Source: a virus. From it: a stretch of DNA of 60,539 bases. A model generated the notes under the pieces. That model searched no databases and was not told the origin of the DNA. It was given only the letters and a program-made list of their open reading frames with translations. The stretch covers positions 1-60,539 of IMG/VR virus record IMGVR_UViG_3300028048_000007; one strand, written 5' to 3'. Of this stretch, positions 1 to 60,539 are shown piece after piece. Position 1 is the stretch's first letter. Every line of letters starts with the position of its first letter. Both the position numbers and the translations under genes were made by a program.

Positions 1-127
1 CACAACCAAAATAATACGCTCCAATTTTCCACGCACCTGCTCTTGCTTGTGTATAGAAATTTTCAAACTGTGAATCTTTGTAATAACTTCCGTCTGCTCC
101 ACCTGCTTTAATTATACAGTGAGTAAA
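1..127. repeat. Terminal direct repeat: nt 1-127 identical to nt 60413-60539 (end overlap of a circularly closed contig; unique length 60412 bp)
   Basis: Both window ends compared base by base: 127/127 identical. Confidence 0.95.
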
Positions 128-754
128 ACCTTCATTCCAAGCATTTTTAAGATTAAAACCTTTTTGCCACCTTGAAATATCAATTCCAAAATTCGTTTCA
201 CAGCTTGTGGAAGTTTTTGAGTTGCTCTTAACAGGCTGTATTGTTTCGTTATATTCAACCCAAGGAAGTAAACCATAATCTGTCCAAGACCTTCCTTTTG
301 AACCACCTTTGTATAAAAATCTTTCACCCTTTTCATTTACATAGGTGTATTGAACTTTGCTCGCCCAATCAGAAGTACACTCAACTACATTAAAAGTATA
401 TCCATCTACGACAAAATCTCCAACATATACTCCTGCATGTTCATGTCCTCTGTCTGAAATATACAAATAAGTTCCTGCTTGTTTTAACTGTGAAAAATCT
501 TTGGAACGATTTGTGCATTGCATTAGTAGATGGTAACCATCACAATCACCTGTAGGAAAGTTTTTCGGAGAAACATAATAGCCTACAGTTCTGTTATCTG
601 TCCATCCAGCAAGAATTGCTTTTACCAAATTCCAACAATCAAAACTAAACCTGCTACCATCATAGTAACCACAATTTTTAGGAAACTTGTTACAATAATA
701 ATTTGGTACATCATGTGCAAGTTTAAGTTTAGATATAAAATCTGAAAGTTTCAT
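1..754 (-). CDS. Endolysin, 5' portion (aa 1-251 of a 493-aa ORF that crosses the circular junction and stops at 59685): NlpC/P60-type Cys/His peptidase followed by the start of a GH25 muramidase
   Basis: Absent from the ORF track because it has no in-window stop. Hand translation 754->2: ATG 752-754 behind GGAG, no stops, MKLSDFISKL..FDCWNLVKAI..GHEHAGVYVG..GIDISRWQKG. Frame is continuous with 59685..60314 across the overlap (754+728=1482 nt). Confidence 0.85.
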   Translation of the reverse strand, partial: MKLSDFISKLKLAHDVPNYYCNKFPKNCGYYDGSRFSFDCWNLVKAILAGWTDNRTVGYYVSPKNFPTGDCDGYHLLMQCTNRSKDFSQLKQAGTYLYISDRGHEHAGVYVGDFVVDGYTFNVVECTSDWASKVQYTYVNEKGERFLYKGGSKGRSWTDYGLLPWVEYNETIQPVKSNSKTSTSCETNFGIDISRWQKGFNLKNAWNEGFTHCIIKAGGADGSYYKDSQFENFYTQARAGAWKIGAYYFGC

Positions 755-763
755 ACTCACTCC

Positions 764-2794
764 TTACTCTAACCAAATCTTATCAACGGCAATGTAATTA
801 TTTCCACCAGAAACGGTGCTTGCCCAATAATCAGAAGTGGTTACAGAATACTGTGCATCCTTTAAATACAAAGTTGCAACGTTACCTCTATAACCAAATC
901 CAAGTTTTACAGAGTTAATTCCTTTGTTTAAAAAGTTTGTTTCCAAATCTGCCGCAATAACTTTTACATAACTATCATTGTTAGCCAACTTAAAACGAAC
1001 TTTTAAACTCTTGTAGCCTTCAACATCAATACCATTAACCGAACTAAAACCACAAGCATTTGTTGAATAATAAGAACACTGTATATAACTGCTTTGGAAA
1101 ACAGCAGAATTGGTTATACCAGACATTCTATTTGATAACTCAACGTATTGAGTTCCATTTTCATATAAAACCATTTCTGTACTTGGTTCTGGCTCTACCA
1201 CATCTTCTCTTCCATAAAATTGAAGTGTAAAAATCACCATACGTCTATTTGTTTCAAGTTGTGCAGTAGAGAATAATCTAAACGAACTCTTTATTGTGTT
1301 GAAAATTTTTGTAACACTTGCAGTGCCTTGATTAGCAAGTGTAATGTTAAATGCTTCACTCAAATCTGTAACATCAAATGAAAACCTATCAGTGCTACCT
1401 TGAACCTTGAACGTATAATGAGATTCTGCTGTCGTATTTGTTCCTATAAGTGCCTTACACATACAAATTCTTGTTTGTTCTGTAAATTCATACCCGACAT
1501 TGGCATCTAATACTTCGGCATTTGTTCTAAAAGAAGTTGAATCGTTACCGTCAAAAGCGTAATAATAAGGATTTTCACTTACAGCACCATAACCGAAACA
1601 CTCACCACTCGGAGTAGTATTACTTGTCATCTTCGGAGTTTTAACATTAAGCACTGACTCAAAGTATTCGCTATTGCAGATTGCTTCAAGCCATGTTGTA
1701 TCGGATAACAAAGTATTAGCACAGTAGTTATTTTGTCCGATATACTGCATTGCAGTTAAGTTGTCACAAAGGTTTTCAGAATAAAATTGTATAGTCCAAA
1801 ATCCGTTTCGGGTTACAGCACTCGCATTTGTTAAATAAATTCGCCAATATTCATGTGCATTTACTTCTGATACAGTTTGTGAAAACGGAAAAGCGTACTC
1901 GCTTTGTGTGACAGGAGTGCCATTACTTTCATTTATCGTAAATGTGTCAGAATCATTCCATGTAACTCCATCGTCAGAATATTGAATCTTCTCTGTCCTA
2001 ACTGCTCCTGTAGCCGCATTGAGCATTGCAGTTCCTTTGACTTTAGCTACCCTCTGTGCAGTCGCAAACTGATAGCCAAAACCCGAACCAGATGTTAATT
2101 GAGCACACCTTGAACAAGTAGTATCATCTCCGTCAAACACCAAATAAGCATCACCTTGGAAATATTGCCAAACAGTACAAACTCCGCTAGGTGTATTATT
2201 TGAAGTCATAACAGGCACAAGCGGAACTCCAACCCATGTCTTTGACCTAACCATGTAATCTACTGCGTTATTGGAATTAATAAGGGCAAGCAGTGTATCG
2301 GTATCTGCAAGAACCTCTGCAAGAGTGGTATAAGACTTATCATTTATTCCTGCACACTTTAACCATATCTGAATATCATCTGTAGGAAGGGCAGTTTTAC
2401 CATCCACTACTTCACTTAACTCTACCAAAAATTCATCCGTCACATCTACAGATTTTTGATAAACAGTTCCTTGATATGTAGTTGAAGCTACATAGACACC
2501 CTTTTGCTGTACATCAAAAGTAGCATTACCTGTATTATCAAATGTTGTTGTTCCCAACACAACATCATCTTTGCTTATTGTAATTGTGTTACCAAACAAA
2601 TTAGAATCTTCTGTAAAAATATGTATCGTATAACCAGAAGCAGAAGGAGTATAAGTACCTGTCAACAAAGCACCTGTCGCATCATGGAATGTTTTTCCTT
2701 GTAAAACATCTGATGCAACAACGGTATCTTCAGACAAATCCATTATCGTCTGATTACCATAAATAACCTTATTAGCATAAGGGTTGTTAGCCAT
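764..2794 (-). CDS. Tail fibre / receptor-binding protein with two tandem discoidin (F5/8 type C)-like carbohydrate-binding modules
   Basis: 676-aa ORF. N-terminus MANNPYANKV..HDATGALLTGT is paralogous to 2896..3498. Internal duplication: ..MTSNNTPSG..FDGDD..IQFYS (about 1778-2215) and ..MTSNTTPSG..FDGND..LQFYG (about 1211-1639). Confidence 0.8.
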   Translation of the reverse strand: MANNPYANKVIYGNQTIMDLSEDTVVASDVLQGKTFHDATGALLTGTYTPSASGYTIHIFTEDSNLFGNTITISKDDVVLGTTTFDNTGNATFDVQQKGVYVASTTYQGTVYQKSVDVTDEFLVELSEVVDGKTALPTDDIQIWLKCAGINDKSYTTLAEVLADTDTLLALINSNNAVDYMVRSKTWVGVPLVPVMTSNNTPSGVCTVWQYFQGDAYLVFDGDDTTCSRCAQLTSGSGFGYQFATAQRVAKVKGTAMLNAATGAVRTEKIQYSDDGVTWNDSDTFTINESNGTPVTQSEYAFPFSQTVSEVNAHEYWRIYLTNASAVTRNGFWTIQFYSENLCDNLTAMQYIGQNNYCANTLLSDTTWLEAICNSEYFESVLNVKTPKMTSNTTPSGECFGYGAVSENPYYYAFDGNDSTSFRTNAEVLDANVGYEFTEQTRICMCKALIGTNTTAESHYTFKVQGSTDRFSFDVTDLSEAFNITLANQGTASVTKIFNTIKSSFRLFSTAQLETNRRMVIFTLQFYGREDVVEPEPSTEMVLYENGTQYVELSNRMSGITNSAVFQSSYIQCSYYSTNACGFSSVNGIDVEGYKSLKVRFKLANNDSYVKVIAADLETNFLNKGINSVKLGFGYRGNVATLYLKDAQYSVTTSDYWASTVSGGNNYIAVDKIWLE

Positions 2795-2856
2795 AATAAA
2801 ATCTCCTTATCATTTGTGTATTCACATTTGGTGTCACAAATCTTATTAACTACAAT

Positions 2857-2876
2857 GGGGAGGTAAACACCTCCCC
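2857..2876. terminator. GC-rich hairpin GGGGAGGT-aaac-ACCTCCCC between the two fibre genes
   Basis: Perfect 8-bp stem. The T-run (ccatttttattttt) is on the plus side and an A-run on the other, so it is stronger as a plus-strand (antisense-blocking) terminator than for the coding strand. Confidence 0.5.
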
Positions 2877-2895
2877 ACCATTTTTATTTTTAAAT

Positions 2896-3498
2896 TTATG
2901 AAGAAGGTGCTACATCACCAATAGTAACAGTTTTTCCTCCTGCTGAATTATCTGTTTCAACATAAGAAATTGCATTAACTGTTACCTGTGACAAATAATC
3001 ATACCCTGCATCGGGAAGAATTGTTTGTGCTGTGGTATAAGGCGTTGCTGTTTTTGCCTGTGCCGTAACACCCTCACCTGTATAAGTTCCTGTTACTCCA
3101 AGAATGTTTACACCATCCTTAATGTTACTTGCAATAATCTTTGCCTGTTCAGTTGCATCAATCTGAACATGTCCAGAACCATCATGGTAACCTTGCGGTA
3201 CTGTTACCTGTTGTGCAACAGCAGAAATGTCTTCGTCAATAGCACCACGATTAGGCATTGTTCCTGTTAACAAAGTACCTCTTGCATGTGCCGTTTTACC
3301 ATTTAAAATTTCTCCAACAAGTGCTGTGTCCTGTGAAGTATCACTATCTTTTGTAGAAGTACCTGTGATAATAGCACCTGTCGCATCATGTGCTGTTACA
3401 CCGTTTGCAAGGTCTGATGGTGTAATAGTATCAGCCGTAAGGTCTATTTTTACTTCATTTCCGAACACAACCTTGTTTACATATTGATTGTTAGCCAT
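2896..3498 (-). CDS. Tail fibre protein, short paralogue (200 aa) with three G(K/V)T-AH-x-G-x-(I/L)TGT repeats
   Basis: ORF track 2896..3519. Start moved to MANNQYVNKV (ATG 3496-3498) behind GGAGGA. N-terminal ~47 aa align with the 764..2794 product. Confidence 0.75.
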   Translation of the reverse strand: MANNQYVNKVVFGNEVKIDLTADTITPSDLANGVTAHDATGAIITGTSTKDSDTSQDTALVGEILNGKTAHARGTLLTGTMPNRGAIDEDISAVAQQVTVPQGYHDGSGHVQIDATEQAKIIASNIKDGVNILGVTGTYTGEGVTAQAKTATPYTTAQTILPDAGYDYLSQVTVNAISYVETDNSAGGKTVTIGDVAPSS

Positions 3499-3502
3499 TC
3501 TA

Positions 3503-3754
3503 TCATCCTCCAATAACAAAAGTTACACCTTTCACATTACTCGTTTCATAATAAGGTATTTCCTCCACTGTTATGTTTTGCTTAACAACAGTGTTTTGAG
3601 TATCAAGTATTGTTGACTCTCTTACTTTTGGAGTAACATTTATTTGACCAGTGTAAACAGGGTATTCACTTCCACCACCACCCTCTCTTACTGTAAGTGA
3701 AATATGTGTTTCCTCTCTTACAACAAGTGGGATATGCACTTCAAGGGGTTGCAT
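3503..3754 (-). CDS. Hypothetical protein (83 aa)
   Basis: ORF track; tight same-strand packing between terminase and fibre genes. Confidence 0.6.
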   Translation of the reverse strand: MQPLEVHIPLVVREETHISLTVREGGGGSEYPVYTGQINVTPKVRESTILDTQNTVVKQNITVEEIPYYETSNVKGVTFVIGG

Positions 3755-3755
3755 A

Positions 3756-4061
3756 TTAAATCACCCCTTCCTTTAATATCTTTTCAACATCAATCTTTGC
3801 AATGGTAGAAGCAAAGGCAAGATTATTTGTTGTCCTAAACCTAACCTGTACATCACAAGTACCATTAAATAGCTTCAAGGTGTCTTCCTGTGTCAACGTT
3901 ACTATAACCGTTTTGGTTTCGGAATTAACCCTAACCTCACTTAATTCTTTTGTGATTTCAACCATAGGACTCTTAAATGTCACCCAAAGTTCAGCAAGGT
4001 CATCAAGAGGTAACTCCGTTTCCAAGTCCAAAAATATAGTTGGGGTTGTTCCTCTAAACAT
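3756..4061 (-). CDS. Hypothetical beta-rich protein (101 aa), probably virion-associated
   Basis: ORF track. MFRGTTPT..LTQEDTLKL.. pattern that I recall next to fibre genes in Firmicute phages (memory only). Confidence 0.6.
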   Translation of the reverse strand: MFRGTTPTIFLDLETELPLDDLAELWVTFKSPMVEITKELSEVRVNSETKTVIVTLTQEDTLKLFNGTCDVQVRFRTTNNLAFASTIAKIDVEKILKEGVI

Positions 4062-4075
4062 CTTCCTACCTCCGA

Positions 4076-4354
4076 TTATTCTTCCTTGGTTTCAACCAAC
4101 TTTTCAACCTTCTGCGGTTTCTTAATCATCTTGAATTTTTCCGCTTTGTCTTTGGGAACAAGTCCTACACCACTCTTTGTCTTAACGATTACATCACCTT
4201 CATGTGCAATCTTGATTTCTTGTGGTGAGTTTATTCTATAGAAAACTTCATCATCATTTTCAACCCTCTGAATGATGTTGTTTGACATATAGCCTTTTAC
4301 CCAATCGGGAATATTGCCACTTCCTAAAATAAACGTTTCAATCGTTTTAGGCAT
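4076..4354 (-). CDS. Hypothetical protein (92 aa)
   Basis: ORF track 4076..4369; start moved to MPKTIETF behind GGAGG. Confidence 0.6.
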   Translation of the reverse strand: MPKTIETFILGSGNIPDWVKGYMSNNIIQRVENDDEVFYRINSPQEIKIAHEGDVIVKTKSGVGLVPKDKAEKFKMIKKPQKVEKLVETKEE

Positions 4355-4375
4355 TTCATTTACCTCCATTTGTTA

Positions 4376-5722
4376 TTACCTACCTCTAATACTATTATTC
4401 TTTCTCTCCTTAACATCAGCTACATAATAATCATCAAGTGCATACCATATAGCGGAAAGGGTGTGAGGGTCGATGTTAAACTCACTGTACTTTAAACTTC
4501 CATCGGGATTCTTTTTGTAACTCAAATCCCTACACTCACGAATAGTATTATGGCAATTGCTACTACAAATAATTCGCTTAAAGCGTTTTATCTTTTTGGT
4601 ATTTGCAATTCTACTTCCTTCTGTTTTCTTATCGCACTTCTTTAAACAAGGTCGCATTTGGAAACCCTGTTTACGATAATACTTGATTGTTTTAGGCTCT
4701 GCACAATCTGCACGAATAACTTCATCCTTAATACCTTTATCCCACTTTTGAAGTGCAATAGCGGTTTCATCATCGGTCATATGATTTCGGTAATACTCAT
4801 CATAAATGTATAACCATTTGTTAACATCATCAACTGCAACTTTAAGCACAGCATTGTAACTTGTTTCAAAACCGAAATCCATACCGACTCTATGGAAATT
4901 AGCAGGTACATTAAGTACAGCCTTATCAACCAATTTAGCAGACATAACTTCAAATTGAGGAAGTACACGAAGTCCAGTAGCACCGAACTGTCCTAATCTT
5001 GCAACAACCCAAAGTTCTTTATCATATGTTTTCATTTCATCCAAACGTCTTATATAAGCAGGTGGTAAGAATTGGTTATCATCACAAGTGCTATGGTGAT
5101 AGTAAACTCCGTTCTTCACCAATACTTTCTTCTTATACAAAACTTCGGGTTTAACAATAATGGTAGTATTTCCATCACTGTCAGTGTTCTCAAAGAACTG
5201 TTGGTAAACCCAGTTATTTTTACTTATAGGGTTACAGGTAAGTATGAAGTGCATACTGATACCATTTGTACGAATACGCCCTAATATTTCCAAGTAAGCA
5301 TCGAGGGAAACTTCTGAACATTCCTCTATCCATACAATACTTACACCGTTTAACGACTTTAGTTTTTCGGTACTATCCATACCTTTGAAGATTATTCTAC
5401 TTCCATTAGGAAATTTGAATTCAAGTGGAGCATTTTTAAAACACACTTTGGTCTTATGTTGTCTTACACCAACATCTGCAAGCAACCCCATGTCATCCAA
5501 AACCTGTTTAATTAAGTCGAATGTACTCTCTTTGTGTGTGTCGTATACATCTCTGAATACACACGCCTTTCTTTTCTCTGCAAACAGTTTCAGAATTATC
5601 TTTTGAACCGTACTGTGTGATTTACTACTACCATATCCACCAATTACCAAATACTTTTCATAATCCCAATCGAAGATGTAATTATCAAAAGCAGGATTGA
5701 TACACATTGTTGCTTTCGGCAT
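4376..5722 (-). CDS. terL: Terminase large subunit (PBSX/Terminase_3-like)
   Basis: Walker A GGYGSSKSH, Walker B IVWIEECSE, C-terminal nuclease region (GMDFGFE). Start moved to MPKATM (ATG 5720-5722) behind AAGGAGAGAG. Confidence 0.9.
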   Translation of the reverse strand: MPKATMCINPAFDNYIFDWDYEKYLVIGGYGSSKSHSTVQKIILKLFAEKRKACVFRDVYDTHKESTFDLIKQVLDDMGLLADVGVRQHKTKVCFKNAPLEFKFPNGSRIIFKGMDSTEKLKSLNGVSIVWIEECSEVSLDAYLEILGRIRTNGISMHFILTCNPISKNNWVYQQFFENTDSDGNTTIIVKPEVLYKKKVLVKNGVYYHHSTCDDNQFLPPAYIRRLDEMKTYDKELWVVARLGQFGATGLRVLPQFEVMSAKLVDKAVLNVPANFHRVGMDFGFETSYNAVLKVAVDDVNKWLYIYDEYYRNHMTDDETAIALQKWDKGIKDEVIRADCAEPKTIKYYRKQGFQMRPCLKKCDKKTEGSRIANTKKIKRFKRIICSSNCHNTIRECRDLSYKKNPDGSLKYSEFNIDPHTLSAIWYALDDYYVADVKERKNNSIRGR

Positions 5723-5753
5723 TTTACTCTCTCCTTTTTTATATAATAGCAAA

Positions 5754-5783
5754 ACAAGCCATCGACTTCTGCCGATAACTTGT
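5754..5783 (-). promoter_or_regulatory. Hairpin in the terL leader (AACAAG..ATCG / CGAT..CTTGTT, then TTTTG on the coding strand); attenuator/terminator-like
   Basis: Read by eye; lies between the 5861-5888 promoter and the terL RBS. Confidence 0.35.
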
Positions 5784-5860
5784 TGCCTATAACTTTTAAC
5801 TTTTTACAAGGGAATCTTTACAATAGAATATATTTGAATAGAATACTTCCGACATATACA

Positions 5861-5888
5861 ATTATACCATATATATAATATAAGTCAA
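5861..5888 (-). promoter_or_regulatory. Sigma-A-type promoter for terL (-35 TTGACT, 16-nt spacer, -10 TATAAT)
   Basis: Reverse complement of 5861-5888 reads TTGACTtatattatatatatggTATAAT. Confidence 0.55.
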
Positions 5889-6129
5889 CAAACATTCTAT
5901 TCATATATAATACATTTCGATACATAAAATCATTTTTGAATTTTACTTTTTCTTTTATATATTTTCTTTTTATATATTATATATATTTATATATACATAT
6001 AACATACATATTACTGATATACAGCGAAAAGCGGATAAAAATTTTTAGTAAATGGAAGTGAGTAGCGTTCAAAGTGTTTTTAATGCACTTCAAAACATTC
6101 TACTCAATCTTCCATATTCTTACTAATTG

Positions 6130-6804
6130 TTACTCTTCACTTTCATCATCTTCCCAGTTATCCCAAAGTTCACTTTCTTCATCACTTAATTCATCTGAAT
6201 CATCACCACTTTGTTCTAACTGCTCTTTTGTGTATGTTACAGATTTGTTTATTACATCACCGTTTTCATCGTAAATTTCAACGTTCTCATCTTCATCGGT
6301 AACTTCTTCATCTTCATCGTAGATATCAATTTTCTGTTTATTTCCTCTTTGTATAGTAATAGTAACTTGACTATCATCGGGGTCAACTTCAACAATTTTA
6401 TCTCTATTAAGTTTCCAATCTTCAAATTTTCTGTTATTAAGCCAGAACATTGCGGCTTTGACATTCGGTGGAACTTCTTTTACGGTTGTTTCTTTCAACA
6501 TCTCAACCATTTCACCATTTACCATTTTCTTTCCTATGGTAACCTTAATCTCTTTCGTTTTATATCCTAATGCCGCTTTTAAAATAGCATTTTCAACTTG
6601 ATAATCTACAAGTTCTCTTGTTGTATTAATTGCTTCATCTATTTCAGCATATTTCTTTTGCCATTTTACGAGAGTGTTTACATTTATATTCATACGCTTT
6701 GCAATTTCTGCTTTACTAAATGTATCTCTCGACCAACTTCTTATTAATTCAAGTCCATCTTCTGTAAGCCAATAATCGACTTTACTTTCATTTATGTTTC
6801 CCAT
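6130..6804 (-). CDS. terS: Terminase small subunit (N-terminal HTH) with a strongly acidic C-terminal tail (..ELWDNWEDDESEE)
   Basis: 224-aa ORF. The segment ..TFSKAEIAKRMNINVNTLVKWQKKYAEIDEAI.. is typical of terS HTH domains; position upstream of terL. Confidence 0.7.
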   Translation of the reverse strand: MGNINESKVDYWLTEDGLELIRSWSRDTFSKAEIAKRMNINVNTLVKWQKKYAEIDEAINTTRELVDYQVENAILKAALGYKTKEIKVTIGKKMVNGEMVEMLKETTVKEVPPNVKAAMFWLNNRKFEDWKLNRDKIVEVDPDDSQVTITIQRGNKQKIDIYDEDEEVTDEDENVEIYDENGDVINKSVTYTKEQLEQSGDDSDELSDEESELWDNWEDDESEE

Positions 6805-6953
6805 GACAAATAAAACCTCCTATGTTCAAATTCAAATCAGAAAACAAAAAATTTTGATATGCTTTTTTCAATTTTTATATCAATATGCCATACCCTTTTA
6901 AATAGTGGTGGCTCACAATGAATCAGTTTAATTCAAATTGCTGTGGTTAACGT

Positions 6954-7035
6954 TCACTTTGCTATGCTTTCATTCACTTCATTTCACATCACTTCTCATC
7001 TCACTCACGCTCACAGCACTTTGAATGACGCTCAC
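6954..7035. repeat. Phased TCAC(T) repeats upstream of terS (candidate terS-binding / pac-type region)
   Basis: TCAC at 6954, 6974, 6984, 6989, 7001, 7005, 7011 and 7032, i.e. largely on a ~10-bp register. Confidence 0.4.
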
Positions 7036-7253
7036 TTCAAATGGCTTTATATATGAAATGGGTGGAGGATTTCTGGGAGAGTAGTAGCGCACAAAAATTA
7101 AATAGCACCCATTATGATTGCCTATCCCCCACACACCTGTTATTATTTCATGCGTTATATATCGGGTGTTATTGTGGGGATTTGATAACAGATTTTATTT
7201 TTTATCGAGAGGCTGGCAACGTACCTATTCAATCACACTTATTATTTATTTTA

Positions 7254-7406
7254 TCACTCACTGTATAATATAACAGCTTTTATTATTCCATATCTTTTTA
7301 CAGTATTAAAGAAACACTTGTAATAAAAACATATACTTTTTAAATATCCCTTTAAACTACCATTACTTTTTCTACTTATTCTTTCATAGTCTATTATATG
7401 AAACAT
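7254..7406 (-). CDS. Possible small protein (50 aa)
   Basis: Hand translation MFHIIDYERISRK..AVILYSE; ATG 7404-7406 sits 8 nt after GGAGG; below the ORF-track cutoff. Confidence 0.35.
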   Translation of the reverse strand: MFHIIDYERISRKSNGSLKGYLKSICFYYKCFFNTVKRYGIIKAVILYSE

Positions 7407-7426
7407 ACTTTTAAACCTCCTATTTT

Positions 7427-7497
7427 GCCCCATATTTACATTTTATACTTTTAATGTATTTCTATACACTTATTATATTTCGGTGCAAATATGGGGC
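7427..7497 (-). repeat. 14-bp inverted repeat (GCCCCATATTTgCA / TGtAAATATGGGGC, one G.U on the coding strand) with a 43-nt loop, just downstream of 7509..7988
   Basis: Read by eye; no T-run follows, so not a classical terminator. Confidence 0.5.
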
Positions 7498-7508
7498 GTT
7501 TATGGTCT

Positions 7509-7988
7509 TTATTCATACCATTTATTAATATAATGGTTAATACTTGTATTTGCGAAAATAGTCTTTTTTGATAACGTGTTATAAGGATATATAAGGGCGA
7601 AAATATCATATAGATTATTAATGATAGTTTCTATATCATGTCTACAATTTGACATTGTATAGAAACAATATTCGGTATCATGAAAAGTTTCACCCATTGC
7701 ATTTATATAATCCGCTTTTTTCCAAGTATCAATACAAGCATGATAACGAATATATTTTCCATTTGGTTTGCACTCATATACAATCTTTTCAAGTGCTGTT
7801 ATAAGCTGATTAAGAATACTTTCATCTGATACTTTTTTATCTTTAGTTTTTGCGATTAAGTGATTAATACTCATATCAAATAATATTTTGCTGTTTTTAC
7901 GGTCATTTTTATAAAACAGTATATATGCACCGTTTGACTGGTAGGGCGTGTTATAAGTGTCTTTGTACAGGTTTCTATTTTCCGTCAT
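7509..7988 (-). CDS. Hypothetical protein (159 aa)
   Basis: ORF track; last gene of the early direction before the terS control region. Confidence 0.65.
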   Translation of the reverse strand: MTENRNLYKDTYNTPYQSNGAYILFYKNDRKNSKILFDMSINHLIAKTKDKKVSDESILNQLITALEKIVYECKPNGKYIRYHACIDTWKKADYINAMGETFHDTEYCFYTMSNCRHDIETIINNLYDIFALIYPYNTLSKKTIFANTSINHYINKWYE

Positions 7989-8096
7989 GTCGTTTTCCCT
8001 CCTGTTAAAAATCGTTAGCTGTTTTTAGCTGATTTTTTTAAATACAGTTTCATTATTCATTTACAAAACTTGTTATATATTGCGTGTTTGCCATTT

Positions 8097-8420
8097 TTAC
8101 GCCCTCCAATTTACTAAAAATCCGTTTATATCGGTATCAACTAATATTTCATCACGGCGTGTTTTTGAGTGATAAACAAGTATCAAATCATTATTTTCGT
8201 TGCGGTATAAATAGCCACATGTAAACATGAAACCATTAGCGGATATTATCTTGTATGCATATCCATTATTTTTAAACATCTCCGCTTTTATATCATTTTC
8301 AGCCGATATTTTATAATCACTACATTTTGTCTTGTATGCATCCACAACGTTATAAGTTTCACTGTTAAAAAATCTTTCATAAATGTTTCTGGCTGTTTTG
8401 TTTGTACTTGTTTTCATCAT
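8097..8420 (-). CDS. Hypothetical protein (107 aa)
   Basis: ORF track. Confidence 0.65.
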   Translation of the reverse strand: MMKTSTNKTARNIYERFFNSETYNVVDAYKTKCSDYKISAENDIKAEMFKNNGYAYKIISANGFMFTCGYLYRNENNDLILVYHSKTRRDEILVDTDINGFLVNWRA

Positions 8421-8439
8421 ATTGTTTTACCTCCTGTTT

Positions 8440-8619
8440 TCAACTCCGCTTTTCTACTACTCCGTTATTGTATCTGTATTCGTGACCGTTAACTTCAAAT
8501 AATACGTAGTTTCCGTTTCCATCACCCTCTAACAAAACTATGTCTTTTAAAGGTGCGGTAAAACCGTATTCATTTTTTAATACTATTTGTGCTAACTGTT
8601 TGAACTCTGTTTTTGTCAT
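8440..8619 (-). CDS. Small hypothetical protein (59 aa)
   Basis: Hand translation MTKTEFKQLAQIVLKNEYGF..; ATG 8617-8619 sits 8 nt after GGAGG; first gene behind the 8661-8689 promoter. Confidence 0.55.
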   Translation of the reverse strand: MTKTEFKQLAQIVLKNEYGFTAPLKDIVLLEGDGNGNYVLFEVNGHEYRYNNGVVEKRS

Positions 8620-8660
8620 GTTTAAAACCTCCGTTTAGTGTGGTTTGTTTTGTTGTGCTA

Positions 8661-8689
8661 ACTATATCAAATATATTTGTTGATTGCAA
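8661..8689 (-). promoter_or_regulatory. Sigma-A-type promoter (-35 TTGCAA, 17 nt, -10 TATAGT) with an AAAATATTTT UP-like tract
   Basis: Reverse complement reads TTGCAAtcaacaaatatatttgaTATAGT; member of the conserved promoter family. Confidence 0.6.
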
Positions 8690-9167
8690 CAACTTTTTAA
8701 AATATTTTTCAAAAATCTTTTTCTATTTTCCATTATTAGGAAGAAACGCACACAAAACAGATAAACACGGCATTTTTACATATATTGTTTAATATTGCAC
8801 AACGAAAATAATAAAACGTTGGTTAAGATATACAAAAACAATGATTTACAATAGATTTTTTCAAAATTTACAAAATATTAAAAGTTTGTTCGGTTTTGTC
8901 ATACCCTACAAACCGCATGGTTAAGCGATTTTGCCCATTAAGGGTCGAACAAAGACTTTTTCGATAAAGTTATCATTAAAAGGGTAAAATTCAAATTTGG
9001 GGCGTTTTTGAGCGTTTTAAGGGCATATCTAAAATGTCAAGAAAAATCGTAAAATTGACATATAGAAAAAATATCATTGTTTTTGGTTATTTTTAACAAG
9101 TGGTATTTTCTGGCACTTAAAACAGCTTATTTACAGAAAATAGATTAAATTGTTTTCAATTTGTTTT

Positions 9168-9234
9168 AATTGTGTAAAAATTTAAGTTTTTCCGTTCTCT
9201 GGTATTTTCGGGATATTTAAATTTTTACACAATT
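9168..9234. repeat. Perfect 18-bp inverted repeat AATTGTGTAAAAATTTAA / TTAAATTTTTACACAATT with a 31-nt spacer
   Basis: Arms 9168-9185 and 9217-9234 are exact reverse complements. Confidence 0.9.
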
Positions 9235-9367
9235 AATCAAATTGACTATACAATTCTCAAATATTGCTATTTTCCGTTTCTGGCATCCGATAAAATAAAA
9301 TATTTGCTGTTATGTTATTTTCTATCCCTGTTTTTAATAACAAACGGTATTTTATCGGGCATCCTGT

Positions 9368-9384
9368 AAATTGTCAGACAATTT
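9368..9384. promoter_or_regulatory. 17-bp palindrome AAATTGTC-A-GACAATTT (operator-like); same core as 14909-14923 and 15010-15024
   Basis: Self-complementary by inspection. Related half-sites ATTGTCAGA at 9400-9408 and 9460-9468, and ATTGTC at 9471-9476. Confidence 0.6.
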
Positions 9385-9403
9385 GCTCATTTTCGTTAAA
9401 TTG

Positions 9404-9417
9404 TCAGAATATTCTGA
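9404..9417. promoter_or_regulatory. 14-bp perfect palindrome TCAGAATATTCTGA overlapping an ATTGTCAGA half-site
   Basis: Self-complementary by inspection. Region 2 has the near-identical TCTGAATATTCTGA at 15035-15048. Confidence 0.5.
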
Positions 9418-9476
9418 AAACTCGGTGAATTGTACTCATTTTCACACACAATTATGCGAATTGTCAGAAAATTGTC

Positions 9477-9510
9477 GGGGCGGTCGGCGTGGGCGGTCGG
9501 GCGGCATCCG
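9477..9510. other. Isolated GC-rich island (GGGGCGGTCGGCGTGGGCGGTCGGGCGGCATCCG) containing GCGGTCGG twice
   Basis: Stands out by eye in an otherwise AT-rich non-coding region. Confidence 0.8.
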
Positions 9511-9753
9511 TTCTTCCTACGTACTTTCTTTTTACGTTGTTTCTGTATTCGCATTATGTCATATTCGCATTATGTCGTATAACGCTCAAATTCGGCTCAT
9601 TTTCGCATTTTGTACCATTAATGGTATATTTATATACCTACACAATAAAAACGCCATTTTGAGGCAAATTTGAGCGTTTTACGTATGCTTTATTACATAG
9701 ATATATAAATACAGCATTATTTATATACTTTTCATCGTTCCTGTACTGTTTTT

Positions 9754-9894
9754 AGTGTAGTAGGAAGAATTTTTAGTAGTAGGATGAATTTTGAAAAGTA
9801 GTAGGAGAAATTTTTCGTAGTAGACGGAATTTTGCACAGTAGGAGGAATTTTGAGTAGTAGAAGGAAAATTAAAGAGTAGTAAAAGGAATTTTT
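9754..9894. repeat. Tandem array of 7 imperfect 16-22-bp repeats, consensus AGTAGTAGGAGGAATTTT (iteron-like; every unit keeps a GGA core)
   Basis: Units start at 9754, 9775, 9797, 9817, 9838, 9854 and 9876. Confidence 0.9.
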
Positions 9895-9912
9895 AACATA
9901 TCCCAGAAACAA

Positions 9913-9940
9913 GGAAAAACGGCATTTACTGCCGTTTTCC
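9913..9940 (-). terminator. Rho-independent terminator after 9962..10384 (GGAAAACGGCA-gtaaa-TGCCGTTTTTCC, then T-rich)
   Basis: 11-bp GC-containing stem with one bulged A, followed by TTGTTTC on the coding strand. Confidence 0.75.
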
Positions 9941-9961
9941 TATTGGTATCTGTATTTACTT

Positions 9962-10384
9962 TTACTTTCTCTTTTTGTTGTGATTTTCCTTATAATACTT
10001 CATAGATTCGGGATAAAACAGATTGATTATATCTCCCAAACCTGCATTGAGAAATACCGCATATTTAATCATCTTTTCAATGTTAGGATTCTGTTTTCCC
10101 TGTAATACCTTTGTGGTATTTGCTATATCATCTCCAATAGCCTGTGCAAACTCTGATACAGTGTTATAACCGTATGCTTTCAGAAAATCTTTTCTTACTT
10201 CATACACTTTATCGGGAATTGCCTTTTTAACCGTCTTATTTGCCGTTTTAACAGGCTTTACGTTCTTTTTGGTACTTTTTACCGCTGTTGTCTTCTTTGT
10301 AGGCTTCTTGACCGTTTTAGCGGCTTTTACAGACTTATTTGCAGTTACCTTCTTTGTATTCTTTGTATTTGCTGTTTTTCTCAT
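9962..10384 (-). CDS. DNA-binding protein: Lys-rich histone-H1-like N-terminal repeats plus a C-terminal XRE-like HTH
   Basis: 140 aa. KKVTANKSVKAAKTVKKPTKKTTAVKSTKKNVKPVKTANKTVKKA, then ..VSEFAQAIGDDIANTTKVLQGKQNPNIEKMIKYAVFL.. Confidence 0.65.
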   Translation of the reverse strand: MRKTANTKNTKKVTANKSVKAAKTVKKPTKKTTAVKSTKKNVKPVKTANKTVKKAIPDKVYEVRKDFLKAYGYNTVSEFAQAIGDDIANTTKVLQGKQNPNIEKMIKYAVFLNAGLGDIINLFYPESMKYYKENHNKKRK

Positions 10385-10431
10385 TTATTTTTCCTCCATT
10401 TTGTTGTTTTTAAGTGTTTTATGTGTTTTGT

Positions 10432-11037
10432 TTAGCTTATTTCTGTTCTAACGTAGTTTACAAGTGCATATTCCAAACTACAACGAAAAACTGGATTATC
10501 TCTCAATTCTTTACAGTTTCTTACTATTGCAAGTTTAACTAAATCTAACTTTTCCGCTACTTCATCAAAAACCTGTTTACTAGCACTTATCTGTTTTTCG
10601 TAGTTCTCAATGTATTTCTTTTGCTTTTCTTTTTCTGATTCTATCTTTTCGATAATTTCATCAGTATTGAGTAAATAAGTTGTTCTCCAGAAACCTTCAC
10701 TACTTTTTAAATCCTTTATTCTTTCATCTTCTGGATTTTTAGCTTTCATGTCATCTACATACATATAAGCATCGAATTCGTAAGTGTTAAAATTTCCGTC
10801 ACTTGTGTATCCAGAAACTTGAAAAGTAGGATGATTATAATCGTTATATGATTTAATTATAATCTTTCCATTTACAAAAGTCTGGTTTTTGTTCTGAAAA
10901 TGCGTTCCGTCTTTCTTACGCTTTATTTCTACTTTTTCAAGTAATTCCAGATTGTTTTTATGATATTTTAAATCATCATTTAACTTTCTTACTATTTCTT
11001 CATAACCTTTTGTTACTTCAAAACTACAACTTGACAT
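10432..11037 (-). CDS. Hypothetical protein (201 aa), coiled-coil C-terminal half
   Basis: ORF track. Confidence 0.65.
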   Translation of the reverse strand: MSSCSFEVTKGYEEIVRKLNDDLKYHKNNLELLEKVEIKRKKDGTHFQNKNQTFVNGKIIIKSYNDYNHPTFQVSGYTSDGNFNTYEFDAYMYVDDMKAKNPEDERIKDLKSSEGFWRTTYLLNTDEIIEKIESEKEKQKKYIENYEKQISASKQVFDEVAEKLDLVKLAIVRNCKELRDNPVFRCSLEYALVNYVRTEIS

Positions 11038-11106
11038 TTTTCACCTCATTTCTGTTTGTGGTTAGTCTGAAAGACTCACAAACAATCATTTTTTGTTTAC
11101 AGTTAC

Positions 11107-11135
11107 ATTATACCAAACTATTTTACTAATTGCAA
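11107..11135 (-). promoter_or_regulatory. Sigma-A-type promoter (-35 TTGCAA, 17 nt, TGgTATAAT extended -10) overlapping the 3' end of 11126..11449
   Basis: Reverse complement reads TTGCAAttagtaaaatagtttggTATAAT. Confidence 0.55.
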
Positions 11136-11449
11136 TACTTTATTTTAATTATTTTGTCATCTTTAACAGCACTTGTATGGTTGTTATCCATCAATACGCT
11201 GTATAACTCTCCTGTGTGTATATCTCCGTCTTCTGCTATGTATTCAAATACATTTCCATTACTTGTGATAAACTCTACAAGGTAATTTTCTCCGTATTCC
11301 TCTACATTTGCAACTTTACAGGTTTCTGGATACAAAGATGTATTTCTATCCCATATAAAAGCTACAAACAATGCTATAAAACCTGTTAGCATGTAAATAC
11401 AACATTCTTTCCAAAACTGCTCATTTGTCATCTCTTTTTCATTATCCAT
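11126..11449 (-). CDS. Hypothetical membrane protein (107 aa, one TM); stops at TAG followed directly by TAA
   Basis: ORF track; the ..CCIYMLTGFIALFVAFIW.. hydrophobic segment. Confidence 0.65.
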   Translation of the reverse strand: MDNEKEMTNEQFWKECCIYMLTGFIALFVAFIWDRNTSLYPETCKVANVEEYGENYLVEFITSNGNVFEYIAEDGDIHTGELYSVLMDNNHTSAVKDDKIIKIKYCN

Positions 11450-11464
11450 TTATTATCCCTCCGT

Positions 11465-11761
11465 TTAATCAATTATTTCATCGGTTACAATTGCGTATTG
11501 TTCATACCCCCACAAATAACCTCTTTTATAGCTTTCTTCCATATAGTTTTCGTGTGTTTGTATGTTATGCAAAACCGCATCCCATTTAATACCTGCGTGA
11601 AACATACACTTTGCGAAAATATCTCTATCATACTGATATTTCGGTCTGATTCTTATTAAACTTTCAAACCCACATCCGCACCCATTTACAATCTCCGCAC
11701 ATACTGTATTTTTGTTATTTTCTACTACATAAAGTCTTGTTATTGTTTTTGCTACCTTCAT
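11465..11761 (-). CDS. Hypothetical protein (98 aa)
   Basis: ORF track; GGAGG RBS. Confidence 0.65.
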   Translation of the reverse strand: MKVAKTITRLYVVENNKNTVCAEIVNGCGCGFESLIRIRPKYQYDRDIFAKCMFHAGIKWDAVLHNIQTHENYMEESYKRGYLWGYEQYAIVTDEIID

Positions 11762-11812
11762 TCAATTTACCTCCATTTTGTTATTGTCAACACTTTTTTT
11801 TGAAAAATATTT

Positions 11813-12436
11813 TTACTGGTATATAGGACTTCCGTTTTCACTCCAACCTAAATATTCGTTTACTTCCCAGATATCTTTTATTTCATCATCTTCTACTTCG
11901 TAAAAGAAACTATATCCGTCATCCTCCATTTCTTTACAATACTTTTTAAAACAATCATTAAACATGTTTGCTATACACTCAATGGTATTATACGGTATAT
12001 CCCTATAATAGTTTCCCTCCATTTCCATTTCAACATAATATCTTATATCATCGGCTTTACTGATATAATAACAATAATCTCTGTTTTCACGGTTTATTAT
12101 TTCTATATCCTGCTTTTCCAGATAATCAGCAAAACGCTTTTCCTGCTTGTTAAATAACTCATTATAGTCTTCGTGCTTTTCTTTGATAAAACGGATTATA
12201 TCGAATATAGCAAAAGTTCCGTATATATTTAATCCGTCACCTTGACAAGATGAAAGACTATATTGTACTTCTAATTTGCTATTCGGAAAATCAACTTTTA
12301 ATGTGTCTTCTATACTTTCACTTAGCATTTCCGATTCACGAAAATCCTCACAATATTTCATTCTTGCGTTTTCTTTTGCTGTATCAGATAATTCGTCAAA
12401 ATCATAAACCTTTTCAATTCTTGTAATTTCCCTCAT
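11813..12436 (-). CDS. Hypothetical protein (207 aa)
   Basis: ORF track 11813..12451; start moved to MREITRIEKVY behind GGAGG. Confidence 0.65.
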   Translation of the reverse strand: MREITRIEKVYDFDELSDTAKENARMKYCEDFRESEMLSESIEDTLKVDFPNSKLEVQYSLSSCQGDGLNIYGTFAIFDIIRFIKEKHEDYNELFNKQEKRFADYLEKQDIEIINRENRDYCYYISKADDIRYYVEMEMEGNYYRDIPYNTIECIANMFNDCFKKYCKEMEDDGYSFFYEVEDDEIKDIWEVNEYLGWSENGSPIYQ

Positions 12437-12454
12437 CGTGTTTACCTCCAATTT

Positions 12455-12703
12455 TCAATCTACTTCTTTTGATGCAAACAAAAAATCATAATCATCCAAT
12501 AAATCATTTAAAATATACTTTCTTGTTATCCTGCTAAACTGTCCTTTAGGTTTCCCGATATAATTTCTAATCACTTTATCCTGTCCGTTTTCATCCTTTA
12601 TCCATTCCATATACTGTCTGATATAATAATGACCACAGTTTGTTCTTTTTACCTGTATAAACTTATTTTCATTTCTACGATTTCTATAAGTGTACAATCT
12701 CAT
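12455..12703 (-). CDS. Hypothetical protein (82 aa)
   Basis: ORF track 12455..12718; start moved to MRLYTYRN behind GGAGGG. Confidence 0.6.
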   Translation of the reverse strand: MRLYTYRNRRNENKFIQVKRTNCGHYYIRQYMEWIKDENGQDKVIRNYIGKPKGQFSRITRKYILNDLLDDYDFLFASKEVD

Positions 12704-12743
12704 TTTATTTCCCTCCATAGGTTTTATTTGTTTTGTTGTATTT

Positions 12744-12772
12744 AATATATCATACTATTTTGTTACTGTCAA
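12744..12772 (-). promoter_or_regulatory. Sigma-A-type promoter, family consensus copy (-35 TTGACA, 17 nt, -10 TATATT)
   Basis: Reverse complement reads TTGACAgtaacaaaatagtatgaTATATT, preceded by an A/T UP-like tract. Confidence 0.7.
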
Positions 12773-12791
12773 CAACTTTTTTTTATTTTTT

Positions 12792-13178
12792 TTAATTCGA
12801 CATTGATAAAACCCATTTGGACTTTTTCATTTCCTGCTTTGCTTTTCTTATCAGTTCTTTGTATCTCTTTATTTCGTCTTTGTATGCTTTCTTTTCCTCT
12901 TCTGTTGCAATTCCCATATACCAACTATATGTATTGATTCTTTCAGTGTAAAACTCTATGTCGTTTCTGTATTCTTCAATCCTTTTCTTTATTTCGTTTT
13001 CAAACTCAATCTGTTCTTCTGATTTGCTGTTATCAACTAATTTCTTACCTGTGTTGTAAATATCCTGCTTTGTGAGTTTATCGTTCTCCATATAAAGTGC
13101 TTCTAATGATTTATACACTCTGTAGTTATACTCTGTTTCCTTGCATCCTGTATTTTCAACAAATTCGCTGTACAACAT
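12792..13178 (-). CDS. Hypothetical protein (128 aa), Lys/Glu-rich helical
   Basis: ORF track. Confidence 0.65.
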   Translation of the reverse strand: MLYSEFVENTGCKETEYNYRVYKSLEALYMENDKLTKQDIYNTGKKLVDNSKSEEQIEFENEIKKRIEEYRNDIEFYTERINTYSWYMGIATEEEKKAYKDEIKRYKELIRKAKQEMKKSKWVLSMSN

Positions 13179-13257
13179 GTTTTCATCCTCCGTTTATCAT
13201 CTCTGTTTTAATGACTACGTTAGTTTGTTTTAAACTGTAATCATCTTTGTTGTACTC

Positions 13258-13286
13258 AATATATCATAGCGTTTTGTTGTTGTCAA
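13258..13286 (-). promoter_or_regulatory. Sigma-A-type promoter, family consensus copy (-35 TTGACA, 17 nt, -10 TATATT)
   Basis: Reverse complement reads TTGACAacaacaaaacgctatgaTATATT, preceded by AAAAATATTTTTAAAAAAG. Confidence 0.7.
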
Positions 13287-13429
13287 CTACTTTTTTAAAA
13301 ATATTTTTTATTTTTATTTTCCCTCTTTTTATCGGTCTTTGTTGTTCTTCCGTCACACGGTTTTACTCTTGTATTTTCTCCGCACACTTTAAAATAAATG
13401 CATCCTTTACAGGGATTTTTTACACTCAT

Positions 13430-13903
13430 TTATTTTTCCTCCATACCTTCAAACTTTATTTTCAGTTCCATTAAATTCCTGCGTATCTCTCCACAATGTG
13501 CATTTTGCTGTTCATAATATTCAACGTCATGTAGAAACTGTCTACAGAAACCAACAGCACTATTACAACTACCACAATTTGAAATATGATTCTTTAAATC
13601 ATCTAACAGCTTATCTAAACGTTTGTCGTTGTCTTTCTCTCTATAATCGTTACATTCCAACAGTTTATCAACACTCTTTATGTATTCATTATCCATTTGT
13701 TCTTTCTCCAGATATTCTTCATGCTGTTTTATCATCTTATTTGCATCTGCTATAGTTTCGGGGCATCCGATATAGTTACCGTCACAATATAATTTCCAAA
13801 CTTTTCGTATTCCCTTTGGAGGATATATTCTGGCACTCTTCCGTAAAACATACTTTGTACCTTTTGTTGCGTATAACTCTTTGTTTACTTTTTCAAGTTT
13901 CAT
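13430..13903 (-). CDS. Hypothetical Cys-rich protein (157 aa)
   Basis: ORF track; GGAGGGG RBS. Confidence 0.65.
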   Translation of the reverse strand: MKLEKVNKELYATKGTKYVLRKSARIYPPKGIRKVWKLYCDGNYIGCPETIADANKMIKQHEEYLEKEQMDNEYIKSVDKLLECNDYREKDNDKRLDKLLDDLKNHISNCGSCNSAVGFCRQFLHDVEYYEQQNAHCGEIRRNLMELKIKFEGMEEK

Positions 13904-13918
13904 TTTTCACCCCTCCAT

Positions 13919-14104
13919 TTACAATGTATCATCATAAATGTTTGCTAAATGATACAACAATGTTAATTGTGCTTTCTGCTGTGGTGTTTTATCTTTCATG
14001 TTGTACAATCTTACTATTTCACTTTCAATTTCTTCAATCAATCTTTCCGCACAATCAATCATTTTCTTTGTTGTATCTATTTGTTCTTTGATTTTCTTTT
14101 CCAT
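13919..14104 (-). CDS. Hypothetical protein (61 aa)
   Basis: ORF track; AGGAGG RBS. Confidence 0.55.
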   Translation of the reverse strand: MEKKIKEQIDTTKKMIDCAERLIEEIESEIVRLYNMKDKTPQQKAQLTLLYHLANIYDDTL

Positions 14105-14126
14105 TCCGTTTACCTCCTGTTTATTT

Positions 14127-14168
14127 ACAGGGATTATGGATAAACTGTATTAGTTTCATAATCCCTGT
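14127..14168 (-). repeat. Perfect 12-bp stem hairpin ACAGGGATTATG / CATAATCCCTGT (18-nt loop) between two genes
   Basis: Read by eye; no T-run, so an intercistronic structure rather than a clear terminator. Confidence 0.6.
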
Positions 14169-14179
14169 ACACCGTTTAT

Positions 14180-14596
14180 TTACTCTTTTACGTAGTAGTT
14201 TCCAACACAACCACCATGTTTTACACAATCCCATATATCAACGTTTTTACCGTTCTCAACAACTGACAAATGGTGTGCCATATTAATAATATAAGTGCCT
14301 GTTTTGTATTTGTCAACAAATTCTTTTACAGTATACTTTGTACCGTCAATATGTCGGGGTTGTGGCATTTTCTTCCACCCATACTTTTCCAGAATTGCTT
14401 CAAACGTTCTTTTATCATCCTTGCAATAGCCTGTTTCAATCTGTCTATATGCAATTTCCAAAACAATGTCATTGTATGGAACTCCTGTTGCATAACTGAT
14501 TGCACGATACACGCAATCACCTGTAATACGGTTATGCGGATTCTGGTTGTGATAATGGAATGTTTCTGTTTCGGGGTACTTTTCAGTTCTTTTCAT
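14180..14596 (-). CDS. Putative papain-fold (C39-like) cysteine peptidase
   Basis: 138 aa. Ordered GDCVYRAIS (Cys) .. MAHHLSVVENG (His) .. VDIWD (Asp), reminiscent of C39/NlpC-type triads (motif-level only). Confidence 0.4.
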   Translation of the reverse strand: MKRTEKYPETETFHYHNQNPHNRITGDCVYRAISYATGVPYNDIVLEIAYRQIETGYCKDDKRTFEAILEKYGWKKMPQPRHIDGTKYTVKEFVDKYKTGTYIINMAHHLSVVENGKNVDIWDCVKHGGCVGNYYVKE

Positions 14597-14684
14597 TTTG
14601 TCAACCTCTTTTCAATATTTTGTTTTCAATGTGCGGTTTGCAATTCTACCACCAACAACCTGTTAATGATACCTTGCAAGTATC

Positions 14685-14713
14685 ATATTACACCCACCTG
14701 TTGTTATTGTCAA
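14685..14713 (-). promoter_or_regulatory. Sigma-A-type promoter (-35 TTGACA, 17 nt, -10 TAATAT)
   Basis: Reverse complement reads TTGACAataacaacaggtgggtgTAATAT, with an A/T-rich UP-like tract at 14714-14750. Confidence 0.7.
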
Positions 14714-14908
14714 CAACTATTTTAAAAAATTTTCAAAAAGTTTTTTTCACGGAAATAAAATCTTGACATTGTATATCACAACAAAAGAAAATGCAACTTA
14801 AAATTTTCACCAAATTTTTCATTGGTTATTGTCAACTTTCCCATGTCTGACAATTTACAAATTTTTCGGTTTCTGTATTGACAATGGATTGAATTTTCTG
14901 ATAATCAG

Positions 14909-14923
14909 AATTGTCTGACAATT
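14909..14923. promoter_or_regulatory. 15-bp palindrome AATTGTC-T-GACAATT (operator-like), directly downstream of a plus-strand TTGACA/GATAAT promoter-like pair (14878-14905)
   Basis: Self-complementary by inspection. Confidence 0.6.
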
Positions 14924-15009
14924 AAATGTTATTTTACCGATTTTGGGATGGTTTTTAGACAATTTAAAAGAAACATGTGTGATTCATACACAACTCCGAA
15001 AGCTGTCTG

Positions 15010-15024
15010 AATTGTCTGACAATT
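15010..15024. promoter_or_regulatory. 15-bp palindrome AATTGTC-T-GACAATT (second exact copy in region 2)
   Basis: Self-complementary. Flanked by half-sites GTCTGA (15005-15010), GTCTGAATATTCTGACAATT (15034-15053), plus 14845-14855 and 14957-14964. Confidence 0.6.
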
Positions 15025-15190
15025 TGGTGAGTTGTCTGAATATTCTGACAATTCTGAAAATTCGGATTCGGTTTTGTACCCCATATACGTATACGCATAC
15101 ACACGTACATACGTACTTACTTATTTACTATATTATTTCGCATTATGTATACGCCACCACACGGTACACGTTACATGTGTTACACTCAAC

Positions 15191-15310
15191 AAATAAATAG
15201 AAAGTACATTCTGCGGATAAATTGATGTGATAAATACCAAAGGGGATTCTTTGTCATGGCAAAAACAAAGTGATTATTATGTTCTCACAGAATGTACTCT
15301 CTATTTATTT
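15191..15310. repeat. Long inverted repeat: 23-bp arms (22/23 complementary) around a 74-nt spacer; candidate structured RNA or cruciform
   Basis: 15191-15213 AAATAAATAGAaAGTACATTCTG versus 15288-15310 CAGAATGTACTcTCTATTTATTT. The spacer holds a small CTTTG..CAAAG hairpin. Confidence 0.85.
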
Positions 15311-15347
15311 ATTGTAATGCTTTTGTATTGTTCCACCAAGCTAATAC

Positions 15348-15400
15348 AGTAGTAGGAGGAATTTTGAGTAGTGGGAGTTTTTAGTAGTAAGAGGATTTTA
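15348..15400. repeat. Tandem array of 3 repeats of the same AGTAGTAGGAGGAATTTT family as 9754-9894
   Basis: AGTAGTAGGAGGAATTTTG / AGTAGTGGGAGTTTTT / AGTAGTAAGAGGATTTTA. Confidence 0.85.
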
Positions 15401-15420
15401 AACCATATAAATAAAACAAT

Positions 15421-15505
15421 GGGGAGATAGCCTTATTATTACCGATAAACGGTTACAAGGACTTACGCTCTCCCCAGATGAGGAAGGTGGGGTAAGTCAC
15501 CTTCC
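15421..15505 (-). terminator. Two consecutive hairpins after 15505..15846: GGAAGGTG-n8-CACCTTCC (15482-15505, includes the TAG stop) and GGGGAGA..TCTCCCC (15421-15475), then a T-rich run
   Basis: Read by eye; ATTGTTTTATTT follows the second stem on the coding strand. Confidence 0.65.
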
Positions 15506-15846
15506 TAAATCCCTATTTTATTTTCCAAATCATACAGGTAAATAATTGCTTGCTGAAAATCTTCTTTTCTTATCTCAATTGCTCCTGTATCATCGTTCTT
15601 ATGTGTAAATCTTCTCTTTGGTGTTACAATCTTACTCTTCTCTTTGATTATCTCATCTATAAAGTTATCTGCCACCTTATAAATAATAAATGCAACCAAA
15701 AATGCTAAACACTTAAGAACATCATCTATATCGGTAAAAAGTAATGTTGCTATAACTCCCAGAACAAACAATAAGTTGATTGCAACAATTACTGTTTTAA
15801 TTGAAAGAAGCTTTGCAAACTTTCTTTTTAATATTTTTGCTATCAT
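15505..15846 (-). CDS. Hypothetical membrane protein (113 aa, two TM); stop codon TAG
   Basis: ORF track; hydrophobic segments VIVAINLLFVLGVIATLLF and LAFLVAFIIY. Confidence 0.65.
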   Translation of the reverse strand: MIAKILKRKFAKLLSIKTVIVAINLLFVLGVIATLLFTDIDDVLKCLAFLVAFIIYKVADNFIDEIIKEKSKIVTPKRRFTHKNDDTGAIEIRKEDFQQAIIYLYDLENKIGI

Positions 15847-16040
15847 TTAAAATCACCAATCGCTTTCTTATAAGCATCAATTAATGTTTTGTATATCTCA
15901 ATCTCTTTCTTTAACAAACTAACCTGTTCCTTTAAAGCATCAATTATCTCTTTCTGGTGTGAAATTATCTGCTCATCAATCTCATTAATGTTTGTAACAA
16001 TCTTCAACTGGTTTTCAACTTCTTTAAGTTTACCCATCAT
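15843..16040 (-). CDS. Hypothetical coiled-coil protein (65 aa)
   Basis: ORF track 15843..16112 starts at a TTG. The ATG ATG at 16035-16040 behind AAGGGAGAA is the better start. Confidence 0.55.
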   Translation of the reverse strand: MMGKLKEVENQLKIVTNINEIDEQIISHQKEIIDALKEQVSLLKKEIEIYKTLIDAYKKAIGDFK

Positions 16041-16055
16041 TTCTCCCTTATATAA

Positions 16056-16155
16056 AGCCGCTTCTTTCAAGGTTGCACGACCTTTGAGGTCTGTAAGTAT
16101 AAACACGTTCAAATCTATAAAATTATAAGTTAATAGTTACACGAAAGAAGCGGCT
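16056..16155. repeat. Perfect 13-bp inverted repeat AGCCGCTTCTTTC / GAAAGAAGCGGCT spanning the whole intergenic spacer (74-nt loop)
   Basis: Arms 16056-16068 and 16143-16155 are exact reverse complements. Confidence 0.85.
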
Positions 16156-16160
16156 TGTTA

Positions 16161-16604
16161 TTACTCATCTTCTTTTTCAAACTCTTTTCTTAATCCGTCT
16201 GCAAGACCTTTTAAATCGTGTTCCATTTTATTCTTAAACACATTCATCTTGCACTCATTACAATTGCAATCTCCTGCCATGTAGAATATTGTATGTAACT
16301 GTTTGCAATTCTTACAATGTTCATCAATTGCATCTTTTAAACTTCTTACGCAATACAAGGAAACTGTAAATACCGTTCTTGTCTGCTTCGCTTTTATTAC
16401 CTTGCCTGTTTTCTTCTGTCTGACAAGTTTTTCTATCTCTTTTGTACTTTTGTTGACCTGTACCGATATGTTTTTAGAATAAGAAGGACTATTATAAACA
16501 TGGGTTGCTAACCACTTAACGGCTTCCATAAAAACTTCTTTGGAAACATCTCCCTCAAACTCTTTATCGAGTATCTTTATGCTATAATTTTCTAAATCTG
16601 TCAT
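16161..16604 (-). CDS. Hypothetical protein with a C-terminal Cys cluster (147 aa)
   Basis: ORF track; ..HCKNCKQLHTIFYMAGDCNCNECK.. Confidence 0.65.
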   Translation of the reverse strand: MTDLENYSIKILDKEFEGDVSKEVFMEAVKWLATHVYNSPSYSKNISVQVNKSTKEIEKLVRQKKTGKVIKAKQTRTVFTVSLYCVRSLKDAIDEHCKNCKQLHTIFYMAGDCNCNECKMNVFKNKMEHDLKGLADGLRKEFEKEDE

Positions 16605-16606
16605 AT

Positions 16607-17098
16607 CTACTCCTTACCCACGATTCTGTTAACGGCTGATTTAGCCAAGCCATCAACCAATTCATTAAGTGCTACACCGTCATGTCCTTTTACTTTTATT
16701 AACTCTACTTTTACACCCTCACTTTTAAACTTGTTTAATTTACTGATTAACTTCAACCACAAATCTTTATTCTTAACGGCTTCTCCCTTTGAACTAATAA
16801 AACCGTTCCTTTTCCAGAAATACAACCAATTTTGATTTACAGAATTTATAACATAACTGCTATCACTATACACTTCAACTTTGTCAATCTTGTATTCCTG
16901 TTCTGATTTATTTTTGGTGTACCACGACAACGCTTTCAATACTGCTGTGAGTTCCATACGGTTATTAGTTGTTGCCTTTTCTCCACCAGATATTTTTATC
17001 TGCTTTTTCGGTAAACAAACAACTACTCCCCATCCTCCAACTGCATCTTCTTTACCATTACCGCTACACGCTCCATCGGTATAAAATCTTAATACCAT
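16607..17098 (-). CDS. rnhA: Ribonuclease HI
   Basis: YTDGACSGNG.., ..NNRMELTAVLKAL.., ..VYSDSSYV.., ..KVKGHDGVALNELVDGLAK: the D-E-D-D(H) RNase H pattern. Confidence 0.85.
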   Translation of the reverse strand: MVLRFYTDGACSGNGKEDAVGGWGVVVCLPKKQIKISGGEKATTNNRMELTAVLKALSWYTKNKSEQEYKIDKVEVYSDSSYVINSVNQNWLYFWKRNGFISSKGEAVKNKDLWLKLISKLNKFKSEGVKVELIKVKGHDGVALNELVDGLAKSAVNRIVGKE

Positions 17099-17517
17099 TA
17101 ATTATAACCCTCTCTTTCCTTTAACTTCTCTGCTCTACGCCTTTTCTGACCTTCCCAATCTGCTAAAGGAAATTCTTTACCGCTTTTTGTTAAAGCGTAA
17201 TATAAGATTGATATTTTAACAAACACTTCGTAAATGGTTTTACCGTAAATAAAGGTAAGGTATTCATTTGAAGCGGTATTTCTTACTGTCACTGAATATA
17301 CATTGGGTTCTTTCGGTACAGCAACCAAAACAATGTTGTCTGTCTGTAATGCGTACTTTCGTTGTACTAAACCAACGTACTTTTCAAGACTCTCTAATTG
17401 AATTTCTTCGTTGACAGGAATTTCTCTAAAAGGTTTAATACCTCTTAATTTCTTCTGCATAATATCTTTGTGCTGTGGATTAGAATAATCCATATTAAGT
17501 ATCTCTTTGACTTTCAT
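17098..17517 (-). CDS. Hypothetical protein (139 aa)
   Basis: ORF track; ATGA-type coupling to the neighbouring gene. Confidence 0.65.
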   Translation of the reverse strand: MKVKEILNMDYSNPQHKDIMQKKLRGIKPFREIPVNEEIQLESLEKYVGLVQRKYALQTDNIVLVAVPKEPNVYSVTVRNTASNEYLTFIYGKTIYEVFVKISILYYALTKSGKEFPLADWEGQKRRRAEKLKEREGYN

Positions 17518-17758
17518 TACCCTTTTCCTTTTTTGAGATTTGTATAAGTAAATCGGTTATTAGGTTATCAATAACAATCGGTAAAAACTCATCTCCTACT
17601 TTTAACTGTGACATGGTTAGTTCTTTCCTGTTATGAAACCCAATTCCTATTTTATTGTATTTCGAAGCCGTTATATACATTTGTCCACCAAACGGCTTAT
17701 TAATTGTTAATTCAATATCTTCTTCATACATGCGTTCAAGCAGTGTTTTATTTGCCAT
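17495..17758 (-). CDS. Hypothetical protein (87 aa)
   Basis: ORF track. Confidence 0.6.
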   Translation of the reverse strand: MANKTLLERMYEEDIELTINKPFGGQMYITASKYNKIGIGFHNRKELTMSQLKVGDEFLPIVIDNLITDLLIQISKKEKGNESQRDT

Positions 17759-17761
17759 ATA

Positions 17762-18022
17762 TCACTCCTTTATAAGAAATACTCTATCCCCTCTAATCGT
17801 TACAGCAATGGCTGTGATATCGTGGGTGTTTAAATATCTCTGAAAACCTCTTCTAAAGTTATTTGAATTATCCCAGAGGTTCTCATCATCAATTACTTCA
17901 ACGCTGTTTGCTGTGGACTTCATAAAGTTGTCAACAACCTTTTCAATCCCTTTTCCTTTTTTACGGTCATAACCTTTTTGTTTAAGAGGAATATCCTCCG
18001 TTTTTATTCTTTTTGTTATCAT
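17762..18022 (-). CDS. Hypothetical protein (86 aa)
   Basis: ORF track. Confidence 0.6.
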   Translation of the reverse strand: MITKRIKTEDIPLKQKGYDRKKGKGIEKVVDNFMKSTANSVEVIDDENLWDNSNNFRRGFQRYLNTHDITAIAVTIRGDRVFLIKE

Positions 18023-18043
18023 GTTTTCTTACCCTTTTTAACA

Positions 18044-18080
18044 AACAAGGCTACCCATCGTTACAACAGATAGCCTTGTT
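18044..18080 (-). terminator. Hairpin AACAAGGCTA-n17-TAGCCTTGTT after 18124..18807
   Basis: Perfect 10-bp stem; only a weak T-run follows on the coding strand. Confidence 0.4.
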
Positions 18081-18123
18081 AACTTTAACTAATTGGTAGG
18101 TTCATATATTGACTAAACTCTAA

Positions 18124-18807
18124 TCAAATATCCCACTCATCATCGTCATCATCAGCCTTTGACTTCTTTGCTGACTTTGCAGACTTGGTTGCCTTTGCGG
18201 TCTTTGCTGACTTCTTGGTAGGCTTCTCTTCTACCTCTTCCTCTTCGTCATCCCAATCCTCATCTGCATCCTCATCAGAAGCATTTGCTTCATCATCAGC
18301 CTTAAGTGCCTTAATGTAAACAGAAGCTTTCTGCTTGGGTTCTACCTTAAGCTTTCTCTTCTTGCACTCCTTGAAGAGTTCAACAGCGTTCATGGAAGAA
18401 TAATCAATCTCTTCGACTTCCTCTTCCTCAACAACCTCATCATCCTCTTCTACTTCCTCGTCATCCTCATCCTCTTCGGGTTCGGGGTCTGCTTTCTTTC
18501 CCTTCTTGGAAGGCTTCTCTGCCTTTGCTGACTTCTTATCAGACTTCTTGTTGTCCTTAACAGGTGCTTCTTCCTCAACCTCATCCTCATCGACAGGCTG
18601 TACACCCTCCTTAAGTACCATCTCAACGGTTCTGGTGGTTACTCTGTCGGGAAGTGCGTTCATAAACGCATCAAGACCCTCATTGTGTCCTGCCTGTGCA
18701 AGTGCTGTGGTTACAAGGGGAAATCTCTTTCCAAAGTCTGCGATTGCATCCTTATCACCTGCCTTAATTGCTTCATACGCTTCTCTGATAGTCCAAGTCT
18801 TTGCCAT
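18124..18807 (-). CDS. Hypothetical protein: globular N-terminal domain, Lys/Glu/Asp low-complexity regions, one HeH/SAP-like motif, acidic tail ..DDDDDEWDI
   Basis: 227 aa. IDYSSMNAVELFKECKKRKLKVEPKQKASVYIKALK matches the motif repeated in 35914..36909. First gene behind the 18930-18957 promoter. Confidence 0.7.
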   Translation of the reverse strand: MAKTWTIREAYEAIKAGDKDAIADFGKRFPLVTTALAQAGHNEGLDAFMNALPDRVTTRTVEMVLKEGVQPVDEDEVEEEAPVKDNKKSDKKSAKAEKPSKKGKKADPEPEEDEDDEEVEEDDEVVEEEEVEEIDYSSMNAVELFKECKKRKLKVEPKQKASVYIKALKADDEANASDEDADEDWDDEEEEVEEKPTKKSAKTAKATKSAKSAKKSKADDDDDEWDI

Positions 18808-18929
18808 TTGTTTTTTCCTCCATTATTTTATTGTTTTTAAACTGTGGCTTTTTTAACTATGATAAACACATTCATTGTGTTATATCCTTTTTCAATTCGT
18901 TTACAATCATGTTTGTTTGTTATGAGTTC

Positions 18930-18957
18930 ATTATACTACTTTTAAAACTCTTGTCAA
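18930..18957 (-). promoter_or_regulatory. Sigma-A-type promoter (-35 TTGACA, 16 nt, -10 TATAAT)
   Basis: Reverse complement reads TTGACAagagttttaaaagtagTATAAT, preceded by AAAAATATTTTTACC. Confidence 0.7.
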
Positions 18958-18978
18958 TACTTTTGGTAAAAATATTTT

Positions 18979-19221
18979 TTATTTATTTTCTATCCTACTT
19001 ATTGCCAGATTAAGTGCATCTCTTACATTAATCAGTTCGTCTACACCTTTAACGTATATTGCTCCTTTAAGGAATACACCAAGGGTTTTCTTACCGTCCT
19101 GCACTAAAATTCTCTGACCGATAGTATAACCACCTTTTGTTCTTTCAGAAATAACAAGTTCTTTTGAGGTGTTAACCTCTGCACTTGCTAATTCATTAAA
19201 TGAATTATCACTCATCGTCAT
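18979..19221 (-). CDS. Hypothetical protein (80 aa)
   Basis: ORF track 18979..19236; start moved to MTMSDNSF behind GGAGATTGGGG. Confidence 0.6.
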   Translation of the reverse strand: MTMSDNSFNELASAEVNTSKELVISERTKGGYTIGQRILVQDGKKTLGVFLKGAIYVKGVDELINVRDALNLAISRIENK

Positions 19222-19669
19222 CACCCCAATCTCCATTAGTTACTTCATCCCAATCTTCATCAGAAATTTCTTCATCATCATCTTCATTGTTATCATCAAC
19301 ATCTTCATCTTCGTCTGCTTCGTCATCTTCCAAATCAACTTCTGCAAACATATTTATAACAAACTCACCCTCTTTTCCAACAAGTGAATTTATCACATCC
19401 ATTTCAGCGGCTTCTGCAAGTGTTTCAAACTTAAGTATGCTTTCACCATCATCGGAAATGTTTACGTTCTTTACTCTAAACATTCCAAGTGACTCTTCAC
19501 TCTTACCCTTTACAACTGAAATTTTCACATCGTTGTTAAGCAACTGTAAAACCTGTATCGTTTTAACAAGTTCAGAATACATTGCTTTTAGGTTGAGTAA
19601 AACAATACCATTTGCTTTAACATTGTGTCCGTTGTAACCTACAACTTCTCTGATTTTAATTTTCTTCAT
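19208..19669 (-). CDS. Hypothetical protein with an extremely acidic C-terminal third (..DEDWDEVTNGDWGDDDE)
   Basis: ORF track; 153 aa. Confidence 0.65.
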   Translation of the reverse strand: MKKIKIREVVGYNGHNVKANGIVLLNLKAMYSELVKTIQVLQLLNNDVKISVVKGKSEESLGMFRVKNVNISDDGESILKFETLAEAAEMDVINSLVGKEGEFVINMFAEVDLEDDEADEDEDVDDNNEDDDEEISDEDWDEVTNGDWGDDDE

Positions 19670-19683
19670 TTTGTCTTTCTCCT

Positions 19684-20148
19684 TTATAGTGCCGATTTTG
19701 TTTTATCGTACTTTTTATTTTGTTCTGCTCTGAATTGCTCTCTTGCATTTGCACTTGAAGCAATTACTTTCTTTGGTTTCGGAACAGGTATATCTTCAAG
19801 TTCGATACATTGAGGTTTTTCACACTCACCTGTTTCAATGTATTTGGCAACCTCTGTAAAATCTTCGGGTTTTGCCATAAGCCATACTTCACCTGTATTT
19901 AAAAACTGAATTGCAAATATCGGTATTTTATGACTTACATTTGCATTGCTTTCCAAAATCCTTATATCTTTTTGTTTAACACTAATACTTTGGTTGTCGG
20001 TTGATTTAAGTTGACAGATAATGTAATCATTTTGTCCATCTTCTTTTTCTATCCAACCTGCTCCAGAGTTCTTTGTTGGTTTCAACCCTAAAGCTTTCAT
20101 AACCTCTTCTTCGTTTTTACGATAAAATTTCGTGCTTCTCTTTGGCAT
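19684..20148 (-). CDS. Putative PD-(D/E)XK endonuclease
   Basis: ..SGAGWIEKEDGQNDYIICQLKST.. gives an E/D .. (Q)xK arrangement typical of the fold (motif-level only). Confidence 0.4.
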   Translation of the reverse strand: MPKRSTKFYRKNEEEVMKALGLKPTKNSGAGWIEKEDGQNDYIICQLKSTDNQSISVKQKDIRILESNANVSHKIPIFAIQFLNTGEVWLMAKPEDFTEVAKYIETGECEKPQCIELEDIPVPKPKKVIASSANAREQFRAEQNKKYDKTKSAL

Positions 20149-20197
20149 AATCTTTTATCCTTTTTACATGATTGAATAGCATTTGCTCAAATCGTTT

Positions 20198-20452
20198 TTA
20201 CTGTTTTTGTTCTTTTAACATTTTATTGCGTGTAATTCTTGCCATATCTTCTTTGCTTTTTACTTTATTCTGAAAAGCAATTTCTGCTGATAATGTTTTA
20301 TGAAACAACTTATCAACACAATCATAACAAATGTGTTTTACTTCACCAAAAATCATTATGTCATACATTGTTGGGGTATTTTTATATTTCATACCACAAT
20401 TAGAACATACTGTTTCTGGTTTGTAATTCACTCTCATTTTAATTTCGCTCAT
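20198..20452 (-). CDS. Zinc-ribbon protein (84 aa)
   Basis: CSNC .. CYDC pairs. Confidence 0.6.
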   Translation of the reverse strand: MSEIKMRVNYKPETVCSNCGMKYKNTPTMYDIMIFGEVKHICYDCVDKLFHKTLSAEIAFQNKVKSKEDMARITRNKMLKEQKQ

Positions 20453-20460
20453 TTGTTTTC

Positions 20461-20802
20461 TTACCCTTTCTTTTGTTTGTAAAGTCTTAAAACATATTGT
20501 GCAATGTGTGTTAAATAAACTTTATCATGTTCTTTCAAACGACCATACAAATCAAATCCTGTTGTTCCGTCAAAATCTTTCATACAGTAATAATATTCTG
20601 ACCTGTGCAAATCCTTTTTGTTTTCCTTTTGAAGTTTAACAAGTTGTTTTGCTTCTTCATCAAATTGTTTATCGGGAATTATTGATTCATCCATGTTGTA
20701 ATAAATTATACTACACAGAATTATTTTTCGTTGTAGGTAATTTATTTTCTCAATGTCTGAAAAATAAATCCAAGGACAACCTTCAAACTTTACCATTGTC
20801 AC
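20461..20802 (-). CDS. Hypothetical protein (113 aa) with a segment resembling the NAD-ligase Ia-domain signature
   Basis: ..IIYYNMDESIIPDKQFDEEAKQLVKLQKE.. versus the LigA pattern YY..D.P.IsD.EYD.L...L..lE (weak, from memory). Confidence 0.6.
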   Translation of the reverse strand: MTMVKFEGCPWIYFSDIEKINYLQRKIILCSIIYYNMDESIIPDKQFDEEAKQLVKLQKENKKDLHRSEYYYCMKDFDGTTGFDLYGRLKEHDKVYLTHIAQYVLRLYKQKKG

Positions 20803-20886
20803 CTCCTACAATTTATTTCATTCAAGAAATTTACATATTGTTTTGTACAACATATTTGATTGTATGTGTTTGTTTAACACTCTTAT

Positions 20887-20915
20887 ATTATATAATATAT
20901 TATACATATAGTCAA
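20887..20915 (-). promoter_or_regulatory. Sigma-A-type promoter (-35 TTGACT, 17 nt, -10 TATAAT)
   Basis: Reverse complement reads TTGACTatatgtataatatattaTATAAT. Confidence 0.6.
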
Positions 20916-20975
20916 TATAAATTTCTTTTCTTTGGTACTTTCTTTTCTTTTGTGAACATGCTTCACTTTATGTGA

Positions 20976-21038
20976 GTGCAATTCAAATATATTTTACGTA
21001 AAATTATTTAACACACATAGAATTGTTTTGAATTGCAC
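20976..21038. repeat. 12-bp inverted repeat GTGCAATTCAAA / TTTGAATTGCAC (39-nt spacer) upstream of the 20887-20915 promoter
   Basis: Arms 20976-20987 and 21027-21038 are exact reverse complements. Confidence 0.8.
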
Positions 21039-21044
21039 CCATTT

Positions 21045-21224
21045 TTATTTACAATCATCCAGAATATCTTTAGTAATTAAAGGTTCTCTATTTCTATCTA
21101 CAGGTTCTTCTTTTGTGTACAGTGTATCAAGTGCTTCTGTTAACATCCATTCTTTATCCTTATCTCCATTACACTGTTCTGAAATAAAACCCAATAACGT
21201 TAAATATGATTGATACTTATTCAT
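21045..21224 (-). CDS. Small hypothetical protein (59 aa)
   Basis: Hand translation MNKYQSYLTLLGFISEQCNG..; ATG 21222-21224 behind AAGGAGG. Confidence 0.5.
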   Translation of the reverse strand: MNKYQSYLTLLGFISEQCNGDKDKEWMLTEALDTLYTKEEPVDRNREPLITKDILDDCK

Positions 21225-21254
21225 GCTTACCTCCTTTTGTACACTTCAACAAAT

Positions 21255-21680
21255 TTACATTTCGACACTATCCCCTTGGTCGTTTGCTTTATCATCTCTC
21301 ATATCTGCACCACAATGAGAACAAAAATTATCATACTCTTTAAGCGTATGTCCACAAGTTAAGCATTGGTATATTTTGCAATTCATACCTGCATCATGAT
21401 ACAAATACTCTCGTTTTCCTTTATTGTATAACTTACTCAAAGCAGTTGTTGCCCTCTCATATCTACGCAGATATTTAACGTATTCATGTTCAAATTCCAT
21501 CAACCAATGCTTAATTAACTTTATAGGGTGTCTATCGCTACAAGCAAGATTAGGACTTTCAATTAAAAACGTAAAAATGTATTCTTTACTTAAGACTAAA
21601 TAGAATTTGAAATACGGTTCAGCTTCGCTACCCTCTATCATCATCTTCTTTTTTACCGAAAAAAGTTTAATTTTCTTCAT
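21255..21680 (-). CDS. Hypothetical protein with a C-terminal zinc ribbon (141 aa)
   Basis: ..CLTCGHTLKEYDNFCSHCG.. Confidence 0.65.
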   Translation of the reverse strand: MKKIKLFSVKKKMMIEGSEAEPYFKFYLVLSKEYIFTFLIESPNLACSDRHPIKLIKHWLMEFEHEYVKYLRRYERATTALSKLYNKGKREYLYHDAGMNCKIYQCLTCGHTLKEYDNFCSHCGADMRDDKANDQGDSVEM

Positions 21681-21856
21681 ATATTTTTACCCTTATATTC
21701 TCTCTGCCACCATTCTTCGGTGAAATAAAGTTGATATTCAAAACTTCCTCTACATTTCTTATTATCGGGTTTTTCAATTACAACAATATTTTCCTCATAA
21801 TTAACTTCAAACTCGCTTATTCCAAGTGCTTTCATAATTGCATCACCGTTTCTCAT
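21677..21856 (-). CDS. Small hypothetical protein (59 aa)
   Basis: Hand translation MRNGDAIMKALGISEFEV..; ATGA overlap with 21255..21680. Confidence 0.45.
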   Translation of the reverse strand: MRNGDAIMKALGISEFEVNYEENIVVIEKPDNKKCRGSFEYQLYFTEEWWQREYKGKNI

Positions 21857-21860
21857 TTAC

Positions 21861-21956
21861 TCACCCCTTTGGTGTTCTATCAATATACACAGTAAATACA
21901 ACTCCTGCAACAAACCCTATTAATGTTCCAGAAAGCAACCCCATGTAAAACATCAT
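21861..21956 (-). CDS. Possible single-TM micropeptide (31 aa)
   Basis: MMFYMGLLSGTLIGFVAGVVFTVYIDRTPKG behind GGAGGG. Confidence 0.35.
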   Translation of the reverse strand: MMFYMGLLSGTLIGFVAGVVFTVYIDRTPKG

Positions 21957-21957
21957 A

Positions 21958-22131
21958 TCACCCTCCATTTTCTTTAACAGGTTCTTTATACGGATGTGCT
22001 TCGTTTAAATCACTTTCTCTTACTAATACCCTTATACCACTCTTAAACTCAATGACAGGATTACCACTTGCAGATATAGTTATAACTTTTGCATTAAGTG
22101 AAACCTCTTCACCTATATGTACATTAGACAT
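21958..22131 (-). CDS. Small hypothetical protein (57 aa)
   Basis: Hand translation MSNVHIGEEVSLNAKVITISASG..; abuts its neighbours. Confidence 0.45.
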   Translation of the reverse strand: MSNVHIGEEVSLNAKVITISASGNPVIEFKSGIRVLVRESDLNEAHPYKEPVKENGG

Positions 22132-22236
22132 TTATTTACCCTTTCCATACTTTCTTACAGTTCTTATCAAATTACATATGCTTACAACAAAAGAAGCAAT
22201 AGCTAACGATAACGCAATTCCATTTAATACATTCAT
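22132..22236 (-). CDS. Possible single-TM micropeptide (34 aa)
   Basis: MNVLNGIALSLAIASFVVSICNLIRTVRKYGKGK; ATGA overlap with the upstream gene. Confidence 0.35.
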   Translation of the reverse strand: MNVLNGIALSLAIASFVVSICNLIRTVRKYGKGK

Positions 22237-22574
22237 TTAGCGTTCCTCTTTTCCATATATGATGCGTTCCAAAATTCGGGGTCAAGAATAATTTCTTCTT
22301 CCCCATCAATTTTCATATAATATTCCACCACTTGTCCTTCTTCTGTTTCTGAACTTCCTACAAATGAATTAGGAAAAGCAATTTGTAACATATCACCAAC
22401 AGTTTTTGCACCAGAAATATCTATTACATCACAAGTATCATTTTGTTCTGTATCTGCATCAGAAGATATTGTTATTTTGTTATAAAGCACTCCTGCCATA
22501 TTTACATTAAGTACACCAATATAGTCAAGTTTTTGCAACTGTTCATCCGTAACTTCAAGCGTAACTTTTGTCAT
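22233..22574 (-). CDS. Hypothetical protein (113 aa)
   Basis: ORF track. Confidence 0.65.
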   Translation of the reverse strand: MTKVTLEVTDEQLQKLDYIGVLNVNMAGVLYNKITISSDADTEQNDTCDVIDISGAKTVGDMLQIAFPNSFVGSSETEEGQVVEYYMKIDGEEEIILDPEFWNASYMEKRNAK

Positions 22575-22828
22575 TTATTTATCCCCATAACTTCATCCAA
22601 AGCTTTCTTAATTGCTCCATCATTTATTTCTATTGTAGTATTGCCCTGTAAATAAGAAACAACATTTGATAATGTCTTTCCTACTCCATCAACAATACAT
22701 ACAGGAACACCATTTACACATACAACTGTCTTTGAGGTTGAATTGTACTGCTTAACTCTATGAGTAGTTACAGTAAACGCATCTCTTACGTTAACCGACT
22801 CTTCTTTCTTTTTGCTGAAAAATCCCAT
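22571..22828 (-). CDS. Hypothetical protein (85 aa)
   Basis: ORF track; 4-nt overlap coupling. Confidence 0.6.
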   Translation of the reverse strand: MGFFSKKKEESVNVRDAFTVTTHRVKQYNSTSKTVVCVNGVPVCIVDGVGKTLSNVVSYLQGNTTIEINDGAIKKALDEVMGINK

Positions 22829-22831
22829 TTC

Positions 22832-23443
22832 TTAATTCTCCTTTTCAAGTTTTTGTCTTTTAGCAGGTAAGAAACCATAAAAAGAAATTGCTATACTATC
22901 TGACTTATCATCATCGTACATATAGCGTTCTCCTTTTTTATTTGTTATCACACCTTTTTTCTTTTTACCAACATCATAGTTGATAATATCTTTCTTTCTA
23001 CCGTTTTTAACATTCCAAAGTATTGTAGGATATTTCTCTGGTGGTAAACCATATTTATTTTCCATTGGTTTGCTTGTACCAACAATAGCAGACTTCCATG
23101 CTCTTGTATCAACAGAATAAGTTTCTATCCCATTGTTATACATTACATCAACTATTAAAGCATTTAATGCTCCAATTCCTTTAATGTAATTTATATTCAA
23201 GAAACCTTGGCTCTTTAATCTTATACGTTCTATGATACAAACAACCTCTGCTTTTGGATATGCAATCTTAATAACACTTATAAGATTAAAAAGCGTCTTT
23301 CTTACAACACTTCTTTTAATAGAATTATTTTCGTAACAATCGGTGTATATGTTTCTTACTTTTAATTTCTCACCGTTGTTTATGTTTACAGTTACGCCAG
23401 TATTTTTATACGATTGGTCTATACCGATTACAATTTTATTCAT
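22832..23443 (-). CDS. RuvC-fold Holliday junction resolvase-like protein
   Basis: N-terminal IVIGIDQSYKNTG, then ..VVCIIERIR.., spaced as the RuvC catalytic acidic residues are (motif-level). Confidence 0.55.
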   Translation of the reverse strand: MNKIVIGIDQSYKNTGVTVNINNGEKLKVRNIYTDCYENNSIKRSVVRKTLFNLISVIKIAYPKAEVVCIIERIRLKSQGFLNINYIKGIGALNALIVDVMYNNGIETYSVDTRAWKSAIVGTSKPMENKYGLPPEKYPTILWNVKNGRKKDIINYDVGKKKKGVITNKKGERYMYDDDKSDSIAISFYGFLPAKRQKLEKEN

Positions 23444-23718
23444 TTTATTTCTCCACCATCGTATTTGATAAGATAGTTAAAACTATTGATTGCTCTTTCT
23501 ATTGCTTGACTTCTTTCATAATCAATTAAACAATCAATGTGTCCTTGTGTTAAATATGCTTTCTCTCCATCCCCATTTATTACTAAAGGTTTTGCAAGTG
23601 GTATTAAATTAAATGCTCTTTCAGCACCTACTTTATCTTTTACCACAAGAGTTTTTCCACAATCATCAATTCTAAAGTTAGAAAGCATTTCATCGTCAAC
23701 TACTATAACGTGTTTCAT
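23440..23718 (-). CDS. Hypothetical protein (92 aa)
   Basis: ORF track. Confidence 0.6.
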   Translation of the reverse strand: MKHVIVVDDEMLSNFRIDDCGKTLVVKDKVGAERAFNLIPLAKPLVINGDGEKAYLTQGHIDCLIDYERSQAIERAINSFNYLIKYDGGEIK

Positions 23719-23886
23719 TTAGTCCTCACTTTCCATCCACATAAAACGAACATGGAATACCAACCAATTAATCTCTATTGTTATGTTGGACTTAATATAT
23801 CTCATCTCATCAATAAGTATTTCTACAGTAGGAATTATTGTTATCCAATTTTTAGTTATATAAAAATCTTTTCGATAGAATTTCAT
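23719..23886 (-). CDS. Small hypothetical protein (55 aa)
   Basis: Hand translation MKFYRKDFYITKNWITIIPT..; its stop abuts the next ATG. Confidence 0.4.
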   Translation of the reverse strand: MKFYRKDFYITKNWITIIPTVEILIDEMRYIKSNITIEINWLVFHVRFMWMESED

Positions 23887-23900
23887 ATTCTCTCACTTTC

Positions 23901-23993
23901 TCAATTTGTAAGCCACTCAATAAATTTGAGCAATAGATATGTAGCTATTCCAACCAACATTCCGAAAAGAACAAACAATTTGAGGATTATCAT
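23901..23993 (-). CDS. Possible single-TM micropeptide (30 aa)
   Basis: MIILKLFVLFGMLVGIATYLLLKFIEWLTN behind GGGAG. Confidence 0.3.
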   Translation of the reverse strand: MIILKLFVLFGMLVGIATYLLLKFIEWLTN

Positions 23994-23999
23994 GCTCCC

Positions 24000-24122
24000 T
24001 CACTTTCCATCAATGATATCTCTTGCTTCTTTATAAGTAGCTTGATTAAACCATTCAAATTTTTGGAAGAATCGACATAATGTCATATGTCTGCAAATAA
24101 ATACAAGAATCTTTCGTTTCAT
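24000..24122 (-). CDS. Possible small protein (40 aa)
   Basis: MKRKILVFICRHMTLCRFFQKFEWFNQATY..; abuts its neighbours. Confidence 0.3.
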   Translation of the reverse strand: MKRKILVFICRHMTLCRFFQKFEWFNQATYKEARDIIDGK

Positions 24123-24284
24123 TTATTTCTCACTTTCCTGTGACTTAATCCACTTTTCATAACACTCTTGAAAAATGTCTTTAGTCATCACAACTTCGGT
24201 TTTGTAACAGTTTCCTCCTATTTCGGGTACAGGTGTATATTTAACAACAACATCACCTTTAACTTCAAAATGTATTTCACTCAT
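24123..24284 (-). CDS. Small hypothetical protein (53 aa)
   Basis: MSEIHFEVKGDVVVKYTPVPEIGG..; ATGA overlap with 24281..24535. Confidence 0.4.
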   Translation of the reverse strand: MSEIHFEVKGDVVVKYTPVPEIGGNCYKTEVVMTKDIFQECYEKWIKSQESEK

Positions 24285-24535
24285 TCTGCTTCCTCACTCT
24301 TCTTGCCTATGTTATCAATAACCTTTAATACAGCATCATCTTTAAAGTGGAAGTAACCCTCATACAGCCTACGAGGTAAATTGTTTATCTCTGTCCTAAC
24401 TTCTTCAAGCGGAACACCTTCTAATACAGCAGTAGCAACATCTTCATCGTATAAATGATGCAAATAACCAGAGTTCACAGCTTCTTGGTAAATCTCTTCA
24501 TCTATCTCTATCACAAGTTTTATTGTTTTACTCAT
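24281..24535 (-). CDS. Hypothetical protein (84 aa)
   Basis: ORF track. Confidence 0.6.
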   Translation of the reverse strand: MSKTIKLVIEIDEEIYQEAVNSGYLHHLYDEDVATAVLEGVPLEEVRTEINNLPRRLYEGYFHFKDDAVLKVIDNIGKKSEEAE

Positions 24536-24708
24536 TCAGTTTTACCACCTTTCAATTTAAGCACTTCTCTTGCGGTCTGAATATCTTTTGGTAGTACAAA
24601 ACAATCACACTTTTCACAATCGGTTCTTTCACAATATGAACTATCAACAATTCTTCTGTGACAACGATTGACTTTTTCTAAAATTTCATTAGCTTTATTT
24701 TCTGTCAT
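24532..24708 (-). CDS. Small Cys-rich protein (58 aa)
   Basis: MTENKANEILEKVNRCHRRIVDSSYCERTDCEKCDCF..; ATGA overlap downstream. Confidence 0.45.
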   Translation of the reverse strand: MTENKANEILEKVNRCHRRIVDSSYCERTDCEKCDCFVLPKDIQTAREVLKLKGGKTE

Positions 24709-24837
24709 TTACCATTTCCTCTTATCTATCCCGAAAACAAAGCAAAGGATATGAATTGCAAACACCTTTGAATCTTTATATATTCCTATTCCGAAAGTCC
24801 AATAATTCAGATTAATTTCAAATGCAAAGTTGCTCAT
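24709..24837 (-). CDS. Possible small membrane protein (42 aa)
   Basis: MSNFAFEINLNYWTFGIGIYKDSKVFAIHILCFVFGIDKRKW. Confidence 0.3.
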   Translation of the reverse strand: MSNFAFEINLNYWTFGIGIYKDSKVFAIHILCFVFGIDKRKW

Positions 24838-24849
24838 TTGTCTTTACCC

Positions 24850-24951
24850 CTACTTTCTCTTACCGACTAAATAAGGCTTACCGTCCTTAACTTCAATTAC
24901 ATAAAACTTATACGGTCTTTCCCAACAAGGCTTATTTTTCTTTAACTTCAT
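24850..24951 (-). CDS. Possible small basic protein (33 aa), TAG stop
   Basis: MKLKKNKPCWERPYKFYVIEVKDGKPYLVGKRK. Confidence 0.3.
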   Translation of the reverse strand: MKLKKNKPCWERPYKFYVIEVKDGKPYLVGKRK

Positions 24952-24966
24952 TTACTTACCCCCACT

Positions 24967-25167
24967 TTATTTCATTCCAATTGCATTAGGAATATTCACC
25001 CAAACTGAACCATGTTCATCAACACTCATAACTTTAGGATGCTTATGTGCATACATAATATCTAAATCGTGTTTAAATGATTCAAAATCATCAAAACTCA
25101 TATTAGCAAGCTTCTTTGCAAGTTCCTGTTTAATTTCATTAATACTCATATTCTTATGCTCTCCCAC
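24967..25167 (-). CDS. Hypothetical protein (66 aa)
   Basis: ORF track. Confidence 0.55.
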   Translation of the reverse strand: MGEHKNMSINEIKQELAKKLANMSFDDFESFKHDLDIMYAHKHPKVMSVDEHGSVWVNIPNAIGMK

Positions 25168-25334
25168 ATTTGTAAATACTCTTCGTATTTCTTTTTAAGT
25201 TTTTGTCTTTGTTTATATTTCTCACTTTTATCATAAACAAACGCTTTTATATTTTCGGATTCTGCTGTATACCACAACAAAAGAATCATTTTAAATAATT
25301 CAAATCTTGTTTTAGGATTCTTCTTATATCTCAT
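25146..25334 (-). CDS. Hypothetical protein (62 aa)
   Basis: ORF track. Confidence 0.5.
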   Translation of the reverse strand: MRYKKNPKTRFELFKMILLLWYTAESENIKAFVYDKSEKYKQRQKLKKKYEEYLQMWESIRI

Positions 25335-25888
25335 TTACTGAAATAATGTCCTCCATATTTAAACAGTGGTTCTTTACCATTATAACCATCAGCACAGAAA
25401 TATAATGCTCCTTCACTTTCATCCCAACCATCAACAATCATTCCTATGGCTTCATTATTTGCTTCATTTGGTACATAACTACCTATACCATAAGTAGAAA
25501 ATTGACCTGTTGCATATATTATTTCCTCAATGGATTTGTTCCACTTAATTGCTCTGTTGATAACAACTCTCATTACAAGTGCTTGACCTTTTGCATCTTC
25601 ACCCCTTGCTTCTTCCATTGCAAGTTGTTGTAACAAATCCATTTCTTTAAACGTTAAGGAATAATAAAAGGATAAACGAATTACTGGAACTTTATATCCT
25701 TCTTCTGCAAAGTAATATATTATTTCTTCATCTGTATCTTCCTCCCCAACAAATGAAATACTTTGGCAATTCCCCTTTTGGCATGGCAAAGGTAAACTTA
25801 TCTTTGTTTCGGTTACGAAATAGCTTTTGGATAATGTTACGGATAAAAGCACACACATCACTAAAGCAAGTGCTATTGTCTTTTTCAT
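25331..25888 (-). CDS. Secreted SleB-type (Hydrolase_2) cell-wall hydrolase
   Basis: Signal peptide MKKTIALALVMCVLLSVTLS, then ..AMEEARGEDAKGQALVMRVVINRA..YATGQFS.., the spore-cortex-lytic-enzyme signature. Start moved from 25903 to the ATG behind GGAGAG. Confidence 0.75.
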   Translation of the reverse strand: MKKTIALALVMCVLLSVTLSKSYFVTETKISLPLPCQKGNCQSISFVGEEDTDEEIIYYFAEEGYKVPVIRLSFYYSLTFKEMDLLQQLAMEEARGEDAKGQALVMRVVINRAIKWNKSIEEIIYATGQFSTYGIGSYVPNEANNEAIGMIVDGWDESEGALYFCADGYNGKEPLFKYGGHYFSK

Positions 25889-26078
25889 TATTCTTCTCTC
25901 CATTTGTTACTATTAACTCGTTTTCAGTTTGCCCCACTCCAATCATTTTATATATATGGTTACAATCATCATTACAGACAAAGAATAAATCCTTGCCTTG
26001 ATAACGTTTCCACATTAATGCAGAACAAACAGGACATGTTGGAACTTTCTGTTCTATTACTATTTCCTTGTTGTTCAT
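25728..26078 (-). CDS. Zinc-ribbon protein; only the first ~60 aa look genuine, and the 3' part overlaps the SleB-like gene out of frame
   Basis: CPVC .. CNDDC in the first half. The last ~55 codons overlap 25331..25888 by 161 nt. Confidence 0.4.
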   Translation of the reverse strand: MNNKEIVIEQKVPTCPVCSALMWKRYQGKDLFFVCNDDCNHIYKMIGVGQTENELIVTNGEKNNEKDNSTCFSDVCAFIRNIIQKLFRNRNKDKFTFAMPKGELPKYFICWGGRYR

Positions 26079-26095
26079 CTTTTACCTCTCAATCT

Positions 26096-26908
26096 TTATT
26101 GAGCATTTTTAGTTACGTTTTTAATTCTTTCGATACTCCATTTACATTGTTCTTTAGATAATTCAAAACCGATATAACTTATACCTAACTTCTTACAAGC
26201 AACTCCTGTCGTTCCTGTACCATTAAATGGGTCAAGTATAACACAATCTTCTCCCCAACTTATAGGTGCATATATCTGTAAAATCTTTTCTACCAACTCA
26301 CTACTGTAAGTTGCTTTGTTTAGTGGACAACTACCATCATTATTTCTTGCTTCAATAAAATTATAAATACTGTTGTAGTTATTCTGTCCTGTCTTTCTAT
26401 GTGATACTACATACTTATTTGAATTAAATGTATAAAACTCATCTTTTCTACAAAGTACATATACATACTCACATATTCTTGTAAGCTTATTAGGACTATT
26501 AATGTTAGGAAGTACCTGTTTCTTCTTCTAACAAATTATATCTGCAACAGTAAAGTTTGTTTCTGTGATAATAGAGTGTATTGCTTTTATCATTGTATCA
26601 GCACCATCTTGACCGTAACTTATATTATAAGCAATACATCCATTTTCATTTAAAACTCTATCAAAAGATTTAAACAGTTTAATAGAAAAGTCGCAATACT
26701 GTTCTGTGTTCATATTATCTACAAACACATCATATCGTGCATAATTGTATTGACCTTCTTTTACTTTTATGTTTTTAAGAGTTCCCTTCTTACCTGTCTT
26801 TTTGTTTGTTGCATAGAACGGTGAAGTAACAATCATGTCTATACAATGTGAAGGTAACTCTTTCATAAGTTCCATACAATCACCACATTTAATGTAATTC
26901 TTTTTCAT
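26096..26908 (-). pseudogene. Beta-class (N6-A/N4-C) DNA methyltransferase interrupted by a single in-frame TAG at 26528-26530
   Basis: ORFs 26528..26908 (..MIVTSPFY..) and 26096..26296 (..ILDPFNGTGTTGVA..) share one frame (432 nt apart). Hand translation across gives ADIIC*KKKQVLPN..EYVYVLCRKDEFYTFN.., with the stop where the family has IIW.K. Confidence 0.8.
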
Positions 26909-26909
26909 G

Positions 26910-27797
26910 TTACCACCACTTTTGTTCTTTATCTATTGGTGTTCTACCGTTATCTACATTCCAACAAGCATTTCTCATAGGACATTTACTACACAGCTTA
27001 CAAGAAATACTATCACATCCTTTTAACCTCTTCGGAGGTTTACCTTCATTCACAAACTTATCATATGCTATTGCAATGTCTTCAAGTCTATCAACATAAG
27101 GTGCTACTGTTTCGGGTTCAAAGTCATACACAACAGTTCTAAACTTTTGGTCGTTCTTACTGTCAAGAAGTGTAAAACCTTTTTTATAATCTAAATCTTT
27201 CGGGTCATCCAAGTTGCCTTTTGCTTTCTGCAACAAATACATGTAAATCTGTAACTGCTTATAACCACTTACATGTTCATATTGTTTCTGAAAACTAAAA
27301 GAGTTCATTGACTTAATCTCACCGACCATTGCACCACCATAAAACTCTGGAATACGTACAACCAAATCGGGAGTGTATGACAACATATAATCTTTATCAA
27401 ATCTTGTTCTATCACAAGTCTTTGCTTTTGCATATCCTGCTCTTATAAACAACCTCTGCCACTTTTCATGAACAGCATTACCTTCTTCAAATATTCTTCT
27501 CAAATCGGCTGATAACTGTTCACCCTGTAACATTTTATATACAAGGCTTAACACCTGTTGTCTTACACAAAAACTATTATCACCTTTATCAATAATAGCA
27601 GAAGCATGTAAACCAACTCTTTCTTGACTCTCCAAACCTCTTGTCATTACATCATGAACAAATTTAGTTTCCTCATCAATATTCTTTTCAAGATAAAACA
27701 TCTTATTCAGAATTGTATCTAACTGACTTCCTTCTGCCGATTGTATTACACTACCATTTTGTGAAGCACTCTTTTTTATACTGTCAATTATTCCCAT
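26910..27797 (-). CDS. Cas4/RecB-like PD-(D/E)XK exonuclease with a 4-Cys (Fe-S) signature
   Basis: ..YTPDLVV..MVGEIKS.. (D..ExK), N-terminal Cys (NSFCVRQ), and C-terminal CSKCPMRNAC (C-x2-C-x5-C). Confidence 0.65.
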   Translation of the reverse strand: MGIIDSIKKSASQNGSVIQSAEGSQLDTILNKMFYLEKNIDEETKFVHDVMTRGLESQERVGLHASAIIDKGDNSFCVRQQVLSLVYKMLQGEQLSADLRRIFEEGNAVHEKWQRLFIRAGYAKAKTCDRTRFDKDYMLSYTPDLVVRIPEFYGGAMVGEIKSMNSFSFQKQYEHVSGYKQLQIYMYLLQKAKGNLDDPKDLDYKKGFTLLDSKNDQKFRTVVYDFEPETVAPYVDRLEDIAIAYDKFVNEGKPPKRLKGCDSISCKLCSKCPMRNACWNVDNGRTPIDKEQKWW

Positions 27798-27832
27798 TTT
27801 AAACTCCTTTTAGGCTTGTTTATTATTACGAA

Positions 27833-27904
27833 CAACCCCTGTAGGACTCGAACCTACAATAATCAGAACCAAAATCTGATGCCTTACCATTTGGCGAAGG
27901 GGCT
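27833..27904 (-). tRNA. tRNA-Gln (anticodon UUG)
   Basis: Hand fold: acceptor AGCCCCT/AGGGGTT (one G.U), D arm GCC-AAATGGTAA-GGC, anticodon arm TCAGA-TTTTGGT-TCTGA, T arm GTAGG-TTCGAGT-CCTAC, discriminator G, no encoded CCA. Confidence 0.85.
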
Positions 27905-27929
27905 ATAAGGGAGATTGCTCCCCCTATTG

Positions 27930-28337
27930 TTAAAAAATAAGTTCTTTCTCTTCCTCTTCAAACTCTTCTTCCGTTGCTTTACTTGCATCAAGTTCAATAA
28001 ACCTATCTACAATCAAATCACGAAGAAGTGCAACCTTTTCAATCTTTGAATTGTCGAAGTGTACAAGTTTATTAACCGAAAAAGCATTGAAAATCTTTTC
28101 TGCTTTATTTGTGTACCAATTTGCTTTTTCAATATCTTCTTCACCATTTTTATTCTTATATCTCCACAGATATTTAAAAGCATTACATACACAAAAATCA
28201 AATGTAGCTTCTGCACCAAAAGCAACTAACATTGCTTCAATACATTCAATAGAACAACTACCTTCATAATGTTTGGGATGATTTACGTTATCAACAACTT
28301 CTTCTTTTGCATCTTTCTTAACCACTTTCTTACTCAT
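27930..28337 (-). CDS. DUF3310-family protein
   Basis: ..NHPKHYEGS..ECIEAM..CNAFKYLWRYKNKNGEEDIEKANWY.. matches the remembered DUF3310 pattern. Start moved to MSKKVVKK behind GGGAGG. Confidence 0.6.
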   Translation of the reverse strand: MSKKVVKKDAKEEVVDNVNHPKHYEGSCSIECIEAMLVAFGAEATFDFCVCNAFKYLWRYKNKNGEEDIEKANWYTNKAEKIFNAFSVNKLVHFDNSKIEKVALLRDLIVDRFIELDASKATEEEFEEEEKELIF

Positions 28338-29283
28338 CCTCATCCTCCCAATCATCTTCAACATTTTTCCTTCTCTTATCAAACTGTTTTGCTCTCTGTT
28401 CCATAAGTTCTTTTCTGATTATAGGTACATCATCAAAAGAAACAAAACCTCTATCAAAGAAACAAGGTATTTCACATTCCTGCATTGGATTGTTTACTTT
28501 AGATTTAACAACCTTACATTTCATAATCAATCCAACTTTTTCTGTTGTTGCAGAGTTTTTAGGATTCTTGTTGGGAATTTCAATCCAACCTTTTCTTGCA
28601 ACCTGTATTCTCAAACTTGCACTGTGTTTTAATTTATGACCGCCAGGAGTATCTGTCTTTTCTCCAAACATCATAGCGTTCATTTTATCTCTTACTTGGT
28701 TAATAAATACAACCGTTGTACCTGTCACTTCAATTACCTCTTCGATACTCGGTAAATACTTATTAAGCAATCTTGCTGTACCACCAATTCTTTGTTCTTC
28801 AATACTATCCTTTTCAGCAGACTTTAAAACCTTCTCTGCATCCTCCTTGGGAACAAGTGAAGGTACACTATCAATTCCAATAATAGGAATACCTGCTTTA
28901 CAAAACTGTAAAGTTTTATTAAACGCATCCTCACCATATTTAGCACGATACACAAGTAACTGTTTCGGTTTGTTACCAAACACTTTTGCTCTCTCTGCAT
29001 CAAAAGTTCCCTCAACAGGAACATCAAGTGCAACAGGATGTAAACCCATAAGGTGATACAGTAGAGTTGTCTTTCCCGAACTTTCTGGACCGTATATCTC
29101 AACAACCCTTCCTTCGGGCATACCACCACCGATTATTTCATCCAAATCTTCAATGCCTGTACTCCAACGATTTATTTTCAAGTTTACATGTTTACTATCA
29201 AGAGTATAGACAGTTCCTTCGCCCTCTTTTTTATTTATAGTGTTACAAAGTTTTATTATGGCTTGTTTGTCTGTCTTTGGCAT
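28330..29283 (-). CDS. recA: RecA-family recombinase with an acidic tail ..VEDDWEDEDE
   Basis: Walker A GPESSGKTT. ..VVFINQVRDKMNAMMFGEKTDTPGGHKLKHSASLRI.. and ..KCKVVKSKVNNP.. parallel E. coli RecA [33 protein letters not shown] / VKVVKNKIAAP. Confidence 0.8.
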   Translation of the reverse strand: MPKTDKQAIIKLCNTINKKEGEGTVYTLDSKHVNLKINRWSTGIEDLDEIIGGGMPEGRVVEIYGPESSGKTTLLYHLMGLHPVALDVPVEGTFDAERAKVFGNKPKQLLVYRAKYGEDAFNKTLQFCKAGIPIIGIDSVPSLVPKEDAEKVLKSAEKDSIEEQRIGGTARLLNKYLPSIEEVIEVTGTTVVFINQVRDKMNAMMFGEKTDTPGGHKLKHSASLRIQVARKGWIEIPNKNPKNSATTEKVGLIMKCKVVKSKVNNPMQECEIPCFFDRGFVSFDDVPIIRKELMEQRAKQFDKRRKNVEDDWEDEDE

Positions 29284-29618
29284 TACTTACTCCTTCTCTT
29301 TTTCTTTTTCCTTAACTGACCTGTTTCGTGCATTTCTTTAAATCTCTGACTTGCCTGTTCTCTAAACTCATCAGATACTTGTTTAGGAGGACTAATTTTA
29401 ATCCACTTTGTAGGAACATGTGCTACTATTGAACCATCATAGTTTTCATCAACAATAACGCACTCATCGGGATATTTCTCTGCAAGCCTTTTTATTTTTG
29501 TAACATACTTTCCTTGACTAAATGCTACAGTTGCTACAGGTGCGTTTCTTAAAAACTCAATACAGTTTTCTCCGTTACCTGCTACTCTGCTCATATCTTC
29601 AAGTTCTGTTCTGTTCAT
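29283..29618 (-). CDS. Hypothetical protein (111 aa)
   Basis: ORF track. Confidence 0.65.
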   Translation of the reverse strand: MNRTELEDMSRVAGNGENCIEFLRNAPVATVAFSQGKYVTKIKRLAEKYPDECVIVDENYDGSIVAHVPTKWIKISPPKQVSDEFREQASQRFKEMHETGQLRKKKKRRSK

Positions 29619-29953
29619 ATATCTCCTTCTGCCCTATGTAGGCTTTTATCCGTTTCAAACCCATCGGGGAAACGCTTTTTAAGTTTTTCTATATTTAACT
29701 CCATTACTTCTGATAAATCCCAACCATTAGCTGTACAGTATTCTGCAACAAACCAAAGTAAATCGCCAACTTCTTTCTTTCTATGTTCTTCTTCATTATC
29801 TTCAATATGTCCTTGATAACGTTTCTGATAAATAGAATGAAGTTCACCAATCTCACCAACCATACCATGAAGTGCATGATGTTCCATTTGGTCTGACGAA
29901 TTAGATTTGTTTATTGTTCTTGACGCTAAATCTTGATACACATTTGCTTCCAT
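29615..29953 (-). CDS. mazG: MazG-like nucleoside triphosphate pyrophosphohydrolase
   Basis: ..GMVGEIGEL.. and ..EVGDLLWFVAEY..NIEKLKKRFP.. (EExxE/D-type MazG helices). Confidence 0.7.
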   Translation of the reverse strand: MEANVYQDLASRTINKSNSSDQMEHHALHGMVGEIGELHSIYQKRYQGHIEDNEEEHRKKEVGDLLWFVAEYCTANGWDLSEVMELNIEKLKKRFPDGFETDKSLHRAEGDI

Positions 29954-29957
29954 TTAT

Positions 29958-30602
29958 TTACCTCTTAACCACAACATCGTTTACTGTTATATCGTCAAAG
30001 ATTACTGGAATTGTTCTCTTAAACTCATCCAATATAACACAAGCAACCTCTCTCATTTGTGGATGTGCCTTTTCAGAAGTTCTCAATTTAAAGAAAAGCC
30101 TCCACTCACGAAGATTCATCGTCATTACAATTTCTGTTTTCAAACTGTTGGGAAGAACACTTCTTGCTTCTTGTGGTTTAGCACCAATGGCTATTAAACT
30201 GTTATAGGTGTCCTCAACAGTAGCCATGTTGTTTTTCCAAATTTCATACTCATCACTATCCTCATCCCAGAAACAAGGTTTAATGAATGTAAGTTCCCCT
30301 CCGAACTTATCCTTTGAATAGTTGCAGTATCTTGTACTCTCTTGGCTATAACTTGCAAGTCTATGTCTTACAATTTCATGAGAAACACCTCTGTCACAAA
30401 TAACTCTTACCGATACTTTCTCATGTTCGATTACTGACTCATGACCACTCTTAAGAATATTTGTTACAAAAGCAATTGAAGATTCCTCTGTTATTTTATC
30501 CTCACTCTTGTAACAAACCCTTCCAATCTTTTCAATCCTTTTTAACATTTCTCTTCCATTTACATCATCCAAAATTTCAACCCTTGGATTAATTATTTTC
30601 AT
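29958..30602 (-). CDS. thyX: Flavin-dependent thymidylate synthase ThyX
   Basis: ThyX signature ..VRHRLASYSQESTRY.. (RHRxxSxxxxSxR). Confidence 0.85.
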   Translation of the reverse strand: MKIINPRVEILDDVNGREMLKRIEKIGRVCYKSEDKITEESSIAFVTNILKSGHESVIEHEKVSVRVICDRGVSHEIVRHRLASYSQESTRYCNYSKDKFGGELTFIKPCFWDEDSDEYEIWKNNMATVEDTYNSLIAIGAKPQEARSVLPNSLKTEIVMTMNLREWRLFFKLRTSEKAHPQMREVACVILDEFKRTIPVIFDDITVNDVVVKR

Positions 30603-30615
30603 CTTTTATCTCCTT

Positions 30616-31101
30616 TTAAATGTCATGCTTTCCATCTACATCAAATTTCTCTGCTTCTACTTCTGAATCAATCTTCTGTAAACTTTCTTCAAGCCAACCT
30701 GTAAGATAATCTCTTTCCATAGAACAAAGCATATCCACATCAAATCTTTTTTCTATGCTCTTTCCTTTATATTCAAAACCAATTCCAATTTCACCGTTCC
30801 GAATATCGTTTTCTTCAACAAATGTTTCTACTTTTAAATAAATACCGTATCTTCCAGATAACGCAAATAACTTTGTCGCTAACTCTGTTAAATCAAGTTT
30901 TTCTTTTTTCACCATTACAATCGGTTGATTAAAAGCAATCTTGTCTTTACTTTCATAACCTTTTTTTGTCATCTCCTGTAGCAACTGTTGAAGTATAGCA
31001 GGATTAATTACCCTCTTGGGATGTATAATCAATATCCCTTTACCTTCTCCAAGTTCTACAAAACCACTGTCAATACCAACCTGTATTAATGACATTATCA
31101 A
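30616..31101 (-). CDS. Hypothetical protein (161 aa)
   Basis: ORF track. Confidence 0.65.
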   Translation of the reverse strand: MIMSLIQVGIDSGFVELGEGKGILIIHPKRVINPAILQQLLQEMTKKGYESKDKIAFNQPIVMVKKEKLDLTELATKLFALSGRYGIYLKVETFVEENDIRNGEIGIGFEYKGKSIEKRFDVDMLCSMERDYLTGWLEESLQKIDSEVEAEKFDVDGKHDI

Positions 31102-31373
31102 CCCTTCTTTCTACCAAGTAAATAATCAGCAGATACCTTTAACACATCACACATCTTATTGAGATAAAATGCACTTGGAATTCTCCCATCGTTTAACCAA
31201 TGAGTAACACTTACACAAGTTACACCAACTTTTTCTGCAAACTCTGTTCTTGTCATCTTCTTCTTTTCAATCGTTTCAATAAGTCTTGCAGAAAATTGCT
31301 CCCAATAAATTTGCTTTTCCGTTTTAACAGGTTGTTTACTACCTTTAACCGTAGTCTGTTTTTTCATCCTCAT
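31098..31373 (-). CDS. XRE-family helix-turn-helix transcriptional regulator
   Basis: ..MTRTEFAEKVGVTCVSVTHWLNDGRIPSAFYLNKMCDVLKVSADYLLG.. Confidence 0.75.
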   Translation of the reverse strand: MRMKKQTTVKGSKQPVKTEKQIYWEQFSARLIETIEKKKMTRTEFAEKVGVTCVSVTHWLNDGRIPSAFYLNKMCDVLKVSADYLLGRKKG

Positions 31374-31488
31374 CCTCCAGAATTTCTCTTTCTGTTTCCT
31401 CTAACTCATTTGCATCACAGTTACAATAAAACTTTCCATCTACATAAATCTTATAATGTCCATTAACATATTCATGTGTAACTTCCAT
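31345..31488 (-). CDS. Possible small acidic protein (47 aa)
   Basis: Hand translation MEVTHEYVNGHYKIYVDGKFYCNCDANELEE..; ATG abuts the dnaE stop, behind GAGGT. Confidence 0.4.
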   Translation of the reverse strand: MEVTHEYVNGHYKIYVDGKFYCNCDANELEETEREILEDEDEKTDYG

Positions 31489-33045
31489 TTAATTTACCTC
31501 TCTACATAATAAAGTGCTGTTATATTTCGTTACTCTACTTATGTATTCCTTTTTATCGAATGTAGCCGCACCACATTCTTTTAACTTTGATAACACACCA
31601 ATGTTTACTGCACTTCCTTTAAAGTGTGTTCTATCGTAGAAATTATCATATGAAGTAAATATACCGTTCTTCTTTCTTTCTTCTACAATTTGAAGTGCCG
31701 CTTTTTCACCGATACCTTTTATATCAGAAAGACCTTGTTGTAAACAATATTCTCCTTCAACCTTTCTTATTCTTGTTTTAACATCAGAATAATTTATATG
31801 AGGAAGAAATACAACGTTTCCTGCTTTTGCCGCTAACACGCAACACTTATAATAAGTATCGTCATTTGGTGCATACTTTAATTTACCAAACCAGAAATGC
31901 AACGGATAATGTACCTTGTAAAACATTTCCTCTACAGCAAGTAGTGCATAACCAACTGCATGACCTTTGTTAAAACCATACATGTCGGTTGCTGAACTAA
32001 ATATCTGCTCCGCTTCATCTCGTTTAAAACCATTTGACATAGCACCCTTTACAAATATGTCATGAAGTTCTTTCTTTGTCTGATTAAACTTCTCACGCTT
32101 CTCTGGTGACATTGCTTTTGAACCATCCATTTTCATAACCTTATCTGCATCTGTCCATTCCATACCACCAAGATAAACACATATCTGTTGTACTTGCTCT
32201 TGATAAATAATTGTTCCGTATGTTTCTTTTGTATAATCATAATACAATAATTCTTTTGCAGTTTCGATATTGCTCTTATTATCTGCGTACTGTTCGGGCA
32301 TGTGTGTTGATAATGCGGCAGGTCTATTCATTGCATTTGCGGCTACAACATCATTGAAGTCTGTACAGTTAATATCAACCAACATGTTTCTAACAGTTTT
32401 CTTATCAAACTGAAATACGCCTTGCGTATCTCCTTTATGAAATGCTTCAAGCACATCTTTATCTTCAATTGCTTTGTCATAGTCAACAGTTACACCTGTA
32501 AGTTCTCTTAACTCACCAATCTCTTCCATTGTTTGAAGTCCAAGAATGTCAAACTTGATAACTCCAATTGCTTCAATGTCATTCAAATCATAATTGGTGT
32601 AAACGTTTCCTTCTTTATCCATTTTCAAAGCTGTATAATCAAGTATATCTCCACCTGTTACAGCAACACCTGCGGCATGTGTACCAATATATCTTACTTT
32701 CTGATACAACTTACTAAAATGAATAAATATGTTATCATACTCTTTGTTATACATCTGAATCTCTTTGTCTTCCAACATTGCATCCAAATCCAAATTGGAA
32801 TCAGAATCAAGATATTTATTACAAAGTGATTTAATCTGTTTTATTGTTCTTTCATTACTTGCTTTCTGTTCACCATCAACAGTTTTATCAGTAGGCAATC
32901 CACAAACCTTTGCTAAATCATTTATAAGGTTGTCTACTTTATACAGACCATAAGAAACTATTCTTGCTGTATGTCCTTCATATTTATTTATGATATACTC
33001 GATTACTTCATGTCTTCTTGCTGTTTCAAAATCAAGGTCAATATC
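31489..33045 (-). CDS. dnaE: DNA polymerase III alpha subunit (DnaE-type), exon 2
   Basis: Begins DIDLDFETARRHEVIEYI.. (the catalytic Asp motif) and continues with ..GTHAAGVAV.., ..KFDILGLQT.. The ATG listed at 33046-33048 is interpreted as the last intron codon (ends in G). Confidence 0.8.
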   Translation of the reverse strand, partial: DIDLDFETARRHEVIEYIINKYEGHTARIVSYGLYKVDNLINDLAKVCGLPTDKTVDGEQKASNERTIKQIKSLCNKYLDSDSNLDLDAMLEDKEIQMYNKEYDNIFIHFSKLYQKVRYIGTHAAGVAVTGGDILDYTALKMDKEGNVYTNYDLNDIEAIGVIKFDILGLQTMEEIGELRELTGVTVDYDKAIEDKDVLEAFHKGDTQGVFQFDKKTVRNMLVDINCTDFNDVVAANAMNRPAALSTHMPEQYADNKSNIETAKELLYYDYTKETYGTIIYQEQVQQICVYLGGMEWTDADKVMKMDGSKAMSPEKREKFNQTKKELHDIFVKGAMSNGFKRDEAEQIFSSATDMYGFNKGHAVGYALLAVEEMFYKVHYPLHFWFGKLKYAPNDDTYYKCCVLAAKAGNVVFLPHINYSDVKTRIRKVEGEYCLQQGLSDIKGIGEKAALQIVEERKKNGIFTSYDNFYDRTHFKGSAVNIGVLSKLKECGAATFDKKEYISRVTKYNSTLLCREVN

Positions 33046-33820
33046 CATTCATACCCTCGGTTTCCCGATATTTATTAGGGGATTAGACTATCTCTTACAG
33101 AATCAAATTCTGTTGTGGCACTTCCGCTGTGTGCTTATCTCACAGCGTACTTCCTTACGGAATAGTCGTTACATTTTTCGCAATTCAACTTCTTTGTTTT
33201 TGTAATGTTTAACAAGCATAGAATAACTACAACCATATTTCTTTGAAGCATACTTACTTGCATCTGTTACGCTCCAAAAAGAATTAATAAATTCACCTTT
33301 GTAATACAAATCAATAACATTATAATTTCTAAAAGGTGTATCTTTTCTTCGTTCATAACCTTTATTAATGTTATCTTTTTGTGTTACCCAACGGAGATTT
33401 TTATAATAGTTATTCTCTTTATTTCCGTCAATGTGGTCAACAACAAGTTCTTCTTCATAGCCTTCACAAAACAACATAGCAACCGCCCTGTGAATTGCAA
33501 TTCTTTTCACTACACCTTCATCAGAACACTTAATATACAAATATCCTTGGTTACTTTTGTAAGGTGTCAAATTTCTTCCTGTTTTCTTGTTGTAAACATC
33601 ACCACATTCATTAACGCAAATGTTTTTAAAATTTGGAATTACCTTAAACATACAAAAACTCCTTGCGACTTAACTCGGTATTACCAACTATCCATTTCTG
33701 GACTTTAGGTTTTCTTACGAAGCGTATTCGTGCATATAGCCTTATTTAACTTCTACCGATAGCATAGCATTACGCTACACACCTGTTAGCACAGTTCACC
33801 ACATACGCCCAATATTGTTT
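33046..33820 (-). mobile_element. Group I intron (775 nt) in dnaE carrying an HNH homing-endonuclease ORF
   Basis: Exon 1 ends ..FRRFLRKDKKKLP (last nt U) and exon 2 starts DIDLDF; joined they parallel E. coli FERFLNPERVSMPDFDVDF. Intron ends in G. GGGCG at intron nt 12-16 can pair with exon UGCCU (U.G at the splice site). GUAA-tetraloop hairpins in both non-coding flanks. Confidence 0.75.
33169..33651 (-). CDS. HNH homing endonuclease (HNH_3 type), intron-encoded
   Basis: ..HRAVAMLF..VVDHIDGNKENNYYKNLRWVTQKDNINKG.. Confidence 0.85.
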   Translation of the reverse strand: MFKVIPNFKNICVNECGDVYNKKTGRNLTPYKSNQGYLYIKCSDEGVVKRIAIHRAVAMLFCEGYEEELVVDHIDGNKENNYYKNLRWVTQKDNINKGYERRKDTPFRNYNVIDLYYKGEFINSFWSVTDASKYASKKYGCSYSMLVKHYKNKEVELRKM

Positions 33821-35002
33821 AGGCAACTTCTTCTTATCTTTTCTTAAGAATCTACGGAAGTCCATACCGAACATTAAACTGTCTATTTCGGTTATTCCCA
33901 ACGCATAAGCAACAAGACAGTTACAACAACTACCTCTGCCAGGACCAACTGTAATTCCCTGTTCCTTTGCCCAGTTTACGTAGTCTGCAACAATAAGGAA
34001 GTAATCATGAAAACCAAGGGTTTCAATTACATCATATTCCTGTTTAATACGGTCTATATATTCTTTCTTCCACTTACCTCTTCTTTCAAGACCTTCTTTT
34101 ATCTGTTTCTTTAATAGTGACTTACTATCCTTTGAATACTTGGGTAAGATTTCTTCAAAGTCAGCAAACATATCATCAACACATTTATCTTCAATCTCTT
34201 TTAAGTTTCTGATACATTGTTTACCGAATTTCTTGCACATCTCTTCTGTCTTAAAATCAACAGAGTGCATGTTAACAAATCGTGTGTAAAGTTCTTTGTC
34301 TGTAGGCATATATCTTTCTTTATATGTCCTTGCAATTTCATCTACATCATGATTTGCTATTTCGTGCATCTTTAAATAAGATTCAAAATCATCTTTCCTA
34401 CCTCTATGAGAATCAGAAGTAAGAATACATTTAATACCAAGTTCTCTTGACAATTCAATCAGAGTTTTATTTACAAGTTGCTGTAAACCTTTTTCAGAAA
34501 CTTTATAAGGCTGTAATTCTATATAAAAGTCATCAGCAAAAATGCTTTTCATTTTCTTTAAATATTTTCTTGCTTTATCTATGTCACCCTTAACAATACA
34601 TTGTGAACTGTAAGAAGCAACACAAGCAGAAGTAACAATCAAACCCTCATGGAACTTTTCTAACAACTCAAATGTCCAAATAGGATTGTAATACTTCTGT
34701 TTTTCTCCCTCTGTCTGTAAAGCATTTAAGTTGTGATAGCCTTTTGGATTCTTTGCAAACACACACAAATGATAACCTCTGTGCTGTTCAATATATTTTG
34801 GTAAGAAATAACCTTCAACTCCCAATATTGGTTTTATTCCAACTTCCATACATGCTTTGTAATGCTGTACCAAGTTGTTTGTATTTCCGTGGTCGGATAT
34901 ACCTAAAGCGGTATGACCTAACTCTTTTGCTAATTTTGCCAACTCTTTAGGTTTACCAAAACCATCATACGTACTACATTCTGTATGTCGGTGTAAATCC
35001 AT
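33821..35002 (-). CDS. dnaE: DNA polymerase III alpha subunit (DnaE-type), exon 1 (PHP domain and start of the palm)
   Basis: MDLHRHTECSTYDGFG..LGISDHGN..GVEGYF.. PHP motifs. The 16 codons after ..KKKLP in the ORF track are read as intron. Confidence 0.8.
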
Positions 35003-35176
35003 TTATCTAACCCTCTTTGTAAGCATATTTGATAACTGTTTTCTGCAAGCAGGACAAAGTATAACACGTAACGTATTATCTTCATTCCTACCAAAATCTA
35101 CATTGTACAAATCATTTTTAGCTTTACAACATCTGCAACTCGTTACATCATCTTCGTTCTTTGTTATCTTAATCAT
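35003..35176 (-). CDS. Small zinc-ribbon protein (57 aa)
   Basis: Hand translation MIKITKNEDDVTSCRCCKAKND..LCPACRKQL..; fills the gap exactly between the two neighbouring genes. Confidence 0.5.
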   Translation of the reverse strand: MIKITKNEDDVTSCRCCKAKNDLYNVDFGRNEDNTLRVILCPACRKQLSNMLTKRVR

Positions 35177-35177
35177 A

Positions 35178-35900
35178 CTATACTCCTAAATCTAAATCCA
35201 ACGCTCTTATTTCGGATATTTTGATTAAACCAAACTTAAGTTGTTGCATTGTTCTTACTGTTTGATATTTAGATAACTGACTTTTATCTTTAAACAAAGT
35301 GTTTCTGATTGAACAACAATCTTTTATAAATGGATGTGAGTTATCTAACTCTTCCAAACCTGTATCATAAAAATCTAACAAGCCATTTACAAAATAAGAA
35401 CAAACCGTTCCTTCTCCGATATGAATTGTTATTTCTTTTACTTTACAACAATCTGGAAGTTTTCTTAAGAACACGGCAATGAAAACCATATACACTGCTA
35501 ACATTCTTTGTAGTTCAACCTGCTTCATAAACACTACGCATTTACTCCACTTCTGTCTTTTATCATGTCTTGTAAGCATTACCGATAAAAGTGGTACAGA
35601 CTCATCATCTGTAAATGTATATAAACAAGTATCATACTTGGTTTCTTTCAACTTATTATAGAACTGCTTCAATTTCTTTTTATCAACACAGGATTTGGTT
35701 ACAAGAGTCCATTTATATCTCCTGTAACCAAACTCACCTATGTCTATACTACAATCCGTACTTTGAATGGTTAAAATCAAATCCTCAATAAAAGCTGTAT
35801 GTGAAGCAGTATAATCAATCATATCATATGGTTTATACAAAACTTCTCTACCTATGTTGTAGAGTGCTTCATCAAAGTTTTTATATTTTCTGCTTTTCAT
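35178..35900 (-). CDS. Hypothetical protein (240 aa)
   Basis: ORF track; no motif I can name with confidence. Confidence 0.65.
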   Translation of the reverse strand: MKSRKYKNFDEALYNIGREVLYKPYDMIDYTASHTAFIEDLILTIQSTDCSIDIGEFGYRRYKWTLVTKSCVDKKKLKQFYNKLKETKYDTCLYTFTDDESVPLLSVMLTRHDKRQKWSKCVVFMKQVELQRMLAVYMVFIAVFLRKLPDCCKVKEITIHIGEGTVCSYFVNGLLDFYDTGLEELDNSHPFIKDCCSIRNTLFKDKSQLSKYQTVRTMQQLKFGLIKISEIRALDLDLGV

Positions 35901-35913
35901 TGAGTTATATTAA

Positions 35914-36909
35914 TTACTCCCAATCATCATCCTCTTCGTCATCATCTTCATCTTCCCAATCATCATGAGCCTTGTCATTTTCTTTAAGAAGATTGATATA
36001 ATACTTTTCTGACTTCTTGGGTTGTGCTTCTATATCTCTTTCCTTGCAAAGTTTATACAATTCCTTTGCAGACATTGAAGAATAATCTACCTCATCATCT
36101 TCTTCTCCATCTTCCCAATCATCATTGTCATCATCACTGCTGTTCTCTTCGTCATACTCTTTCAACAGTTCAATGTAATAATCCTTGGGATTCTTGGGTT
36201 CTGCTTCAATCTCTCTCTCTTCACAAAGTTTGTAAAGTTCCTTTGCAGACATTTCGTTGTAGTCAACATCTGTATCAACTTCTCCCCAAGGAAGTTCCTT
36301 TTCAGCAGACTTCTTTTTGGTTGAAGATGACTTCTTCTTCATCTTGGGGGAATCATCTTCATCCTCATCATCATCTCCACCAAGAAGATGTGAATGTTCA
36401 TCGGGATATGCCTTATCAAGAAGTTCAAGAAATGCTTTCTTTGAAAAAGGCTTTGCTTTTGCGTTCTTAAAACTATTCTTATCCATAGGCATAGCAGACA
36501 TTGTTTTATCCTTCTGCTTTCCTTGGCAACTGATAACATAATCTCTATCGGTAATTGTTCCGTAAGTTTCATATGCGGCAGTAATTGCTCCAAGAGGTGA
36601 ACAGTTATTCATGGCATACATGAAAATCTTAACTTCTTTTGCTTCATAATCCCAAACAGACCAAGCATAAAGAGTTCTTGTTCTCAAACCTTCCTCATCA
36701 CAATAAGGGCAACTCTTACCGAACATCTCTCTACAAGGAACATTGATGTTTGCTTCAAAGTTGTCGTGGAAAACAACTTCAATTCCATCATCCAAATCCT
36801 GTAAAAATCTTACTCTTCTTTTCTCTCCGTCCTTACAGAAGAAGAACTTTGTTTTACTGCCACCTGTTTTCTGTGCATCCTGTTTAATTTTGTCTAACAA
36901 ACCTGCCAT
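35914..36909 (-). CDS. Putative single-stranded DNA-binding protein (Zn-finger OB-type) with two C-terminal HeH/SAP-like repeats and an acidic tail ..EEDDDWE
   Basis: ..VPCREMFGKSCPYCDEEG.., position among replication genes, acidic C-terminus. Tandem DY(N/S)xMSAKELYKLC(E/K)ER(E/D)IEA(E/Q)PK..YYI(E/N)LLKE repeats. Confidence 0.5.
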   Translation of the reverse strand: MAGLLDKIKQDAQKTGGSKTKFFFCKDGEKRRVRFLQDLDDGIEVVFHDNFEANINVPCREMFGKSCPYCDEEGLRTRTLYAWSVWDYEAKEVKIFMYAMNNCSPLGAITAAYETYGTITDRDYVISCQGKQKDKTMSAMPMDKNSFKNAKAKPFSKKAFLELLDKAYPDEHSHLLGGDDDEDEDDSPKMKKKSSSTKKKSAEKELPWGEVDTDVDYNEMSAKELYKLCEEREIEAEPKNPKDYYIELLKEYDEENSSDDDNDDWEDGEEDDEVDYSSMSAKELYKLCKERDIEAQPKKSEKYYINLLKENDKAHDDWEDEDDDEEDDDWE

Positions 36910-36930
36910 TTTAAATACTTCCTTTCTATT

Positions 36931-37143
36931 TTAGTTCTCGGAAAATTCTTTCCAATGATTTGCAAAATAGCTACGATGATGTTTAATGGGTTTATTCAAC
37001 TTGGTTTCTCTCGGTGAACGAGGTTTCCAATCCTCTTTACATGCACCACAGATACCAGTTTTCTTCATCTTTACTCTTGCTACATGTCTGTCAATACTTC
37101 TTACGTGGATTCTTTCGCTCTGACACTTTACTTTCTTTTTCAT
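36931..37143 (-). CDS. Small basic protein (70 aa)
   Basis: ORF track; overlaps the primase 3' end by 53 nt. Confidence 0.5.
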   Translation of the reverse strand: MKKKVKCQSERIHVRSIDRHVARVKMKKTGICGACKEDWKPRSPRETKLNKPIKHHRSYFANHWKEFSEN

Positions 37144-38140
37144 ACATTTTCTCCTTTAGTAGTTTTATTGTTTTGTCGTACATTTTGAAGAACATACCTT
37201 TATTTGTTTCTCCGCAATCTTTAATACCTTTTAAGTATTGCCAACGAACAACTCTATCTTCACCGAATACGGTCTTAAGATATTCTGTTCCTTTTCTACC
37301 ACAGGTATCATTATCCAAAGCAGAGATAACATACTTAACATTTGCATCACGCAGTTTCTTTTGTTGTTCTTGTGACATTTTCCAACCAAGGATTGCACAC
37401 ACACCTTTTTCTACACCAAACTGAACAAACTTAAGTCTATCCATGTAGCCTTCAACAATTATTACATACTTACAACCTGCATAATCCCCAACCAAAGTTG
37501 TTCTACGCATAAACCCACCATTGTAAAGATACTTTCTTTTCTTTTCAATATCGGGATTATTTGTTCTGCATACCCAACCTTTAAATTTACCGTTATCCAA
37601 CATGGGGAATATAATGGGATATGATTTGTTGAATGTAACTCTTGCACCACATTTATTTAATGTGTTTGGTGTAAAACCTCGTTTAAGCATATACGCTTTT
37701 GAATCATTGACTTCCTCTAAATCAGAAGTTTTCCAATCAATCTTGCTCAAACCGTAAAAATAATCATAAGCCATGTTATACAGTTCTTCGCTTTCTTTCT
37801 TGGTTTTCATTTTCGTATTTACTTTTAATCTTTCAACTTTATCTGATTTGAGAATTTCAAAGAATTTTTTAAGAACTTTTAGACCTGTATTTCCTTTTTT
37901 CTGTTCTACGCTTTCTACAAAATCATATGCGTTCCCAGATTTATTACATCCGAAACAGAAGAATTTACCATCGTGAAGATTGACTATCATGGATGGGTTA
38001 TAATCTTCATGAAACGGACACACAATCTTTTGTTCAACTTCGTTTACATCTGATATTAACCCATAATAAAAAAGAACTTTACCAAGTTCTTCTCCACCAA
38101 CTTCAAACTTATATGGTTTTCCTACCTCTGGTTTATTCAT
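37091..38140 (-). CDS. DnaG-type DNA primase (CHC2 zinc finger + Toprim)
   Basis: CPFHEDYNPSMIVNLHDGKFFCFGCNKSG; Toprim ..VIIVEGYMD.. and ..SALDNDTCGRKG.. Confidence 0.85.
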   Translation of the reverse strand: MNKPEVGKPYKFEVGGEELGKVLFYYGLISDVNEVEQKIVCPFHEDYNPSMIVNLHDGKFFCFGCNKSGNAYDFVESVEQKKGNTGLKVLKKFFEILKSDKVERLKVNTKMKTKKESEELYNMAYDYFYGLSKIDWKTSDLEEVNDSKAYMLKRGFTPNTLNKCGARVTFNKSYPIIFPMLDNGKFKGWVCRTNNPDIEKKRKYLYNGGFMRRTTLVGDYAGCKYVIIVEGYMDRLKFVQFGVEKGVCAILGWKMSQEQQKKLRDANVKYVISALDNDTCGRKGTEYLKTVFGEDRVVRWQYLKGIKDCGETNKGMFFKMYDKTIKLLKEKMYEKESKVSERKNPRKKY

Positions 38141-38693
38141 CTTCCTCTATTTCGCTTTCACTTGGTAACAGATAACCTTGGCTGTCCTTCATTGTATAAC
38201 AACCTTCAATATCGTCCATTGTTATTTCACCGATTTCAGACAACTCATTTATCTTTTTACCAATAACTTTTTTCTCTACCGAAAGAAACGGTTGTATGTC
38301 TTTAAACTTTATACCATTATCTTTCAATAACTTTTTAAATTCAGAAACATTAGATACAACTACTTTTGTTTCTATTATTTGTGACAGCAAATCATCAGAA
38401 TTATCCTTTGTTGCTTTTATTTTGTTGATTAACCTATCAACATCCCACACCATCGTTTTAGGCTTCACGCCAACTATTTTATACACTTTCCCCTTATAGG
38501 GGAATTGCAAGCCTTTATCCCCAGACTTGTTGAAATAAGTCTGTAGTTTGGCTTGCAATTCTGCATATCTTTGTTTTGCTTCTTGCTCCGCTAACCTTGC
38601 TTTAAATATGTCTAAACACAAAGTACGGAGTTTTGAATCTCTTTGACTACTCTGTTTCAGAGTCCTCACTTCCGATTGTTCCGCATTTTCCAT
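38133..38693 (-). CDS. Hypothetical protein (186 aa), coiled-coil N-terminus
   Basis: ORF track; overlaps the upstream gene by 47 nt, so the start is uncertain. Confidence 0.6.
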   Translation of the reverse strand: MENAEQSEVRTLKQSSQRDSKLRTLCLDIFKARLAEQEAKQRYAELQAKLQTYFNKSGDKGLQFPYKGKVYKIVGVKPKTMVWDVDRLINKIKATKDNSDDLLSQIIETKVVVSNVSEFKKLLKDNGIKFKDIQPFLSVEKKVIGKKINELSEIGEITMDDIEGCYTMKDSQGYLLPSESEIEEDE

Positions 38694-39369
38694 TAGGGTC
38701 GTAACCTTTCAGTATTCTATACACTCCATACGCCCACTTCTTTCCCTTCTTAACCCACAGGATTCTGCTGTAGGGAACAACAAACTCCCAATCATATTCT
38801 GTCATCAGCTTTACTACCTGTCTTGAAGAACTACGGTTAACTAAAGCGGCTGTTCTGGGTTTACCGTTCTCATCGAGGAAAGCAAAAAGAGTTCCTTCTT
38901 CTGCTTCTTCGATGTATCTACTCTTATCCTTGGTATGAATGAAAGAGTTAGGGTCAACTCCACCATACATAGACCAATTTTCATCATACTGTTCATTTCT
39001 TTCGTCTACATGAACTTTATTACCACTCAATCTATTAACAGCAGAGTTAAGATTTCTTGCCTTATTTTTAATAAGGGAGTCAATCTCACCTCTTACCTTA
39101 AGCAAATCTTCAATGGATGTATTCTCACTGATTTCAAGTGACACTTCGTTGCCCTGTTCAACAACTTCCTCAACCTCTTCGGTTTCATTGTTACTCTCAA
39201 CCTCTTCGGTTTCAGTTTCGTTCTTGTCATCAAAGTCATACAGTGCGTTAACCATTTCCTCTTTAGTAAAGGTATGCTTTACGCCATCCTTGGTTACGTT
39301 GTAAGAAATTCCTCTTTCCTTACAAATGTTACGAAGTTCCTTTGAAGTCATCTCATTGTAGTTAGCCAT
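38647..39369 (-). CDS. Hypothetical protein with an N-terminal HeH/SAP-like motif (240 aa); first gene of the early operon
   Basis: MANYNEMTSKELRNICKERGISY..; acidic linker; unassigned C-terminal domain. Confidence 0.7.
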   Translation of the reverse strand: MANYNEMTSKELRNICKERGISYNVTKDGVKHTFTKEEMVNALYDFDDKNETETEEVESNNETEEVEEVVEQGNEVSLEISENTSIEDLLKVRGEIDSLIKNKARNLNSAVNRLSGNKVHVDERNEQYDENWSMYGGVDPNSFIHTKDKSRYIEEAEEGTLFAFLDENGKPRTAALVNRSSSRQVVKLMTEYDWEFVVPYSRILWVKKGKKWAYGVYRILKGYDPNGKCGTIGSEDSETE

Positions 39370-39579
39370 TTTTTTTACTCCTTTTAAATAAATTGTTTAC
39401 ATTGTTTTTAGATTAATCCCCACAGCACCGTCATGGCACTGTGGAGCAATCTCTATATGAAGTTGTGAACACAATACCGAAACTCACATATATCTTACAC
39501 TGATTTTAACTCATTTCGTTTACACCTAAAAAGGTGCTTATTTACGATATTCTTGGTCGGTTATTTGTGCTATGAGAAT

Positions 39580-39608
39580 ATTCTATCCCTTTAACTTTTG
39601 TTTGTCAA
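39580..39608 (-). promoter_or_regulatory. Sigma-A-type promoter (-35 TTGACA, 17 nt, -10 TAGAAT) starting the replication-module operon; ~200-nt leader
   Basis: Reverse complement reads TTGACAaacaaaagttaaagggaTAGAAT, preceded by AAAAATATTTTGAAAATA. Confidence 0.7.
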
Positions 39609-39637
39609 CATATTTTCAAAATATTTTTAACAAATTT

Positions 39638-39964
39638 CTAAACCCCTGTATTCATGCGGTTTTCTGTAGATTTGCTTTCCAAAAGTTTATTTAAAGCATC
39701 CGATAAATCAAATAAAAATGTATCTACAAAACCACACAGCATTTCTTCTATTTCTACAGATAAATCATATCCATAAGAAAATAACCACACATGTGTAAGT
39801 TCATGCAATAAAACCTTCTTAAGTAAATCTCCTTGCAAACTGTTGTGAATATAAACAGTATGTGTATTCCTGTCAGTTATTCCCAAACGCACTGTACCGT
39901 TTAATTCTAAATCATGTGGATTATCGGTAAAAACTATTCTCCATTTTATACCATTTACTGTCAT
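39638..39964 (-). CDS. Small HExxH zinc-metallopeptidase-like protein (SprT/ImmA-like)
   Basis: ..LLKKVLLHELTHVWLFSYGY..EIEEMLCGF.. Confidence 0.55.
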   Translation of the reverse strand: MTVNGIKWRIVFTDNPHDLELNGTVRLGITDRNTHTVYIHNSLQGDLLKKVLLHELTHVWLFSYGYDLSVEIEEMLCGFVDTFLFDLSDALNKLLESKSTENRMNTGV

Positions 39965-40000
39965 AATAAAATAGGGAGCATAAACTGCTCCCTACCTCCG

Positions 40001-40552
40001 TTACATATTAGTTATCTGTGTTAATTTTGCTTTCCACATCTGTTTTTCTTCTGGTGACATATCCTGTATCATTTCTTTTGCCATATCATACAAATCATCC
40101 ATATAGTCATTCAGAAGTTGTTTTCTATGCTTTGCACTTTCGGGGTCTGTCATAGGATATTCAGAACGTTTCTGTACATATTCATCGTGAGAAAAGCCGT
40201 AACGTGATTCATTTCTGTTACTATACATATCTCTTGTCATGTCTTCGGGTCTATGTGCATATGTATTGTAACTCATACGACCATTTCTGCTACCAGACAT
40301 ATACCTTCCTCTGCTATCTCTACGAACAGGGTAACCCATATCTTCATAATAAGTTTCATCTGCGTTATGTTCGTGCATTGCATTTACAACACTATCATAG
40401 TATTTCTTTTCTGCTTTCAGTTTTTCAATTTCATAAGAGTCTTTAATCATATCAACAACTTCACCCATTTCTTTTGCGTTGACTTTATCAAGACCTTCTT
40501 CCATCTTTTCCGAAACACAGAGTTCAAGTTTTTCTGCAAATAAGTTAGCCAT
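40001..40552 (-). CDS. Hypothetical protein (183 aa), Arg/Tyr/Met-rich middle region
   Basis: ORF track; start set to MANLFAEK (9 nt after GGAGG). Confidence 0.65.
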   Translation of the reverse strand: MANLFAEKLELCVSEKMEEGLDKVNAKEMGEVVDMIKDSYEIEKLKAEKKYYDSVVNAMHEHNADETYYEDMGYPVRRDSRGRYMSGSRNGRMSYNTYAHRPEDMTRDMYSNRNESRYGFSHDEYVQKRSEYPMTDPESAKHRKQLLNDYMDDLYDMAKEMIQDMSPEEKQMWKAKLTQITNM

Positions 40553-40949
40553 TTCCATTTACCTCCGTTGTTGGTGCTGTTCCATCTATTGCAAGTAAAT
40601 CATTATTAGGAGAACAACAAATTCTACCAAGCAATCTGAAACTTCCACTTGTAGGAGAAGTTACAACTCTAGTAGCATACCTTGTTCTTGTTCTAATGCT
40701 ACAAGCTGTAGCCTGTGAACAATCACACTTCTGTAAGGGGTACAATTCTGTTCCTGTTCCTATCTGAATAAATACGGGAGCATTTATTGTAGTTGCATCG
40801 GGTATGTTCTGTGCAACAACTATACAATACTTCTCTCCATCTTCATATGAACCTTGTGGAAGTGTAATAATAAGATTAGGTGCTGTAAATGTAACCGCTG
40901 TACTTATTCTGATTCTGTCACACAATTTACACACATTTGTACAAGCCAT
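40545..40949 (-). CDS. Cys-rich beta-type protein of unknown function (134 aa)
   Basis: MACTNVCKLCD.. N-terminus, central ..CDCSQATAC.., C-terminal ..RICCSPNN..; start behind GGAGG. Confidence 0.7.
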   Translation of the reverse strand: MACTNVCKLCDRIRISTAVTFTAPNLIITLPQGSYEDGEKYCIVVAQNIPDATTINAPVFIQIGTGTELYPLQKCDCSQATACSIRTRTRYATRVVTSPTSGSFRLLGRICCSPNNDLLAIDGTAPTTEVNGNG

Positions 40950-40991
40950 AATTACCTCCAATCAAGGGGTGGTTGTTCACCACCCCGAACA

Positions 40992-41177
40992 TCAACCAAG
41001 TTTGGTGAGTATTTGTTCTAACATTGTGATTATCTTTTCCAAGTATTCTGTATCTTGCTTTGCCAAATGACTTGCAATCTCATCATTACTTGTAGACTTT
41101 AGTTCTTCCTCATAATTCTGTAACTGTAACATCACAGAAAACCAAGTAAGAACATTCATCATATAATCATTATTCAT
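40992..41177 (-). CDS. Hypothetical protein (61 aa)
   Basis: ORF track 40992..41198; start moved to MNNDYMMNV, 2 nt after the upstream stop. Confidence 0.55.
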   Translation of the reverse strand: MNNDYMMNVLTWFSVMLQLQNYEEELKSTSNDEIASHLAKQDTEYLEKIITMLEQILTKLG

Positions 41178-41179
41178 AA

Positions 41180-41956
41180 TTACATACCGCAACCACAATT
41201 ACCTATACCATAAGAAGCAGTATAAGGATTGCAAGTAATGTATGCAGGTCTTGCACAAGGGCGAAGTTCATTAATCAGATAGTTATTCTGCTTCTCCTGT
41301 GAAGCCGCAAGACGAAGTGCTTGATTTTCCTGTTGAAGATTTGCAATCTTATCATTAACAAGGAAGTCATACAGAGTTCTCGTATTTGCATTTGCATTGT
41401 CAGTAATATCCCTAACAGCCGTAGCAATACTATTCTGAACAGCACAAGTATCTGTTGCCTGTTGATATGCAACCTGTGCAAATCCATTTTGTGTCTTGCA
41501 ACAACAATCCTTAATGCTATCATTAAGCATATAAGTATTCTGCATGTTTGCAATCATATTCTGCTGTGCGGCATTTCTGGTTTCATAACCATCTCTTACG
41601 ATAGAAAGATTTACAGCATCAAATCCTGTTGCAATCTGATTAGCAAGATTATCTACTCTATCGGTAAAATACTGATTCTGATTTGCGAAACCATCAGAAA
41701 GACTCTGCTGTAATCCTCTTACTCCACTCTGTAAATCATTGAAGTTCATGTCTTGGCAAAGTTCTCCTCTGGTAAGTGCGGCATTACCTGCACCGTTTCC
41801 CCAACCAAAACCATTACCAAATCCACCTCCAAAGATAGCGGCAATTACAACAAGCCAAATAATAACTTCAAAGCCATTACCAAAACTGTTGCCCCAACCA
41901 CCACCATAATTCATAGGAACTACAGGCATAGTCATACCACTTTCACTATTAAACAT
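41180..41956 (-). CDS. Gly-rich single-TM protein with an Asn/Gln-rich body and Cys clusters (258 aa); unknown function
   Basis: ..NYGGGWGNSFGNGFEVIIWLVVIAAIFGGGFGNGFGWGNGAGN.., ..DCCCK.., C-terminus ..ITCNPYTASYGIGNCGCGM; AGGAGG RBS. Confidence 0.75.
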   Translation of the reverse strand: MFNSESGMTMPVVPMNYGGGWGNSFGNGFEVIIWLVVIAAIFGGGFGNGFGWGNGAGNAALTRGELCQDMNFNDLQSGVRGLQQSLSDGFANQNQYFTDRVDNLANQIATGFDAVNLSIVRDGYETRNAAQQNMIANMQNTYMLNDSIKDCCCKTQNGFAQVAYQQATDTCAVQNSIATAVRDITDNANANTRTLYDFLVNDKIANLQQENQALRLAASQEKQNNYLINELRPCARPAYITCNPYTASYGIGNCGCGM

Positions 41957-42011
41957 AATGATTCCTCCTTAAAGTTATTTGTTTATTGTTAAGTATGCAT
42001 ACTTTAACTAA

Positions 42012-42224
42012 CTATTTTGTTATACCAAACATATTCATTGCTTTATTGTAATACTCTTCTATATCTATACCTTTTTCTTTTGCTAAATTTCTGGCAAACT
42101 CTTCAAGTCCTTTTACATCATTCTTTTGTGCCATACCTATTACATTGTTCATCATAGGATTTTGATTTCCAAACTGCTGTGAAAGTCTGTTAACAATCAT
42201 CTGCATAGGATTAAAAGTAGGCAT
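42012..42224 (-). CDS. Hypothetical protein (70 aa)
   Basis: ORF track. Confidence 0.6.
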   Translation of the reverse strand: MPTFNPMQMIVNRLSQQFGNQNPMMNNVIGMAQKNDVKGLEEFARNLAKEKGIDIEEYYNKAMNMFGITK

Positions 42225-42226
42225 AA

Positions 42227-42631
42227 TTAATTCTCCTTTTTACTTACAGACTTTTTAGAAAGTATTTCTTGCAATGCTGTCAATTGTTCCTCTATACCAT
42301 TAAGTTTTACCATCATGGGATTTTCTTTTTCTTCTGTTTCTTCTTTAATTGCTTTATAAGTAATTTGTTCCGTTGTACCATTTTGCAACCAACGTTTTGA
42401 ATATATTTCAGTGCCATCCGCTTTAGGGAAATAATAAGTATTTCCATCCATAGGAATATCTGCACTCTTAAACACTTCAAAACTTTCAACCATCTTTCCA
42501 TTCAAACCTGTTTGTGGTGTTTGTTGTTGTGGTACAAATTGTGGTTGTGGTTGATACTGTGGAATGGGTTGATTAAAACCATATCCATTCATTGCATTTG
42601 GTGTGTAAGGATTAAACACTGGATAGTTCAT
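42227..42631 (-). CDS. Hypothetical protein with a Gln/Pro-rich N-terminus (134 aa)
   Basis: ORF track 42227..42655; start moved to MNYPVFNPY behind GAGGAGG; ..QPIPQYQPQPQFVPQQQTPQ.. Confidence 0.65.
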   Translation of the reverse strand: MNYPVFNPYTPNAMNGYGFNQPIPQYQPQPQFVPQQQTPQTGLNGKMVESFEVFKSADIPMDGNTYYFPKADGTEIYSKRWLQNGTTEQITYKAIKEETEEKENPMMVKLNGIEEQLTALQEILSKKSVSKKEN

Positions 42632-42632
42632 T

Positions 42633-42740
42633 TTAAACCTCCTCAATTGAAACAATTTGACTTATAAGAATTACAAGAAATTTACTTGGAACTTTCTTTA
42701 GCATTTGAATAAACTTTTCTGTCACTACAATTTCATACAT
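42633..42740 (-). CDS. Possible small protein (35 aa), first ORF of the accessory operon
   Basis: Hand translation MYEIVVTEKFIQMLKKVPSKFLVILISQIVSIEEV behind AAGGAGG. Confidence 0.35.
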   Translation of the reverse strand: MYEIVVTEKFIQMLKKVPSKFLVILISQIVSIEEV

Positions 42741-42847
42741 GGCTTCAACCTCCTTTGTGACAATTAAAACATATCTCAAATGTAAATAAGTGTAGAATAA
42801 AGATAAAAAGAAAATAAAAGAAATATACCAAAAATAGACAACAAAAA

Positions 42848-42883
42848 AGCACCCACATAACCGTTTCCAGTTATATGAGTGCT
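42848..42883 (-). terminator. Rho-independent terminator overlapping the stop of 42871..43101
   Basis: On the coding strand: AGCACTCATATAAC-tggaaacg-GTTATGTGGGTGCT (14 bp including 2 G.U), followed by TTTTTTG. Confidence 0.75.
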
Positions 42884-43101
42884 TCGATACGTTTTAGAAT
42901 CCGTTGATGCATTTTAACTACTCCTGCTTTTGAATATCCTAATTCATCCGCTATGTAATCAAAACTTTTTCTCTCAACATAATACATTTGCATTAAACGT
43001 TTTTCCTTATCGCTTAACATGGAATTTTCCAACAAAGAATTGAACTCCAATTTACTTGGTATTTGTTGTACCTTGTGTTTTATATCTATATGATGTGTCA
43101 T
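42871..43101 (-). CDS. Small sigma-70 region-4-like HTH protein (76 aa)
   Basis: ..LSDKEKRLMQMYYVERKSFDYIADELGYSKAGVVKMHQRILKRIEAL.. resembles region 4.2 only. Start moved to MTHHIDIK (ATGA overlap with the upstream ORF). Confidence 0.65.
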   Translation of the reverse strand: MTHHIDIKHKVQQIPSKLEFNSLLENSMLSDKEKRLMQMYYVERKSFDYIADELGYSKAGVVKMHQRILKRIEALI

Positions 43102-43232
43102 ATATATCTCCCACAAGCAGGACAACGTTTTGATGTTCTCTTTGGTTTTCTACCACCTTTAGTGTTAGAAGAACTTCTCACTCTGCTTCTTGTTACAACA
43201 ACTGTTCTCGTTGTCGTTTGTCTTGCTCCCAT
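43098..43232 (-). CDS. Possible Arg/Thr-rich micro-protein (44 aa) ending in CPAC
   Basis: Hand translation MGARQTTTRTVVVTRSRVRSSSNTKGGRKPKRTSKRCPACGRYI; fills the gap exactly. Confidence 0.4.
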   Translation of the reverse strand: MGARQTTTRTVVVTRSRVRSSSNTKGGRKPKRTSKRCPACGRYI

Positions 43233-43234
43233 AA

Positions 43235-43564
43235 TTACTCACCTTCACCTTCACTTTCATTATGAACAGCATTGTCATTATATTGATTTCCTTCAATGTT
43301 ATTTATTGTTGCATTGTCACCATCAACTTCTTGTGTTGTTTCCTCTGAATAAGTGTAAGTGTCAACATATTCGAATTGGCTTTCATACCAAAAGAAACCG
43401 ACAATCATTGAAGCAATAATTACCGTAAAACAAATTGAAAGAATCACAATAAGTTTTATAAGTGTTTTTGCATTATTCCTTTGGTTCTGAACAACTTGAA
43501 CAAGAAGTTCTGTCAACTCCCTGTCTTTAGTCACCAACTCTTCATGCAACATGTCTTTCATCAC
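43235..43564 (-). CDS. Hypothetical single-TM protein (109 aa)
   Basis: ORF track; ..LIKLIVILSICFTVIIASMIVGFFW.. Confidence 0.65.
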   Translation of the reverse strand: MMKDMLHEELVTKDRELTELLVQVVQNQRNNAKTLIKLIVILSICFTVIIASMIVGFFWYESQFEYVDTYTYSEETTQEVDGDNATINNIEGNQYNDNAVHNESEGEGE

Positions 43565-43833
43565 TACAACCCTACCTTTGTCATAAGAATATGTACTTGT
43601 TCTTTCAAAGATGCAATATCTCTTGAATGTTCATCAATAATTTTATCGAACTTATCATTTCTTTCTTTTACATCTGACTTTAATTCTTCAATACCTTTTA
43701 CACATTGGTCTATTTTTGCAATCAGCACTCCATCCTGTTTTGCTCTTGTAAGTTGTGCAGAAACAAATGTGGCAACTCCTACTACACAGCCTATAATACC
43801 TACAACGCAACCGATTAAAGAAATTGGTGTCAT
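43564..43833 (-). CDS. TM + coiled-coil protein (XhlA-like organisation)
   Basis: N-terminal ..ISLIGCVVGIIGCVVGVATFV.., then a heptad-like region. Confidence 0.55.
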   Translation of the reverse strand: MTPISLIGCVVGIIGCVVGVATFVSAQLTRAKQDGVLIAKIDQCVKGIEELKSDVKERNDKFDKIIDEHSRDIASLKEQVHILMTKVGL

Positions 43834-43851
43834 ATCTTCTTCCTCCTTTCC

Positions 43852-45249
43852 TTAAGAGTTGTTATGTGGAACATAAACTTGAATAGTATCACCTGCATTT
43901 CCACTTGTTTTTGCAAATCCAATTGCACTTTTGTTGTCATACTCCCTTACATAGTTTGTAGGCTCTCCAAGGAGAATTTGATTTTCTGCAACAATAAATG
44001 AATACTCAATTACCCCAACTGATAAAATAGAACCAGAAGAACTTGCATAATTATATGTAAAGGAAACGTTCTTTATTACATCATCAAACATAAAACCAAA
44101 CATACCTGCTTGATTTATATTAATGTCTTGAAAAGTTCCAATAGTAAGATTAAATTCTCCTAATTCATTTTCGCTTAAAACAATTACACTTGACATTGCC
44201 TGTCCGTAAGTAGCTGTTCCATATCTTGAAATGCTATGAATTATAACTTCACTTTCGTTTCCGTAATCAATAAACCAATTGCACCAAGAGGGAGTAATTG
44301 TTGTAATTTCTTCATAATATTTAGTCAACATTGAAGATATATCAAGTATAAGAATTTTAGGCTTACACCAGTAAACACTTCCGCTAGAAGCATTATACTT
44401 CACACTGTTAACTAAATAAAAAGTATTTCCAACAATTTGTATATCGTAACCTGTGTTATAAAAATTTATACCACTTACATTTATTTCCTCTTTGCTAACT
44501 GTGCCATCCGTAGAAGAAAAATTATAAAACTTAACAATATGATAACCACTGTTACCACTTTGGTTGCTCGAACCAATAACGATTACTAAATTATTTCCAC
44601 TGCCTACAAAATATATTCCGTTGGAAGATAAACCTGTAACCGCAATTGTATCAGACAATGTTTGAACGTACTCATTGTTACTATTTTTAGAATACACTCT
44701 AAAATAACCACTTGTACCGTGAACAATTCCAATATGTTCATCAGCACCAAAAACCGAAATTCCATAAACCCCATCAGTAGGGAAACTTATAGTAATTACG
44801 TTTTGTTCAACCAACTCATCGTTGATAATTGTATATTTGTAAACATTGTTATATTTTGCATGAGATGAACCCACATAATGTATATAAAACAACGAATTAG
44901 TTTGAATATTAAAATCAAACTTCATTGCTATACTGGTGCTTATCTCTGCATCCAATACTACTTGGTGTAATACTTCTACCCCATTAGAAGTACCTTGAAC
45001 AAGTGTAGCATACAAAACTCCTTGTTCGTTCTTGTGTACAACTACCATTTTCTTATTAGCAACATCATATAATTTTTTGTACACAAGAGTACAGTTTTTG
45101 CTATCACTTAACAATCTATAGTCACTACTTCTTACAACTGAAACAAAATCTCCCTTTTCAATTGTATTGTTTTCTGCTACAACGAAATTTTCAACATCAC
45201 CATTTATTACAGGGTCTTTTCTGTTTGGAATATTTGTTTTTCCTCTCAT
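43852..45249 (-). CDS. Tail/baseplate-associated protein (465 aa), beta-rich
   Basis: ORF track; position after the Tal and baseplate genes. Confidence 0.65.
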   Translation of the reverse strand: MRGKTNIPNRKDPVINGDVENFVVAENNTIEKGDFVSVVRSSDYRLLSDSKNCTLVYKKLYDVANKKMVVVHKNEQGVLYATLVQGTSNGVEVLHQVVLDAEISTSIAMKFDFNIQTNSLFYIHYVGSSHAKYNNVYKYTIINDELVEQNVITISFPTDGVYGISVFGADEHIGIVHGTSGYFRVYSKNSNNEYVQTLSDTIAVTGLSSNGIYFVGSGNNLVIVIGSSNQSGNSGYHIVKFYNFSSTDGTVSKEEINVSGINFYNTGYDIQIVGNTFYLVNSVKYNASSGSVYWCKPKILILDISSMLTKYYEEITTITPSWCNWFIDYGNESEVIIHSISRYGTATYGQAMSSVIVLSENELGEFNLTIGTFQDININQAGMFGFMFDDVIKNVSFTYNYASSSGSILSVGVIEYSFIVAENQILLGEPTNYVREYDNKSAIGFAKTSGNAGDTIQVYVPHNNS

Positions 45250-46199
45250 TGATTTCTAACTCCTATCATTGCCTGTATTGTACCAGTAGGATTAAAAGTG
45301 CAAGTTAAAACTATCTTACCTGCGGCACTGTCAACATAGATGTTTGCCGCTTCTGCGTTATCCATTGTTTCTGCCGTAAAGTAAACATCAACAAGGCTAT
45401 TTGCTGTAACTCTACTATCAGCAATTTCACACCTTCTATTGGTGAATGTAAGAGTTTGAAGCGGAAGAACAAAAAACTTTCCAACAAAAGTTGTTATCGT
45501 ATCTAAAGCACTATTTGCTGTTTCCTCAACAGACTCTTGGTATTGCTCAACAGTTTGGTTTAACTCTGCAAATTCCATTTGCAACCTAATAGCAAGGTCA
45601 CCTGTTACTTGGTCTTTTACTGAATCAAACCACTCATTAAATATTGCATCATACTGTGCAAACAATGTTTCAGTATCAATACTATCTGCTTGCAAACCTC
45701 TTACAATTCCACATGCGGTTTGGTCTGTCCTTTTGTCGGTTATCTTATCACCAAGAATAGTTGCCACACTAGGTTCAACCTCAATCTGTGCAAGAACCAA
45801 ATCATAAACACTGTCACTTCTTGTGGGTTCAAAAATATCAGTAGCGTACACAAGTGAAATAGTTCTGTTCGACAAACTCCAACGAAGGATAACACTATCT
45901 GTTCTTGTATATGCTGTAGTATTTGCAGGAACGGCAAGTGACATATCTTCATCAAGATGATACCAAAAACCATTTATAAACGCCCAACCTGCTTTAACAA
46001 CAACTGACATAGCACCTGTTGCAAGAACCTTTAAATTATTATCGGGATTGTAATACACACCATTTCCAAAAAACTTTGCAAAATAATCCGCAAACTGATT
46101 GTAAAAATACTTTAAATCCCAATCTCCCAAAGTACCTGTCTGCGGATTTACTATTGTTTCATCCCATACTGCTTCAAAAAATCCACTTTGCTGTGCCAT
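45246..46199 (-). CDS. Baseplate / fibre-shoulder protein (317 aa)
   Basis: ORF track 45246..46211; start moved to MAQQSGFFEAVWDE behind GGAGG. N-terminal GFF..NGVY..G.A.I.G pattern common in siphovirus baseplate proteins (from memory). Confidence 0.65.
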   Translation of the reverse strand: MAQQSGFFEAVWDETIVNPQTGTLGDWDLKYFYNQFADYFAKFFGNGVYYNPDNNLKVLATGAMSVVVKAGWAFINGFWYHLDEDMSLAVPANTTAYTRTDSVILRWSLSNRTISLVYATDIFEPTRSDSVYDLVLAQIEVEPSVATILGDKITDKRTDQTACGIVRGLQADSIDTETLFAQYDAIFNEWFDSVKDQVTGDLAIRLQMEFAELNQTVEQYQESVEETANSALDTITTFVGKFFVLPLQTLTFTNRRCEIADSRVTANSLVDVYFTAETMDNAEAANIYVDSAAGKIVLTCTFNPTGTIQAMIGVRNQ

Positions 46200-46211
46200 T
46201 GTAACCTCCAT

Positions 46212-47720
46212 TTACAAAACACGGTTACCGAAAATCAAATCAAGTATTTCACCCTTTTCGGTTATTGATTTTGTTACACCAACTATCTGTACCTTTACAG
46301 CCATTCCAAGATTTCTGTTTACAACAGTAACATAATCTCCATTATTGTAGTCAACTCCGTATTTAAAAGAGTTATTTGAATTAGTCAAAACAGTTGCTTC
46401 AAAATCATATTCAACTGAATTATCCTTTAACTTCTCCATGCCCCTTTGAGTAAGCATTTCTTCATACTCTTCATCGGTAGTTGCATGTCTTTGAGCAGGT
46501 ACAGACTCTACATACAATGTACCTCCACTCATATACTGAATGTTGCTGTCGGTAACACAGACAATTACAAAAGAATCATAATGGTCTAATTCATTATCCT
46601 CTGCTTTGCAAGAAATGTCAAAGTCGAAGTTAACAATTGAACCTGCTTCTATAGTTTCGTTTACAACAACAATGTCGGGATAAGCAACTCCACCAAGATA
46701 AGGAACTATATAAAATCCAAAACTTGAAGATTGTTCTCCTGTACTTTTAACAGACACATTGCCTTTTACTGTAAAGTTTGTAATTTGAACATTTTGCAAA
46801 CTTGAAGCAGAAGCAGAATTCCAAACAACCTGTCTTGTTCCATCACCTGTCATTTGAGAACTTTTATACTCCAATTCATTTGCTTCTTGCTTTTGTAAAT
46901 CTCTCGCATCTACATAAAGTTCAACTCTATCCATATCCGTTAGTTCTTTATCACCAACTTCAATGACTTTTCTATCTTCTCCCTTATCTTCACCTGCAAC
47001 TATTGCAACCGTCTTTGCTTTAGTTGAATTAAGTTCGTACATAAGGTTTTCAACATTGTTTAAATTTGTATCAAACATTACAGGGTCGTTTCCACTTTGA
47101 TTTCCAACCGTTCTGTCAGTAGGAACATATTGTTCAAAAACAATATGCATTATGTTTTGATTTCTTCCTGTACTTGGATTGTACTTGGCAATCCCAGGAA
47201 CTAAACCAAAACCATAATGGTAAGGGTCATTCATTTCCTTTATTACCTCTGCACAATCACTTCCTGTTTGACAAAAGTTTACTTCCTCTGTGTTATGGTC
47301 GTAAGTGTCACCAACCATCATCAGACTCATTCTTCTTCTAAAATCCTCTGAACTGATAAAAAACTCCTGTACAAAATGTCTTTGCACCTCAAACACTTTA
47401 TCTTTAAGTCTAAAAGTTTTTTGAAATGTTCTGTACGACAAAAGATGTGAAAGCATATAGCCTTTTATCTGAACAGTGGGAGTAGAAATATTTTCACTAT
47501 GGAAATACTTTATAATTCCCATTATGAATTTATTACCAAGTTTTTCGAACAAAATAAAGTTACCTGCTACCAATAAATACGGCAGACTACTTTCTGTTAT
47601 TGGTACAGTTATTTGGAAAGTACCAACATCATTAAAGTAGTCTGTGTATTGTACAAAGGTATATGTTCGAATTATATCAACTCTATCGAAAGTATTCTTA
47701 TCATATATTTCAAGTAACAT
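46212..47720 (-). CDS. Tail-associated lysin/Tal-like tail tip protein
   Basis: 502 aa; N-terminus MLLEIYDKN..FQITVP..; position directly after Dit. Confidence 0.7.
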   Translation of the reverse strand: MLLEIYDKNTFDRVDIIRTYTFVQYTDYFNDVGTFQITVPITESSLPYLLVAGNFILFEKLGNKFIMGIIKYFHSENISTPTVQIKGYMLSHLLSYRTFQKTFRLKDKVFEVQRHFVQEFFISSEDFRRRMSLMMVGDTYDHNTEEVNFCQTGSDCAEVIKEMNDPYHYGFGLVPGIAKYNPSTGRNQNIMHIVFEQYVPTDRTVGNQSGNDPVMFDTNLNNVENLMYELNSTKAKTVAIVAGEDKGEDRKVIEVGDKELTDMDRVELYVDARDLQKQEANELEYKSSQMTGDGTRQVVWNSASASSLQNVQITNFTVKGNVSVKSTGEQSSSFGFYIVPYLGGVAYPDIVVVNETIEAGSIVNFDFDISCKAEDNELDHYDSFVIVCVTDSNIQYMSGGTLYVESVPAQRHATTDEEYEEMLTQRGMEKLKDNSVEYDFEATVLTNSNNSFKYGVDYNNGDYVTVVNRNLGMAVKVQIVGVTKSITEKGEILDLIFGNRVL

Positions 47721-48670
47721 TACTGTTCCTCCACCGCATACTTTTCGGGTTTAATTTCAACGGTAACGGTAAGGAGAAGTTCACTTTCATTATCGGTTGA
47801 ATAACCGATGAGGTTTGAACCTATACCAAATTCCAACCATGTATTATCAAAATCCCAATACTTAAAATAGTTTTGTGTAGGTTCACCACTACCACCTTTT
47901 ATACCTCTATAACTTCCTGCTCTTGTATCAACTACAATTACTTCACCTCTTTGCATTGTTTTATAGATGGTAAAACTCTCTCCTGTTTCAATGTTTTCTA
48001 CAGTAGGATTTACAACCTCACCACTTGCTTCAAGTTTAATTATTCCTCCAACTTTACTATCTCCTTCGTTATCTACAGAGATAACCAAATAATCAGTTCT
48101 TGTGCTAAACTGAAAACCTATATTTGGTATCTCTAAAGGAAAATGCCAAGCAGGTGATGCACCACTAACAACCGTGTTGGGTGCAACAACTTTGTGAAAC
48201 ATAGGATTAAAACAACGAATGTTTATAACAAACATACAAAAATATTCGTTATTCTCTTGATAGGTATTTCCATACTGTATAGAACGTGTAGGCTTTCCTT
48301 CAATATAGAAATTGCCAATTGTTACTCTCAAATAATCTTTCGGGTTTATCAACCCATTTAACACTTTCTTTTTCTCTAACATCTTCTGCTCTATTAAAGC
48401 AGGTATACCATCAAACTTTCCATAGTTACTTAAGTCCACCTCTGTAGGAACATAAAAAGCATAACCTGTTATTGTTATCTCCCTACCTGTGATGTTTGTA
48501 ATTGAGTCGTACTCACCAACCTGCCCTGGGTAGGTGTAAGTAGAATGAGTTGCAGGAGCATAACCCCAATCAAGACCATCACTTTTAAAAATGTAATCAT
48601 ACTTTGGTGTCTGACCGAAAGTAACTCTTTCCTTCGTAGTTTGATTTTCAATTATGAAACCTTTAACCAT
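47720..48670 (-). CDS. Distal tail protein (Dit)
   Basis: 316 aa immediately after the tape measure gene; 1-nt TAATG coupling to Tal. Confidence 0.7.
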   Translation of the reverse strand: MVKGFIIENQTTKERVTFGQTPKYDYIFKSDGLDWGYAPATHSTYTYPGQVGEYDSITNITGREITITGYAFYVPTEVDLSNYGKFDGIPALIEQKMLEKKKVLNGLINPKDYLRVTIGNFYIEGKPTRSIQYGNTYQENNEYFCMFVINIRCFNPMFHKVVAPNTVVSGASPAWHFPLEIPNIGFQFSTRTDYLVISVDNEGDSKVGGIIKLEASGEVVNPTVENIETGESFTIYKTMQRGEVIVVDTRAGSYRGIKGGSGEPTQNYFKYWDFDNTWLEFGIGSNLIGYSTDNESELLLTVTVEIKPEKYAVEEQ

Positions 48671-48682
48671 CCTACTCTCCTT

Positions 48683-51073
48683 TTACACCAGACCAAGTTC
48701 AATATCCTTCATTGTTCTTCTCAACTCTTGTGCGGCTGTATACTCATCAATTCTTTCATTTGAATAGAAATTAATCGTAGTACCATTTCCACTTGTTGAA
48801 GAATACCTTTGATTCTCTTGTGCAGTAAGAACTCTTTCACCTTTATGAAGTTCTGCTACATAACCATCATAAGGAACATAAGCAAGACCGTTTGCATGTG
48901 AACCATCAAACAAATTAAAATCGCCATTCTTAAACATATCGGCAATTCCATTCATTGAGTTCTTTATCAAATCTCCCCATCTTGTGAGAATTTTTCCAAG
49001 CCAAGTATTCTTAAACCAATTTGTAAGTTTCTCCCAAATACTCTTGGCAATGTCAAACAAACCATCCCACATCTTTTTCCACAAGTCAGCAACAACGCCA
49101 AATGCCGCACCAAGAACATTAACAAGAATATTTGCAAGACCTGCTACTGCTTCAAGAATTGCCGCAATAACTTCAAGGATAGGTCTTAAAACAGTAACCA
49201 CACCTTTAAGTATTGTACCAAGTATTTTGATTGCCGCAACAAGTGTAGTACCTATAATTTCAATTAACGGACTTAACGCTTGAAAAACTGTTTTAATCAA
49301 ACCTGCAATAACTTCAATTATCGGTGCAAGTATTTCTGCAAGCAATTCAATAATCGGTTCTATTGCTTTTACAATCTCATGAAATATTTCAATCAACATA
49401 TCAAATATCGGTTTGACAAAATCCCAAGCCGCTTTAAGCACTTCAACAATAGCGTTCCAAATTCTTGTAACATTCTCTCTGAACTCTTCATTGTTTTGCC
49501 ACAAATCAATTATTGCGGCAATTACAACAGCAATGATTGCAACCCATCCTGCCATTGTTGAGGTCAACGCACTAATGCCACCTTTTAATATTCCAATAAT
49601 TCCATGTGCAGAACCTATATTGGTTGTTAGTGTAGTAAACAAAGCTGAAACACCTTTAATTAAAGGTTGGAAAAGTTTGAAGCTTTCCATTATTAAACCA
49701 ATAGACTTTAATAAGTTGCCTAACACTAACAAAACTGGACCGATTGCGGCGGCAAACAAGCCCCATTTAATTATTTGTTCCTTTTGTGACTCATCCAATT
49801 CATTAAACTGTTTTACAAGTTCAGTAAGTTTTTGAATAAATTCTCTCAACTCACCCTTAACAATGTCTGCTAACATTATCTTGGTTGTTCCCAACGCACT
49901 TGTAAATCTAACCCAATCACCTTGCAAATTATCCATTTGAGTGTGAGCCATTTCAGCCGCATATTCACCTGTCTGTGCGGCTTCATCAATGTAACCTGCA
50001 AGTTTATCAAATTCTGGACCTGCTTGATTTATTATAGCCAACATTGTAGGCATTGCTCTTGTACCAAACAAATCTACAATGGCTTTCAATTTTTCCTGTT
50101 GAGTTATCGGTAACGAGTCACCATACTCTTGCATGATTTGCTCGCCCTCTTTTAACTCACCATTTGCATCAAATACATCAACAGACAAATCTCCAAAGGT
50201 TGCCTGTAATTGTATCATAAGTTCCCTAAACGGTATTGCTTGACCTGTTGCATCATACAAACTTAATCCATATTTCTCCATAGCCGCTTGTGTAGTGGAT
50301 GTAGGAGAAATAAGATTCTTTAAAGCCTGTCTTAATGAAGTACCTGCTTGTGAAGATTTAATACCTGCATTAGCCGCAAGACCAAGTGCAAGTCCTAAAT
50401 CTTGTATATCATAACCAAGACTTCCTGCAATGGGTGCAACATACTTAAATGATTCACCAAGTTTATCAATATCAGTATTACTGTTAGCCATAACAGCGGC
50501 AAGAACAGAAGTGTAATACGCTGTGTTTTCAATACCGTTTGTTGTTTGACCTGCAACAAGATTCATTGCTGTCATACTGTCGGTAACAACATCTGATGCT
50601 CTACCTAAATCCATGTTACCTGCGGCGGCAAGATTAAGAACACTTCCTAAACCATTTATAGCTTGGTCTACATCCCAACCTGCAAGACCCATATAATAAA
50701 GTGCTTCTGCGGCTTCTGTAGCAGAGTAAACAGTTTGTTCACCCCAATACATAGCAGACTCTCTTAATCTATCCATATCTCCTTCATGGAGAACACTTTG
50801 CATAACTGCTTCAACAGCAGACATTTGTTTATCAAAAGTTGCACCAAACTCTACAACTTCTTGTCCAGCACTAACAAGTGGAACTGTAATACTTCTTGTC
50901 AGCATAGAACCAGTATTTGCTACCAACCCTCCTGCCGACATTAAGTTTTGACCCATTGTAGATGAGTCTTTACCGAAAGTTTGCAAAGCAGATTGTGCCT
51001 GTTGCAAACCAGAGTTAAACGCGGTCATGTTCAAGTCAAGATACGCAACCGCTGTACCGACATTTATAGCCAC
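48683..51073 (-). CDS. Tail tape measure protein
   Basis: 796 aa; GTG start behind GGAGG; TP901-type core (..FGATFDKQMSAVEAVM..) followed by long Ala/Ile/Leu helical repeats. Confidence 0.9.
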   Translation of the reverse strand: MAINVGTAVAYLDLNMTAFNSGLQQAQSALQTFGKDSSTMGQNLMSAGGLVANTGSMLTRSITVPLVSAGQEVVEFGATFDKQMSAVEAVMQSVLHEGDMDRLRESAMYWGEQTVYSATEAAEALYYMGLAGWDVDQAINGLGSVLNLAAAGNMDLGRASDVVTDSMTAMNLVAGQTTNGIENTAYYTSVLAAVMANSNTDIDKLGESFKYVAPIAGSLGYDIQDLGLALGLAANAGIKSSQAGTSLRQALKNLISPTSTTQAAMEKYGLSLYDATGQAIPFRELMIQLQATFGDLSVDVFDANGELKEGEQIMQEYGDSLPITQQEKLKAIVDLFGTRAMPTMLAIINQAGPEFDKLAGYIDEAAQTGEYAAEMAHTQMDNLQGDWVRFTSALGTTKIMLADIVKGELREFIQKLTELVKQFNELDESQKEQIIKWGLFAAAIGPVLLVLGNLLKSIGLIMESFKLFQPLIKGVSALFTTLTTNIGSAHGIIGILKGGISALTSTMAGWVAIIAVVIAAIIDLWQNNEEFRENVTRIWNAIVEVLKAAWDFVKPIFDMLIEIFHEIVKAIEPIIELLAEILAPIIEVIAGLIKTVFQALSPLIEIIGTTLVAAIKILGTILKGVVTVLRPILEVIAAILEAVAGLANILVNVLGAAFGVVADLWKKMWDGLFDIAKSIWEKLTNWFKNTWLGKILTRWGDLIKNSMNGIADMFKNGDFNLFDGSHANGLAYVPYDGYVAELHKGERVLTAQENQRYSSTSGNGTTINFYSNERIDEYTAAQELRRTMKDIELGLV

Positions 51074-51093
51074 TTTGCAAACCTCCTTCCCAA

Positions 51094-51294
51094 TTAAATA
51101 CTGTATTTTCTATACAGGTCTGATGGCTTATTATATACTATCTTGTCATTCTCAACCTTCATAATAGGTTCTTTTCCATCTCTTAACTGTTTAACGATAA
51201 AAGCACACGCTTCATCAAAACAAAACGCTGTGTACTCATCTTTTATTCCCATTATTTCAGATGGTCTACAAGGATAATTAAGTAAACCCATCAT
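51094..51294 (-). CDS. Tail assembly chaperone, downstream (T-like) reading frame
   Basis: 66-aa ORF between the chaperone and the TMP; +1 frame relative to 51323..51733 and open back to the G stop. Confidence 0.55.
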   Translation of the reverse strand: MMGLLNYPCRPSEIMGIKDEYTAFCFDEACAFIVKQLRDGKEPIMKVENDKIVYNKPSDLYRKYSI

Positions 51295-51322
51295 TCCTAT
51301 TACTCTTAAAACTTCTCCTGTT

Positions 51323-51733
51323 CTAACGAAAGGATTTCAGATTAGCCACGCCATTCTGCGTATACTCAAATACGGCTAACAACTGGCTATCAGTAAGCTT
51401 AATTCCTGCTTCACAAATCTGTTTGTAAGTAGGTTCAACAAATGCTTCTTCACAAATACATTCAAGAAGTTCTGTTGTTTTAACAAGGGTTGTAGGGTCA
51501 TTAAGGTCTTTCTGATTTGTAGCAAGACCTCCTGTACCCTGTGTAAACAATTTGTTTGCTTCAACAAGAAGGTCATTAGGAATTTTTCCACTCTTTATCA
51601 TAAAAAGCATTGAAGGTCTACGAAGCCTTACATTAATTCTTTCATCTCCCTTAAAAGAAGGAAGTTCAACAATTTCTCCCTCCGCAAGCTTTTTTAACTC
51701 TTCTATTGAAATAACCTGTGTTCCTTCGTACAT
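51323..51733 (-). CDS. Tail assembly chaperone (G-like)
   Basis: Position between the major tail protein and the TMP; start moved to MYEGTQV behind AAGGAG (the longer ORF-track start lies inside the terminator). Confidence 0.65.
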   Translation of the reverse strand: MYEGTQVISIEELKKLAEGEIVELPSFKGDERINVRLRRPSMLFMIKSGKIPNDLLVEANKLFTQGTGGLATNQKDLNDPTTLVKTTELLECICEEAFVEPTYKQICEAGIKLTDSQLLAVFEYTQNGVANLKSFR

Positions 51734-51757
51734 AATTTTTCTCCTTTTAAAATAGTG

Positions 51758-51782
51758 GAAAACCCCCATTAAAGGGGGTTTC
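51758..51782 (-). terminator. Rho-independent terminator after the major tail protein gene
   Basis: GAAACCCCC-tttaat-GGGGGTTTTC, then CACTATTTT on the coding strand. Confidence 0.75.
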
Positions 51783-51822
51783 AAAATATTTTTACATTAT
51801 TCAATTTGTTTTAACTTACCAA

Positions 51823-52425
51823 TCAAGGTGAAGGGGGAGTAGGGGGAGTGACAACAGGAAGGTCATCGACACCAATTATATCAAGTTCATAAGGTGACTC
51901 TCCCTCGGCAGGAGCAGAGTTAATAACATAATCCGAACTACGGAAAGTTCCATCCTCGCTCTCAAATGCAATGGGTTGTCCCTGACAATTGGGATAAGTA
52001 ATTCTCTCATAACCTGTAAGAACACCTGCGGCATTGTAAATAGCCGAATATGCCTTAAGTTTAAAAATCTTTCCCTTTGCATTGACGGAAGTATCTCCGA
52101 TAACAGGAGGTCTATAACCAATAAAATCACCTGTGGTCTGGTCACGAAGAATTGTTCCACCCTGTAACAGTGTAACGAGTTCATCGTTAAACACGTTATC
52201 AGTAAGAGTAATCTTGTTACCAGTAATAGTAACCTGCTCTCCCTTCTGTGCAATAAGTCTGCCTTTAACTACAAGCTTAATTGCATCCTCGGTTTCGGTC
52301 TGTACTTCTACCTGTATATGATTTGCAGTATCAAGAATAATCTCATCTGCACCATCATCATAGGATTGTACACTTACAAGTGCAACATCAATTGTTGCAA
52401 TTTCAGTTCCCTTCTTTGTACTCAT
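51823..52425 (-). CDS. Major tail protein
   Basis: 200 aa, beta-rich; followed by a terminator, chaperone pair and TMP. Confidence 0.75.
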   Translation of the reverse strand: MSTKKGTEIATIDVALVSVQSYDDGADEIILDTANHIQVEVQTETEDAIKLVVKGRLIAQKGEQVTITGNKITLTDNVFNDELVTLLQGGTILRDQTTGDFIGYRPPVIGDTSVNAKGKIFKLKAYSAIYNAAGVLTGYERITYPNCQGQPIAFESEDGTFRSSDYVINSAPAEGESPYELDIIGVDDLPVVTPPTPPSP

Positions 52426-52437
52426 CTTGCACCTCCA

Positions 52438-52839
52438 TTAAAGAAGTTTGTTTCTTCGCACATTACGATAAAGCATTGCTCTCATGTGTGCATTGTAGTT
52501 GTCATCATAGTAATCACTTTCGATTTGCCCTGTTGGAAGCAACAAAGGAAAAATCTTTTCTTTTATTACACTTTCAATCTGTTTTTGGTATTCATCCAAT
52601 TTTGAATATTGATTTCTTGGAACATACAACATCACTCTCATGTATTGATACTGCGAAGATTTCTGCGGTACTTTTGCACCACCATCTCTTTTAAGAACAA
52701 TGTAAGGTGATGTACATTCTCCATTATGTGTAGCAGGGGGATATACAGGAAAATTACTGTACTTTTCTAACAGTGTTGCTACAATATCCCACACGCTATC
52801 ATTTTCAGTTATATTTAAATCTTCCTGTGATATACTCAT
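52438..52839 (-). CDS. Tail terminator / neck protein (by position)
   Basis: ORF track; head-tail connector block. Confidence 0.55.
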   Translation of the reverse strand: MSISQEDLNITENDSVWDIVATLLEKYSNFPVYPPATHNGECTSPYIVLKRDGGAKVPQKSSQYQYMRVMLYVPRNQYSKLDEYQKQIESVIKEKIFPLLLPTGQIESDYYDDNYNAHMRAMLYRNVRRNKLL

Positions 52840-52841
52840 TA

Positions 52842-53348
52842 TCAGCTTCTTTCTCCTGCATCATTGTTTACATCAACAACTAAATTGTCAACACCAAAAA
52901 CTCCGCCATCGTATCTTTCAATAATGTTGTTCATGCCATCAACAACAATACCACCTGCGTTCCTCGCTGTTTCTTCAAGAATCGCATATCTTCCTTCATA
53001 TCCTGTTTCAATATAAATACCATACTGTTGTCCTCTACCATTTTCTGCTGTATGGTAAATTTCTATTCCACAAGTATAATCTTGTTGTAGTCTGTTATTA
53101 TTGGCTCTACCTTTTTCATATACAGAAGCAGTAATGCCATCTTCAAGTGAACCTGTTCGGTTTATCCATCTGTGGTTGTTCTTCGCATAATCTTCAAGTA
53201 TCGGAACACCAATATCTCTTAAATACGCTTTAACGGCTCGTCTTGCTGTAACAGAAAATTTCAAAAGACCTTCTTCAACCTCTGCTGTTTCAACTCTATA
53301 ATACGGTTCATTACCATAACTATATCCATTTGAAGTATAAGTAGGCAT
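52842..53348 (-). CDS. Tail completion / HK97 gp10-like protein (by position)
   Basis: ORF track. Confidence 0.55.
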   Translation of the reverse strand: MPTYTSNGYSYGNEPYYRVETAEVEEGLLKFSVTARRAVKAYLRDIGVPILEDYAKNNHRWINRTGSLEDGITASVYEKGRANNNRLQQDYTCGIEIYHTAENGRGQQYGIYIETGYEGRYAILEETARNAGGIVVDGMNNIIERYDGGVFGVDNLVVDVNNDAGERS

Positions 53349-53349
53349 A

Positions 53350-53742
53350 TCAATTCACCATATTCAAAACTTGTTCTAATGAAATTTCATAGGCAATACC
53401 AAGGTTTTTAACATCCACCTTGTCAACCACTGTATAGGGCGTGTTGCCTATTGTTATTGCATCATCAATAATTATTTGGGATGAGTTGTCATCAACAAGA
53501 CATAAAATCATTGGTTTTGATTTGTCATATTCTCTTGAACCTTCTCTCGAATACAATTCAAGATTTAACATTCCACCATAACCACCACCATCATGAAACA
53601 CCCCTTTAATGTGGATTTCAAGGTCTATGTCATCAACAATTTCGTGGTGATTGTTTTTCTTTTTCCTCGTAAAAACCAACTCTTGCCCATTCCACTTTAT
53701 CAAGCGGCTTATTCTACTCTTTAAAAAGGTTTCTACTTGCAT
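53350..53742 (-). CDS. Head closure protein (by position)
   Basis: ORF track 53350..53763; start moved to MQVETFLK behind AGGAGG. Confidence 0.55.
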   Translation of the reverse strand: MQVETFLKSRISRLIKWNGQELVFTRKKKNNHHEIVDDIDLEIHIKGVFHDGGGYGGMLNLELYSREGSREYDKSKPMILCLVDDNSSQIIIDDAITIGNTPYTVVDKVDVKNLGIAYEISLEQVLNMVN

Positions 53743-53743
53743 A

Positions 53744-54010
53744 TCAACCTCCTTTAAGAACACCAGAGTTTGACTTTCTATATCCTTGTGCTAAACGCCT
53801 AAAGTATTTTGAAGTATCTCCTGCTTCAAAGCCACTCAATACAACGTTGGTGTTTTCAGACTTAAGAATTAAACATTGGTAAGCGGTATCATCAAAGTCA
53901 CCGTTATTTTCATCCAAATAAAACTGTAACTCTTCATCTTCAAACATGGGGTAATCTCTTTCACGAAGTACCATCTTGAGTCTTTCAATATCACTCATTG
54001 TTGTACTCAT
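53744..54010 (-). CDS. Head-tail adaptor (by position)
   Basis: ORF track 53744..54025; start moved to MSTTMSDI behind GGAGG. Confidence 0.55.
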   Translation of the reverse strand: MSTTMSDIERLKMVLRERDYPMFEDEELQFYLDENNGDFDDTAYQCLILKSENTNVVLSGFEAGDTSKYFRRLAQGYRKSNSGVLKGG

Positions 54011-54025
54011 AGACACCTCCAACAA

Positions 54026-54412
54026 TTACATCTTCTTTTTGATTGCTTCACGAAGCTGTTTGTTAATCATATCCTCTGCCTTTGCAATGCCAAGACTCTT
54101 TGCTTTCTTAACAAGTTCATCATGACTCATATCGGAAAGAGGTTTCTCAACTTCTTCCTCTGCAACAGCTTCATCCCATGCTTCATCGGGTATCTCATCT
54201 TCAACATTTTCATCTTCAACATTTTCATCTTCGTTGTTTTCAACAACTTCGTTTACAATCTCTTCCTCTGTGTTTTCCTCAACCTGTTCCTTCTGAATGA
54301 CAGAAGTGGGGGAATCCTCCCCCACTACCGTCCATCCACTATCCTTAAAAACAGTTTTGTAAACACTTTCTGAAACAGTTTTTGTTTTTCCGTTTTTTGT
54401 GATAGTCAACAT
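54026..54412 (-). CDS. Hypothetical protein with an acidic middle and a C-terminal HeH/SAP-like motif
   Basis: ..LSDMSHDELVKKAKSLGIAKAEDMINKQLREAIKKKM. Confidence 0.65.
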   Translation of the reverse strand: MLTITKNGKTKTVSESVYKTVFKDSGWTVVGEDSPTSVIQKEQVEENTEEEIVNEVVENNEDENVEDENVEDEIPDEAWDEAVAEEEVEKPLSDMSHDELVKKAKSLGIAKAEDMINKQLREAIKKKM

Positions 54413-54424
54413 CTGTTCTTCTCC

Positions 54425-55474
54425 TTATGATGCAACAGTAGCAATAAGAATTTCGGGAATTCTCTCGAAAGAAGGAAGATAAATCATTGATACCTTGGTA
54501 TCAACATTTACAGGGTCAACCTTCTTGCTAGTAGTAACAGCAACACCAGTATCGGTAATGGTTACGTTTGCATCAGAACCACTCATGAGGTCACTCTGTT
54601 CGGGGGTTGTACCAAACCAACCTGTTCCAAGGTTTCCGCTAGGGAAGAGAACAAAGAGGTCATCGGGAATATAAGAAACAGTGTTACCTGCTTCGTTTAC
54701 ATACTTCTTGGTATAAACCGCAATGGTAAGACCAAGTTCAGAAAGAATGTATGCTCTAACCTTTTCTCTGGAAACAGGTGCGGTACTGTTGTTTCCCCAA
54801 ATTGCATTACGGATTACATTGTTGTTATACAGGTAACCCATAGTTTTCTGTGAACATACCGCTCTAGTAGGTCTTGAACCTGTCTGTGTATCAACAGCAT
54901 CCTGCCAATCACGAATCTGTGAAATAACATCAGTGTTGGGGTTATCCCAAGTAGAAGTACCAGAAGTGAGGTCTATCTGCTGATAAGATTCAAGACCGTA
55001 ATCATAATCGTAATCCTGTCCATTTGCAGAAATGGTAATCTGTCCTGTGGTGAGAAGTGACATTCTCATTCTTTCTCTTTGTGCTCTAGCACCACGAAGA
55101 AGATTCATGTCATCATCAAAGATACGATTAATTACTGCATCAATGTAGGCATCATTGCCAGTTTCAAGAACCATATTAAGCTGTTGGCGAAGTTCCTCAT
55201 CAATCAGCATAGACTCTTTGAAGAACGGCATCTTGGTACTTACCTGCTCAAATCCAATTCTGTCACGCTTAAGTGCGGCAACATCATAAGCACTAGGCTT
55301 AAGAACTACAGGAAGTCCACTTGCACCCTTAATCCAATCAAGATTAAGTCCAAGCTTCTGCTGTGAAGGGAAAAGTTCGTCACCAAGAAGTGCATCGGTT
55401 TCTGAAAGGTTCATGGTGTTCCAATAAGAAACGATGTTCTTGGAAGTTACTAATTCAAAAATCGTTTTAGGCAT
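54425..55474 (-). CDS. Major capsid protein (lambda gpE-like family)
   Basis: 349 aa; N-terminus ..IFELVT..LFP..; preceded by decoration-like and scaffold genes. Confidence 0.85.
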   Translation of the reverse strand: MPKTIFELVTSKNIVSYWNTMNLSETDALLGDELFPSQQKLGLNLDWIKGASGLPVVLKPSAYDVAALKRDRIGFEQVSTKMPFFKESMLIDEELRQQLNMVLETGNDAYIDAVINRIFDDDMNLLRGARAQRERMRMSLLTTGQITISANGQDYDYDYGLESYQQIDLTSGTSTWDNPNTDVISQIRDWQDAVDTQTGSRPTRAVCSQKTMGYLYNNNVIRNAIWGNNSTAPVSREKVRAYILSELGLTIAVYTKKYVNEAGNTVSYIPDDLFVLFPSGNLGTGWFGTTPEQSDLMSGSDANVTITDTGVAVTTSKKVDPVNVDTKVSMIYLPSFERIPEILIATVAS

Positions 55475-55518
55475 TTTATTATTCCTCCTTATTTGTTGTA
55501 GGCTTCAACCAATTTGTT

Positions 55519-55902
55519 TTACTGTACAAGCACAATGAGTTTGAGGTTTGCTTCTGCGGAAATAAGAGTAGAACGAACAGAAGTATCTACCTTACTAACA
55601 TCAATGAAACCTGCAACAAGAATCTGCGAATTTGCATTTCCTGCGGTAACATCTACATCATGAAGTGCTACACCAACAGGCTTTGCTCCCTCTCCACCAG
55701 AAATGGTGAAAGCGGTATTTCTTGCGGTAAGACTACCGTAAAGGGGTGTACCTGCTTTGATAATTTTCTTACCTTCTGCATCTGCGGTAACACCTGTGTT
55801 TGCGACTACAATTGAGAAAGCAGTTGAATTGAGTTCGTCAACAATAATACGCTTCTCGCCATAGCCAAAAGATTGCTTGGTTACACCAGTTTGATTTAAC
55901 AT
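55519..55902 (-). CDS. Head decoration-like protein
   Basis: 127 aa, Gly/Ala/Val-rich beta protein directly upstream of the capsid gene, as gpD is to gpE. Confidence 0.55.
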   Translation of the reverse strand: MLNQTGVTKQSFGYGEKRIIVDELNSTAFSIVVANTGVTADAEGKKIIKAGTPLYGSLTARNTAFTISGGEGAKPVGVALHDVDVTAGNANSQILVAGFIDVSKVDTSVRSTLISAEANLKLIVLVQ

Positions 55903-55914
55903 CTCGTTTCCTCC

Positions 55915-56610
55915 TTAAAAGAATTTACTTTTAGTATCACCGCTTTTTTTATTAGCGTTATACCTTTCAGCAAGCTTTTTACCATAGTCATCTTCATTTT
56001 GCTTTTTAGAAGAACTATGGGAAGGTGTAGTTCCTGTTCCATTAGAACTACCTCCACCTTCGTTTCCATCAACAAAGAAAGAATTGTATCTCTTTTCCTT
56101 CTTCATATCTGCAATAACATCTTCAAGTGTTTTGTCATCCGACACCTTTGCCATTGCAATAGTTAAAACATCCTCAATAGAATCTTTATTCACTCCATTT
56201 TCAATACAGGTAAGTTTAGACTCTGCAACAATTGCTCTCTGCTCTGCCTTTGCTTTATCTTCTAAAGCGGCTTTCTTTGCTTCTTCCTGTTTTTGTTCCT
56301 CTGACTTCTGTGACTCCTGTAATGCTTTCAAAAGGCTTATAGAATCCTTTGCTTCTTGCTCACTCTTAAAACCAAGTGCATTAAGCATTGCCTGTTTACC
56401 CTGTTTCTTTTCTTTAGCCATCATGTCGTTGACTTGCTGTTGGGTAAATTTCTTCTCTGTGTCCTTATTTTGTTCCCCAGAACCATTCTCACTTCCTTTT
56501 GAATCTTCATCACCGTTTGCCTGTCCGTCACCGTTTTGTCCTTCGCCACCATTTTCATCTGCAAAAAATTGCAAATTAAAAGGCAACCCTTTTACTTCTT
56601 TGTTTTTCAT
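55915..56610 (-). CDS. Capsid scaffolding protein (DUF4355-like)
   Basis: N-terminal ..NLQFFA.. motif, Glu/Lys-rich helical body. Confidence 0.75.
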   Translation of the reverse strand: MKNKEVKGLPFNLQFFADENGGEGQNGDGQANGDEDSKGSENGSGEQNKDTEKKFTQQQVNDMMAKEKKQGKQAMLNALGFKSEQEAKDSISLLKALQESQKSEEQKQEEAKKAALEDKAKAEQRAIVAESKLTCIENGVNKDSIEDVLTIAMAKVSDDKTLEDVIADMKKEKRYNSFFVDGNEGGGSSNGTGTTPSHSSSKKQNEDDYGKKLAERYNANKKSGDTKSKFF

Positions 56611-56704
56611 TATTTAATTCTCCTTTAACTTGTAAACATCCACTAAAATCTGTGGTAGATTTCCCTAATAGGGTAGAAGAATGGAGAAGTTCCATTCCTT
56701 ATAT

Positions 56705-56733
56705 ATTATAAAACTTTACACCAAAATTGTCAA
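56705..56733 (-). promoter_or_regulatory. Sigma-A-type promoter (-35 TTGACA, 17 nt, -10 TATAAT) in front of the scaffold/capsid genes
   Basis: Reverse complement reads TTGACAattttggtgtaaagtttTATAAT. Confidence 0.65.
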
Positions 56734-56766
56734 GTTTTTCTCAACAAAAAAATGATGTAAGTTTAC

Positions 56767-57690
56767 TTAAAATAAATCATCAATAAAATACTGTATATCT
56801 CCATCCATTTCAGAATCACCTGTATTATTTTCCCAATCATCTACCATATCATGAATTTCATCCTCTGAATATACAGATACAATAGAAAACGTACAGTTAC
56901 CGTTAGGATGGTCTAAAGGTAAGTCATCTTTCGGGAAAACACCTTCTCCCAAACCATATTCATCTGTTGTTTCTCTATCCATACACAATTGACATACATT
57001 TGCCGCACCAGATGTTTCCCATTTATATCCTATAATAAATGGATTGCTCTGTGTTGCTCTTACAAATGCTTCTTGATAAGCATGTTGTATTGTTGTCCTC
57101 GTCAATCTTTGTGCATTGTAATCAACTCTTCCTCTTGTTCCAGAAGCAACCACTCTTGAATAGTTTGGATTTACATATTTTTCAATTTTCTTTGCAATTT
57201 GGTATGTACTTTGTCCTTGTAAAATACCTCTTGAAATAATTCTACTTATTTCACCTTGAATTGCAGTGCTATTATTCCAAATCGCATTACTTAAAGTCCA
57301 ATTACCACCATACAACTGTCCTGTTAAAATTCTGTTTGACATATCAGCAATAATAGCAGGATTAGTTGTATAGTAATTAAAACCCAACTGATTTAAATAT
57401 GCACTGTTTACGGACATTGTATAACCTATCATGTCATTTACATTCCCTGTGATAAGGGTATTTAAATTTCCATCAATATAGTTAAGCTGTTGTTGTATCT
57501 CACCTTTTAATTCTTCAAAATACAATCTTCTTGCTACACTACTTTCATCAGTTCTATCTGACAACCTATCAATTCTGTTTGAAATAATCACATAGGAATG
57601 TTCGTAAAACTTTCTTATTTCTGCTTCGCTTTGTAACATCAAATTGTTACGGTATTGTTCTGCTTCAATAAAAGGGTCTGATACATACAT
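56767..57690 (-). CDS. Minor head protein (Mu gpF / SPP1 gp7-like)
   Basis: ..NAQRLTRTTIQHAYQEAF..GYKWETSGAANVCQLC..; directly after the portal. Confidence 0.75.
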   Translation of the reverse strand: MYVSDPFIEAEQYRNNLMLQSEAEIRKFYEHSYVIISNRIDRLSDRTDESSVARRLYFEELKGEIQQQLNYIDGNLNTLITGNVNDMIGYTMSVNSAYLNQLGFNYYTTNPAIIADMSNRILTGQLYGGNWTLSNAIWNNSTAIQGEISRIISRGILQGQSTYQIAKKIEKYVNPNYSRVVASGTRGRVDYNAQRLTRTTIQHAYQEAFVRATQSNPFIIGYKWETSGAANVCQLCMDRETTDEYGLGEGVFPKDDLPLDHPNGNCTFSIVSVYSEDEIHDMVDDWENNTGDSEMDGDIQYFIDDLF

Positions 57691-57699
57691 ATTTCACTC

Positions 57700-59340
57700 C
57701 TATTCGAGTGCGTTTCTTGCATTTGCACTTTGACCTACACTCACTTGATTATACTGGTCTTTGTTTAAGCTTTCACCATTTTGTTCCCCTTCACCACCAT
57801 CTTCACCTTCGTTTGAATCAGAAGTTTTAACTTTATCCGATGTAGTATAATTGAGGTAAGTATTGTCAAGCATCTCGCTTTCAAGCTTAATTTGTTCAAG
57901 TTCGGAAGTAGCTTGCAAGTCACTCAAATTTCTCCACTTCTTCAAGTAAGCCTTTCTTGACATAATCTTTGCATCAACTTCCTGTATGTCAAGTTCCTTT
58001 TCCTCTTTTACATCTTCGGGGATAGGATAGTTATTCTCAACCTTAACATCATAAGGTATTTCGGGTATCTCTTCTTCGGTATATTGCTCAATACAATTGG
58101 AATAAAGTTTTCCCCCTTCAATAATTGCATAAGCAATAGTTCTTAACGCCCCTTCCCAAGCAAGCATTTTTTCATCACATCTTACTGTAAGACCCCAATA
58201 CAATGCCTGTATTGTCTTTCCACTTGTAATTACACCCGCTAATTGTTCACTTGTAATGTTGGGAACATCAAGTGCTGAAAACATTTCGTTTTCAAGTCTG
58301 TCGAGCGTAACCTTAAGTGGTGCAGAATAATTCATACTTGCTTCAAGCACACCGACTTTTGCAGAGAATGAAGTGTCTGTACCTTTATCATCATCTGTTT
58401 GCAAATCCCAATAAGAACCAGGACTTGTTGAAAGATTTTTTGTACTCTCTTTACTTGCATCAATTGAAAATCTAATGGGGTGCATATTTTTTCTTTCAGA
58501 GTCCATATCTGAATTAGCAAGTTTAGAATAGTAGCTTTCACTAAACATCAAGTCAAGTAACTCACTCTCGCCCCTTATATCTCCTGTAAGTCCATCGTTG
58601 AATATAACAACAGCAGGAATAAAGTCGAGTAAGATTTTAGTCTTTTTGGTAACAACTTCTACCTTACTACCTGCACCATCATAAATTTCTTCGGAAAGAA
58701 AAACTCCATCCTTATTTTTCTCATAATGTTTTCTAAACCATTTTTGTTCTGACAAACTATCACTGCCTGTCATTTCATAATAAGCTGTAAAATTATCAAG
58801 CTTCTCATCTTTACCGAAGGAATAAACAAACTCTATTGATTTAAAAAATGTAATTGAAATTCCTTCCTGTTCATTAAAGTTTACAGTGATTGCTATTCTC
58901 TTACCGATAAAACAATCCTTAACTCCCTTCATGAGTTTTCCATGAAAGTTTGTTAACTCCAACACCTTGTCAAGATAATCCTGTATGATAGCATTTTCTT
59001 TTGCATACTTTCCTGTAACATCATCTACATTAACATTAAATGAAGGTGAGTTAGCAACAAAAAATCTTGCTTCTTTATTAAGAATAAGTCTTGACTTTTT
59101 ATATCTCAATTTTGAAGGTGTATAATCTCCGTTTGAACCCTCCGTAGCAAAGTCTGCTCCAAGTTGATAAATCTGATAATACCTCATTATCTGTTCAAAC
59201 TCATTTTTAAAGTTGTCACTCACAACTTTATCAAAATCTTCTTCTAACAAGAAATATGGAATCTTGGGATAAGCGTAAAAAACTTTTTCCTGTTCATCCT
59301 CTATCTCTTGTAGAAGTAATTGATTCTTTTCCTCATCCAT
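57700..59340 (-). CDS. Portal protein (SPP1 gp6-like)
   Basis: 546 aa; size, acidic C-terminus and position before the gp7-like gene. Confidence 0.8.
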   Translation of the reverse strand: MDEEKNQLLLQEIEDEQEKVFYAYPKIPYFLLEEDFDKVVSDNFKNEFEQIMRYYQIYQLGADFATEGSNGDYTPSKLRYKKSRLILNKEARFFVANSPSFNVNVDDVTGKYAKENAIIQDYLDKVLELTNFHGKLMKGVKDCFIGKRIAITVNFNEQEGISITFFKSIEFVYSFGKDEKLDNFTAYYEMTGSDSLSEQKWFRKHYEKNKDGVFLSEEIYDGAGSKVEVVTKKTKILLDFIPAVVIFNDGLTGDIRGESELLDLMFSESYYSKLANSDMDSERKNMHPIRFSIDASKESTKNLSTSPGSYWDLQTDDDKGTDTSFSAKVGVLEASMNYSAPLKVTLDRLENEMFSALDVPNITSEQLAGVITSGKTIQALYWGLTVRCDEKMLAWEGALRTIAYAIIEGGKLYSNCIEQYTEEEIPEIPYDVKVENNYPIPEDVKEEKELDIQEVDAKIMSRKAYLKKWRNLSDLQATSELEQIKLESEMLDNTYLNYTTSDKVKTSDSNEGEDGGEGEQNGESLNKDQYNQVSVGQSANARNALE

Positions 59341-59358
59341 ATCTCTTTACCTCATCAA

Positions 59359-59673
59359 TCATTCGTCTTTCTTTTTAAATACCTTCTCAAAAATTTCCTT
59401 TACAACTTTGTCATACCCAACAGTTGCACAAAGGAATGAGAAAAATACAAAGGCAATCATTACAACAATTACCTGTGCATTAACCTGTACTGCATTATAA
59501 ATAATATAAGCAACAGAACATGCTACAGATTCAATAAATGAAACAATCACTGCAAGAATTGTAGCATTAGGTTTCTTACCGATAGAATCTGAAACCTTCT
59601 TAATTGCTTCTACAGTAAGTGCAATTGTTGCAGAAACAAAAAGTAGTGCTGTAAGAAAAAATGTAATATCCAT
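59359..59673 (-). CDS. Holin (three TM segments)
   Basis: 104 aa; FFLTALLFVSATIALTV, ILAVIVSFIESVACSVAYIIY, VIVVMIAFVFFSFLCATV; charged C-terminus; adjacent to the endolysin. Confidence 0.75.
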   Translation of the reverse strand: MDITFFLTALLFVSATIALTVEAIKKVSDSIGKKPNATILAVIVSFIESVACSVAYIIYNAVQVNAQVIVVMIAFVFFSFLCATVGYDKVVKEIFEKVFKKKDE

Positions 59674-59684
59674 ATTAATCTCCT

Positions 59685-60539
59685 TTAAACAATTACGATT
59701 TCCTGTCCGACATAAATTTTATTCTTATTTGGAATATTGTTTGCCTTAACAAGTGCATCAACCGTTGTATTATATCTCTTTGCTATTGAAGAAAGAGTTT
59801 CATTATGAATAACAACGTGAGTCTTTTTGGTTTGTTTTCTTTGATTTACAATCTCATTAACTCTTGCCTGTACTTGTTTTGCATCATATCCACTTGCATT
59901 TAATCTAATGGCTCTTATTGGATTGTTGCCCCACACTCCTGCAAGAACCTCAATGGCTAACTGGTCTACAGACTTCTTTATTACAGTAGGAACTACTACA
60001 GGTTCTTGTGCAATTTGAACCTCATCACCCCAAAGGATATAGAAAAAGTCTTGGTCTATTGTAGTTCCATTTATTTTAGAACTTCTCACATAATTTACAG
60101 AACCTCCATATTGCCAACATTCGCAACTAAAACTTGGAGGATTCTTTGAGTATTTCGCAACCCAAAATGGAAATTTACTTACCTGTGATTTATCAAAACG
60201 TGATTTGAAATGACTCTCACTTGTATAAACACCACAGATATAACCTGCATTTACCATTGTTTGACAAAATGTTTTTATAATGTCAGTAAGATGCGTATAA
60301 CCTTGGTTAAGCATTTTTCCTTCAACATCATAATAAACATGCTTTATTGCTTTTCCTTTAAGGTACTCAATAAAATAATTTGCTTCTTTAACTGCATCAG
60401 CAGTAGAAAAGGCACAACCAAAATAATACGCTCCAATTTTCCACGCACCTGCTCTTGCTTGTGTATAGAAATTTTCAAACTGTGAATCTTTGTAATAACT
60501 TCCGTCTGCTCCACCTGCTTTAATTATACAGTGAGTAAA
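59685..60539 (-). CDS. Endolysin, 3' portion: rest of the GH25 muramidase, one Cpl-7 (CW_7) repeat and a C-terminal LysM (continues upstream at 754..1 through the circular junction)
   Basis: ORF stays open from 60314 to the window end (..GAYYFGCAFSTADAVKEANYFIEYL..). ..TIDQDFF.. ends GH25. ..SVDQLAIEVLAGVWGNNPIRAIRLNASGYDAKQVQARVNEIV.. is CW_7-like. ..HVVIHNETLSSIAKRYNTTVDALVKANNI..VGQEIVI is LysM. Confidence 0.85.
   Translation of the reverse strand, partial: FTHCIIKAGGADGSYYKDSQFENFYTQARAGAWKIGAYYFGCAFSTADAVKEANYFIEYLKGKAIKHVYYDVEGKMLNQGYTHLTDIIKTFCQTMVNAGYICGVYTSESHFKSRFDKSQVSKFPFWVAKYSKNPPSFSCECWQYGGSVNYVRSSKINGTTIDQDFFYILWGDEVQIAQEPVVVPTVIKKSVDQLAIEVLAGVWGNNPIRAIRLNASGYDAKQVQARVNEIVNQRKQTKKTHVVIHNETLSSIAKRYNTTVDALVKANNIPNKNKIYVGQEIVIV
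60413..60539. repeat. Second copy of the 127-bp terminal overlap (identical to 1-127)
   Basis: 127/127 identical. Confidence 0.95.

Follow-up and report, generated by a model that had tools for sequence, protein, structure and literature searches.

Phage genomes seldom contain large non-coding regions, and in metagenomic phages these usually go unannotated. Lambda ori, P1, F, R6K and RK2 carry same-orientation direct repeats of 17-22 bp beside both an AT-rich stretch and intrinsically bent DNA. SPP1 has two origins ~13 kb apart, each of which combines direct repeats with an AT-rich unwinding element; its oriR, bracketed by transcription signals, sits within an intergenic region that is among the longest, and a single purine-rich strand serves as the source of transcription throughout the genome (PMC6316719). 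In T5, Repeat Region 3 is a 1.2-kb untranslated region in which nine direct repeats (DRD copies), inverted repeats and many palindromes follow a conserved order; some of its elements recur in another repeat region a few kb off, and the two flank the pre-early genes (bioRxiv 10.1101/866236).

The locus described here, CR1 (8620-9961, 1.3 kb), belongs to a phage of gut (rumen-type) origin with a 60-kb genome. The window, meaning the whole 60,539-nucleotide stretch of DNA that was analysed, is a complete circular phage genome of 60.4 kb whose assembly carries a 127-bp overlap; its GC content is ~33% and all genes lie on the minus strand. Its relatives form an uncultivated family of ~55-60-kb phages from rumen and gut samples. 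Since genes have strong GGAGG ribosome-binding sites and promoters are of the TTGACA/TATAAT type, an initial guess of a Bacteroidetes-type promoter was dropped. The phage encodes its own PolA and primase, a resolvase/exonuclease/recombinase set and a TerL of the Terminase_3/6N type, and a tRNA-Gln (27832-27905) is the sole Rfam 15 match at gathering score. CR1 separates the last gene of the early operon from the next host-type promoter, at the border of early and terminase/late genes. Read in gene direction, it opens with a hairpin terminator and closes with a predicted sigma-A promoter, and at least four short-repeat families run in constant order from 19-bp iterons through ACATAATGCGAA boxes and palindromic AATTGTCAGA operators to AAAACGC/A-tract elements (Table 1). 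All ten elements listed by a sequence-only reading of this region were recovered in place or a few bases away, although three of them (the GC island, an 11-bp inverted repeat and a small AT hairpin) proved to be lineage-specific. That reading had treated the region in isolation; it is in fact one of two paralogous hubs that bracket an early-gene block.

Table 1 Features of CR1, its flank and the paralogous hub CR2, in gene direction (window coordinates).
Feature	Coordinates	Strand	Details
CR2 hub	14597-15504		Terminator; 3 iterons (15349-15400); long hairpin; box at 15137; 33-nt alternating purine-pyrimidine tract; operators (14846-15062); family promoter (~14685-14713)
Gene for predicted XRE/Cro-type HTH protein	9962-10384	-	Lys-rich tail; last early-operon gene, directly abutting CR1
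Hairpin terminator, end of early operon	9913-9940	-	11 pairs, 5 G-C
Iteron array	9754-9894		7 units; core TTCCTCCTACTAC (gene orientation) plus variable A/T spacer; period 19 or 22 bp
Least stable 50-bp duplex of CR1	9683-9732		Begins ~25 bp from the last iteron; includes AT hairpin 9702-9727
Block C, near-invariant	9547-9719		31-nt inverted repeat 9619-9649 / 9689-9719; central hairpin 9648-9683; palindrome GGTATATTTATATACC
Three TTCGCATTATGT-type boxes	9548-9613		ACATAATGCGAA in gene orientation; at 9548, 9563 and 9602
Candidate antisense promoter	9602-9630	+	-35 TTCGCA, 17-nt spacer, extended -10 TGgTATATT
GC island in variable slot	9477-9510		GGGCGGTCGG repeated twice
Block D, operator cluster	9364-9479		AATTGTCAGACAATT 9369-9383; TCAGAATATTCTGA 9404-9417; half-sites phased at 30 bp
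Perfect 20-bp inverted repeat	9166-9236		31-bp loop; inside poorly conserved block E
Block F	8832-9110		280 bp; conserved but unstructured
Predicted sigma-A promoter	8661-8730	-	TTGCAA, 17 nt, TGaTATAGT; A/T-rich upstream element; palindromic -35 region GTTGTTG..CAACAA

CR1 is syntenic in at least ten related metagenomic phages. A gene-free interval of 1.3-1.6 kb occupies the same place in L001, L026, L028, L029, L030, L032, L034 and L053 and is partly present in L031, L033 and L036; the distant relatives L023 and L024 gave no usable comparison. Identity to the window is 0.66-0.84 in block C, 0.66-0.87 in block F, 0.66-1.0 in block D and 0.61-0.76 in block B, so that all four blocks are better conserved than the third codon positions of the neighbouring gene (0.49-0.58 in most relatives). 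The earlier claim that 8620-9961 contains no credible ORF holds: ORFs of at least 30 aa are all unconserved, and a search of the relatives for a conserved protein gene, which would have spoken against a non-coding region, turned up only unconserved ORFs. The ~470 bp of AT-rich DNA described previously is likewise present, 8700-9300 having 21-35% GC against ~33% for the genome. A comparison by BLASTN and cmsearch (Rfam), proposed alongside that reading, revealed no similarity and no family: blastn found no counterpart of the DNA among 50,697 phage records and 72,556 plasmids, and Rfam at gathering and E-value thresholds as well as ARAGORN found nothing in CR1 or CR2, the best E-value hit reaching at most about one third of the family's gathering score. 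RNAalifold on both strands of blocks B, C, D and F returned weak energies, block F (290 nt) reaching just -14 to -16 kcal/mol. A conserved RNA fold did not emerge; the AT-rich palindrome and the terminator alone were predicted, with 1-2 compensatory pairs.

CR2 is a shorter paralogue of CR1, located 5.5 kb upstream, and matches it in its repeat families and in their order. Variants of the boxes and iterons change in step between the two hubs of any one genome: the boxes end in GCGAA in CR1 and CR2 of the window, and in ACGAA in all six boxes of L053 (CR1 and CR2 together). This co-variation suggests that one set of DNA-binding proteins, probably encoded by the phage, recognises both hubs. Between the hubs lies a 4.6-kb small-gene cassette with three near-consensus promoters driving it. 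Synteny, block conservation, the co-varying CR2, the adjacent XRE gene and the low-stability flank now provide strong evidence that CR1 is a functional cis-acting DNA region.

As to what this region does, we tentatively favour an origin-like module of the iteron type to which an operator/promoter control region is joined, the pair of hubs resembling oriL and oriR of SPP1, a possible function read from anatomy. The seven tandem repeats of ~20 bp were recovered by TRF (9757-9895, period 19/41). The pattern GTAGTAGGAGGAATTTT, at up to 3 mismatches, matched 7 times in 9757-9893 and twice more at 15349-15400, a total of 9 that was reached in 0/100 shuffles (expectation 0.27). Arrays of the relatives comprise 7-8 units that repeat strictly every 19 bp, the core being conserved and the spacer drifting; L053 and L005 have similar cores, and TCTCCGTCTACTAC and TCTCCTACTA are retained in distant relatives. 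An iteron-pair scan of IMG/VR recovered solely a relative that was already known. CR1 thus has the same-orientation direct repeats of 17-22 bp that mark iteron origins, and also an easily unwound AT-rich segment adjoining them. This segment (9683-9732) falls in the top 0.2% of genome windows for instability, and its position is the least stable in 5/8 related CR1s and the second least in one more; the genome-wide minimum of stability, however, lies outside CR1, at 5812-6050, which counts against an origin here. The AT hairpin within it was both read directly and found as a self-inverted match.

Between the iterons and the operators, block C supplies a near-invariant stretch: each CR1 has a single copy of the 11-mer AAATATACCAY whatever the lineage, even in the distant L009 and L053. 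Scanning 185,579 species genomes with the block C pattern yielded 14 matches, none with other CR1 motifs; these are therefore attributed to chance, with no prophage or host copy. The duplicated element described earlier, TTCGCATTATGT, is indeed present twice and has a third, variant copy at 9602. The candidate antisense promoter, whose function is predicted from its sequence, faces the iterons and the terminator; its spacer is fixed in length and variable in sequence among relatives, and the TGGTATATT element is retained in L009 and L053. Block F, at the other end of CR1, shows A/T-tracts phased at ~10 bp (8986-9040, by direct reading), a palindrome at 8963-8974 (GATAAAGTTATC) and, at 8885-8953, the pair TTTGTTCG / CGAACAAA; it is single-copy in each genome and absent from other operon starts.

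Under the favoured origin-like reading, the seven phased iterons, the adjoining easily melted AT-rich palindromes and the curved, conserved block F would together make up the replication-origin module. On the iterons a putative initiator would form oligomers that open the neighbouring AT-rich DNA, and transcription from the conserved antisense extended -10 element may assist this opening. CR2 could act as a second, weaker origin-like site, as a fork barrier or as a pairing partner, paralleling the relation of oriR to oriL in SPP1. The adjacent XRE-type protein probably binds the palindromic operators, and early-gene shut-off would thereby be tied to this region as well.

The sequence-only reading had offered an origin and a genetic switch side by side, and the anatomy is compatible with both, but defining marks of an origin were not found. 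PHROG and Pfam scans recognised no initiator (Rep/O/gp38/DnaD-like), with many small ORFs still unannotated, and neither a helicase loader nor a replicative helicase was recognised in the genome. A conserved 201-aa protein encoded two genes upstream provides no evidence for an initiator, since PDB profile search and Foldseek returned no meaningful match. DnaA boxes show no cluster or enrichment (3 loose TTWTNCACA matches in CR1, 0 in CR2). Cumulative GC skew, suggested previously as a check for an origin, is monotonic and has no origin-like turning point. The replication genes lie 17-30 kb from CR1. Plasmid iterons are typically phased at 21-22 bp, and the 19-bp period of CR1 is off that value.

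An unlikely but serious alternative is that CR1 and CR2 are purely transcriptional hubs with no replication role, serving as insulators between operons and as arrays of sites through which phage regulators, the XRE protein among them, would silence or time the near-consensus early promoters and turn expression to the late genes. A terminator and a family promoter delimit each hub, and CR1 stands at the boundary of early and terminase/late genes. The strong terminator claimed earlier is an 11-pair hairpin (9940..9914, minus strand) kept in all relatives, its arms being CAGGC...GCCTG in L034 and CGGC...GCCG in other genomes; as in other intrinsic terminators, a G+C-rich hairpin is followed by a T-run. 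The sigma-A promoter also stands as described (TTGCAA-17-TATAGT with an upstream TG, 8689..8661): its hexamers and spacing are those expected, relatives carry TTGACA at the same place, and it belongs to a family of four paralogous members whose -35 regions are themselves palindromic, a further point for regulation. The palindrome and half-site cluster is borne out by AATTGTCAGA at 9369, 9399 and 9459 and a palindrome at 9369-9383, at 30-bp spacing. These operators are palindromes of the XRE-dimer type, an XRE-type gene adjoins them, and a possible promoter in minus-strand (gene) direction (CTGACA, 18 nt, TGTGAAAAT) overlaps them within block D. The TCAGAATATTCTGA palindrome is kept in relatives with at most 1-2 substitutions, and the cluster recurs in CR2. 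Against a purely transcriptional role, the operators lie ~700 bp from the CR1 promoter and are missing from CR1 of L053; seven phased iterons, a 280-bp single-copy block and a near-invariant 170-bp palindromic block go far beyond what known phage switches require; and block F has no second copy at other operon starts.

The product of 9962-10384 is predicted to adopt a five-helix HTH_3-like fold. Its AF2 model has a pLDDT >90 over residues 60-135, and Foldseek retrieved SinR, 434 Cro, C.AhdI and ImmR with a probability of ~1 and TM-scores of at most 0.78, at E-values of only 0.07-0.5; the Pfam HTH_26 match falls below cutoff. The gene is absent from L053, though L053 keeps the iterons, and an upstream gene in L005 considered as its counterpart is not homologous. 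Neither a divergent repressor/cro gene pair nor an integrase was seen. Around the operators, several elements vary among lineages. The sharp GC island, apparent in direct reading and in the GC profile, is common to L031 only; in other relatives identity in this slot is 0.09-0.41, and it is filled by alternating purine-pyrimidine tracts or unrelated sequence. A G-quadruplex was considered there and rejected, as just three runs of >=3 G are present, which is not a canonical G4. The 11-bp inverted repeat (9287-9297 / 9348-9358) was read directly and is also common to L031 only. The perfect inverted repeat reported as 18 bp long is real, but its arms measure 20 bp (9166-9185 / 9217-9236), and some relatives retain the right arm alone.

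It is also conceivable, if improbable, that the hubs mark the edges of the early block for DNA entry or end formation, either as a T5-like injection stop signal or as boundaries of long direct terminal repeats collapsed in assembly. That paralogous hubs bracket a small-gene cassette with three near-consensus promoters would fit, and T5 Repeat Region 3 resembles CR1 in size and repeat layout (bioRxiv 10.1101/866236). The overlap of the circular assembly would hide a terminal repeat, and contigs of distant relatives from two assemblies begin at the same base upstream of terS. These identical starts (L004 and L010) may, however, stem from one sample, the contig ends of close relatives coincide with neither hub consistently, and the pairs of DnaA boxes within inverted repeats that mark the T5 regions are lacking. 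The non-coding region 6805-7253, directly upstream of terS and conserved in L026, L009 and L004, is a better candidate for the packaging site, and TerL is of the Terminase_3/6N type. CR1 as an SPP1-type pac site was set aside on similar grounds: such sites overlap the promoter or the 5' end of terS, and CR1 ends 1.8 kb upstream of terS, which 6805-7253 abuts.

We give just as little weight to CR1 as the template of a non-coding antisense RNA, running from TGGTATATT (~9637) through seven GUAGUAGGAGGAAUUUU repeats to a bidirectional terminator and acting as a sponge for an RNA-binding protein or ribosomes. The conserved extended -10, the variable spacer of fixed length and the -35 TTCGCA would serve such a transcript. 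The terminator hairpin lies between an A-tract and a T-tract and may therefore also stop plus-strand transcripts; T-tracts are thus present on both strands, and in L053 the antisense one is the stronger. The repeat units are purine-rich and Shine-Dalgarno-like on the plus strand, and because CR2 of relatives carries a tRNA-like cloverleaf, one hub or both may include a gene for a small RNA. Yet no Rfam family matches, the consensus folds have little stability and hardly any compensatory changes, and a strict 19-bp period with drifting spacers fits DNA-binding arrays better than known sponge RNAs. Moreover, the CR2 iterons have no such promoter, and a hairpin with a T-run 10-45 nt past the putative start could end the transcript before the repeats.

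There is a similarly slender chance that the paired hubs represent a class of cis element not yet described in Firmicutes-type siphoviruses, one that brackets an early-gene cassette at its two ends, employs shared phage DNA-binding proteins and possibly an antisense RNA with seven Shine-Dalgarno-like repeats, and gates either genome entry or the passage from host-driven early transcription to replication and late expression. A hidden protein-coding gene, such as the largest ORF of CR1 (100 aa, antisense, 9371-9673, TTG start), is rejected as extremely improbable: TTG-start antisense ORFs of 60-141 aa do recur at the same place in relatives, but their similarity tracks conserved operator DNA only (translated as LSEN/LSDN repeats) and breaks at the variable slot, which differs among relatives in length and sequence, while ORF lengths and ends vary and no ATG start is present.

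Whichever reading applies, CR1 and CR2 provide a testable cis-regulatory map of uncultivated phages, with two hubs, four repeat families and evidence that they co-vary with trans-acting factors. How far it follows described systems differs from one to the next. As in Cro/CI-type (XRE) switches, multiple palindromes of 14-15 bp lie beside a gene for an XRE-fold HTH protein; unlike there, the CR1 sites follow a 30-bp phasing, no strong promoter is close to them and a second hub duplicates them, and the HTH protein has a histone-H1-like Lys-rich tail. With lambdoid and plasmid iteron origins CR1 shares direct repeats beside an AT-rich segment and bent DNA, but it differs in its 19-bp period and has no cis rep gene, no DnaA boxes and no plasmid similarity. 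The likeness to T5 consists of an untranslated region of ~1.2 kb, conserved above the neighbouring ORFs, and a second region that shares its elements. T5, however, has proven 10-kb terminal repeats, paired DnaA boxes and a Gram-negative host, whereas the present phage lacks DnaA boxes and has another terminase type. If one of the rival readings were true, a T5-like staged infection programme or a repeat RNA would be indicated for Gram-positive phages; if the hubs were a bracketing element of their own class, a T5-like two-step programme would have arisen in an unrelated phage lineage. SPP1 offers a similar type of head and terminase genes and, like the present phage, a resolvase/exonuclease/recombinase set (PMC6316719). 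Its oriL lies inside the initiator gene 38, its gp38, gp39 and gp40 are known and it uses host polymerases; the present phage, by contrast, has its own PolA and primase and no recognisable gp38/39/40-like proteins, and its hubs are much larger (0.9-1.3 kb), with extra operator, box and curved-DNA blocks and no sequence similarity to those of SPP1. Should the origin reading be true, fragments of the hubs could serve as origins for vectors or for resistance by replication interference, and the two-origin logic of SPP1 would extend to phages with their own polymerase.

Control region 1 (CR1), the gene-free interval adjoining the gene for an XRE/Cro-type protein (the HTH gene), is a real, conserved, non-coding feature of this phage. 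Every element listed in the sequence-only reading was located, and its claim that no credible ORF is present held: ORFs of at least 30 aa there are short or antisense, mostly with TTG or GTG starts, and since their similarity to ORFs of relatives only tracks conserved operator DNA, CR1 is truly non-coding. The pattern of the iterons (19/22-bp direct repeats) has nine genome matches against 0.27 expected, seven in 9757-9893 and two at 15349-15400. CR1 proved richer than that reading had seen, because a paralogue and apparent co-variation with trans-acting factors exist.

Bases 1-127 are identical to 60413-60539, and this exact 127-bp terminal overlap identifies the window as a complete, circularly closed assembly with a genome of 60,412 bp; another assembly of this phage, from Logan, measures 60,431 nt. 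The minus strand, whose direction we call gene orientation, carries all credible genes. GC content is ~33%, and GGAGG ribosome-binding sites together with TTGACA/TATAAT promoters point to a Firmicutes-type host. Besides the terminase, structural genes (portal, SPP1 gp7-like head protein, major head protein, tape measure, Dit, Tal), replication and recombination genes (DnaG-type primase, RecA, Cas4-like exonuclease, RNase H, resolvases) and a single tRNA-Gln were annotated. An HNH endonuclease gene interrupts the family-A DNA polymerase and leaves it as two ORFs. No close isolate phage was found, the best TerL identity being below 60%. The 201-aa protein encoded near CR1 has a confident AF2 model (pLDDT 88.7) with a beta-sheet domain and a 54-residue helix; PDB fold and sequence searches with it gave no match.

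Features of the hubs (CR1 and its paralogue CR2) and of other loci; coordinates refer to the window unless a related contig is named
Feature	Position	Description
terL	4376-5752	minus; Terminase_3/6N; annotation
terS-terL gap	5753-6129	377 bp
Gap, hairpin	5784-5753	14 pairs, terminator-like
Gap, least stable DNA of genome	5812-6050	(TA)n runs
Gap, strong promoter-like site	5888-5861	TTGACT-16-TATAAT with TG
terS	6130-6804	minus; annotation
Second conserved non-coding region	6805-7253	directly 5' of terS; ...CTCTCCCAGAAATCCTCCACCC...TTTCATATATA...
Short intergenic element	7427-7510; L026 13135-13230	11-bp inverted repeat GCCCCATATTT / AAATATGGGGC; TAAACGCCCC motifs
CR1	8620-9961	blocks A-G
Block A		terminator; hairpin kept in all; L034 CAGGC...GCCTG vs CGGC...GCCG
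Block B		7-8 iterons; strict 19-bp period, conserved 13-nt core, drifting A/T spacers
Block C		about 170-200 nt, near-invariant; 31-nt AT-rich inverted repeat flanking central hairpin; palindrome GGTATATAAATATACC; three ATAATGCGAA boxes
Variable slot		GC island in window; elsewhere purine-pyrimidine tracts or unrelated sequence
Block D		operators, including highly conserved palindrome TCAGAATATTCTGA
Block E		variable; extra half-sites
Block F		280 nt, conserved; A-tracts with ~10-bp phasing
Block G		A/T-rich upstream element and promoter
201-aa protein gene	10432-11037	kept in all relatives; 32 homologues
Further family promoters	about 12744-12772; about 13258-13286
-35 palindromes of four family promoters	8677-8693; 12760-12776; 13274-13290; 14701-14717	GTTGTTGACAACAAC type
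CR2	14597-15504	0.9 kb
CR2 part 1		terminator hairpin
CR2 part 2		three iterons
CR2 part 3	about 15188-15320	long hairpin
CR2 part 4		single ACATAATGCGAA box
CR2 part 5		33-nt alternating purine-pyrimidine tract
CR2 part 6		AATTGTCAGA operator cluster, about 8 sites
CR2 part 7		promoter of same family as CR1 promoter (8661-8689)
Purine-pyrimidine tracts	15084-15118; L026 CR2; L053 3540-3610; L005 7820-7845	examples TATACGTATACGCATACACACGTACATACGTAC, GTGCGTGTGTATGCGTGT
tRNA-like cloverleaf in CR2	L026 3537-3619; L028 5292-5375	~81 nt
Family-A DNA polymerase	31489-35002	ORFs 33770-35002 and 31489-33048
HNH endonuclease gene	33169-33651

Homologues of the gene immediately upstream of CR1, with their contigs, led to relatives, as did terS and the 201-aa upstream protein. 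A 1.3-1.6-kb gene-free interval sits at the equivalent place in at least ten related metagenomic phages, the majority of them from rumen-type samples, and an 11-sequence alignment (A4, window 8580-9990) yielded the block map. Identity to the window is 0.66-0.87 in blocks C and F and 0.09-0.5 in the variable slot and block E, whereas third codon positions in the neighbouring gene stand at 0.49-0.58 in most relatives, a comparison which indicates purifying selection on blocks B, C, D and F. In the same alignment, one relative (L031) is identical to the window at 100% in block D, 97% in the variable slot and 71% in the upstream gene, while another (L029) shows the opposite, 92% in the upstream gene against 29% in that slot. 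Such mosaicism implies a recombination breakpoint inside CR1, which is also a recombination junction.

CR2, the second large gene-free interval, repeats the parts of CR1 in gene orientation with their order unchanged. The positions of the hubs and of the family promoters show that the hubs enclose a 4.6-kb cassette, presumably the early region, in which near-consensus host-type promoters drive small genes. The -35 regions of all four family promoters lie within palindromes, putative operators that could shut off early promoters. Perfectly alternating, Z-DNA-prone purine-pyrimidine tracts occupy one hub slot across distant lineages, and in CR1 of the window a GC island fills it. Where CR2 of the window has its long hairpin, two relatives have a cloverleaf whose acceptor stem measures 7 bp and whose T-loop reads GTTCAAATC. 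Its anticodon loop is oversized and its T stem has a bulge, and the structure is called, as tRNA-His(atg), solely by ARAGORN with relaxed settings.

The hub architecture extends to distant relatives. L053 is without the HTH gene, yet both of its hubs hold iterons and three boxes each. In its CR1 the iterons number eight (core TCTCCGTCTACTAC), and the promoter and a trace of block F are kept too; in its CR2 there are also AATTGTCAGACAATT operators and a long purine-pyrimidine tract. In L005, whose terS is 48% identical, a hub of 0.9 kb carries eight TAAAWTCTCC units of 13-14 bp, and a second hub, 3.8 kb upstream, carries TCTCCTACTA units; L009 has a block C-like element immediately upstream of terS. 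The 11-mer AAATATACCAY occurs once per CR1 in every case and once in the whole window. The box ending is GCGAA in either hub of the window but ACGAA in 6/6 L053 boxes (CR1 and CR2). Motif variants change together between the two hubs of a genome, and this co-variation speaks for recognition of both hubs by one set of co-evolving factors, probably encoded by the phage.

An iteron-type origin fits the anatomy of CR1 best, because the iterons are phased and all point the same way, they directly adjoin the least stable DNA of the hub in the window and most relatives, and AT-rich palindromes and intrinsically curved DNA are present. The XRE/Cro-type protein would be a natural binder of palindromic operators, and this combination of origin-like anatomy and suitable operators leads us to propose, tentatively, that CR1 is a composite of an origin-like module and a transcription control module. 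The sequence-only reading had left CR1 unassigned between origin and switch; the anatomy suits both, but the origin part is weakened because no initiator or helicase gene was recognised in the genome, genome skew gave no origin signal and the replication genes are distant from CR1. A purely transcriptional hub seems rather unlikely. A role for the hubs as T5-like brackets, or as terminal-repeat boundaries, of the early region is improbable, and we give little credence to an antisense repeat RNA whose start would be the conserved TGGTATATT element. These four readings, the composite included, are not mutually exclusive.

Other identities for CR1 were rejected. Rfam searches without a match dismiss a known RNA, and weak consensus energies with almost no covariation dismiss a structured conserved RNA. 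No CR1-like sequence was found in phage, plasmid or species-representative bacterial genomes, and no DnaA-box cluster in CR1. CR1 is probably not the packaging site: the separate conserved non-coding region adjoining terS, which extends even to distant relatives and is common to L026 (where it contains a large hairpin), L009 and L004, is likely a pac site and/or late promoter. The short intergenic element nearby is weakly similar to block C (nhmmer E = 0.29). The L004 and L010 contigs, from two assemblies of a more distant relative (terS 60% identical), start within AT-rich non-coding DNA on an identical base that lies 1.37 kb upstream of terS, which may mark a physical genome end or reflect one common sample.

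In kind, CR1 falls among the intergenic origin and control regions of phages. The origin part of the composite reading finds support in the precedent of SPP1, a genome transcribed off one strand, in which two origin-type sites each combine direct repeats with an unwinding element and one of them lies in a long intergenic region between transcription signals (PMC6316719).

Follow-up and report, generated by a model that had tools for sequence, protein, structure and literature searches.

The analyses presented here indicate that two clusters of dyad-symmetric sites in a virulent-looking phage genome are probably arrays of operators for CodY, through which the phage would read or soak up a host protein rather than deploy a repressor of its own. 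In low-GC Gram-positive bacteria (Firmicutes), CodY acts as the global regulator that senses BCAA and GTP. We put a probability of about 0.6 on the overall best explanation of the sequence data, namely that these host-CodY operator arrays serve either as a nutrient sensor or gate or as a CodY sponge. Judging from the motif, host CodY is itself likely to be the binder. The clusters sit in the two long non-coding regions of the window (the whole stretch of viral DNA analysed, 60,539 nt), R1 (8621–9961) and R2 (14597–15504), which lie on either side of a minus-strand gene block (9962–14596), in keeping with the first-pass annotation, which had described them as bracketing this block.

The palindrome AATTGTC(A/T)GACAATT occurs, just where that annotation had placed it, as 15-mers at 9369–9383 (within a 17-bp palindrome, 9368–9384), 14909–14923 and 15010–15024, and the half-sites that it had listed are likewise present (ATTGTCAGA at 9400 and 9460, GTCTGACAATT at 14845–14855 and GTCTGAATATTCTGACAATT at 15034–15053). 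All sites form a single family, AATT[T/G]TCWGA[A/C]AATT, and are laid out as follows.

9166–9236, no strand: perfect 20-nt inverted repeat in R1 (arms 9166–9185 and 9217–9236), with one weaker variant box per arm, AATTGTGTAAAAATT and AATTTTTACACAATT (3 mismatches, C7G class).
9369–9383, no strand: R1 site 1, perfect palindrome AATTGTCAGACAATT, with two symmetric mismatches (T5G, A11C) to the CodY box.
9399–9422, no strand: 24-nt overlapping operator AATTGTCAGAATATTCTGAAAACT in R1, formed by 15-mers at 9399 and 9408 with 6 nt in common; 2/24 mismatches; includes the 'second palindrome' at 9404–9417.
9450–9473, no strand: operator AATTATGCGAATTGTCAGAAAATT in R1, 4/24 mismatches; its 3' box (9459–9473, AATTGTCAGAAAATT) has 1 mismatch to the consensus.
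14728–14816, no strand: two consensus-like 15-mers without a TCWGA core, AATTTTCAAAAAGTT at 14728 (just upstream of the main promoter −35) and AATTTTCACCAAATT at 14802.
14846–14860, no strand: R2 half-site, AATTGTCAGACATGG on the gene strand, ending 5 nt upstream of the −35 (TTGACA, 14836–14831) of a secondary promoter.
14892–14923, no strand: R2 array B, AATTTTCTGATAATC (14892) and the palindrome AATTGTCTGACAATT (14909–14923).
15001–15062, no strand: R2 array A, a double operator at 15001–15024 (with the palindrome at 15010–15024) and a triple overlapping operator at 15030–15062, AGTTGTCTGAATATTCTGACAATTCTGAAAATT.

Each cluster combines single 15-nt CodY-type boxes with 24–33-nt units built from two or three boxes with 6-nt overlaps, and neighbouring units are set approximately whole helical turns apart (20, 30, 51 and 101 bp, the last being the distance from the palindrome at 14909–14923 to that at 15010). 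The half-site AATTGTCWGA has 10 matches in 60.5 kb, 10/10 of them inside 9369–9468 and 14846–15053 and none in the 58 kb of the window outside both clusters; this whole-window scan bears out the earlier statement that the palindromes are confined to the two control regions. With up to two mismatches AATTGTCNGACAATT was found six times (0.68 expected; 0/100 shuffles reached six), and the CodY consensus ten times (1.75 expected), always within 9369–9473 and 14728–15053, the consensus used being that of Firmicutes. The 24-nt overlapping operator, with up to three mismatches allowed, gave matches at 9399, 15030 and 15039 (2–3 mismatches each) against 0.00 expected. In dinucleotide-preserving shuffles these mismatch-tolerant counts were never reached.

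In particular, the phage motif agrees with the CodY box position by position. The 15-nt consensus of that box is AATTTTCWGAAAATT (PMC5314169, PMC10415144), and CodY operators typically consist of two such 15-mers with 6 nt in common (24 nt, a 9-bp shift), sometimes of three (PMC10415144). When every TCWGA in nine R1/R2 regions of five clade members was collected (n=71 cores), the consensus was AATT[T.51/G.35]TCWGA[A.51/C.35]AATT, and 54/71 cores had two or fewer mismatches to the CodY box, compared with 0/126 cores elsewhere in the window. A collection anchored on the flanks (AATT-N7-AATT) returned the same core (T6.94, C7.88, W8.90, G9.88, A10.94). The modal distance between adjacent cores in R1/R2 of the clade was 9 bp (10 cases, as against 0 in the rest of the window). 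The second palindrome type, TCWGAATATTCWGA, does occur only at 9404 and 15035, as the first-pass annotation had it, but is not the separate class of operator that had been supposed; it marks the junction at which two boxes overlap with a 9-bp shift. Within the R2 triple operator the 24-mer at 15030 has 3 mismatches and that at 15039 has 2, and 15039–15062 is identical at 22/24 bases to the optimised operator used to crystallise CodY–DNA (PMC10415144); the corresponding figure for positions 9055–9078 of the relative L121 is 23/24. Perfect consensus boxes are present in the relatives L129 (8347) and L140 (1353).

Judged by sequence, boxes with G5/C11 are nothing unusual for CodY. Among the boxes predicted for CodY-dependent Streptococcus salivarius genes are exact phage 15-mers, AATATTCTGACAATT in thrC, AATTTTCAGACAATT in codY and AATTGTCTGATAATT in livK (PMC5966866); a streptococcal CodY regulon study was the only paper found that contains one of the phage 15-mers, and literature searches found none on CodY boxes in virulent phage genomes. 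The exact palindromes nevertheless favour G5/C11 over the consensus T/A, and the Bacillus phages described below repeat one 2-mismatch variant. Pure selection for CodY affinity should have produced perfect boxes, so a different protein, or one that competes with CodY, may be involved. The phage does not appear to supply CodY itself, given that no CodY GAF or HTH_CodY domain (Pfam) was found among ~80 window proteins. Other regulator motifs were tried and set aside: Spo0A boxes (TGTCGAA; 4, with 4.75 expected, and 0 in R1/R2), DnaA boxes (24, with 25 expected), the TnrA/GlnR box (TGTNA-N7-TNACA; in TGTCTGAATATTCTGACA the spacer is 8 nt, not 7) and, by inspection, Fur, Rex, ComK and ParB-type motifs, none of which fitted.

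The arrays recur in seven related metagenomic phages, where they are restricted to the corresponding two regions apart from a single site at 10646 in L129. There are 12 sites in L121 (0.44 expected), 15 in L139 and 5 in L140, all in the R2/R1 equivalents, and 16 in L129 (0.56 expected), of which 15 are so placed. In 128 kb of similar GC from the more distant relatives CS266P1, Dulem virus 36 and bajarodcaudo virus 5 there is not one site. What the first-pass annotation had proposed as a shared operator set is thus dyad-symmetric and operator-like, limited to two control regions and conserved in relatives. The number of sites varies (4–11 per region here, >20 in some phages), and the half-site at 14846–14860, for example, is kept in L124 and missing in L129 and L130. 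It might be argued that clusters of an A/T-rich motif in a genome of 67% A+T are a functionless product of chance or of the composition of non-coding DNA, or of recent local duplication, and several repeats are indeed common to R1 and R2, so that some of their likeness may come from duplication. The shuffles never match the observed counts, however, the window's other non-coding stretches are as free of sites as the distant relatives, and sites persist while their flanks diverge, in relatives with 50–80% protein identity, with a consensus that stays constant where site counts do not. Statistics and conservation together have effectively refuted this reading, to which we attach next to no probability.

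Moreover, the boxes are arrayed in unrelated phages of Firmicutes. Bacillus phage P59 (Herelleviridae) has 21 sites in 8 kb of terminal repeat (0.07 expected), the Bacillus phage Nigalana (Herelleviridae) seven in its first 1.5 kb, and the Staphylococcus Sextaecvirus vB-SscS-F1 seven in an 811-bp divergent intergenic region; IMG/VR loci have 15–27 sites each, with 9 bp as the modal core spacing in those tested (L003, L013, L084 and L094). No protein in common with this phage was found in the tested IMG/VR, Nigalana and P59 loci, which are those that the comparison covered. Overall, the boxes are spread over this gut/rumen siphovirus clade, Bacillus Herelleviridae (in their terminal repeats), Staphylococcus Sextaecvirus and small linear genomes that end in inverted terminal repeats (ITRs). 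At the DNA level, no similarity of R1 or of 8600–15500 to known phages was found, and a plasmid similarity search returned only 38-nt chance matches. A 138-aa protein had no relative in IMG/VR. Rfam searches (gathering threshold for the window, E-value threshold for 8600–15600) returned only a tRNA-Gln and one chance miRNA match.

This distribution bears on whether the sites could be operators of an XRE-type regulator encoded by the phage, their likeness to the CodY box being coincidental or the result of competition. Two proteins would come into question, a clear HTH_3 protein (31098–31373) and the product of the following gene.

9962–10384, minus strand: protein with a Lys-rich tail and an XRE/Cro-type HTH; clade-specific, always the last gene before R1.

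The latter has a confident XRE/Cro-type helical domain (residues 60–135), in which the helix–turn–helix, including the recognition helix, is invariant across 14 homologues. Dimeric XRE proteins commonly bind palindromes of 14–18 bp, and this one could bind a 15-bp palindrome; it is found in every examined R1-carrying clade member and is missing in the three array-free relatives named above. Such co-occurrence with arrays is, however, common to most clade-specific early genes and so does not discriminate. The protein has no PDB sequence match and no homologue among 50,697 phage records, and the 18 members of its family all belong to this clade. The first-pass annotation had listed both proteins as candidate binders. 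Arrays of the same boxes, however, occur in unrelated Bacillus, Staphylococcus and IMG/VR phages that have no homologue of the Lys-rich protein, and a common host factor is the simpler explanation; within this clade the Lys-rich protein may be a competing binder. XRE operator spacers are usually free to vary, whereas the TCWGA centre is here conserved as much as the flanks. The 6-nt overlap at a 9-bp shift is a speciality of CodY and not a feature of XRE dimers (PMC10415144), and neither a lysogeny module nor a divergent repressor/cro arrangement was seen among the ~80 proteins scanned. An XRE-type regulator of the phage's own is in our view an unlikely reader of these sites.

Multiple dyad-symmetric sites in two clusters a few kb apart around an early gene block do resemble lambda OL/OR, and looping of DNA between the clusters, which are 5.5 kb apart, had been suggested. 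We find no support for looping; known CodY cooperativity acts between overlapping, adjacent sites. In contrast to lambda, no lysogeny module and no cognate divergent repressor gene were found here, the sites are not placed over the early promoters and lie off the main ones, and the motif, far from being lineage-specific, is common to unrelated phages and equals a host regulator consensus. Overlapping sites of this architecture are, to our knowledge, not known for CI-type repressors. There is also no integrase or recombinase among the ~80 proteins scanned, and all genes are on one strand.

In both regions the arrays belong to a larger module, whose elements are given here together with the downstream promoters, both of which had been named earlier and were recovered by a consensus scan.

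8661–8689, minus strand: promoter serving the block that begins at 8619, TTGCAA-17-TATAGT with TG; ~690 nt downstream of the R1 array.
9548–9613, minus strand: three ACATAATGCGAA boxes in R1 (plus strand TTCGCATTATGT).
9576–9720, no strand: A/T-rich stretch of R1, located between iterons and boxes; contains two long imperfect inverted repeats and is strongly conserved in L121 and L129.
9756–9893, plus strand: seven 19–22-bp iterons, AGTAGTAGGAGGAATTTT, in R1; candidate origin iterons.
14685–14713, minus strand: main sigma-A-type promoter of the block 14596–9962, TTGACA-17-TAATAT; ~180–350 nt downstream of the R2 arrays.
15137–15148, minus strand: single ACATAATGCGAA box in R2, with order and spacing to the array as in R1.
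15348–15400, plus strand: three copies of the iteron AGTAGTAGGAGGAATTTT in R2.

The order of the module is constant (terminator, 19–22-bp iterons, A/T-rich inverted repeats, ACATAATGCGAA boxes, spacer, array). The counterpart in R2 of the A/T-rich repeats is an inverted repeat with 27-nt arms at the equivalent place (15187–15314), and the first CodY-type site follows the last ACATAATGCGAA box by 85–105 nt in R1 and R2 of all clade members. Tandem direct repeats of 17–22 bp beside an A/T-rich inverted-repeat region are what an iteron origin would present; no cognate iteron initiator was recognised in the replication module. It could be that the palindromes are themselves origin components, read by an initiator or origin-binding protein of the phage, with R1 and R2 as two origins that have no tie to host nutrition. 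Such a reading would fit the make-up of both regions, where iterons, a conserved box and A/T-rich inverted repeats keep a fixed order and spacing relative to the arrays. It would also fit the small linear IMG/VR genomes, in which the palindrome lies 39–85 nt from the ITR ends, where protein-primed origins lie; two-origin phages with repeat types in common are known (SPP1, for example). An initiator, on the other hand, would be expected to read lineage-specific iterons and not a motif identical to a host regulator consensus, and the motif is common to unrelated phages with different replication modules (DnaE-type here, Herelleviridae, Sextaecvirus). In the unrelated L003, furthermore, single boxes lie 18 or 27–28 nt upstream of the −35 of many separate promoters, a transcriptional and not an origin context. 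We regard a pure origin function as quite improbable, and as only partly a rival, it being compatible with CodY acting at an origin.

Returning to CodY as the probable binder, we suggest that liganded CodY dimers would, when the host is well fed, bind to both regions cooperatively and form a higher-order nucleoprotein complex there. The arrays would then be the nutrient sensor of a duplicated module, putatively for origin function and early control; the extent of their occupancy would reflect how active host CodY is and would gate that module. The direction that we favour, in which the module is licensed in fed cells and deferred in starved ones, is a guess. In a close alternative with the same binder, arrays on replicating genomes may be a sponge for CodY, whose titration would derepress the host amino-acid supply regulon. 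If CodY does bind, a sensor or gate has somewhat better than even chances, a sponge is the less probable outcome at roughly one in three, and any other role would be improbable. The distance from array to downstream promoter is variable, the arrays lying 190–700 nt upstream and clear of the −35/−10 of the main promoters, and of the TCWGA sites only a half-site adjoins a −35 (that of the secondary promoter, 14831–14836). Since the arrays are not over the strongest promoters, classical CodY repression is not the obvious output.

A host from the Bacillota, a phylum in which CodY is widespread, is hinted at by promoters of consensus TTGACA/TATAAT with TG, by AGGAGG ribosome sites and by TerL and capsid proteins whose nearest counterparts are in Clostridium phages; the host presumably has codY. 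A TerL scan found a 75% relative (L141) binned in an 'uncultured Bacilli' MAG, with no arrays near its TerL, and a 55% relative in a Clostridia MAG; a genome scan for a host with the receptor-binding candidate 43852–45249 gave no match.

Compared with the CodY operators of Firmicutes (hutP, ureA and bcaP in Bacillus subtilis, and the CodY–DNA crystal structures of Staphylococcus aureus and Enterococcus faecalis), the putative phage operators have the same 15-nt consensus at every position, the same 6-nt overlap and 9-bp shift, triples included, the same location in non-coding regulatory DNA and the same tolerance of 1–3 mismatches, which extends to the G5/C11 variants of CodY-regulated streptococcal genes. 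They differ in belonging to a virulent-looking genome and not to a host metabolic or virulence promoter, in being far more numerous per locus, helically phased and adjoined by iterons, and in lying 100–700 nt upstream of promoters instead of over or just downstream of them.

Precedents for virulent phages with sites for a host master regulator come from two systems, and R1 and R2 likewise carry significant, conserved matches to a global regulator consensus in phage control regions. In the first of these systems, phi29 and Nf, virulent phages of Bacillus, carry Spo0A boxes near early promoters and replication origins (PMC2731898), and there too sites for the host's master regulator of nutritional or developmental state make the programme of a lytic phage follow host physiology; the motif (TGTCGAA is not enriched here), the genome type and the site architecture are different. 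Spo0A, moreover, acts when sporulation sets in, whereas CodY is active in fed cells, so that the switch logic would here be inverted or give way to titration. Sites for CtrA in phages of Alphaproteobacteria, for which 'lytic deferment' was proposed (PMC9437464), were similarly recognised by comparative genomics as conserved host global-regulator motifs in lytic-phage promoter regions and taken to time the lytic programme, though in another phylum, with another regulator, and as single promoter-proximal sites rather than overlapping arrays beside iterons. If the arrays bind CodY, they would be a further case and the first with the main nutrient sensor of Firmicutes.

Considering the distribution of the boxes, we propose tentatively, at slightly less than even odds, that CodY-operator arrays may be a widespread, undescribed feature of lytic Firmicute phages, which would either read host BCAA/GTP status to license replication and early expression or sponge CodY off the chromosome to turn on amino-acid supply genes. 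The former would explain in molecular terms how lytic phages that infect Gram-positive bacteria adjust or delay their development when the host starves, and the latter would mean that a phage reprogrammes host amino-acid metabolism without encoding any protein for it. Both are directly testable, the boxes being present also in isolated phages of tractable hosts (the Bacillus cereus group and Staphylococcus/Mammaliicoccus) with standard codY mutants and purified CodY. When phage control regions are annotated, any dense A/T-rich palindromes should be compared with the motifs of host regulators before a repressor of the phage is postulated.

Finally, a plus-strand promoter in R2 (TTGACA-16-GATAAT, 14878–14905), with the palindrome at 14909 on its start site, has the appearance of a classic repressed promoter; it is missing from L121 and L129 and conserved in the near-identical L124 alone, and was dropped as a general mechanism. 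Of the two consensus-like 15-mers that lack the core, the one at 14728 is probably a UP-element-like A/T sequence.

The palindromes of this phage genome are, on sequence comparison, best described as CodY-type operator arrays within a duplicated control module. The first-pass annotation had described AATTGTC-type palindromes and half-sites as a shared operator set, confined to two control regions, with phage-encoded HTH proteins as candidate binders; the observation is confirmed, every coordinate being correct, and the interpretation is partly supported. All 10 matches to AATTGTCWGA, on both strands, fall within 9369–9468 and 14846–15053, and the 15-mer at up to two mismatches gives 6 matches in the window against 0.68 expected. 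The clusters sit in R1 (8621–9961) and R2 (14597–15504), the sole two long non-coding regions in the early part of the genome, which flank the block 9962–14596.

Seven related metagenomic contigs (L121, L122, L124, L129, L130, L139 and L140; 50–96 % protein identity to the window) were found through homologues of the 138-aa protein (14180–14596) and of the Lys-rich protein (9962–10384). With one exception (L129 10646), their sites are confined to the equivalents of R1 and R2, where the iterons and boxes described below are also found, and were retained while the flanking sequence diverged; there are 12 sites in L121 (0.44 expected), 16 in L129 (0.56 expected), 15 in L139 and five in L140. CS266P1, Dulem virus 36 and bajarodcaudo virus 5, more distant phages of similar GC that served as a negative control for composition, have 0 sites in 128 kb. 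A TGTCWGACA core lacking the AATT flanks also occurs at 16417–16425, inside gene 16161–16604, and at the corresponding position of L121, L122 and L124; it may be conserved through coding constraint alone.

When every TCWGA core was collected from nine R regions, the 71 cores gave the consensus AATT(T 51 %/G 35 %)TCWGA(A 51 %/C 35 %)AATT, and a flank-anchored collection yielded the same centre (T6, C7, W8, G9 and A10, each 88–94 %). The published consensus for CodY binding is AATTTTCWGAAAATT; in low-GC Gram-positive bacteria CodY is a global regulator that senses BCAA and GTP (PMC5314169, PMC10415144). Of the 71 R-region cores, 54 lie within two mismatches of this consensus, against none of the 126 cores that the window has outside R1 and R2. 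At that tolerance the window holds 10 matches to the consensus, all in R1 or R2, against 1.75 expected, and perfect consensus boxes are present in relatives. Since the relatives mix AATTGTC and AATTTTC half-sites, the family is broader than the palindrome first annotated. The G5/C11 variant is compatible with CodY: for codY-dependent genes, a transcriptome study of S. salivarius (PMC5966866) lists predicted boxes identical to phage sites, for example at thrC (AATATTCTGACAATT), codY (AATTTTCAGACAATT) and livK (AATTGTCTGATAATT). The exact palindromes favour G5/C11, which leaves room for a competing protein.

CodY operators typically consist of two 15-nt motifs sharing 6 nt, a 24-nt site to which two dimers bind cooperatively, and triple overlapping motifs are also known (PMC10415144). 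The degenerate 24-mer AATTTTCWGAAWWTTCWGAAAATT, at up to three mismatches, matches at 9399, 15030 and 15039 (0.00 expected), and 15030–15062 is a triple overlap. The ‘second palindrome’ TCWGAATATTCTGA, earlier listed as a separate palindrome type, is exactly a junction of two 15-nt motifs sharing 6 nt. Within the R regions of the clade (the window phage and its relatives) the commonest spacing of adjacent cores is 9 bp (10 cases; 0 in the rest of the window), followed by 20, 30 and 51 bp, approximately whole helical turns. With the operator optimised for CodY–DNA crystallization, L121 9055–9078 shares 23 of 24 bases and window 15039–15062 shares 22 of 24.

R1 and R2 are copies of one composite module and agree in both its elements and their order.

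Elements of the module common to R1 and R2, in the direction of transcription
1: terminator-like hairpin, after the upstream gene
2: iterons of 19–22 bp, AGTAGTAGGAGGAATTTT on the plus strand; seven at 9756–9893 (R1), three at 15348–15400 (R2)
3: A/T-rich stretch with long inverted repeats
4: ACATAATGCGAA boxes, 1–3 copies
5: spacer, G+C-rich or of alternating purines and pyrimidines
6: palindrome array
7: promoters of the next gene block, much further along

The iterons occur nowhere else in the window, are retained by every relative where R1 and R2 begin, and are candidate origin iterons; DnaA boxes showed no enrichment and no initiator was recognized. Their gene-strand sequence, AAAAUUCCUCCUACUACU, includes an anti-Shine–Dalgarno-like CCUCC. 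The spacer between boxes and array carries a G-run patch in R1 (9476–9510; GGGGCGGTCGGCGTGGGCGGTCGGGCGGC) and, in R2 (15075–15125), a tract in which purines and pyrimidines alternate over ~50 nt, both unusual and structure-prone for a 33 % GC genome. R2 starts, directly after the stop codon of gene 15505–15846, with a conserved two-stem-loop RNA-like element (15410–15504, minus strand; no Rfam match), in which SL1 (GGAAGGTG-ACTTACCC-CACCTTCC) precedes a long hairpin (GGGGAGA...TCTCCCC) that has a U-run. Compensatory changes are seen at three pairs across five sequences and, since the invariant loop CUUAC complements an invariant GUAAG of the second hairpin, a pseudoknot or antiterminator is possible. 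A conserved island in the 700-nt non-coding stretch of R1 (~8880–8950, minus strand; TTTGTTCGACCC...GGGCAAAATCGC...GCGGTTTGTAGGG...CGAACAAA), closed by an 8-bp stem and shared with L121 and L129, may represent either a small RNA or an element bound by protein.

Throughout the clade, R1 and R2 alike have their first site 85–105 nt after the last ACATAATGCGAA box, whereas the distance from array to main downstream promoter varies (~190–700 nt), as do the sites per region (4–11). The arrays therefore look tied to the iteron/A/T-rich/box unit and not to the promoter, and classical CodY promoter occlusion at the main promoters is unlikely. We suggest that liganded CodY would assemble cooperatively on the phased arrays and that this assembly would report the nutritional state of the host to the duplicated origin and early-control module, which, we infer, would most likely be licensed in fed cells and deferred in starved cells. 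The main alternative has the same binder: as a sponge, the arrays would titrate CodY and derepress host genes for amino-acid supply, for which predicted high-affinity sites, variable and expandable in number, on a replicating genome would be apt; that the arrays act as a sensor and not as a sponge is likewise what we infer. Such a sensor would be a counterpart of phi29 control by Spo0A (PMC2731898), a host regulator acting on a lytic phage, and likewise of the CtrA proposal for phages of Alphaproteobacteria (PMC9437464), and the arrays may represent a further example of host master-regulator sites on lytic phages. A non-exhaustive literature search found no paper on CodY boxes in virulent phage genomes.

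No CodY-like protein was found among the ~80 proteins of the window phage that were scanned. The Lys-rich protein, the first candidate binder, has a confident XRE/Cro-type domain and a disordered Lys-rich tail; being clade-conserved and always encoded immediately before R1, it is still a possible binder, but the boxes also form arrays in unrelated phages without a homologue. Its family comprises 18 members, all within this clade, with no homologue in 50,697 phage records. In Bacillus phage P59 (MT151604), 8 kb of the long terminal repeat holds 21 sites (0.07 expected); Bacillus phage Nigalana has seven within its first 1.5 kb, and Sextaecvirus vB-SscS-F1 seven in a divergent intergenic region of 811 bp; these verified array-bearing isolates all infect Firmicutes. 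Many IMG/VR contigs have 15–27 sites per locus, the modal spacing in the loci tested again being 9 bp, and the tested IMG/VR, Nigalana and P59 loci have no protein in common with the window phage. Given the same 15-mer and overlap geometry in unrelated phages, one conserved host protein would be a simpler account of the distribution than convergence of many unrelated phage repressors. Gram-negative matches were all in Acinetobacter phages, weak and inside coding sequence; one further weak match was in an Arcanobacterium phage.

In the annotated long terminal repeat of P59, more than 20 copies of AATATTCTGACAATT / AATTGTCAGAATATT recur every 38–48 bp in non-coding gaps (3900–6520), a pattern resembling that of a 24-nt overlapping operator unit expanded in tandem. 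Another arrangement is found in IMGVR_UViG_3300009686_000008 (360–7945), where single CodY-type boxes lie 18 or 27–28 nt upstream of the −35 element at many separate TTGACA/TATAAT promoters, often accompanied by a GGAGGAGCTGGA motif and an AATTGTGTGAA variant; similar GGAGCTG motifs accompany the P59 and Nigalana boxes. In a family of linear IMG/VR genomes of ~12–14 kb (L002, L006, L024, L027, L038, L042, L043 and MT836155), the inverted terminal repeats measure 240 bp or more (1–240 and 13468–13707 in L002), and within them AATTGTCAGACAATT palindromes, one or two in number, lie 39–85 nt from the ends and upstream of a consensus promoter, so that CodY-type boxes adjoin presumed protein-primed origins.

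The window genome (60.5 kb, GC ~33 %) has all its genes on the minus strand.

Landmark genes of the window phage
4376–5752, minus: large terminase
31489–33048 and 33770–35002, minus: DnaE-type DNA polymerase III alpha, two ORFs, with an HNH endonuclease ORF (33169–33651) in between
48683–51073, minus: tape measure
54425–55474, minus: major capsid
57700–59340, minus: portal
Also encoded: primase, RecA, ThyX, RNase H and one tRNA-Gln

Its closest isolated phages are gut Clostridium phages, joined by two metagenomic viruses (~50–55 % aa identity in terminase and capsid). The early-gene promoters match the consensus TTGACA-17-TATAAT with an upstream TG and the ribosome-binding sites read AGGAGG, which suggests a Bacillota host; that this host carries codY is assumed from these signals. 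Among the ~80 window proteins scanned there was no integrase or lysogeny module. In CS266P1 the polymerase is split by an HNH ORF just as in the window phage. A DNA methylase (N6_N4_Mtase, 26096–26908) also occupies two ORFs, the N-terminal part at 26528–26908 and the C-terminal part at 26096–26296. The endolysin ORF (59685–60314) has CW_7 and LysM domains, but its GH25 domain is limited to the C-terminal part; the N-terminal part is probably across the window boundary (60315–60539 and 1–111), suggesting that the assembly is circularly permuted or that this is another split gene. Immediately upstream of the morphogenesis genes, 42871–43125 encodes an 84-aa protein with similarity to sigma-70 region 4/DUF1492, a candidate late-gene activator.

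Follow-up and report, generated by a model that had tools for sequence, protein, structure and literature searches.

Described systems with short direct repeats

Several kinds of repeated control element have been described in phages and bacteria. Origin iterons are known from phages and plasmids, bipartite arrangements among them (lambda ori; P4 ori plus crr; SPP1 oriL and oriR). In T7-like phages, the short repeat arrays SRL and SRR flank the terminal repeats. At the RNA level, polypurine sequences that resemble Shine-Dalgarno (SD) sites occur as 5' stabilisers in Bacillus and its phages, as in STAB-SD of cryIIIA and the polypurine stabiliser of phage SP82. In Gram-positive phages, the Ltr superfamily (RinA, ArpU, LtrC, Alt) comprises late regulators that bind direct repeats. 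These repeats are 7 nt long, occur in 2-4 copies adjoining the activator gene, and lie within a few hundred bp of the activator-dependent terS promoter (PMC3753634).

In this study, we analysed a complete, circularly permuted siphovirus genome of 60,539 nucleotides (hereafter the window), in which nearly all genes are on the minus strand, and examined two arrays of short direct repeats in its noncoding DNA. The sequence-only reading of this DNA knew of no described phage element of this form. That statement needs qualifying, as the Ltr repeats share the genomic position of the arrays (PMC3753634). Both are direct repeats placed immediately past the last gene behind the replication module, with all copies facing the same way, and both form the 5' edge of a terminator-holding intergenic region upstream of terS. 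Unlike the Ltr repeats, the units here measure 12-25 nt, with 3-8 copies per array; the next promoters are close to consensus and lie at a distance of 0.5-1 kb, and the upstream genes vary by lineage.

The arrays also resemble origin iterons, being tandem direct repeats of ~19-22 bp in noncoding DNA near the replication module, and they resemble bipartite origins, being two sites of one family, one large and one small, a few kb apart. They differ from iterons in that their spacing is not conserved, their units are degenerate and the two strands show a strong purine/pyrimidine asymmetry.

Two arrays of one repeat family

Array 1 (positions 9754-9894, + strand) reads as seven head-to-tail GTAGTAGGAGGAATTTT-like units, which span 9757-9893. 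The units have the form GTAGTAG-RRRGRA-TTTT (gene-sense AAAATTCCTCCTACTAC), with a period of 19-22 nt. Array 2 (15348-15400, + strand) contains three units of the same family at 15349-15400. With up to 3 mismatches allowed, the consensus GTAGTAGGAGGAATTTT has nine matches in the window, every one on the + strand, starting at 9757, 9776, 9798, 9817, 9836, 9855 and 9877 in array 1 and at 15349 and 15384 in array 2. The number expected by chance is 0.27 +/- 0.49, and none of 100 dinucleotide-preserving shuffles reached nine, which rules out chance or low complexity as the origin of the arrays. The middle unit of array 2 (GTAGTGGGAGTTTTT, 15367) is more degenerate and was detected by eye and by the repeat finder only.

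Tandem Repeats Finder reported array 1 at 9757-9895 (periods 19, 41 and 60; 74-78% matches; score up to 152) and array 2 at 15348-15399 (2.9 copies). The repeat search placed both sites in one family, with spacings of 19, 22, 19, 19 and 22, and units within one array are 65-82% alike. Seven tandem units at 9754-9894 and a related three-unit array at 15348-15400 had been proposed by the sequence-only reading; both are confirmed, with matches far beyond shuffled expectation and with both sites recovered by the repeat finder. The individual units it listed were also recovered, with starts shifted by about 3 nt because each unit had been begun at the preceding A/T. A coding repeat was rejected: the 63-aa ORF across the array is of low complexity, has no ribosome-binding site (RBS), and its frame drifts between relatives.

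Each array lies past a gene end and a hairpin, at the start of a large noncoding region, and the array-bearing regions are the two largest noncoding stretches of a compact genome. Noncoding region 1 (8620-9961; 1.34 kb), the largest in the genome, has array 1 on its gene-end edge, and noncoding region 2 (14597-15504; 0.9 kb), the second largest, has array 2 on the corresponding edge. Their far ends hold sigma-A-type promoters on the minus strand, TTGCAA-17-TATAGT with TG (8661-8689) in region 1, which drives the next genes, and TTGACA-17-TAATAT (14685-14713) in region 2.

The two regions have a duplicated module in common, made up of boxes and palindromic operators, which is what one would expect of a control or origin region. 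Three copies of the box TTCGCATTATGT are found at 9548-9613 on the + strand, and one further copy is located at 15137-15148. This box has five matches against 0.36 expected, four of the five inside the two noncoding regions. A cluster of AATTGTCAGACAATT-type palindromes at 9369-9473 resembles the CodY box AATTTTCWGAAAATT, and a second cluster of this type occupies 14892-15053 in region 2. The CodY-like boxes adjoining the arrays suggest that these phages read the nutritional state of the host, which, if true, would be of wider interest.

The best conserved noncoding segment adjoining array 1 (9596-9720) has 86% identity to the related genome L010, against 70% in its flanks. It holds a + strand promoter-like element, TTCGCA-17-(TG)TATATT at 9602-9630, together with nested inverted repeats. 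On the other side of array 1, an intrinsic terminator of the upstream minus-strand gene (9914-9940, minus strand; 11 pairs, U-rich minus-strand tail) stands between that gene and the array and is kept in L010. This hairpin scores as a good terminator on the minus strand and as a weak one on the + strand; with its symmetric A-tract/U-tract stem, it may be weakly active in both directions.

Conservation of the arrays among related phages

The window belongs to a family of ~50-60 kb phages of Gram-positive bacteria, in which the arrays occupy one genomic position in one orientation. This family is large and uncultured, occurs in gut and rumen metagenomes, and is represented by thousands of detected TerL relatives. 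It spends 1.5-2.5 kb of a compact genome on noncoding control regions with a conserved layout, of which the repeat array is the most regular landmark.

Array 1 is kept unit for unit in L010, L019 and L021, and the three units of array 2 are kept in L019. A relative that is ~70-78% identical in DNA retains all seven units of array 1 and three at site 2. Analogous arrays of equal position and orientation were found in at least eight related lineages, including L012, L025, L028, L030, L031, L032 and L033. This unit-for-unit retention and the family-wide presence of analogous arrays bear out the earlier proposal of selection on the repeats. Judged from these comparisons, the arrays are a selected element and not a product of chance.

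The gene-sense unit common to the lineages is an A-run followed by YCTC(C) and TA(C). The period (12-25 nt), the copy number (3-8) and the exact sequence all drift across lineages. The window has a period of 19-22 nt; L012 and L030 have 13-14 nt, L028 has 12-17 nt, and L031 and L025 have 20-25 nt. The internal spacing of the shared A-run, YCTC and TA varies by 1-5 nt between lineages. In the closest relative, AGGAGG is replaced by AGAAGGAA. The sequence-only reading had placed a GGA core in every unit, which is correct for most of them (ACGGAA included) and fails for the AAAGCGA unit of a relative; likewise, the persistence of GGA and the T-run that it described is rough, and not strict once relatives are included. 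The array is 77% conserved against 70% for its flanks, a slight excess. Purine/pyrimidine-class selection inside the array was rejected, as its transition/transversion ratio is not different from that of the flanks (p = 0.69).

The position of the arrays is similarly regular. Arrays begin 0-270 nt past the preceding stop codon, and the array of L025 overlaps it. The next gene follows after 580-790 nt (1135 nt at site 1), and the far end of this stretch carries a sigma-A promoter close to consensus. Most lineages have a hairpin or terminator in the sense direction before the array. Orientation relative to transcription is identical in all 11 arrays. What we observed directly is the repeats themselves, how they are conserved, and their constant orientation and placement. 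The genes just upstream are unrelated between lineages, which rules out a link of the array to one specific upstream gene. L013, a more distant relative, has neither the large noncoding regions nor the arrays, and Bajarodcaudo virus 5, which is related through its capsid, is organised on a different genome plan and has no such array.

When viral, metagenome and genome collections were scanned with degenerate two-unit patterns, the close relative was recovered, and all other matches were (GTA)n microsatellites or singletons. Eight exact-consensus matches in viral contigs were likewise singletons, all attributable to chance, and apparent units inside the Hydrolase_2 genes of L030 and L033 proved to be an artefact of an over-loose pattern.

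A putative protein-binding platform on DNA

The arrays may act as protein-bound DNA or through an RNA. Our tentative preference, held with less than even confidence, is that they are degenerate protein-binding direct repeats on DNA, like origin iterons or late-activator repeats. The arrays would then form a cis-acting, multi-site binding platform for a phage-encoded (or host) DNA-binding protein and would mark the upstream border of the two large control regions of the phage. Each array sits just beyond the terminator of the preceding operon. The 0.6-1.1 kb that follow are AT-rich and apparently untranscribed, are crowded with other repeats and palindromic operators, and end in the near-consensus sigma-A promoter of the next genes. 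Several molecules of a single protein would load next to one another on the units. The loaded protein may then organise the initiation of replication, with the units as iterons in a two-part origin made of one large and one small site, like those of some phages; alternatively, it may control the switch to the downstream operons, the role that late-activator repeats have in phages of Gram-positive bacteria. A protein as the ligand, its binding to duplex DNA and the process under its control are points that we infer.

In most lineages the array stands behind a sense-direction hairpin or terminator, and antisense promoters have no consistent place, so transcription of the array may be slight; this favours a role at the DNA level. 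In L028, an inverted copy of the unit abuts the array, and inverted unit copies often accompany iterons and operators. Once identified, the protein that binds the array would locate the origin or the late-gene switch in a group without a recognisable initiator or late activator. Its identity would also aid the annotation of such genomes and the building of replicons or reporters.

With regard to replication, the arrays share with iterons the presence of direct repeats of one sequence in noncoding DNA, and helical-phase spacing (about 11 or 22 bp) is not kept among relatives. The sequence-only reading had supported its iteron alternative by a spacing of about two helical turns, by the copy number and by neighbouring AT-rich DNA. 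The arrays may still be iterons, but two of these supports fail. The spacing is not conserved, as shown by the 13-14 nt periods of L012 and L030. In a nearest-neighbour scan, the least stable DNA lies at 5850-6020, with array-side DNA outside the top 10, which rules out iterons beside a DNA-unwinding element. The initiator or partition-type protein proposed for the arrays was not found in PHROGs, Pfam, NCBIfam and PDB sequence searches, which left many proteins unannotated. A syntenic 147-aa Zn-binding candidate (16161-16604) gave a moderate structure model with no significant fold match. A plasmid-type centromere (ParR/TubR iterons) was rejected, since no ParA, ParM, TubZ, integrase or plasmid functions were found.

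With regard to late transcription, searches for an Ltr-type activator, small proteins included, gave no match to ArpU, RinA, Sigma70_r4 (sigma-region-4) or DUF1492, families so divergent that a cryptic member may have escaped. With downstream promoters so close to consensus, and at a distance of 0.5-1 kb, there is no obvious need for an activator. Weak promoter-like sites, recognised partly by eye, are located 20-35 nt past some arrays (L030, L031 and window site 2). The idea that TerS itself is an Alt-like late activator was discarded, because Alt in Tuc2009 is a different gene.

Further properties of the arrays count against recognition by a protein on duplex DNA. Units so degenerate that they share only the A-run, YCTC and TA are unusual for such a site; the period of 12-25 nt does not keep helical phasing; and the array is only slightly better conserved than its flanks.

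A possible role of the sense-strand RNA in Rho loading

The strand asymmetry of the arrays has no obvious role in duplex binding, and a function as RNA or single strand fits it better. The sense strand of the arrays contains 19-32% C and 4-11% G, compared with a genome sense average of 13% C and 21% G, and the arrays are the only noncoding patches in the genome with asymmetry of such strength (z > 4). One such function, which we regard as possible though improbable, is Rho loading. The sense transcript of the array would be a C-rich, G-poor, unstructured rut-like site after the last gene of the operon. It would serve as a back-up terminator or as an insulator, so that read-through transcription does not enter the downstream control region.

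The orientation of the arrays to transcription and their place at or just behind a stop codon are in line with this function. Rut sites are C-rich, G-poor, unstructured transcript tracts of at least about 60 nt, and the arrays would likewise give 53-141 nt of C-rich, G-poor sense RNA just past the operon end, predicted to be essentially unpaired. Rho covers roughly 13 nt per subunit, and the periods of L012 and L030 are near this footprint. A signal of the composition type would also tolerate degeneracy, a variable period and a variable copy number, and L025, L028, L030 and L031 have no convincing intrinsic terminator before the array. However, an intrinsic terminator often comes before the array, and that of the window is a good one, so little sense RNA should reach array 1. 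Rut function would leave the conserved A-run and TA(C) unexplained, and no such tract is present at other operon ends in the genome. We know of no rut site made of tandem repeats. Rho has a limited role in many Firmicutes.

A possible antisense RNA with ribosome-binding-site look-alikes

We consider it unlikely that the arrays act through the opposite strand, as a short + strand RNA that starts in the control region, runs through the array and ends at the two-way hairpin, carrying look-alikes of RBSs without start codons. The antisense repeats would bind either the 30S subunit, thereby stabilising the RNA in the manner of STAB-SD or acting as a ribosome decoy, or CsrA or another protein that recognises GGA. 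The sequence-only reading had offered SD mimics or CsrA-type motifs as its RNA alternative. A weight matrix and intermediate duplex energies support it weakly, and composition, loops, Rfam and the loss of AGGAGG speak against it.

Specifically, a weight matrix of the units reaches scores >=11 on the + strand almost solely in the arrays, and on the sense strand it retrieves true phage RBSs (e.g. at 55478, 10387 and 41958). Duplexes of the units with the 16S tail have a median energy of -6 to -8 kcal/mol, compared with -8.9 for real RBSs and -1.6 for background, but several units are weak (-2.4 to -4.6 kcal/mol). Over all arrays we counted 41 SD-like sites against 27.1 +/- 3.0 in composition-matched shuffles, none of which (0/200) reached 41. 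For the window alone, site 1 has 5 sites against 4.0 +/- 1.2 (67 of 200 shuffles reach 5) and site 2 has 3 against 1.9 in shuffles. The SD-likeness of the arrays appears real, though mostly owed to their purine-rich composition. The lineages differ in the core yet remain SD-like (GGAGG, GAGGA, AGGTG, GGGGAG), but AGGAGG is not kept in the closest relative and some units have no GGA.

Transcription of the + strand could start from the promoter-like element TTCGCA-17-(TG)TATATT, which lies ~125 nt upstream of array 1 and is conserved between the window and L010; at site 2, CodY-like boxes overlap + strand promoter-like sites. This antisense promoter is conserved only in the lineage of the window, however, and other lineages have no consistently placed counterpart.

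The known stabilisers STAB-SD and SP82 are similar in being polypurine, SD-like sites that do not serve initiation, and the unit core matches the phage RBS consensus. They differ in that each is a lone site at an mRNA 5' end and has cargo downstream, whereas the arrays have 3-8 tandem copies on the strand opposite all genes, with no gene downstream on the + strand to be stabilised. Similarly, CsrB, RsmY and RsmZ share with the arrays several GGA repeats between a possible promoter and a terminator. In the arrays, unlike these RNAs, the GGA motifs lie outside hairpin loops (fold z-score only -2.1) and are not universally kept, and Rfam gives no match at the gathering threshold or at E <= 5. To our knowledge, no CsrA sponge RNA of the CsrB/Rsm type is known in Firmicutes. 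We regard it as quite doubtful that the arrays give rise to a small, abundant noncoding-strand RNA whose 3-8 start-codon-less RBS copies titrate 30S subunits or a CsrA-type regulator. If they did, no earlier description of an RNA sponge for ribosomes or a translation regulator would exist for a Firmicutes phage; the RNA would possibly be switched by nutrient state via the adjoining CodY-like boxes, and an RNA role of this kind would give phages a new way to interfere with translation.

Packaging, R-loops and other candidates

A role in packaging, with the arrays as sites for the small terminase subunit TerS in an extended pac region or as accessory sites, is very doubtful. Of the DNA-binding proteins near the arrays, TerS (6130-6804) alone is kept in every array-bearing lineage (47-67% identical across these phages), and the arrays lie 0.8-3 kb upstream of terS on the shared strand. 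The PBSX/Terminase_3-type TerL and the circularly permuted assembly are consistent with headful packaging, and TerS rings bind repeated or bent DNA elsewhere, as in SPP1 pacL/pacR and the P1 pac hexamers. Known pac sites, however, lie within or adjoining terS; here up to five genes intervene, and the second array is 8.5 kb away from terS. A better candidate for pac is an invariant box ~290 nt upstream of terS, which is unlike the array motif, with weight-matrix scores <=6.3.

Least probable of the readings that we weighed is an R-loop, in which antisense transcription of the purine-rich repeats would leave a stable RNA-DNA hybrid, to be cut by the phage RNase HI into primers for its PolA; the origin would then resemble those of ColE1 or T7 and need no initiator protein. 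In favour, a + strand RNA from the arrays would be rich in purines and poor in C, genes for RNase HI, PolA, primase and RecA are present in the phage but no recognisable initiator is, RNase HI lies ~1 kb upstream of site 2 in all lineages, and the + strand promoter-like element is conserved in the lineage of the window. This evidence is all indirect; a consistent antisense promoter is missing from other lineages, G-runs are absent, and the conserved A-run, CTC and TA motif would be left unexplained.

The SRL/SRR arrays of T7-like phages are similar in being two arrays of a short, same-orientation motif with irregular spacing in noncoding DNA, but they belong to a different phage type, and the window has a headful-type terminase and no evidence of terminal repeats. 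A type III antitoxin (ToxI-like) or pseudo-antitoxin would be expected to have repeats of 34-45 nt and a toxin gene, against units of 12-25 nt and no toxin-like neighbour here, and a CRISPR-like array, TRAP/HutP triplet sites, sigma-H tandem promoters and Chi-like arrays were set aside by reasoning, as their defining partner genes, spacing or conservation are missing.

Gene and hairpins beside the arrays

The gene directly before array 1 (9962-10384, minus strand) encodes a protein of 140 aa whose N-terminal tail is rich in Lys and which has a weak Cro/C1-type HTH; it is found in the lineage of the window only. Only one other contig encodes this protein and is 100% identical to the window; it therefore represents the same genome and offers no population variation to read. 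The run SRR8442993 holds this identical genome.

At site 2, a tRNA suspected between the box and array 2 in L019 was not found. Read directly from the sequences, two minus-strand hairpins (15421-15506) are located between the stop codon of the gene at 15505-15846 and array 2. The stem at 15480-15506 shows compensatory changes in L019, and its loop GGGTAAGT is conserved.

Two repeat arrays lie in duplicated control regions

On the + strand of the window, array 1 (9754-9894) contains seven head-to-tail units resembling GTAGTAGGAGGAATTTT, and array 2 (15348-15400) contains three further units of this kind. We found nine matches to the GTAGTAGGAGGAATTTT consensus with at most three mismatches, all on the + strand and all within the two arrays, whereas dinucleotide-preserving shuffles gave an expectation of 0.27. 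Tandem Repeats Finder and a repeat finder agreed on the units, which have spacings of 19, 22, 19, 19 and 22 nt and a likeness of 65-82%. Thus, the tandem repeats noted in the sequence-only reading were borne out.

The window's two largest noncoding regions (8620-9961 and 14597-15504) hold one array each. In the direction of transcription, both open with a gene end and a hairpin, followed by the array, an inverted repeat, TTCGCATTATGT boxes, a patch of odd composition, a cluster of AATTGTCAGACAATT-type palindromes, AT-rich DNA and a sigma-A promoter serving the next genes. Since both regions hold the same order of elements, they are two copies of one composite module. They contain 4/5 matches to the TTCGCATTATGT box and all 10 matches to CodY-box-like palindromes (1.75 expected). 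The palindromes are 15 bp long (AATTGTCAGAAAATT, AATTGTCTGACAATT and similar) and cluster at 9369-9473 and 14892-15053, with weaker matches at 14728-14816. They differ at one or two positions from AATTTTCWGAAAATT, the Firmicute CodY box consensus. Some overlap promoter-like hexamers, and a close relative also carries such palindromes. They suggest that the control regions of the phage may read the nutritional state of the host.

The arrays are conserved across the phage family

The close relative (DNA identity about 70-78%) comprises one 54-kb contig (L010 = L016 = L021) and the 11.6-kb contig L019. Its array 1 has the same seven units, position for position, its array 2 has three units, and the arrays are 5.6 kb apart as in the window. 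GTAGTAG, the purine hexamer and the T-run are kept, and AGGAGG is not, because the consensus of the relative reads GTAGTAGAAGGAATTTT. With relatives taken into account, the proposed persistence of GGA and the T-run holds only roughly. Identity was 77% in the array, 70% in flanking noncoding DNA and 86% in the adjacent segment 9596-9720, and the transition/transversion ratio was equal within and outside the array.

TerL relatives number in the thousands, many on 50-62 kb contigs, and seven further lineages were obtained via TerS or TerL. Their common gene order is RNase H, a few genes, noncoding gap A, small genes, noncoding gap B, in some cases more small genes, and TerS. Except in L029, each lineage readable at the equivalent place has an array where gap B borders the gene end, always on the same strand. 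In gene-sense orientation, the arrays read AAAATCCTCGTATT in L030 (4 units, period 14), AAAATTCTCCCCTTA in L012 (8 units, period 13-14), AAAACTCCTCGT in L028 (5-6 units), AAAAATCTCA...TACACC in L031 (about 6 units, period 20-25) and AAATCCCTCGTAATACAA in L025 (3 units), while units in L032 and L033 end in AAAACTCCTCCTACTAC. Common to all on this strand is an A-run followed by YCTC(C), 1-5 nt and TA(C). The edge of gap A is the counterpart of the window's site 2; L031 carries one unit there.

The geometry is also constant. The array starts 0-270 nt past a stop codon and is 53-141 nt long, and the stretch behind it, of 580-790 nt (1135 nt for array 1 of the window), has a near-consensus sigma-A promoter at its end. 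Neither long noncoding gaps nor arrays were found in L013, a more distant relative. In these comparisons, the array stands out as a genuine noncoding element, kept by selection and present family-wide.

The arrays as possible protein-binding sites on DNA

We tentatively prefer, at odds clearly below even, that the array's degenerate repeats form a platform on DNA to which protein binds, for an origin or a regulatory switch. The arrays resemble bipartite phage origins in having a large and a small site, here tandem direct repeats in control DNA. Three findings speak against the iteron option of the sequence-only reading. The spacing of two helical turns is not kept, the period ranging over 12-25 nt across the family; the genome's least stable DNA lies at 5850-6020, between TerS and TerL, and not beside the arrays; and no recognisable replication initiator was found in PHROGs, Pfam, NCBIfam or PDB sequence searches. 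The window's genes also yielded no partition protein and no integrase.

The genes directly upstream of the arrays are unrelated from lineage to lineage. The gene at 16161-16604, directly after RNase HI, encodes a 147-aa protein whose four cysteines (CxxC...CxxC) are invariant. The protein is syntenic, occurs only in array-bearing lineages and is missing from array-less L013. It had no family match, and its predicted model (pLDDT 69, moderate) had no significant structural match. Immediately before array 1, a 140-aa protein (9962-10384) combines a histone-H1-like Lys-rich N-terminal tail with a weak C-terminal Cro/C1-type HTH; it occurs only in the window's lineage, the L019 copy being 78% identical.

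In Gram-positive phages, the late activators RinA, ArpU, LtrC and Alt bind direct repeats just past the final gene that follows the replication module, where the intergenic region upstream of terS has its 5' edge; these repeats are necessary and sufficient for activator binding (PMC3753634). They are the closest positional precedent for the arrays. The likeness to Ltr repeats is in position and single orientation; however, the arrays of the window's family are longer, more numerous and far from near-consensus promoters, and, unlike in the late-activator systems, no Ltr protein was detectable for them.

Alternative functions of the arrays

Next in probability, though unlikely, is a rut-like tract that loads Rho on the sense RNA. 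The arrays are the only strongly C-rich, G-poor noncoding stretches on the sense strand (z = 4.4-5.7), other such patches of the genome being Pro/Gln-rich coding sequence, and a tract of this composition at an operon end fits Rho loading. The sense RNA is also essentially unpaired across the array. However, the hairpin ahead of array 1 is a good intrinsic terminator (9940-9914, minus strand), so little sense RNA would reach the array.

We consider it improbable that the arrays act as an antisense RNA mimicking Shine-Dalgarno (SD) or CsrA-type GGA sites, the other option of the sequence-only reading. About 125 nt from array 1, the window and the close relative both keep a promoter-like element on the + strand; the other lineages have no consistently placed antisense promoter. 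The unit core does resemble this phage's ribosome-binding sites, since a unit-derived weight matrix picked almost only arrays on the + strand and real phage ribosome-binding sites on the sense strand. Duplexes of the units with 16S had median energies of -6 to -8 kcal/mol, between the -8.9 of real sites and the -1.6 of background. Yet purine richness accounts for most of this SD-likeness: composition-matched shuffles gave 27.1 +/- 3.0 SD-like sites against 41 observed in all arrays, and 4.0 +/- 1.2 against 5 at window site 1. The + strand RNA is not notably structured, its GGA motifs lie outside loops, and no Rfam family matched the arrays even at permissive thresholds.

Terminase binding by the arrays is very unlikely, an R-loop primer site there slightly more so, and the remaining probability falls to something beyond these five readings.

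Genome organization and host

The window is a genome of the siphovirus type, and almost all of its genes lie on the minus strand. It encodes TerS (6130-6804), TerL (4376-5752), portal, major capsid and tape measure proteins, together with PolA, primase, RNase HI, a true RecA, a Cas4-like nuclease, resolvases, ThyX and MazG for replication. Positions 1-110 and 60420-60539 match one stretch of the close relative's contig, so the ends overlap by about 100 nt, as circular assemblies typically do. Because the two ends of the window join and SRR8442993 contains an identical contig (60,431 bp), the window is a complete, circularly permuted genome. Coding-strand promoters of the classic TTGACA-17-TATAAT type, strong GGAGG ribosome-binding sites and the Clostridia and Bacilli hosts of capsid relatives point to a Firmicute host.

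An HNH homing-endonuclease gene (33169-33651) splits the PolA-type DNA polymerase (31489-35002) into ORFs at 33770-35002 and 31489-33048, and the primase region may likewise be interrupted by an endonuclease-VII-like ORF (35914-36909). A promoter cassette (A/T-rich UP-like stretch, TTGACA, 17 nt, TATATT, leader) is repeated at 8644-8722, 12727-12795, 13241-13319 and 14701-14746. Its copies stand before several small genes between the arrays, a block that looks like an early, host-takeover-type region with one promoter per gene.

TerS and TerL are separated by a 377-nt noncoding gap (5753-6129), an unusual place for one, with (TA)n and other short repeats and, at 5850-6020, the genome's most AT-rich DNA (up to 93% AT); it is another candidate origin or packaging signal. 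Some records (KX160215, KX160213, DQ394807 and others) label lactococcal P335-type homologues of TerS as 'activator of late transcription' or 'transposase'. The Alt-like gene of Tuc2009 is a separate gene, and these labels look like annotation errors.

Other conserved noncoding elements

In all seven lineages aligned, the box TCC-Y-R-GAAATCCT is invariant and stands at an almost constant 270-300 nt before the TerS start (window about 7064-7090, minus strand; L012 9716, L028 2776, L029 1262, L030 6194, L032 3443, L033 5729); in most of them ATATATAAGGCCCTC comes next. We regard the box as a candidate for a pac site or a late-leader element, and its score does not place it in the array-motif family.

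TGTTTCACGTGAAACA, a perfect palindrome of 16 bp, has 2-4 copies at each locus in L025, L028, L030 (4123, 4788, 5155, 5610), L032 and L033, mostly at gene ends and within noncoding gaps, replacing the CodY-like palindromes of the window's lineage. The palindrome may serve as an operator or as a two-way terminator.

Further conserved gap pieces are CTGTCAACGTCMCAGAAAAAATAT, TTAGCAG repeats and a ACGCACAC-type patch (L028 1822, L030 5985, L032 1106, L033 4147, L012 7697; window 15080-15120 and 9478-9510). In the window, the patches are CGTATACGCATACACACGTACATACG at site 2 (15080-15120) and a GC-rich GGCGGTCGG repeat at site 1 (9478-9510). On the reverse strand, the ACGCACAC patch resembles lactococcal Chi, GCGCGTG. 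Gap A of L033 (1700-1930) holds about eight irregularly spaced copies of another repeat, AAATAACAGAAG, a second family besides that of the arrays in a region of this kind.

Right after the stop of gene 15505-15846, a hairpin (15480-15506) has a counterpart in L019 (about 5715-5745), with compensatory stem changes (GAGGAAGGTG/CACCTTCCT against AGAGGTG/CACCTCTT) and the loop GGGTAAGT kept. Another hairpin, about 100 nt past the arrays of L028 and L030, also shows compensatory changes and keeps the loop AAAAACTTGYCATTA.
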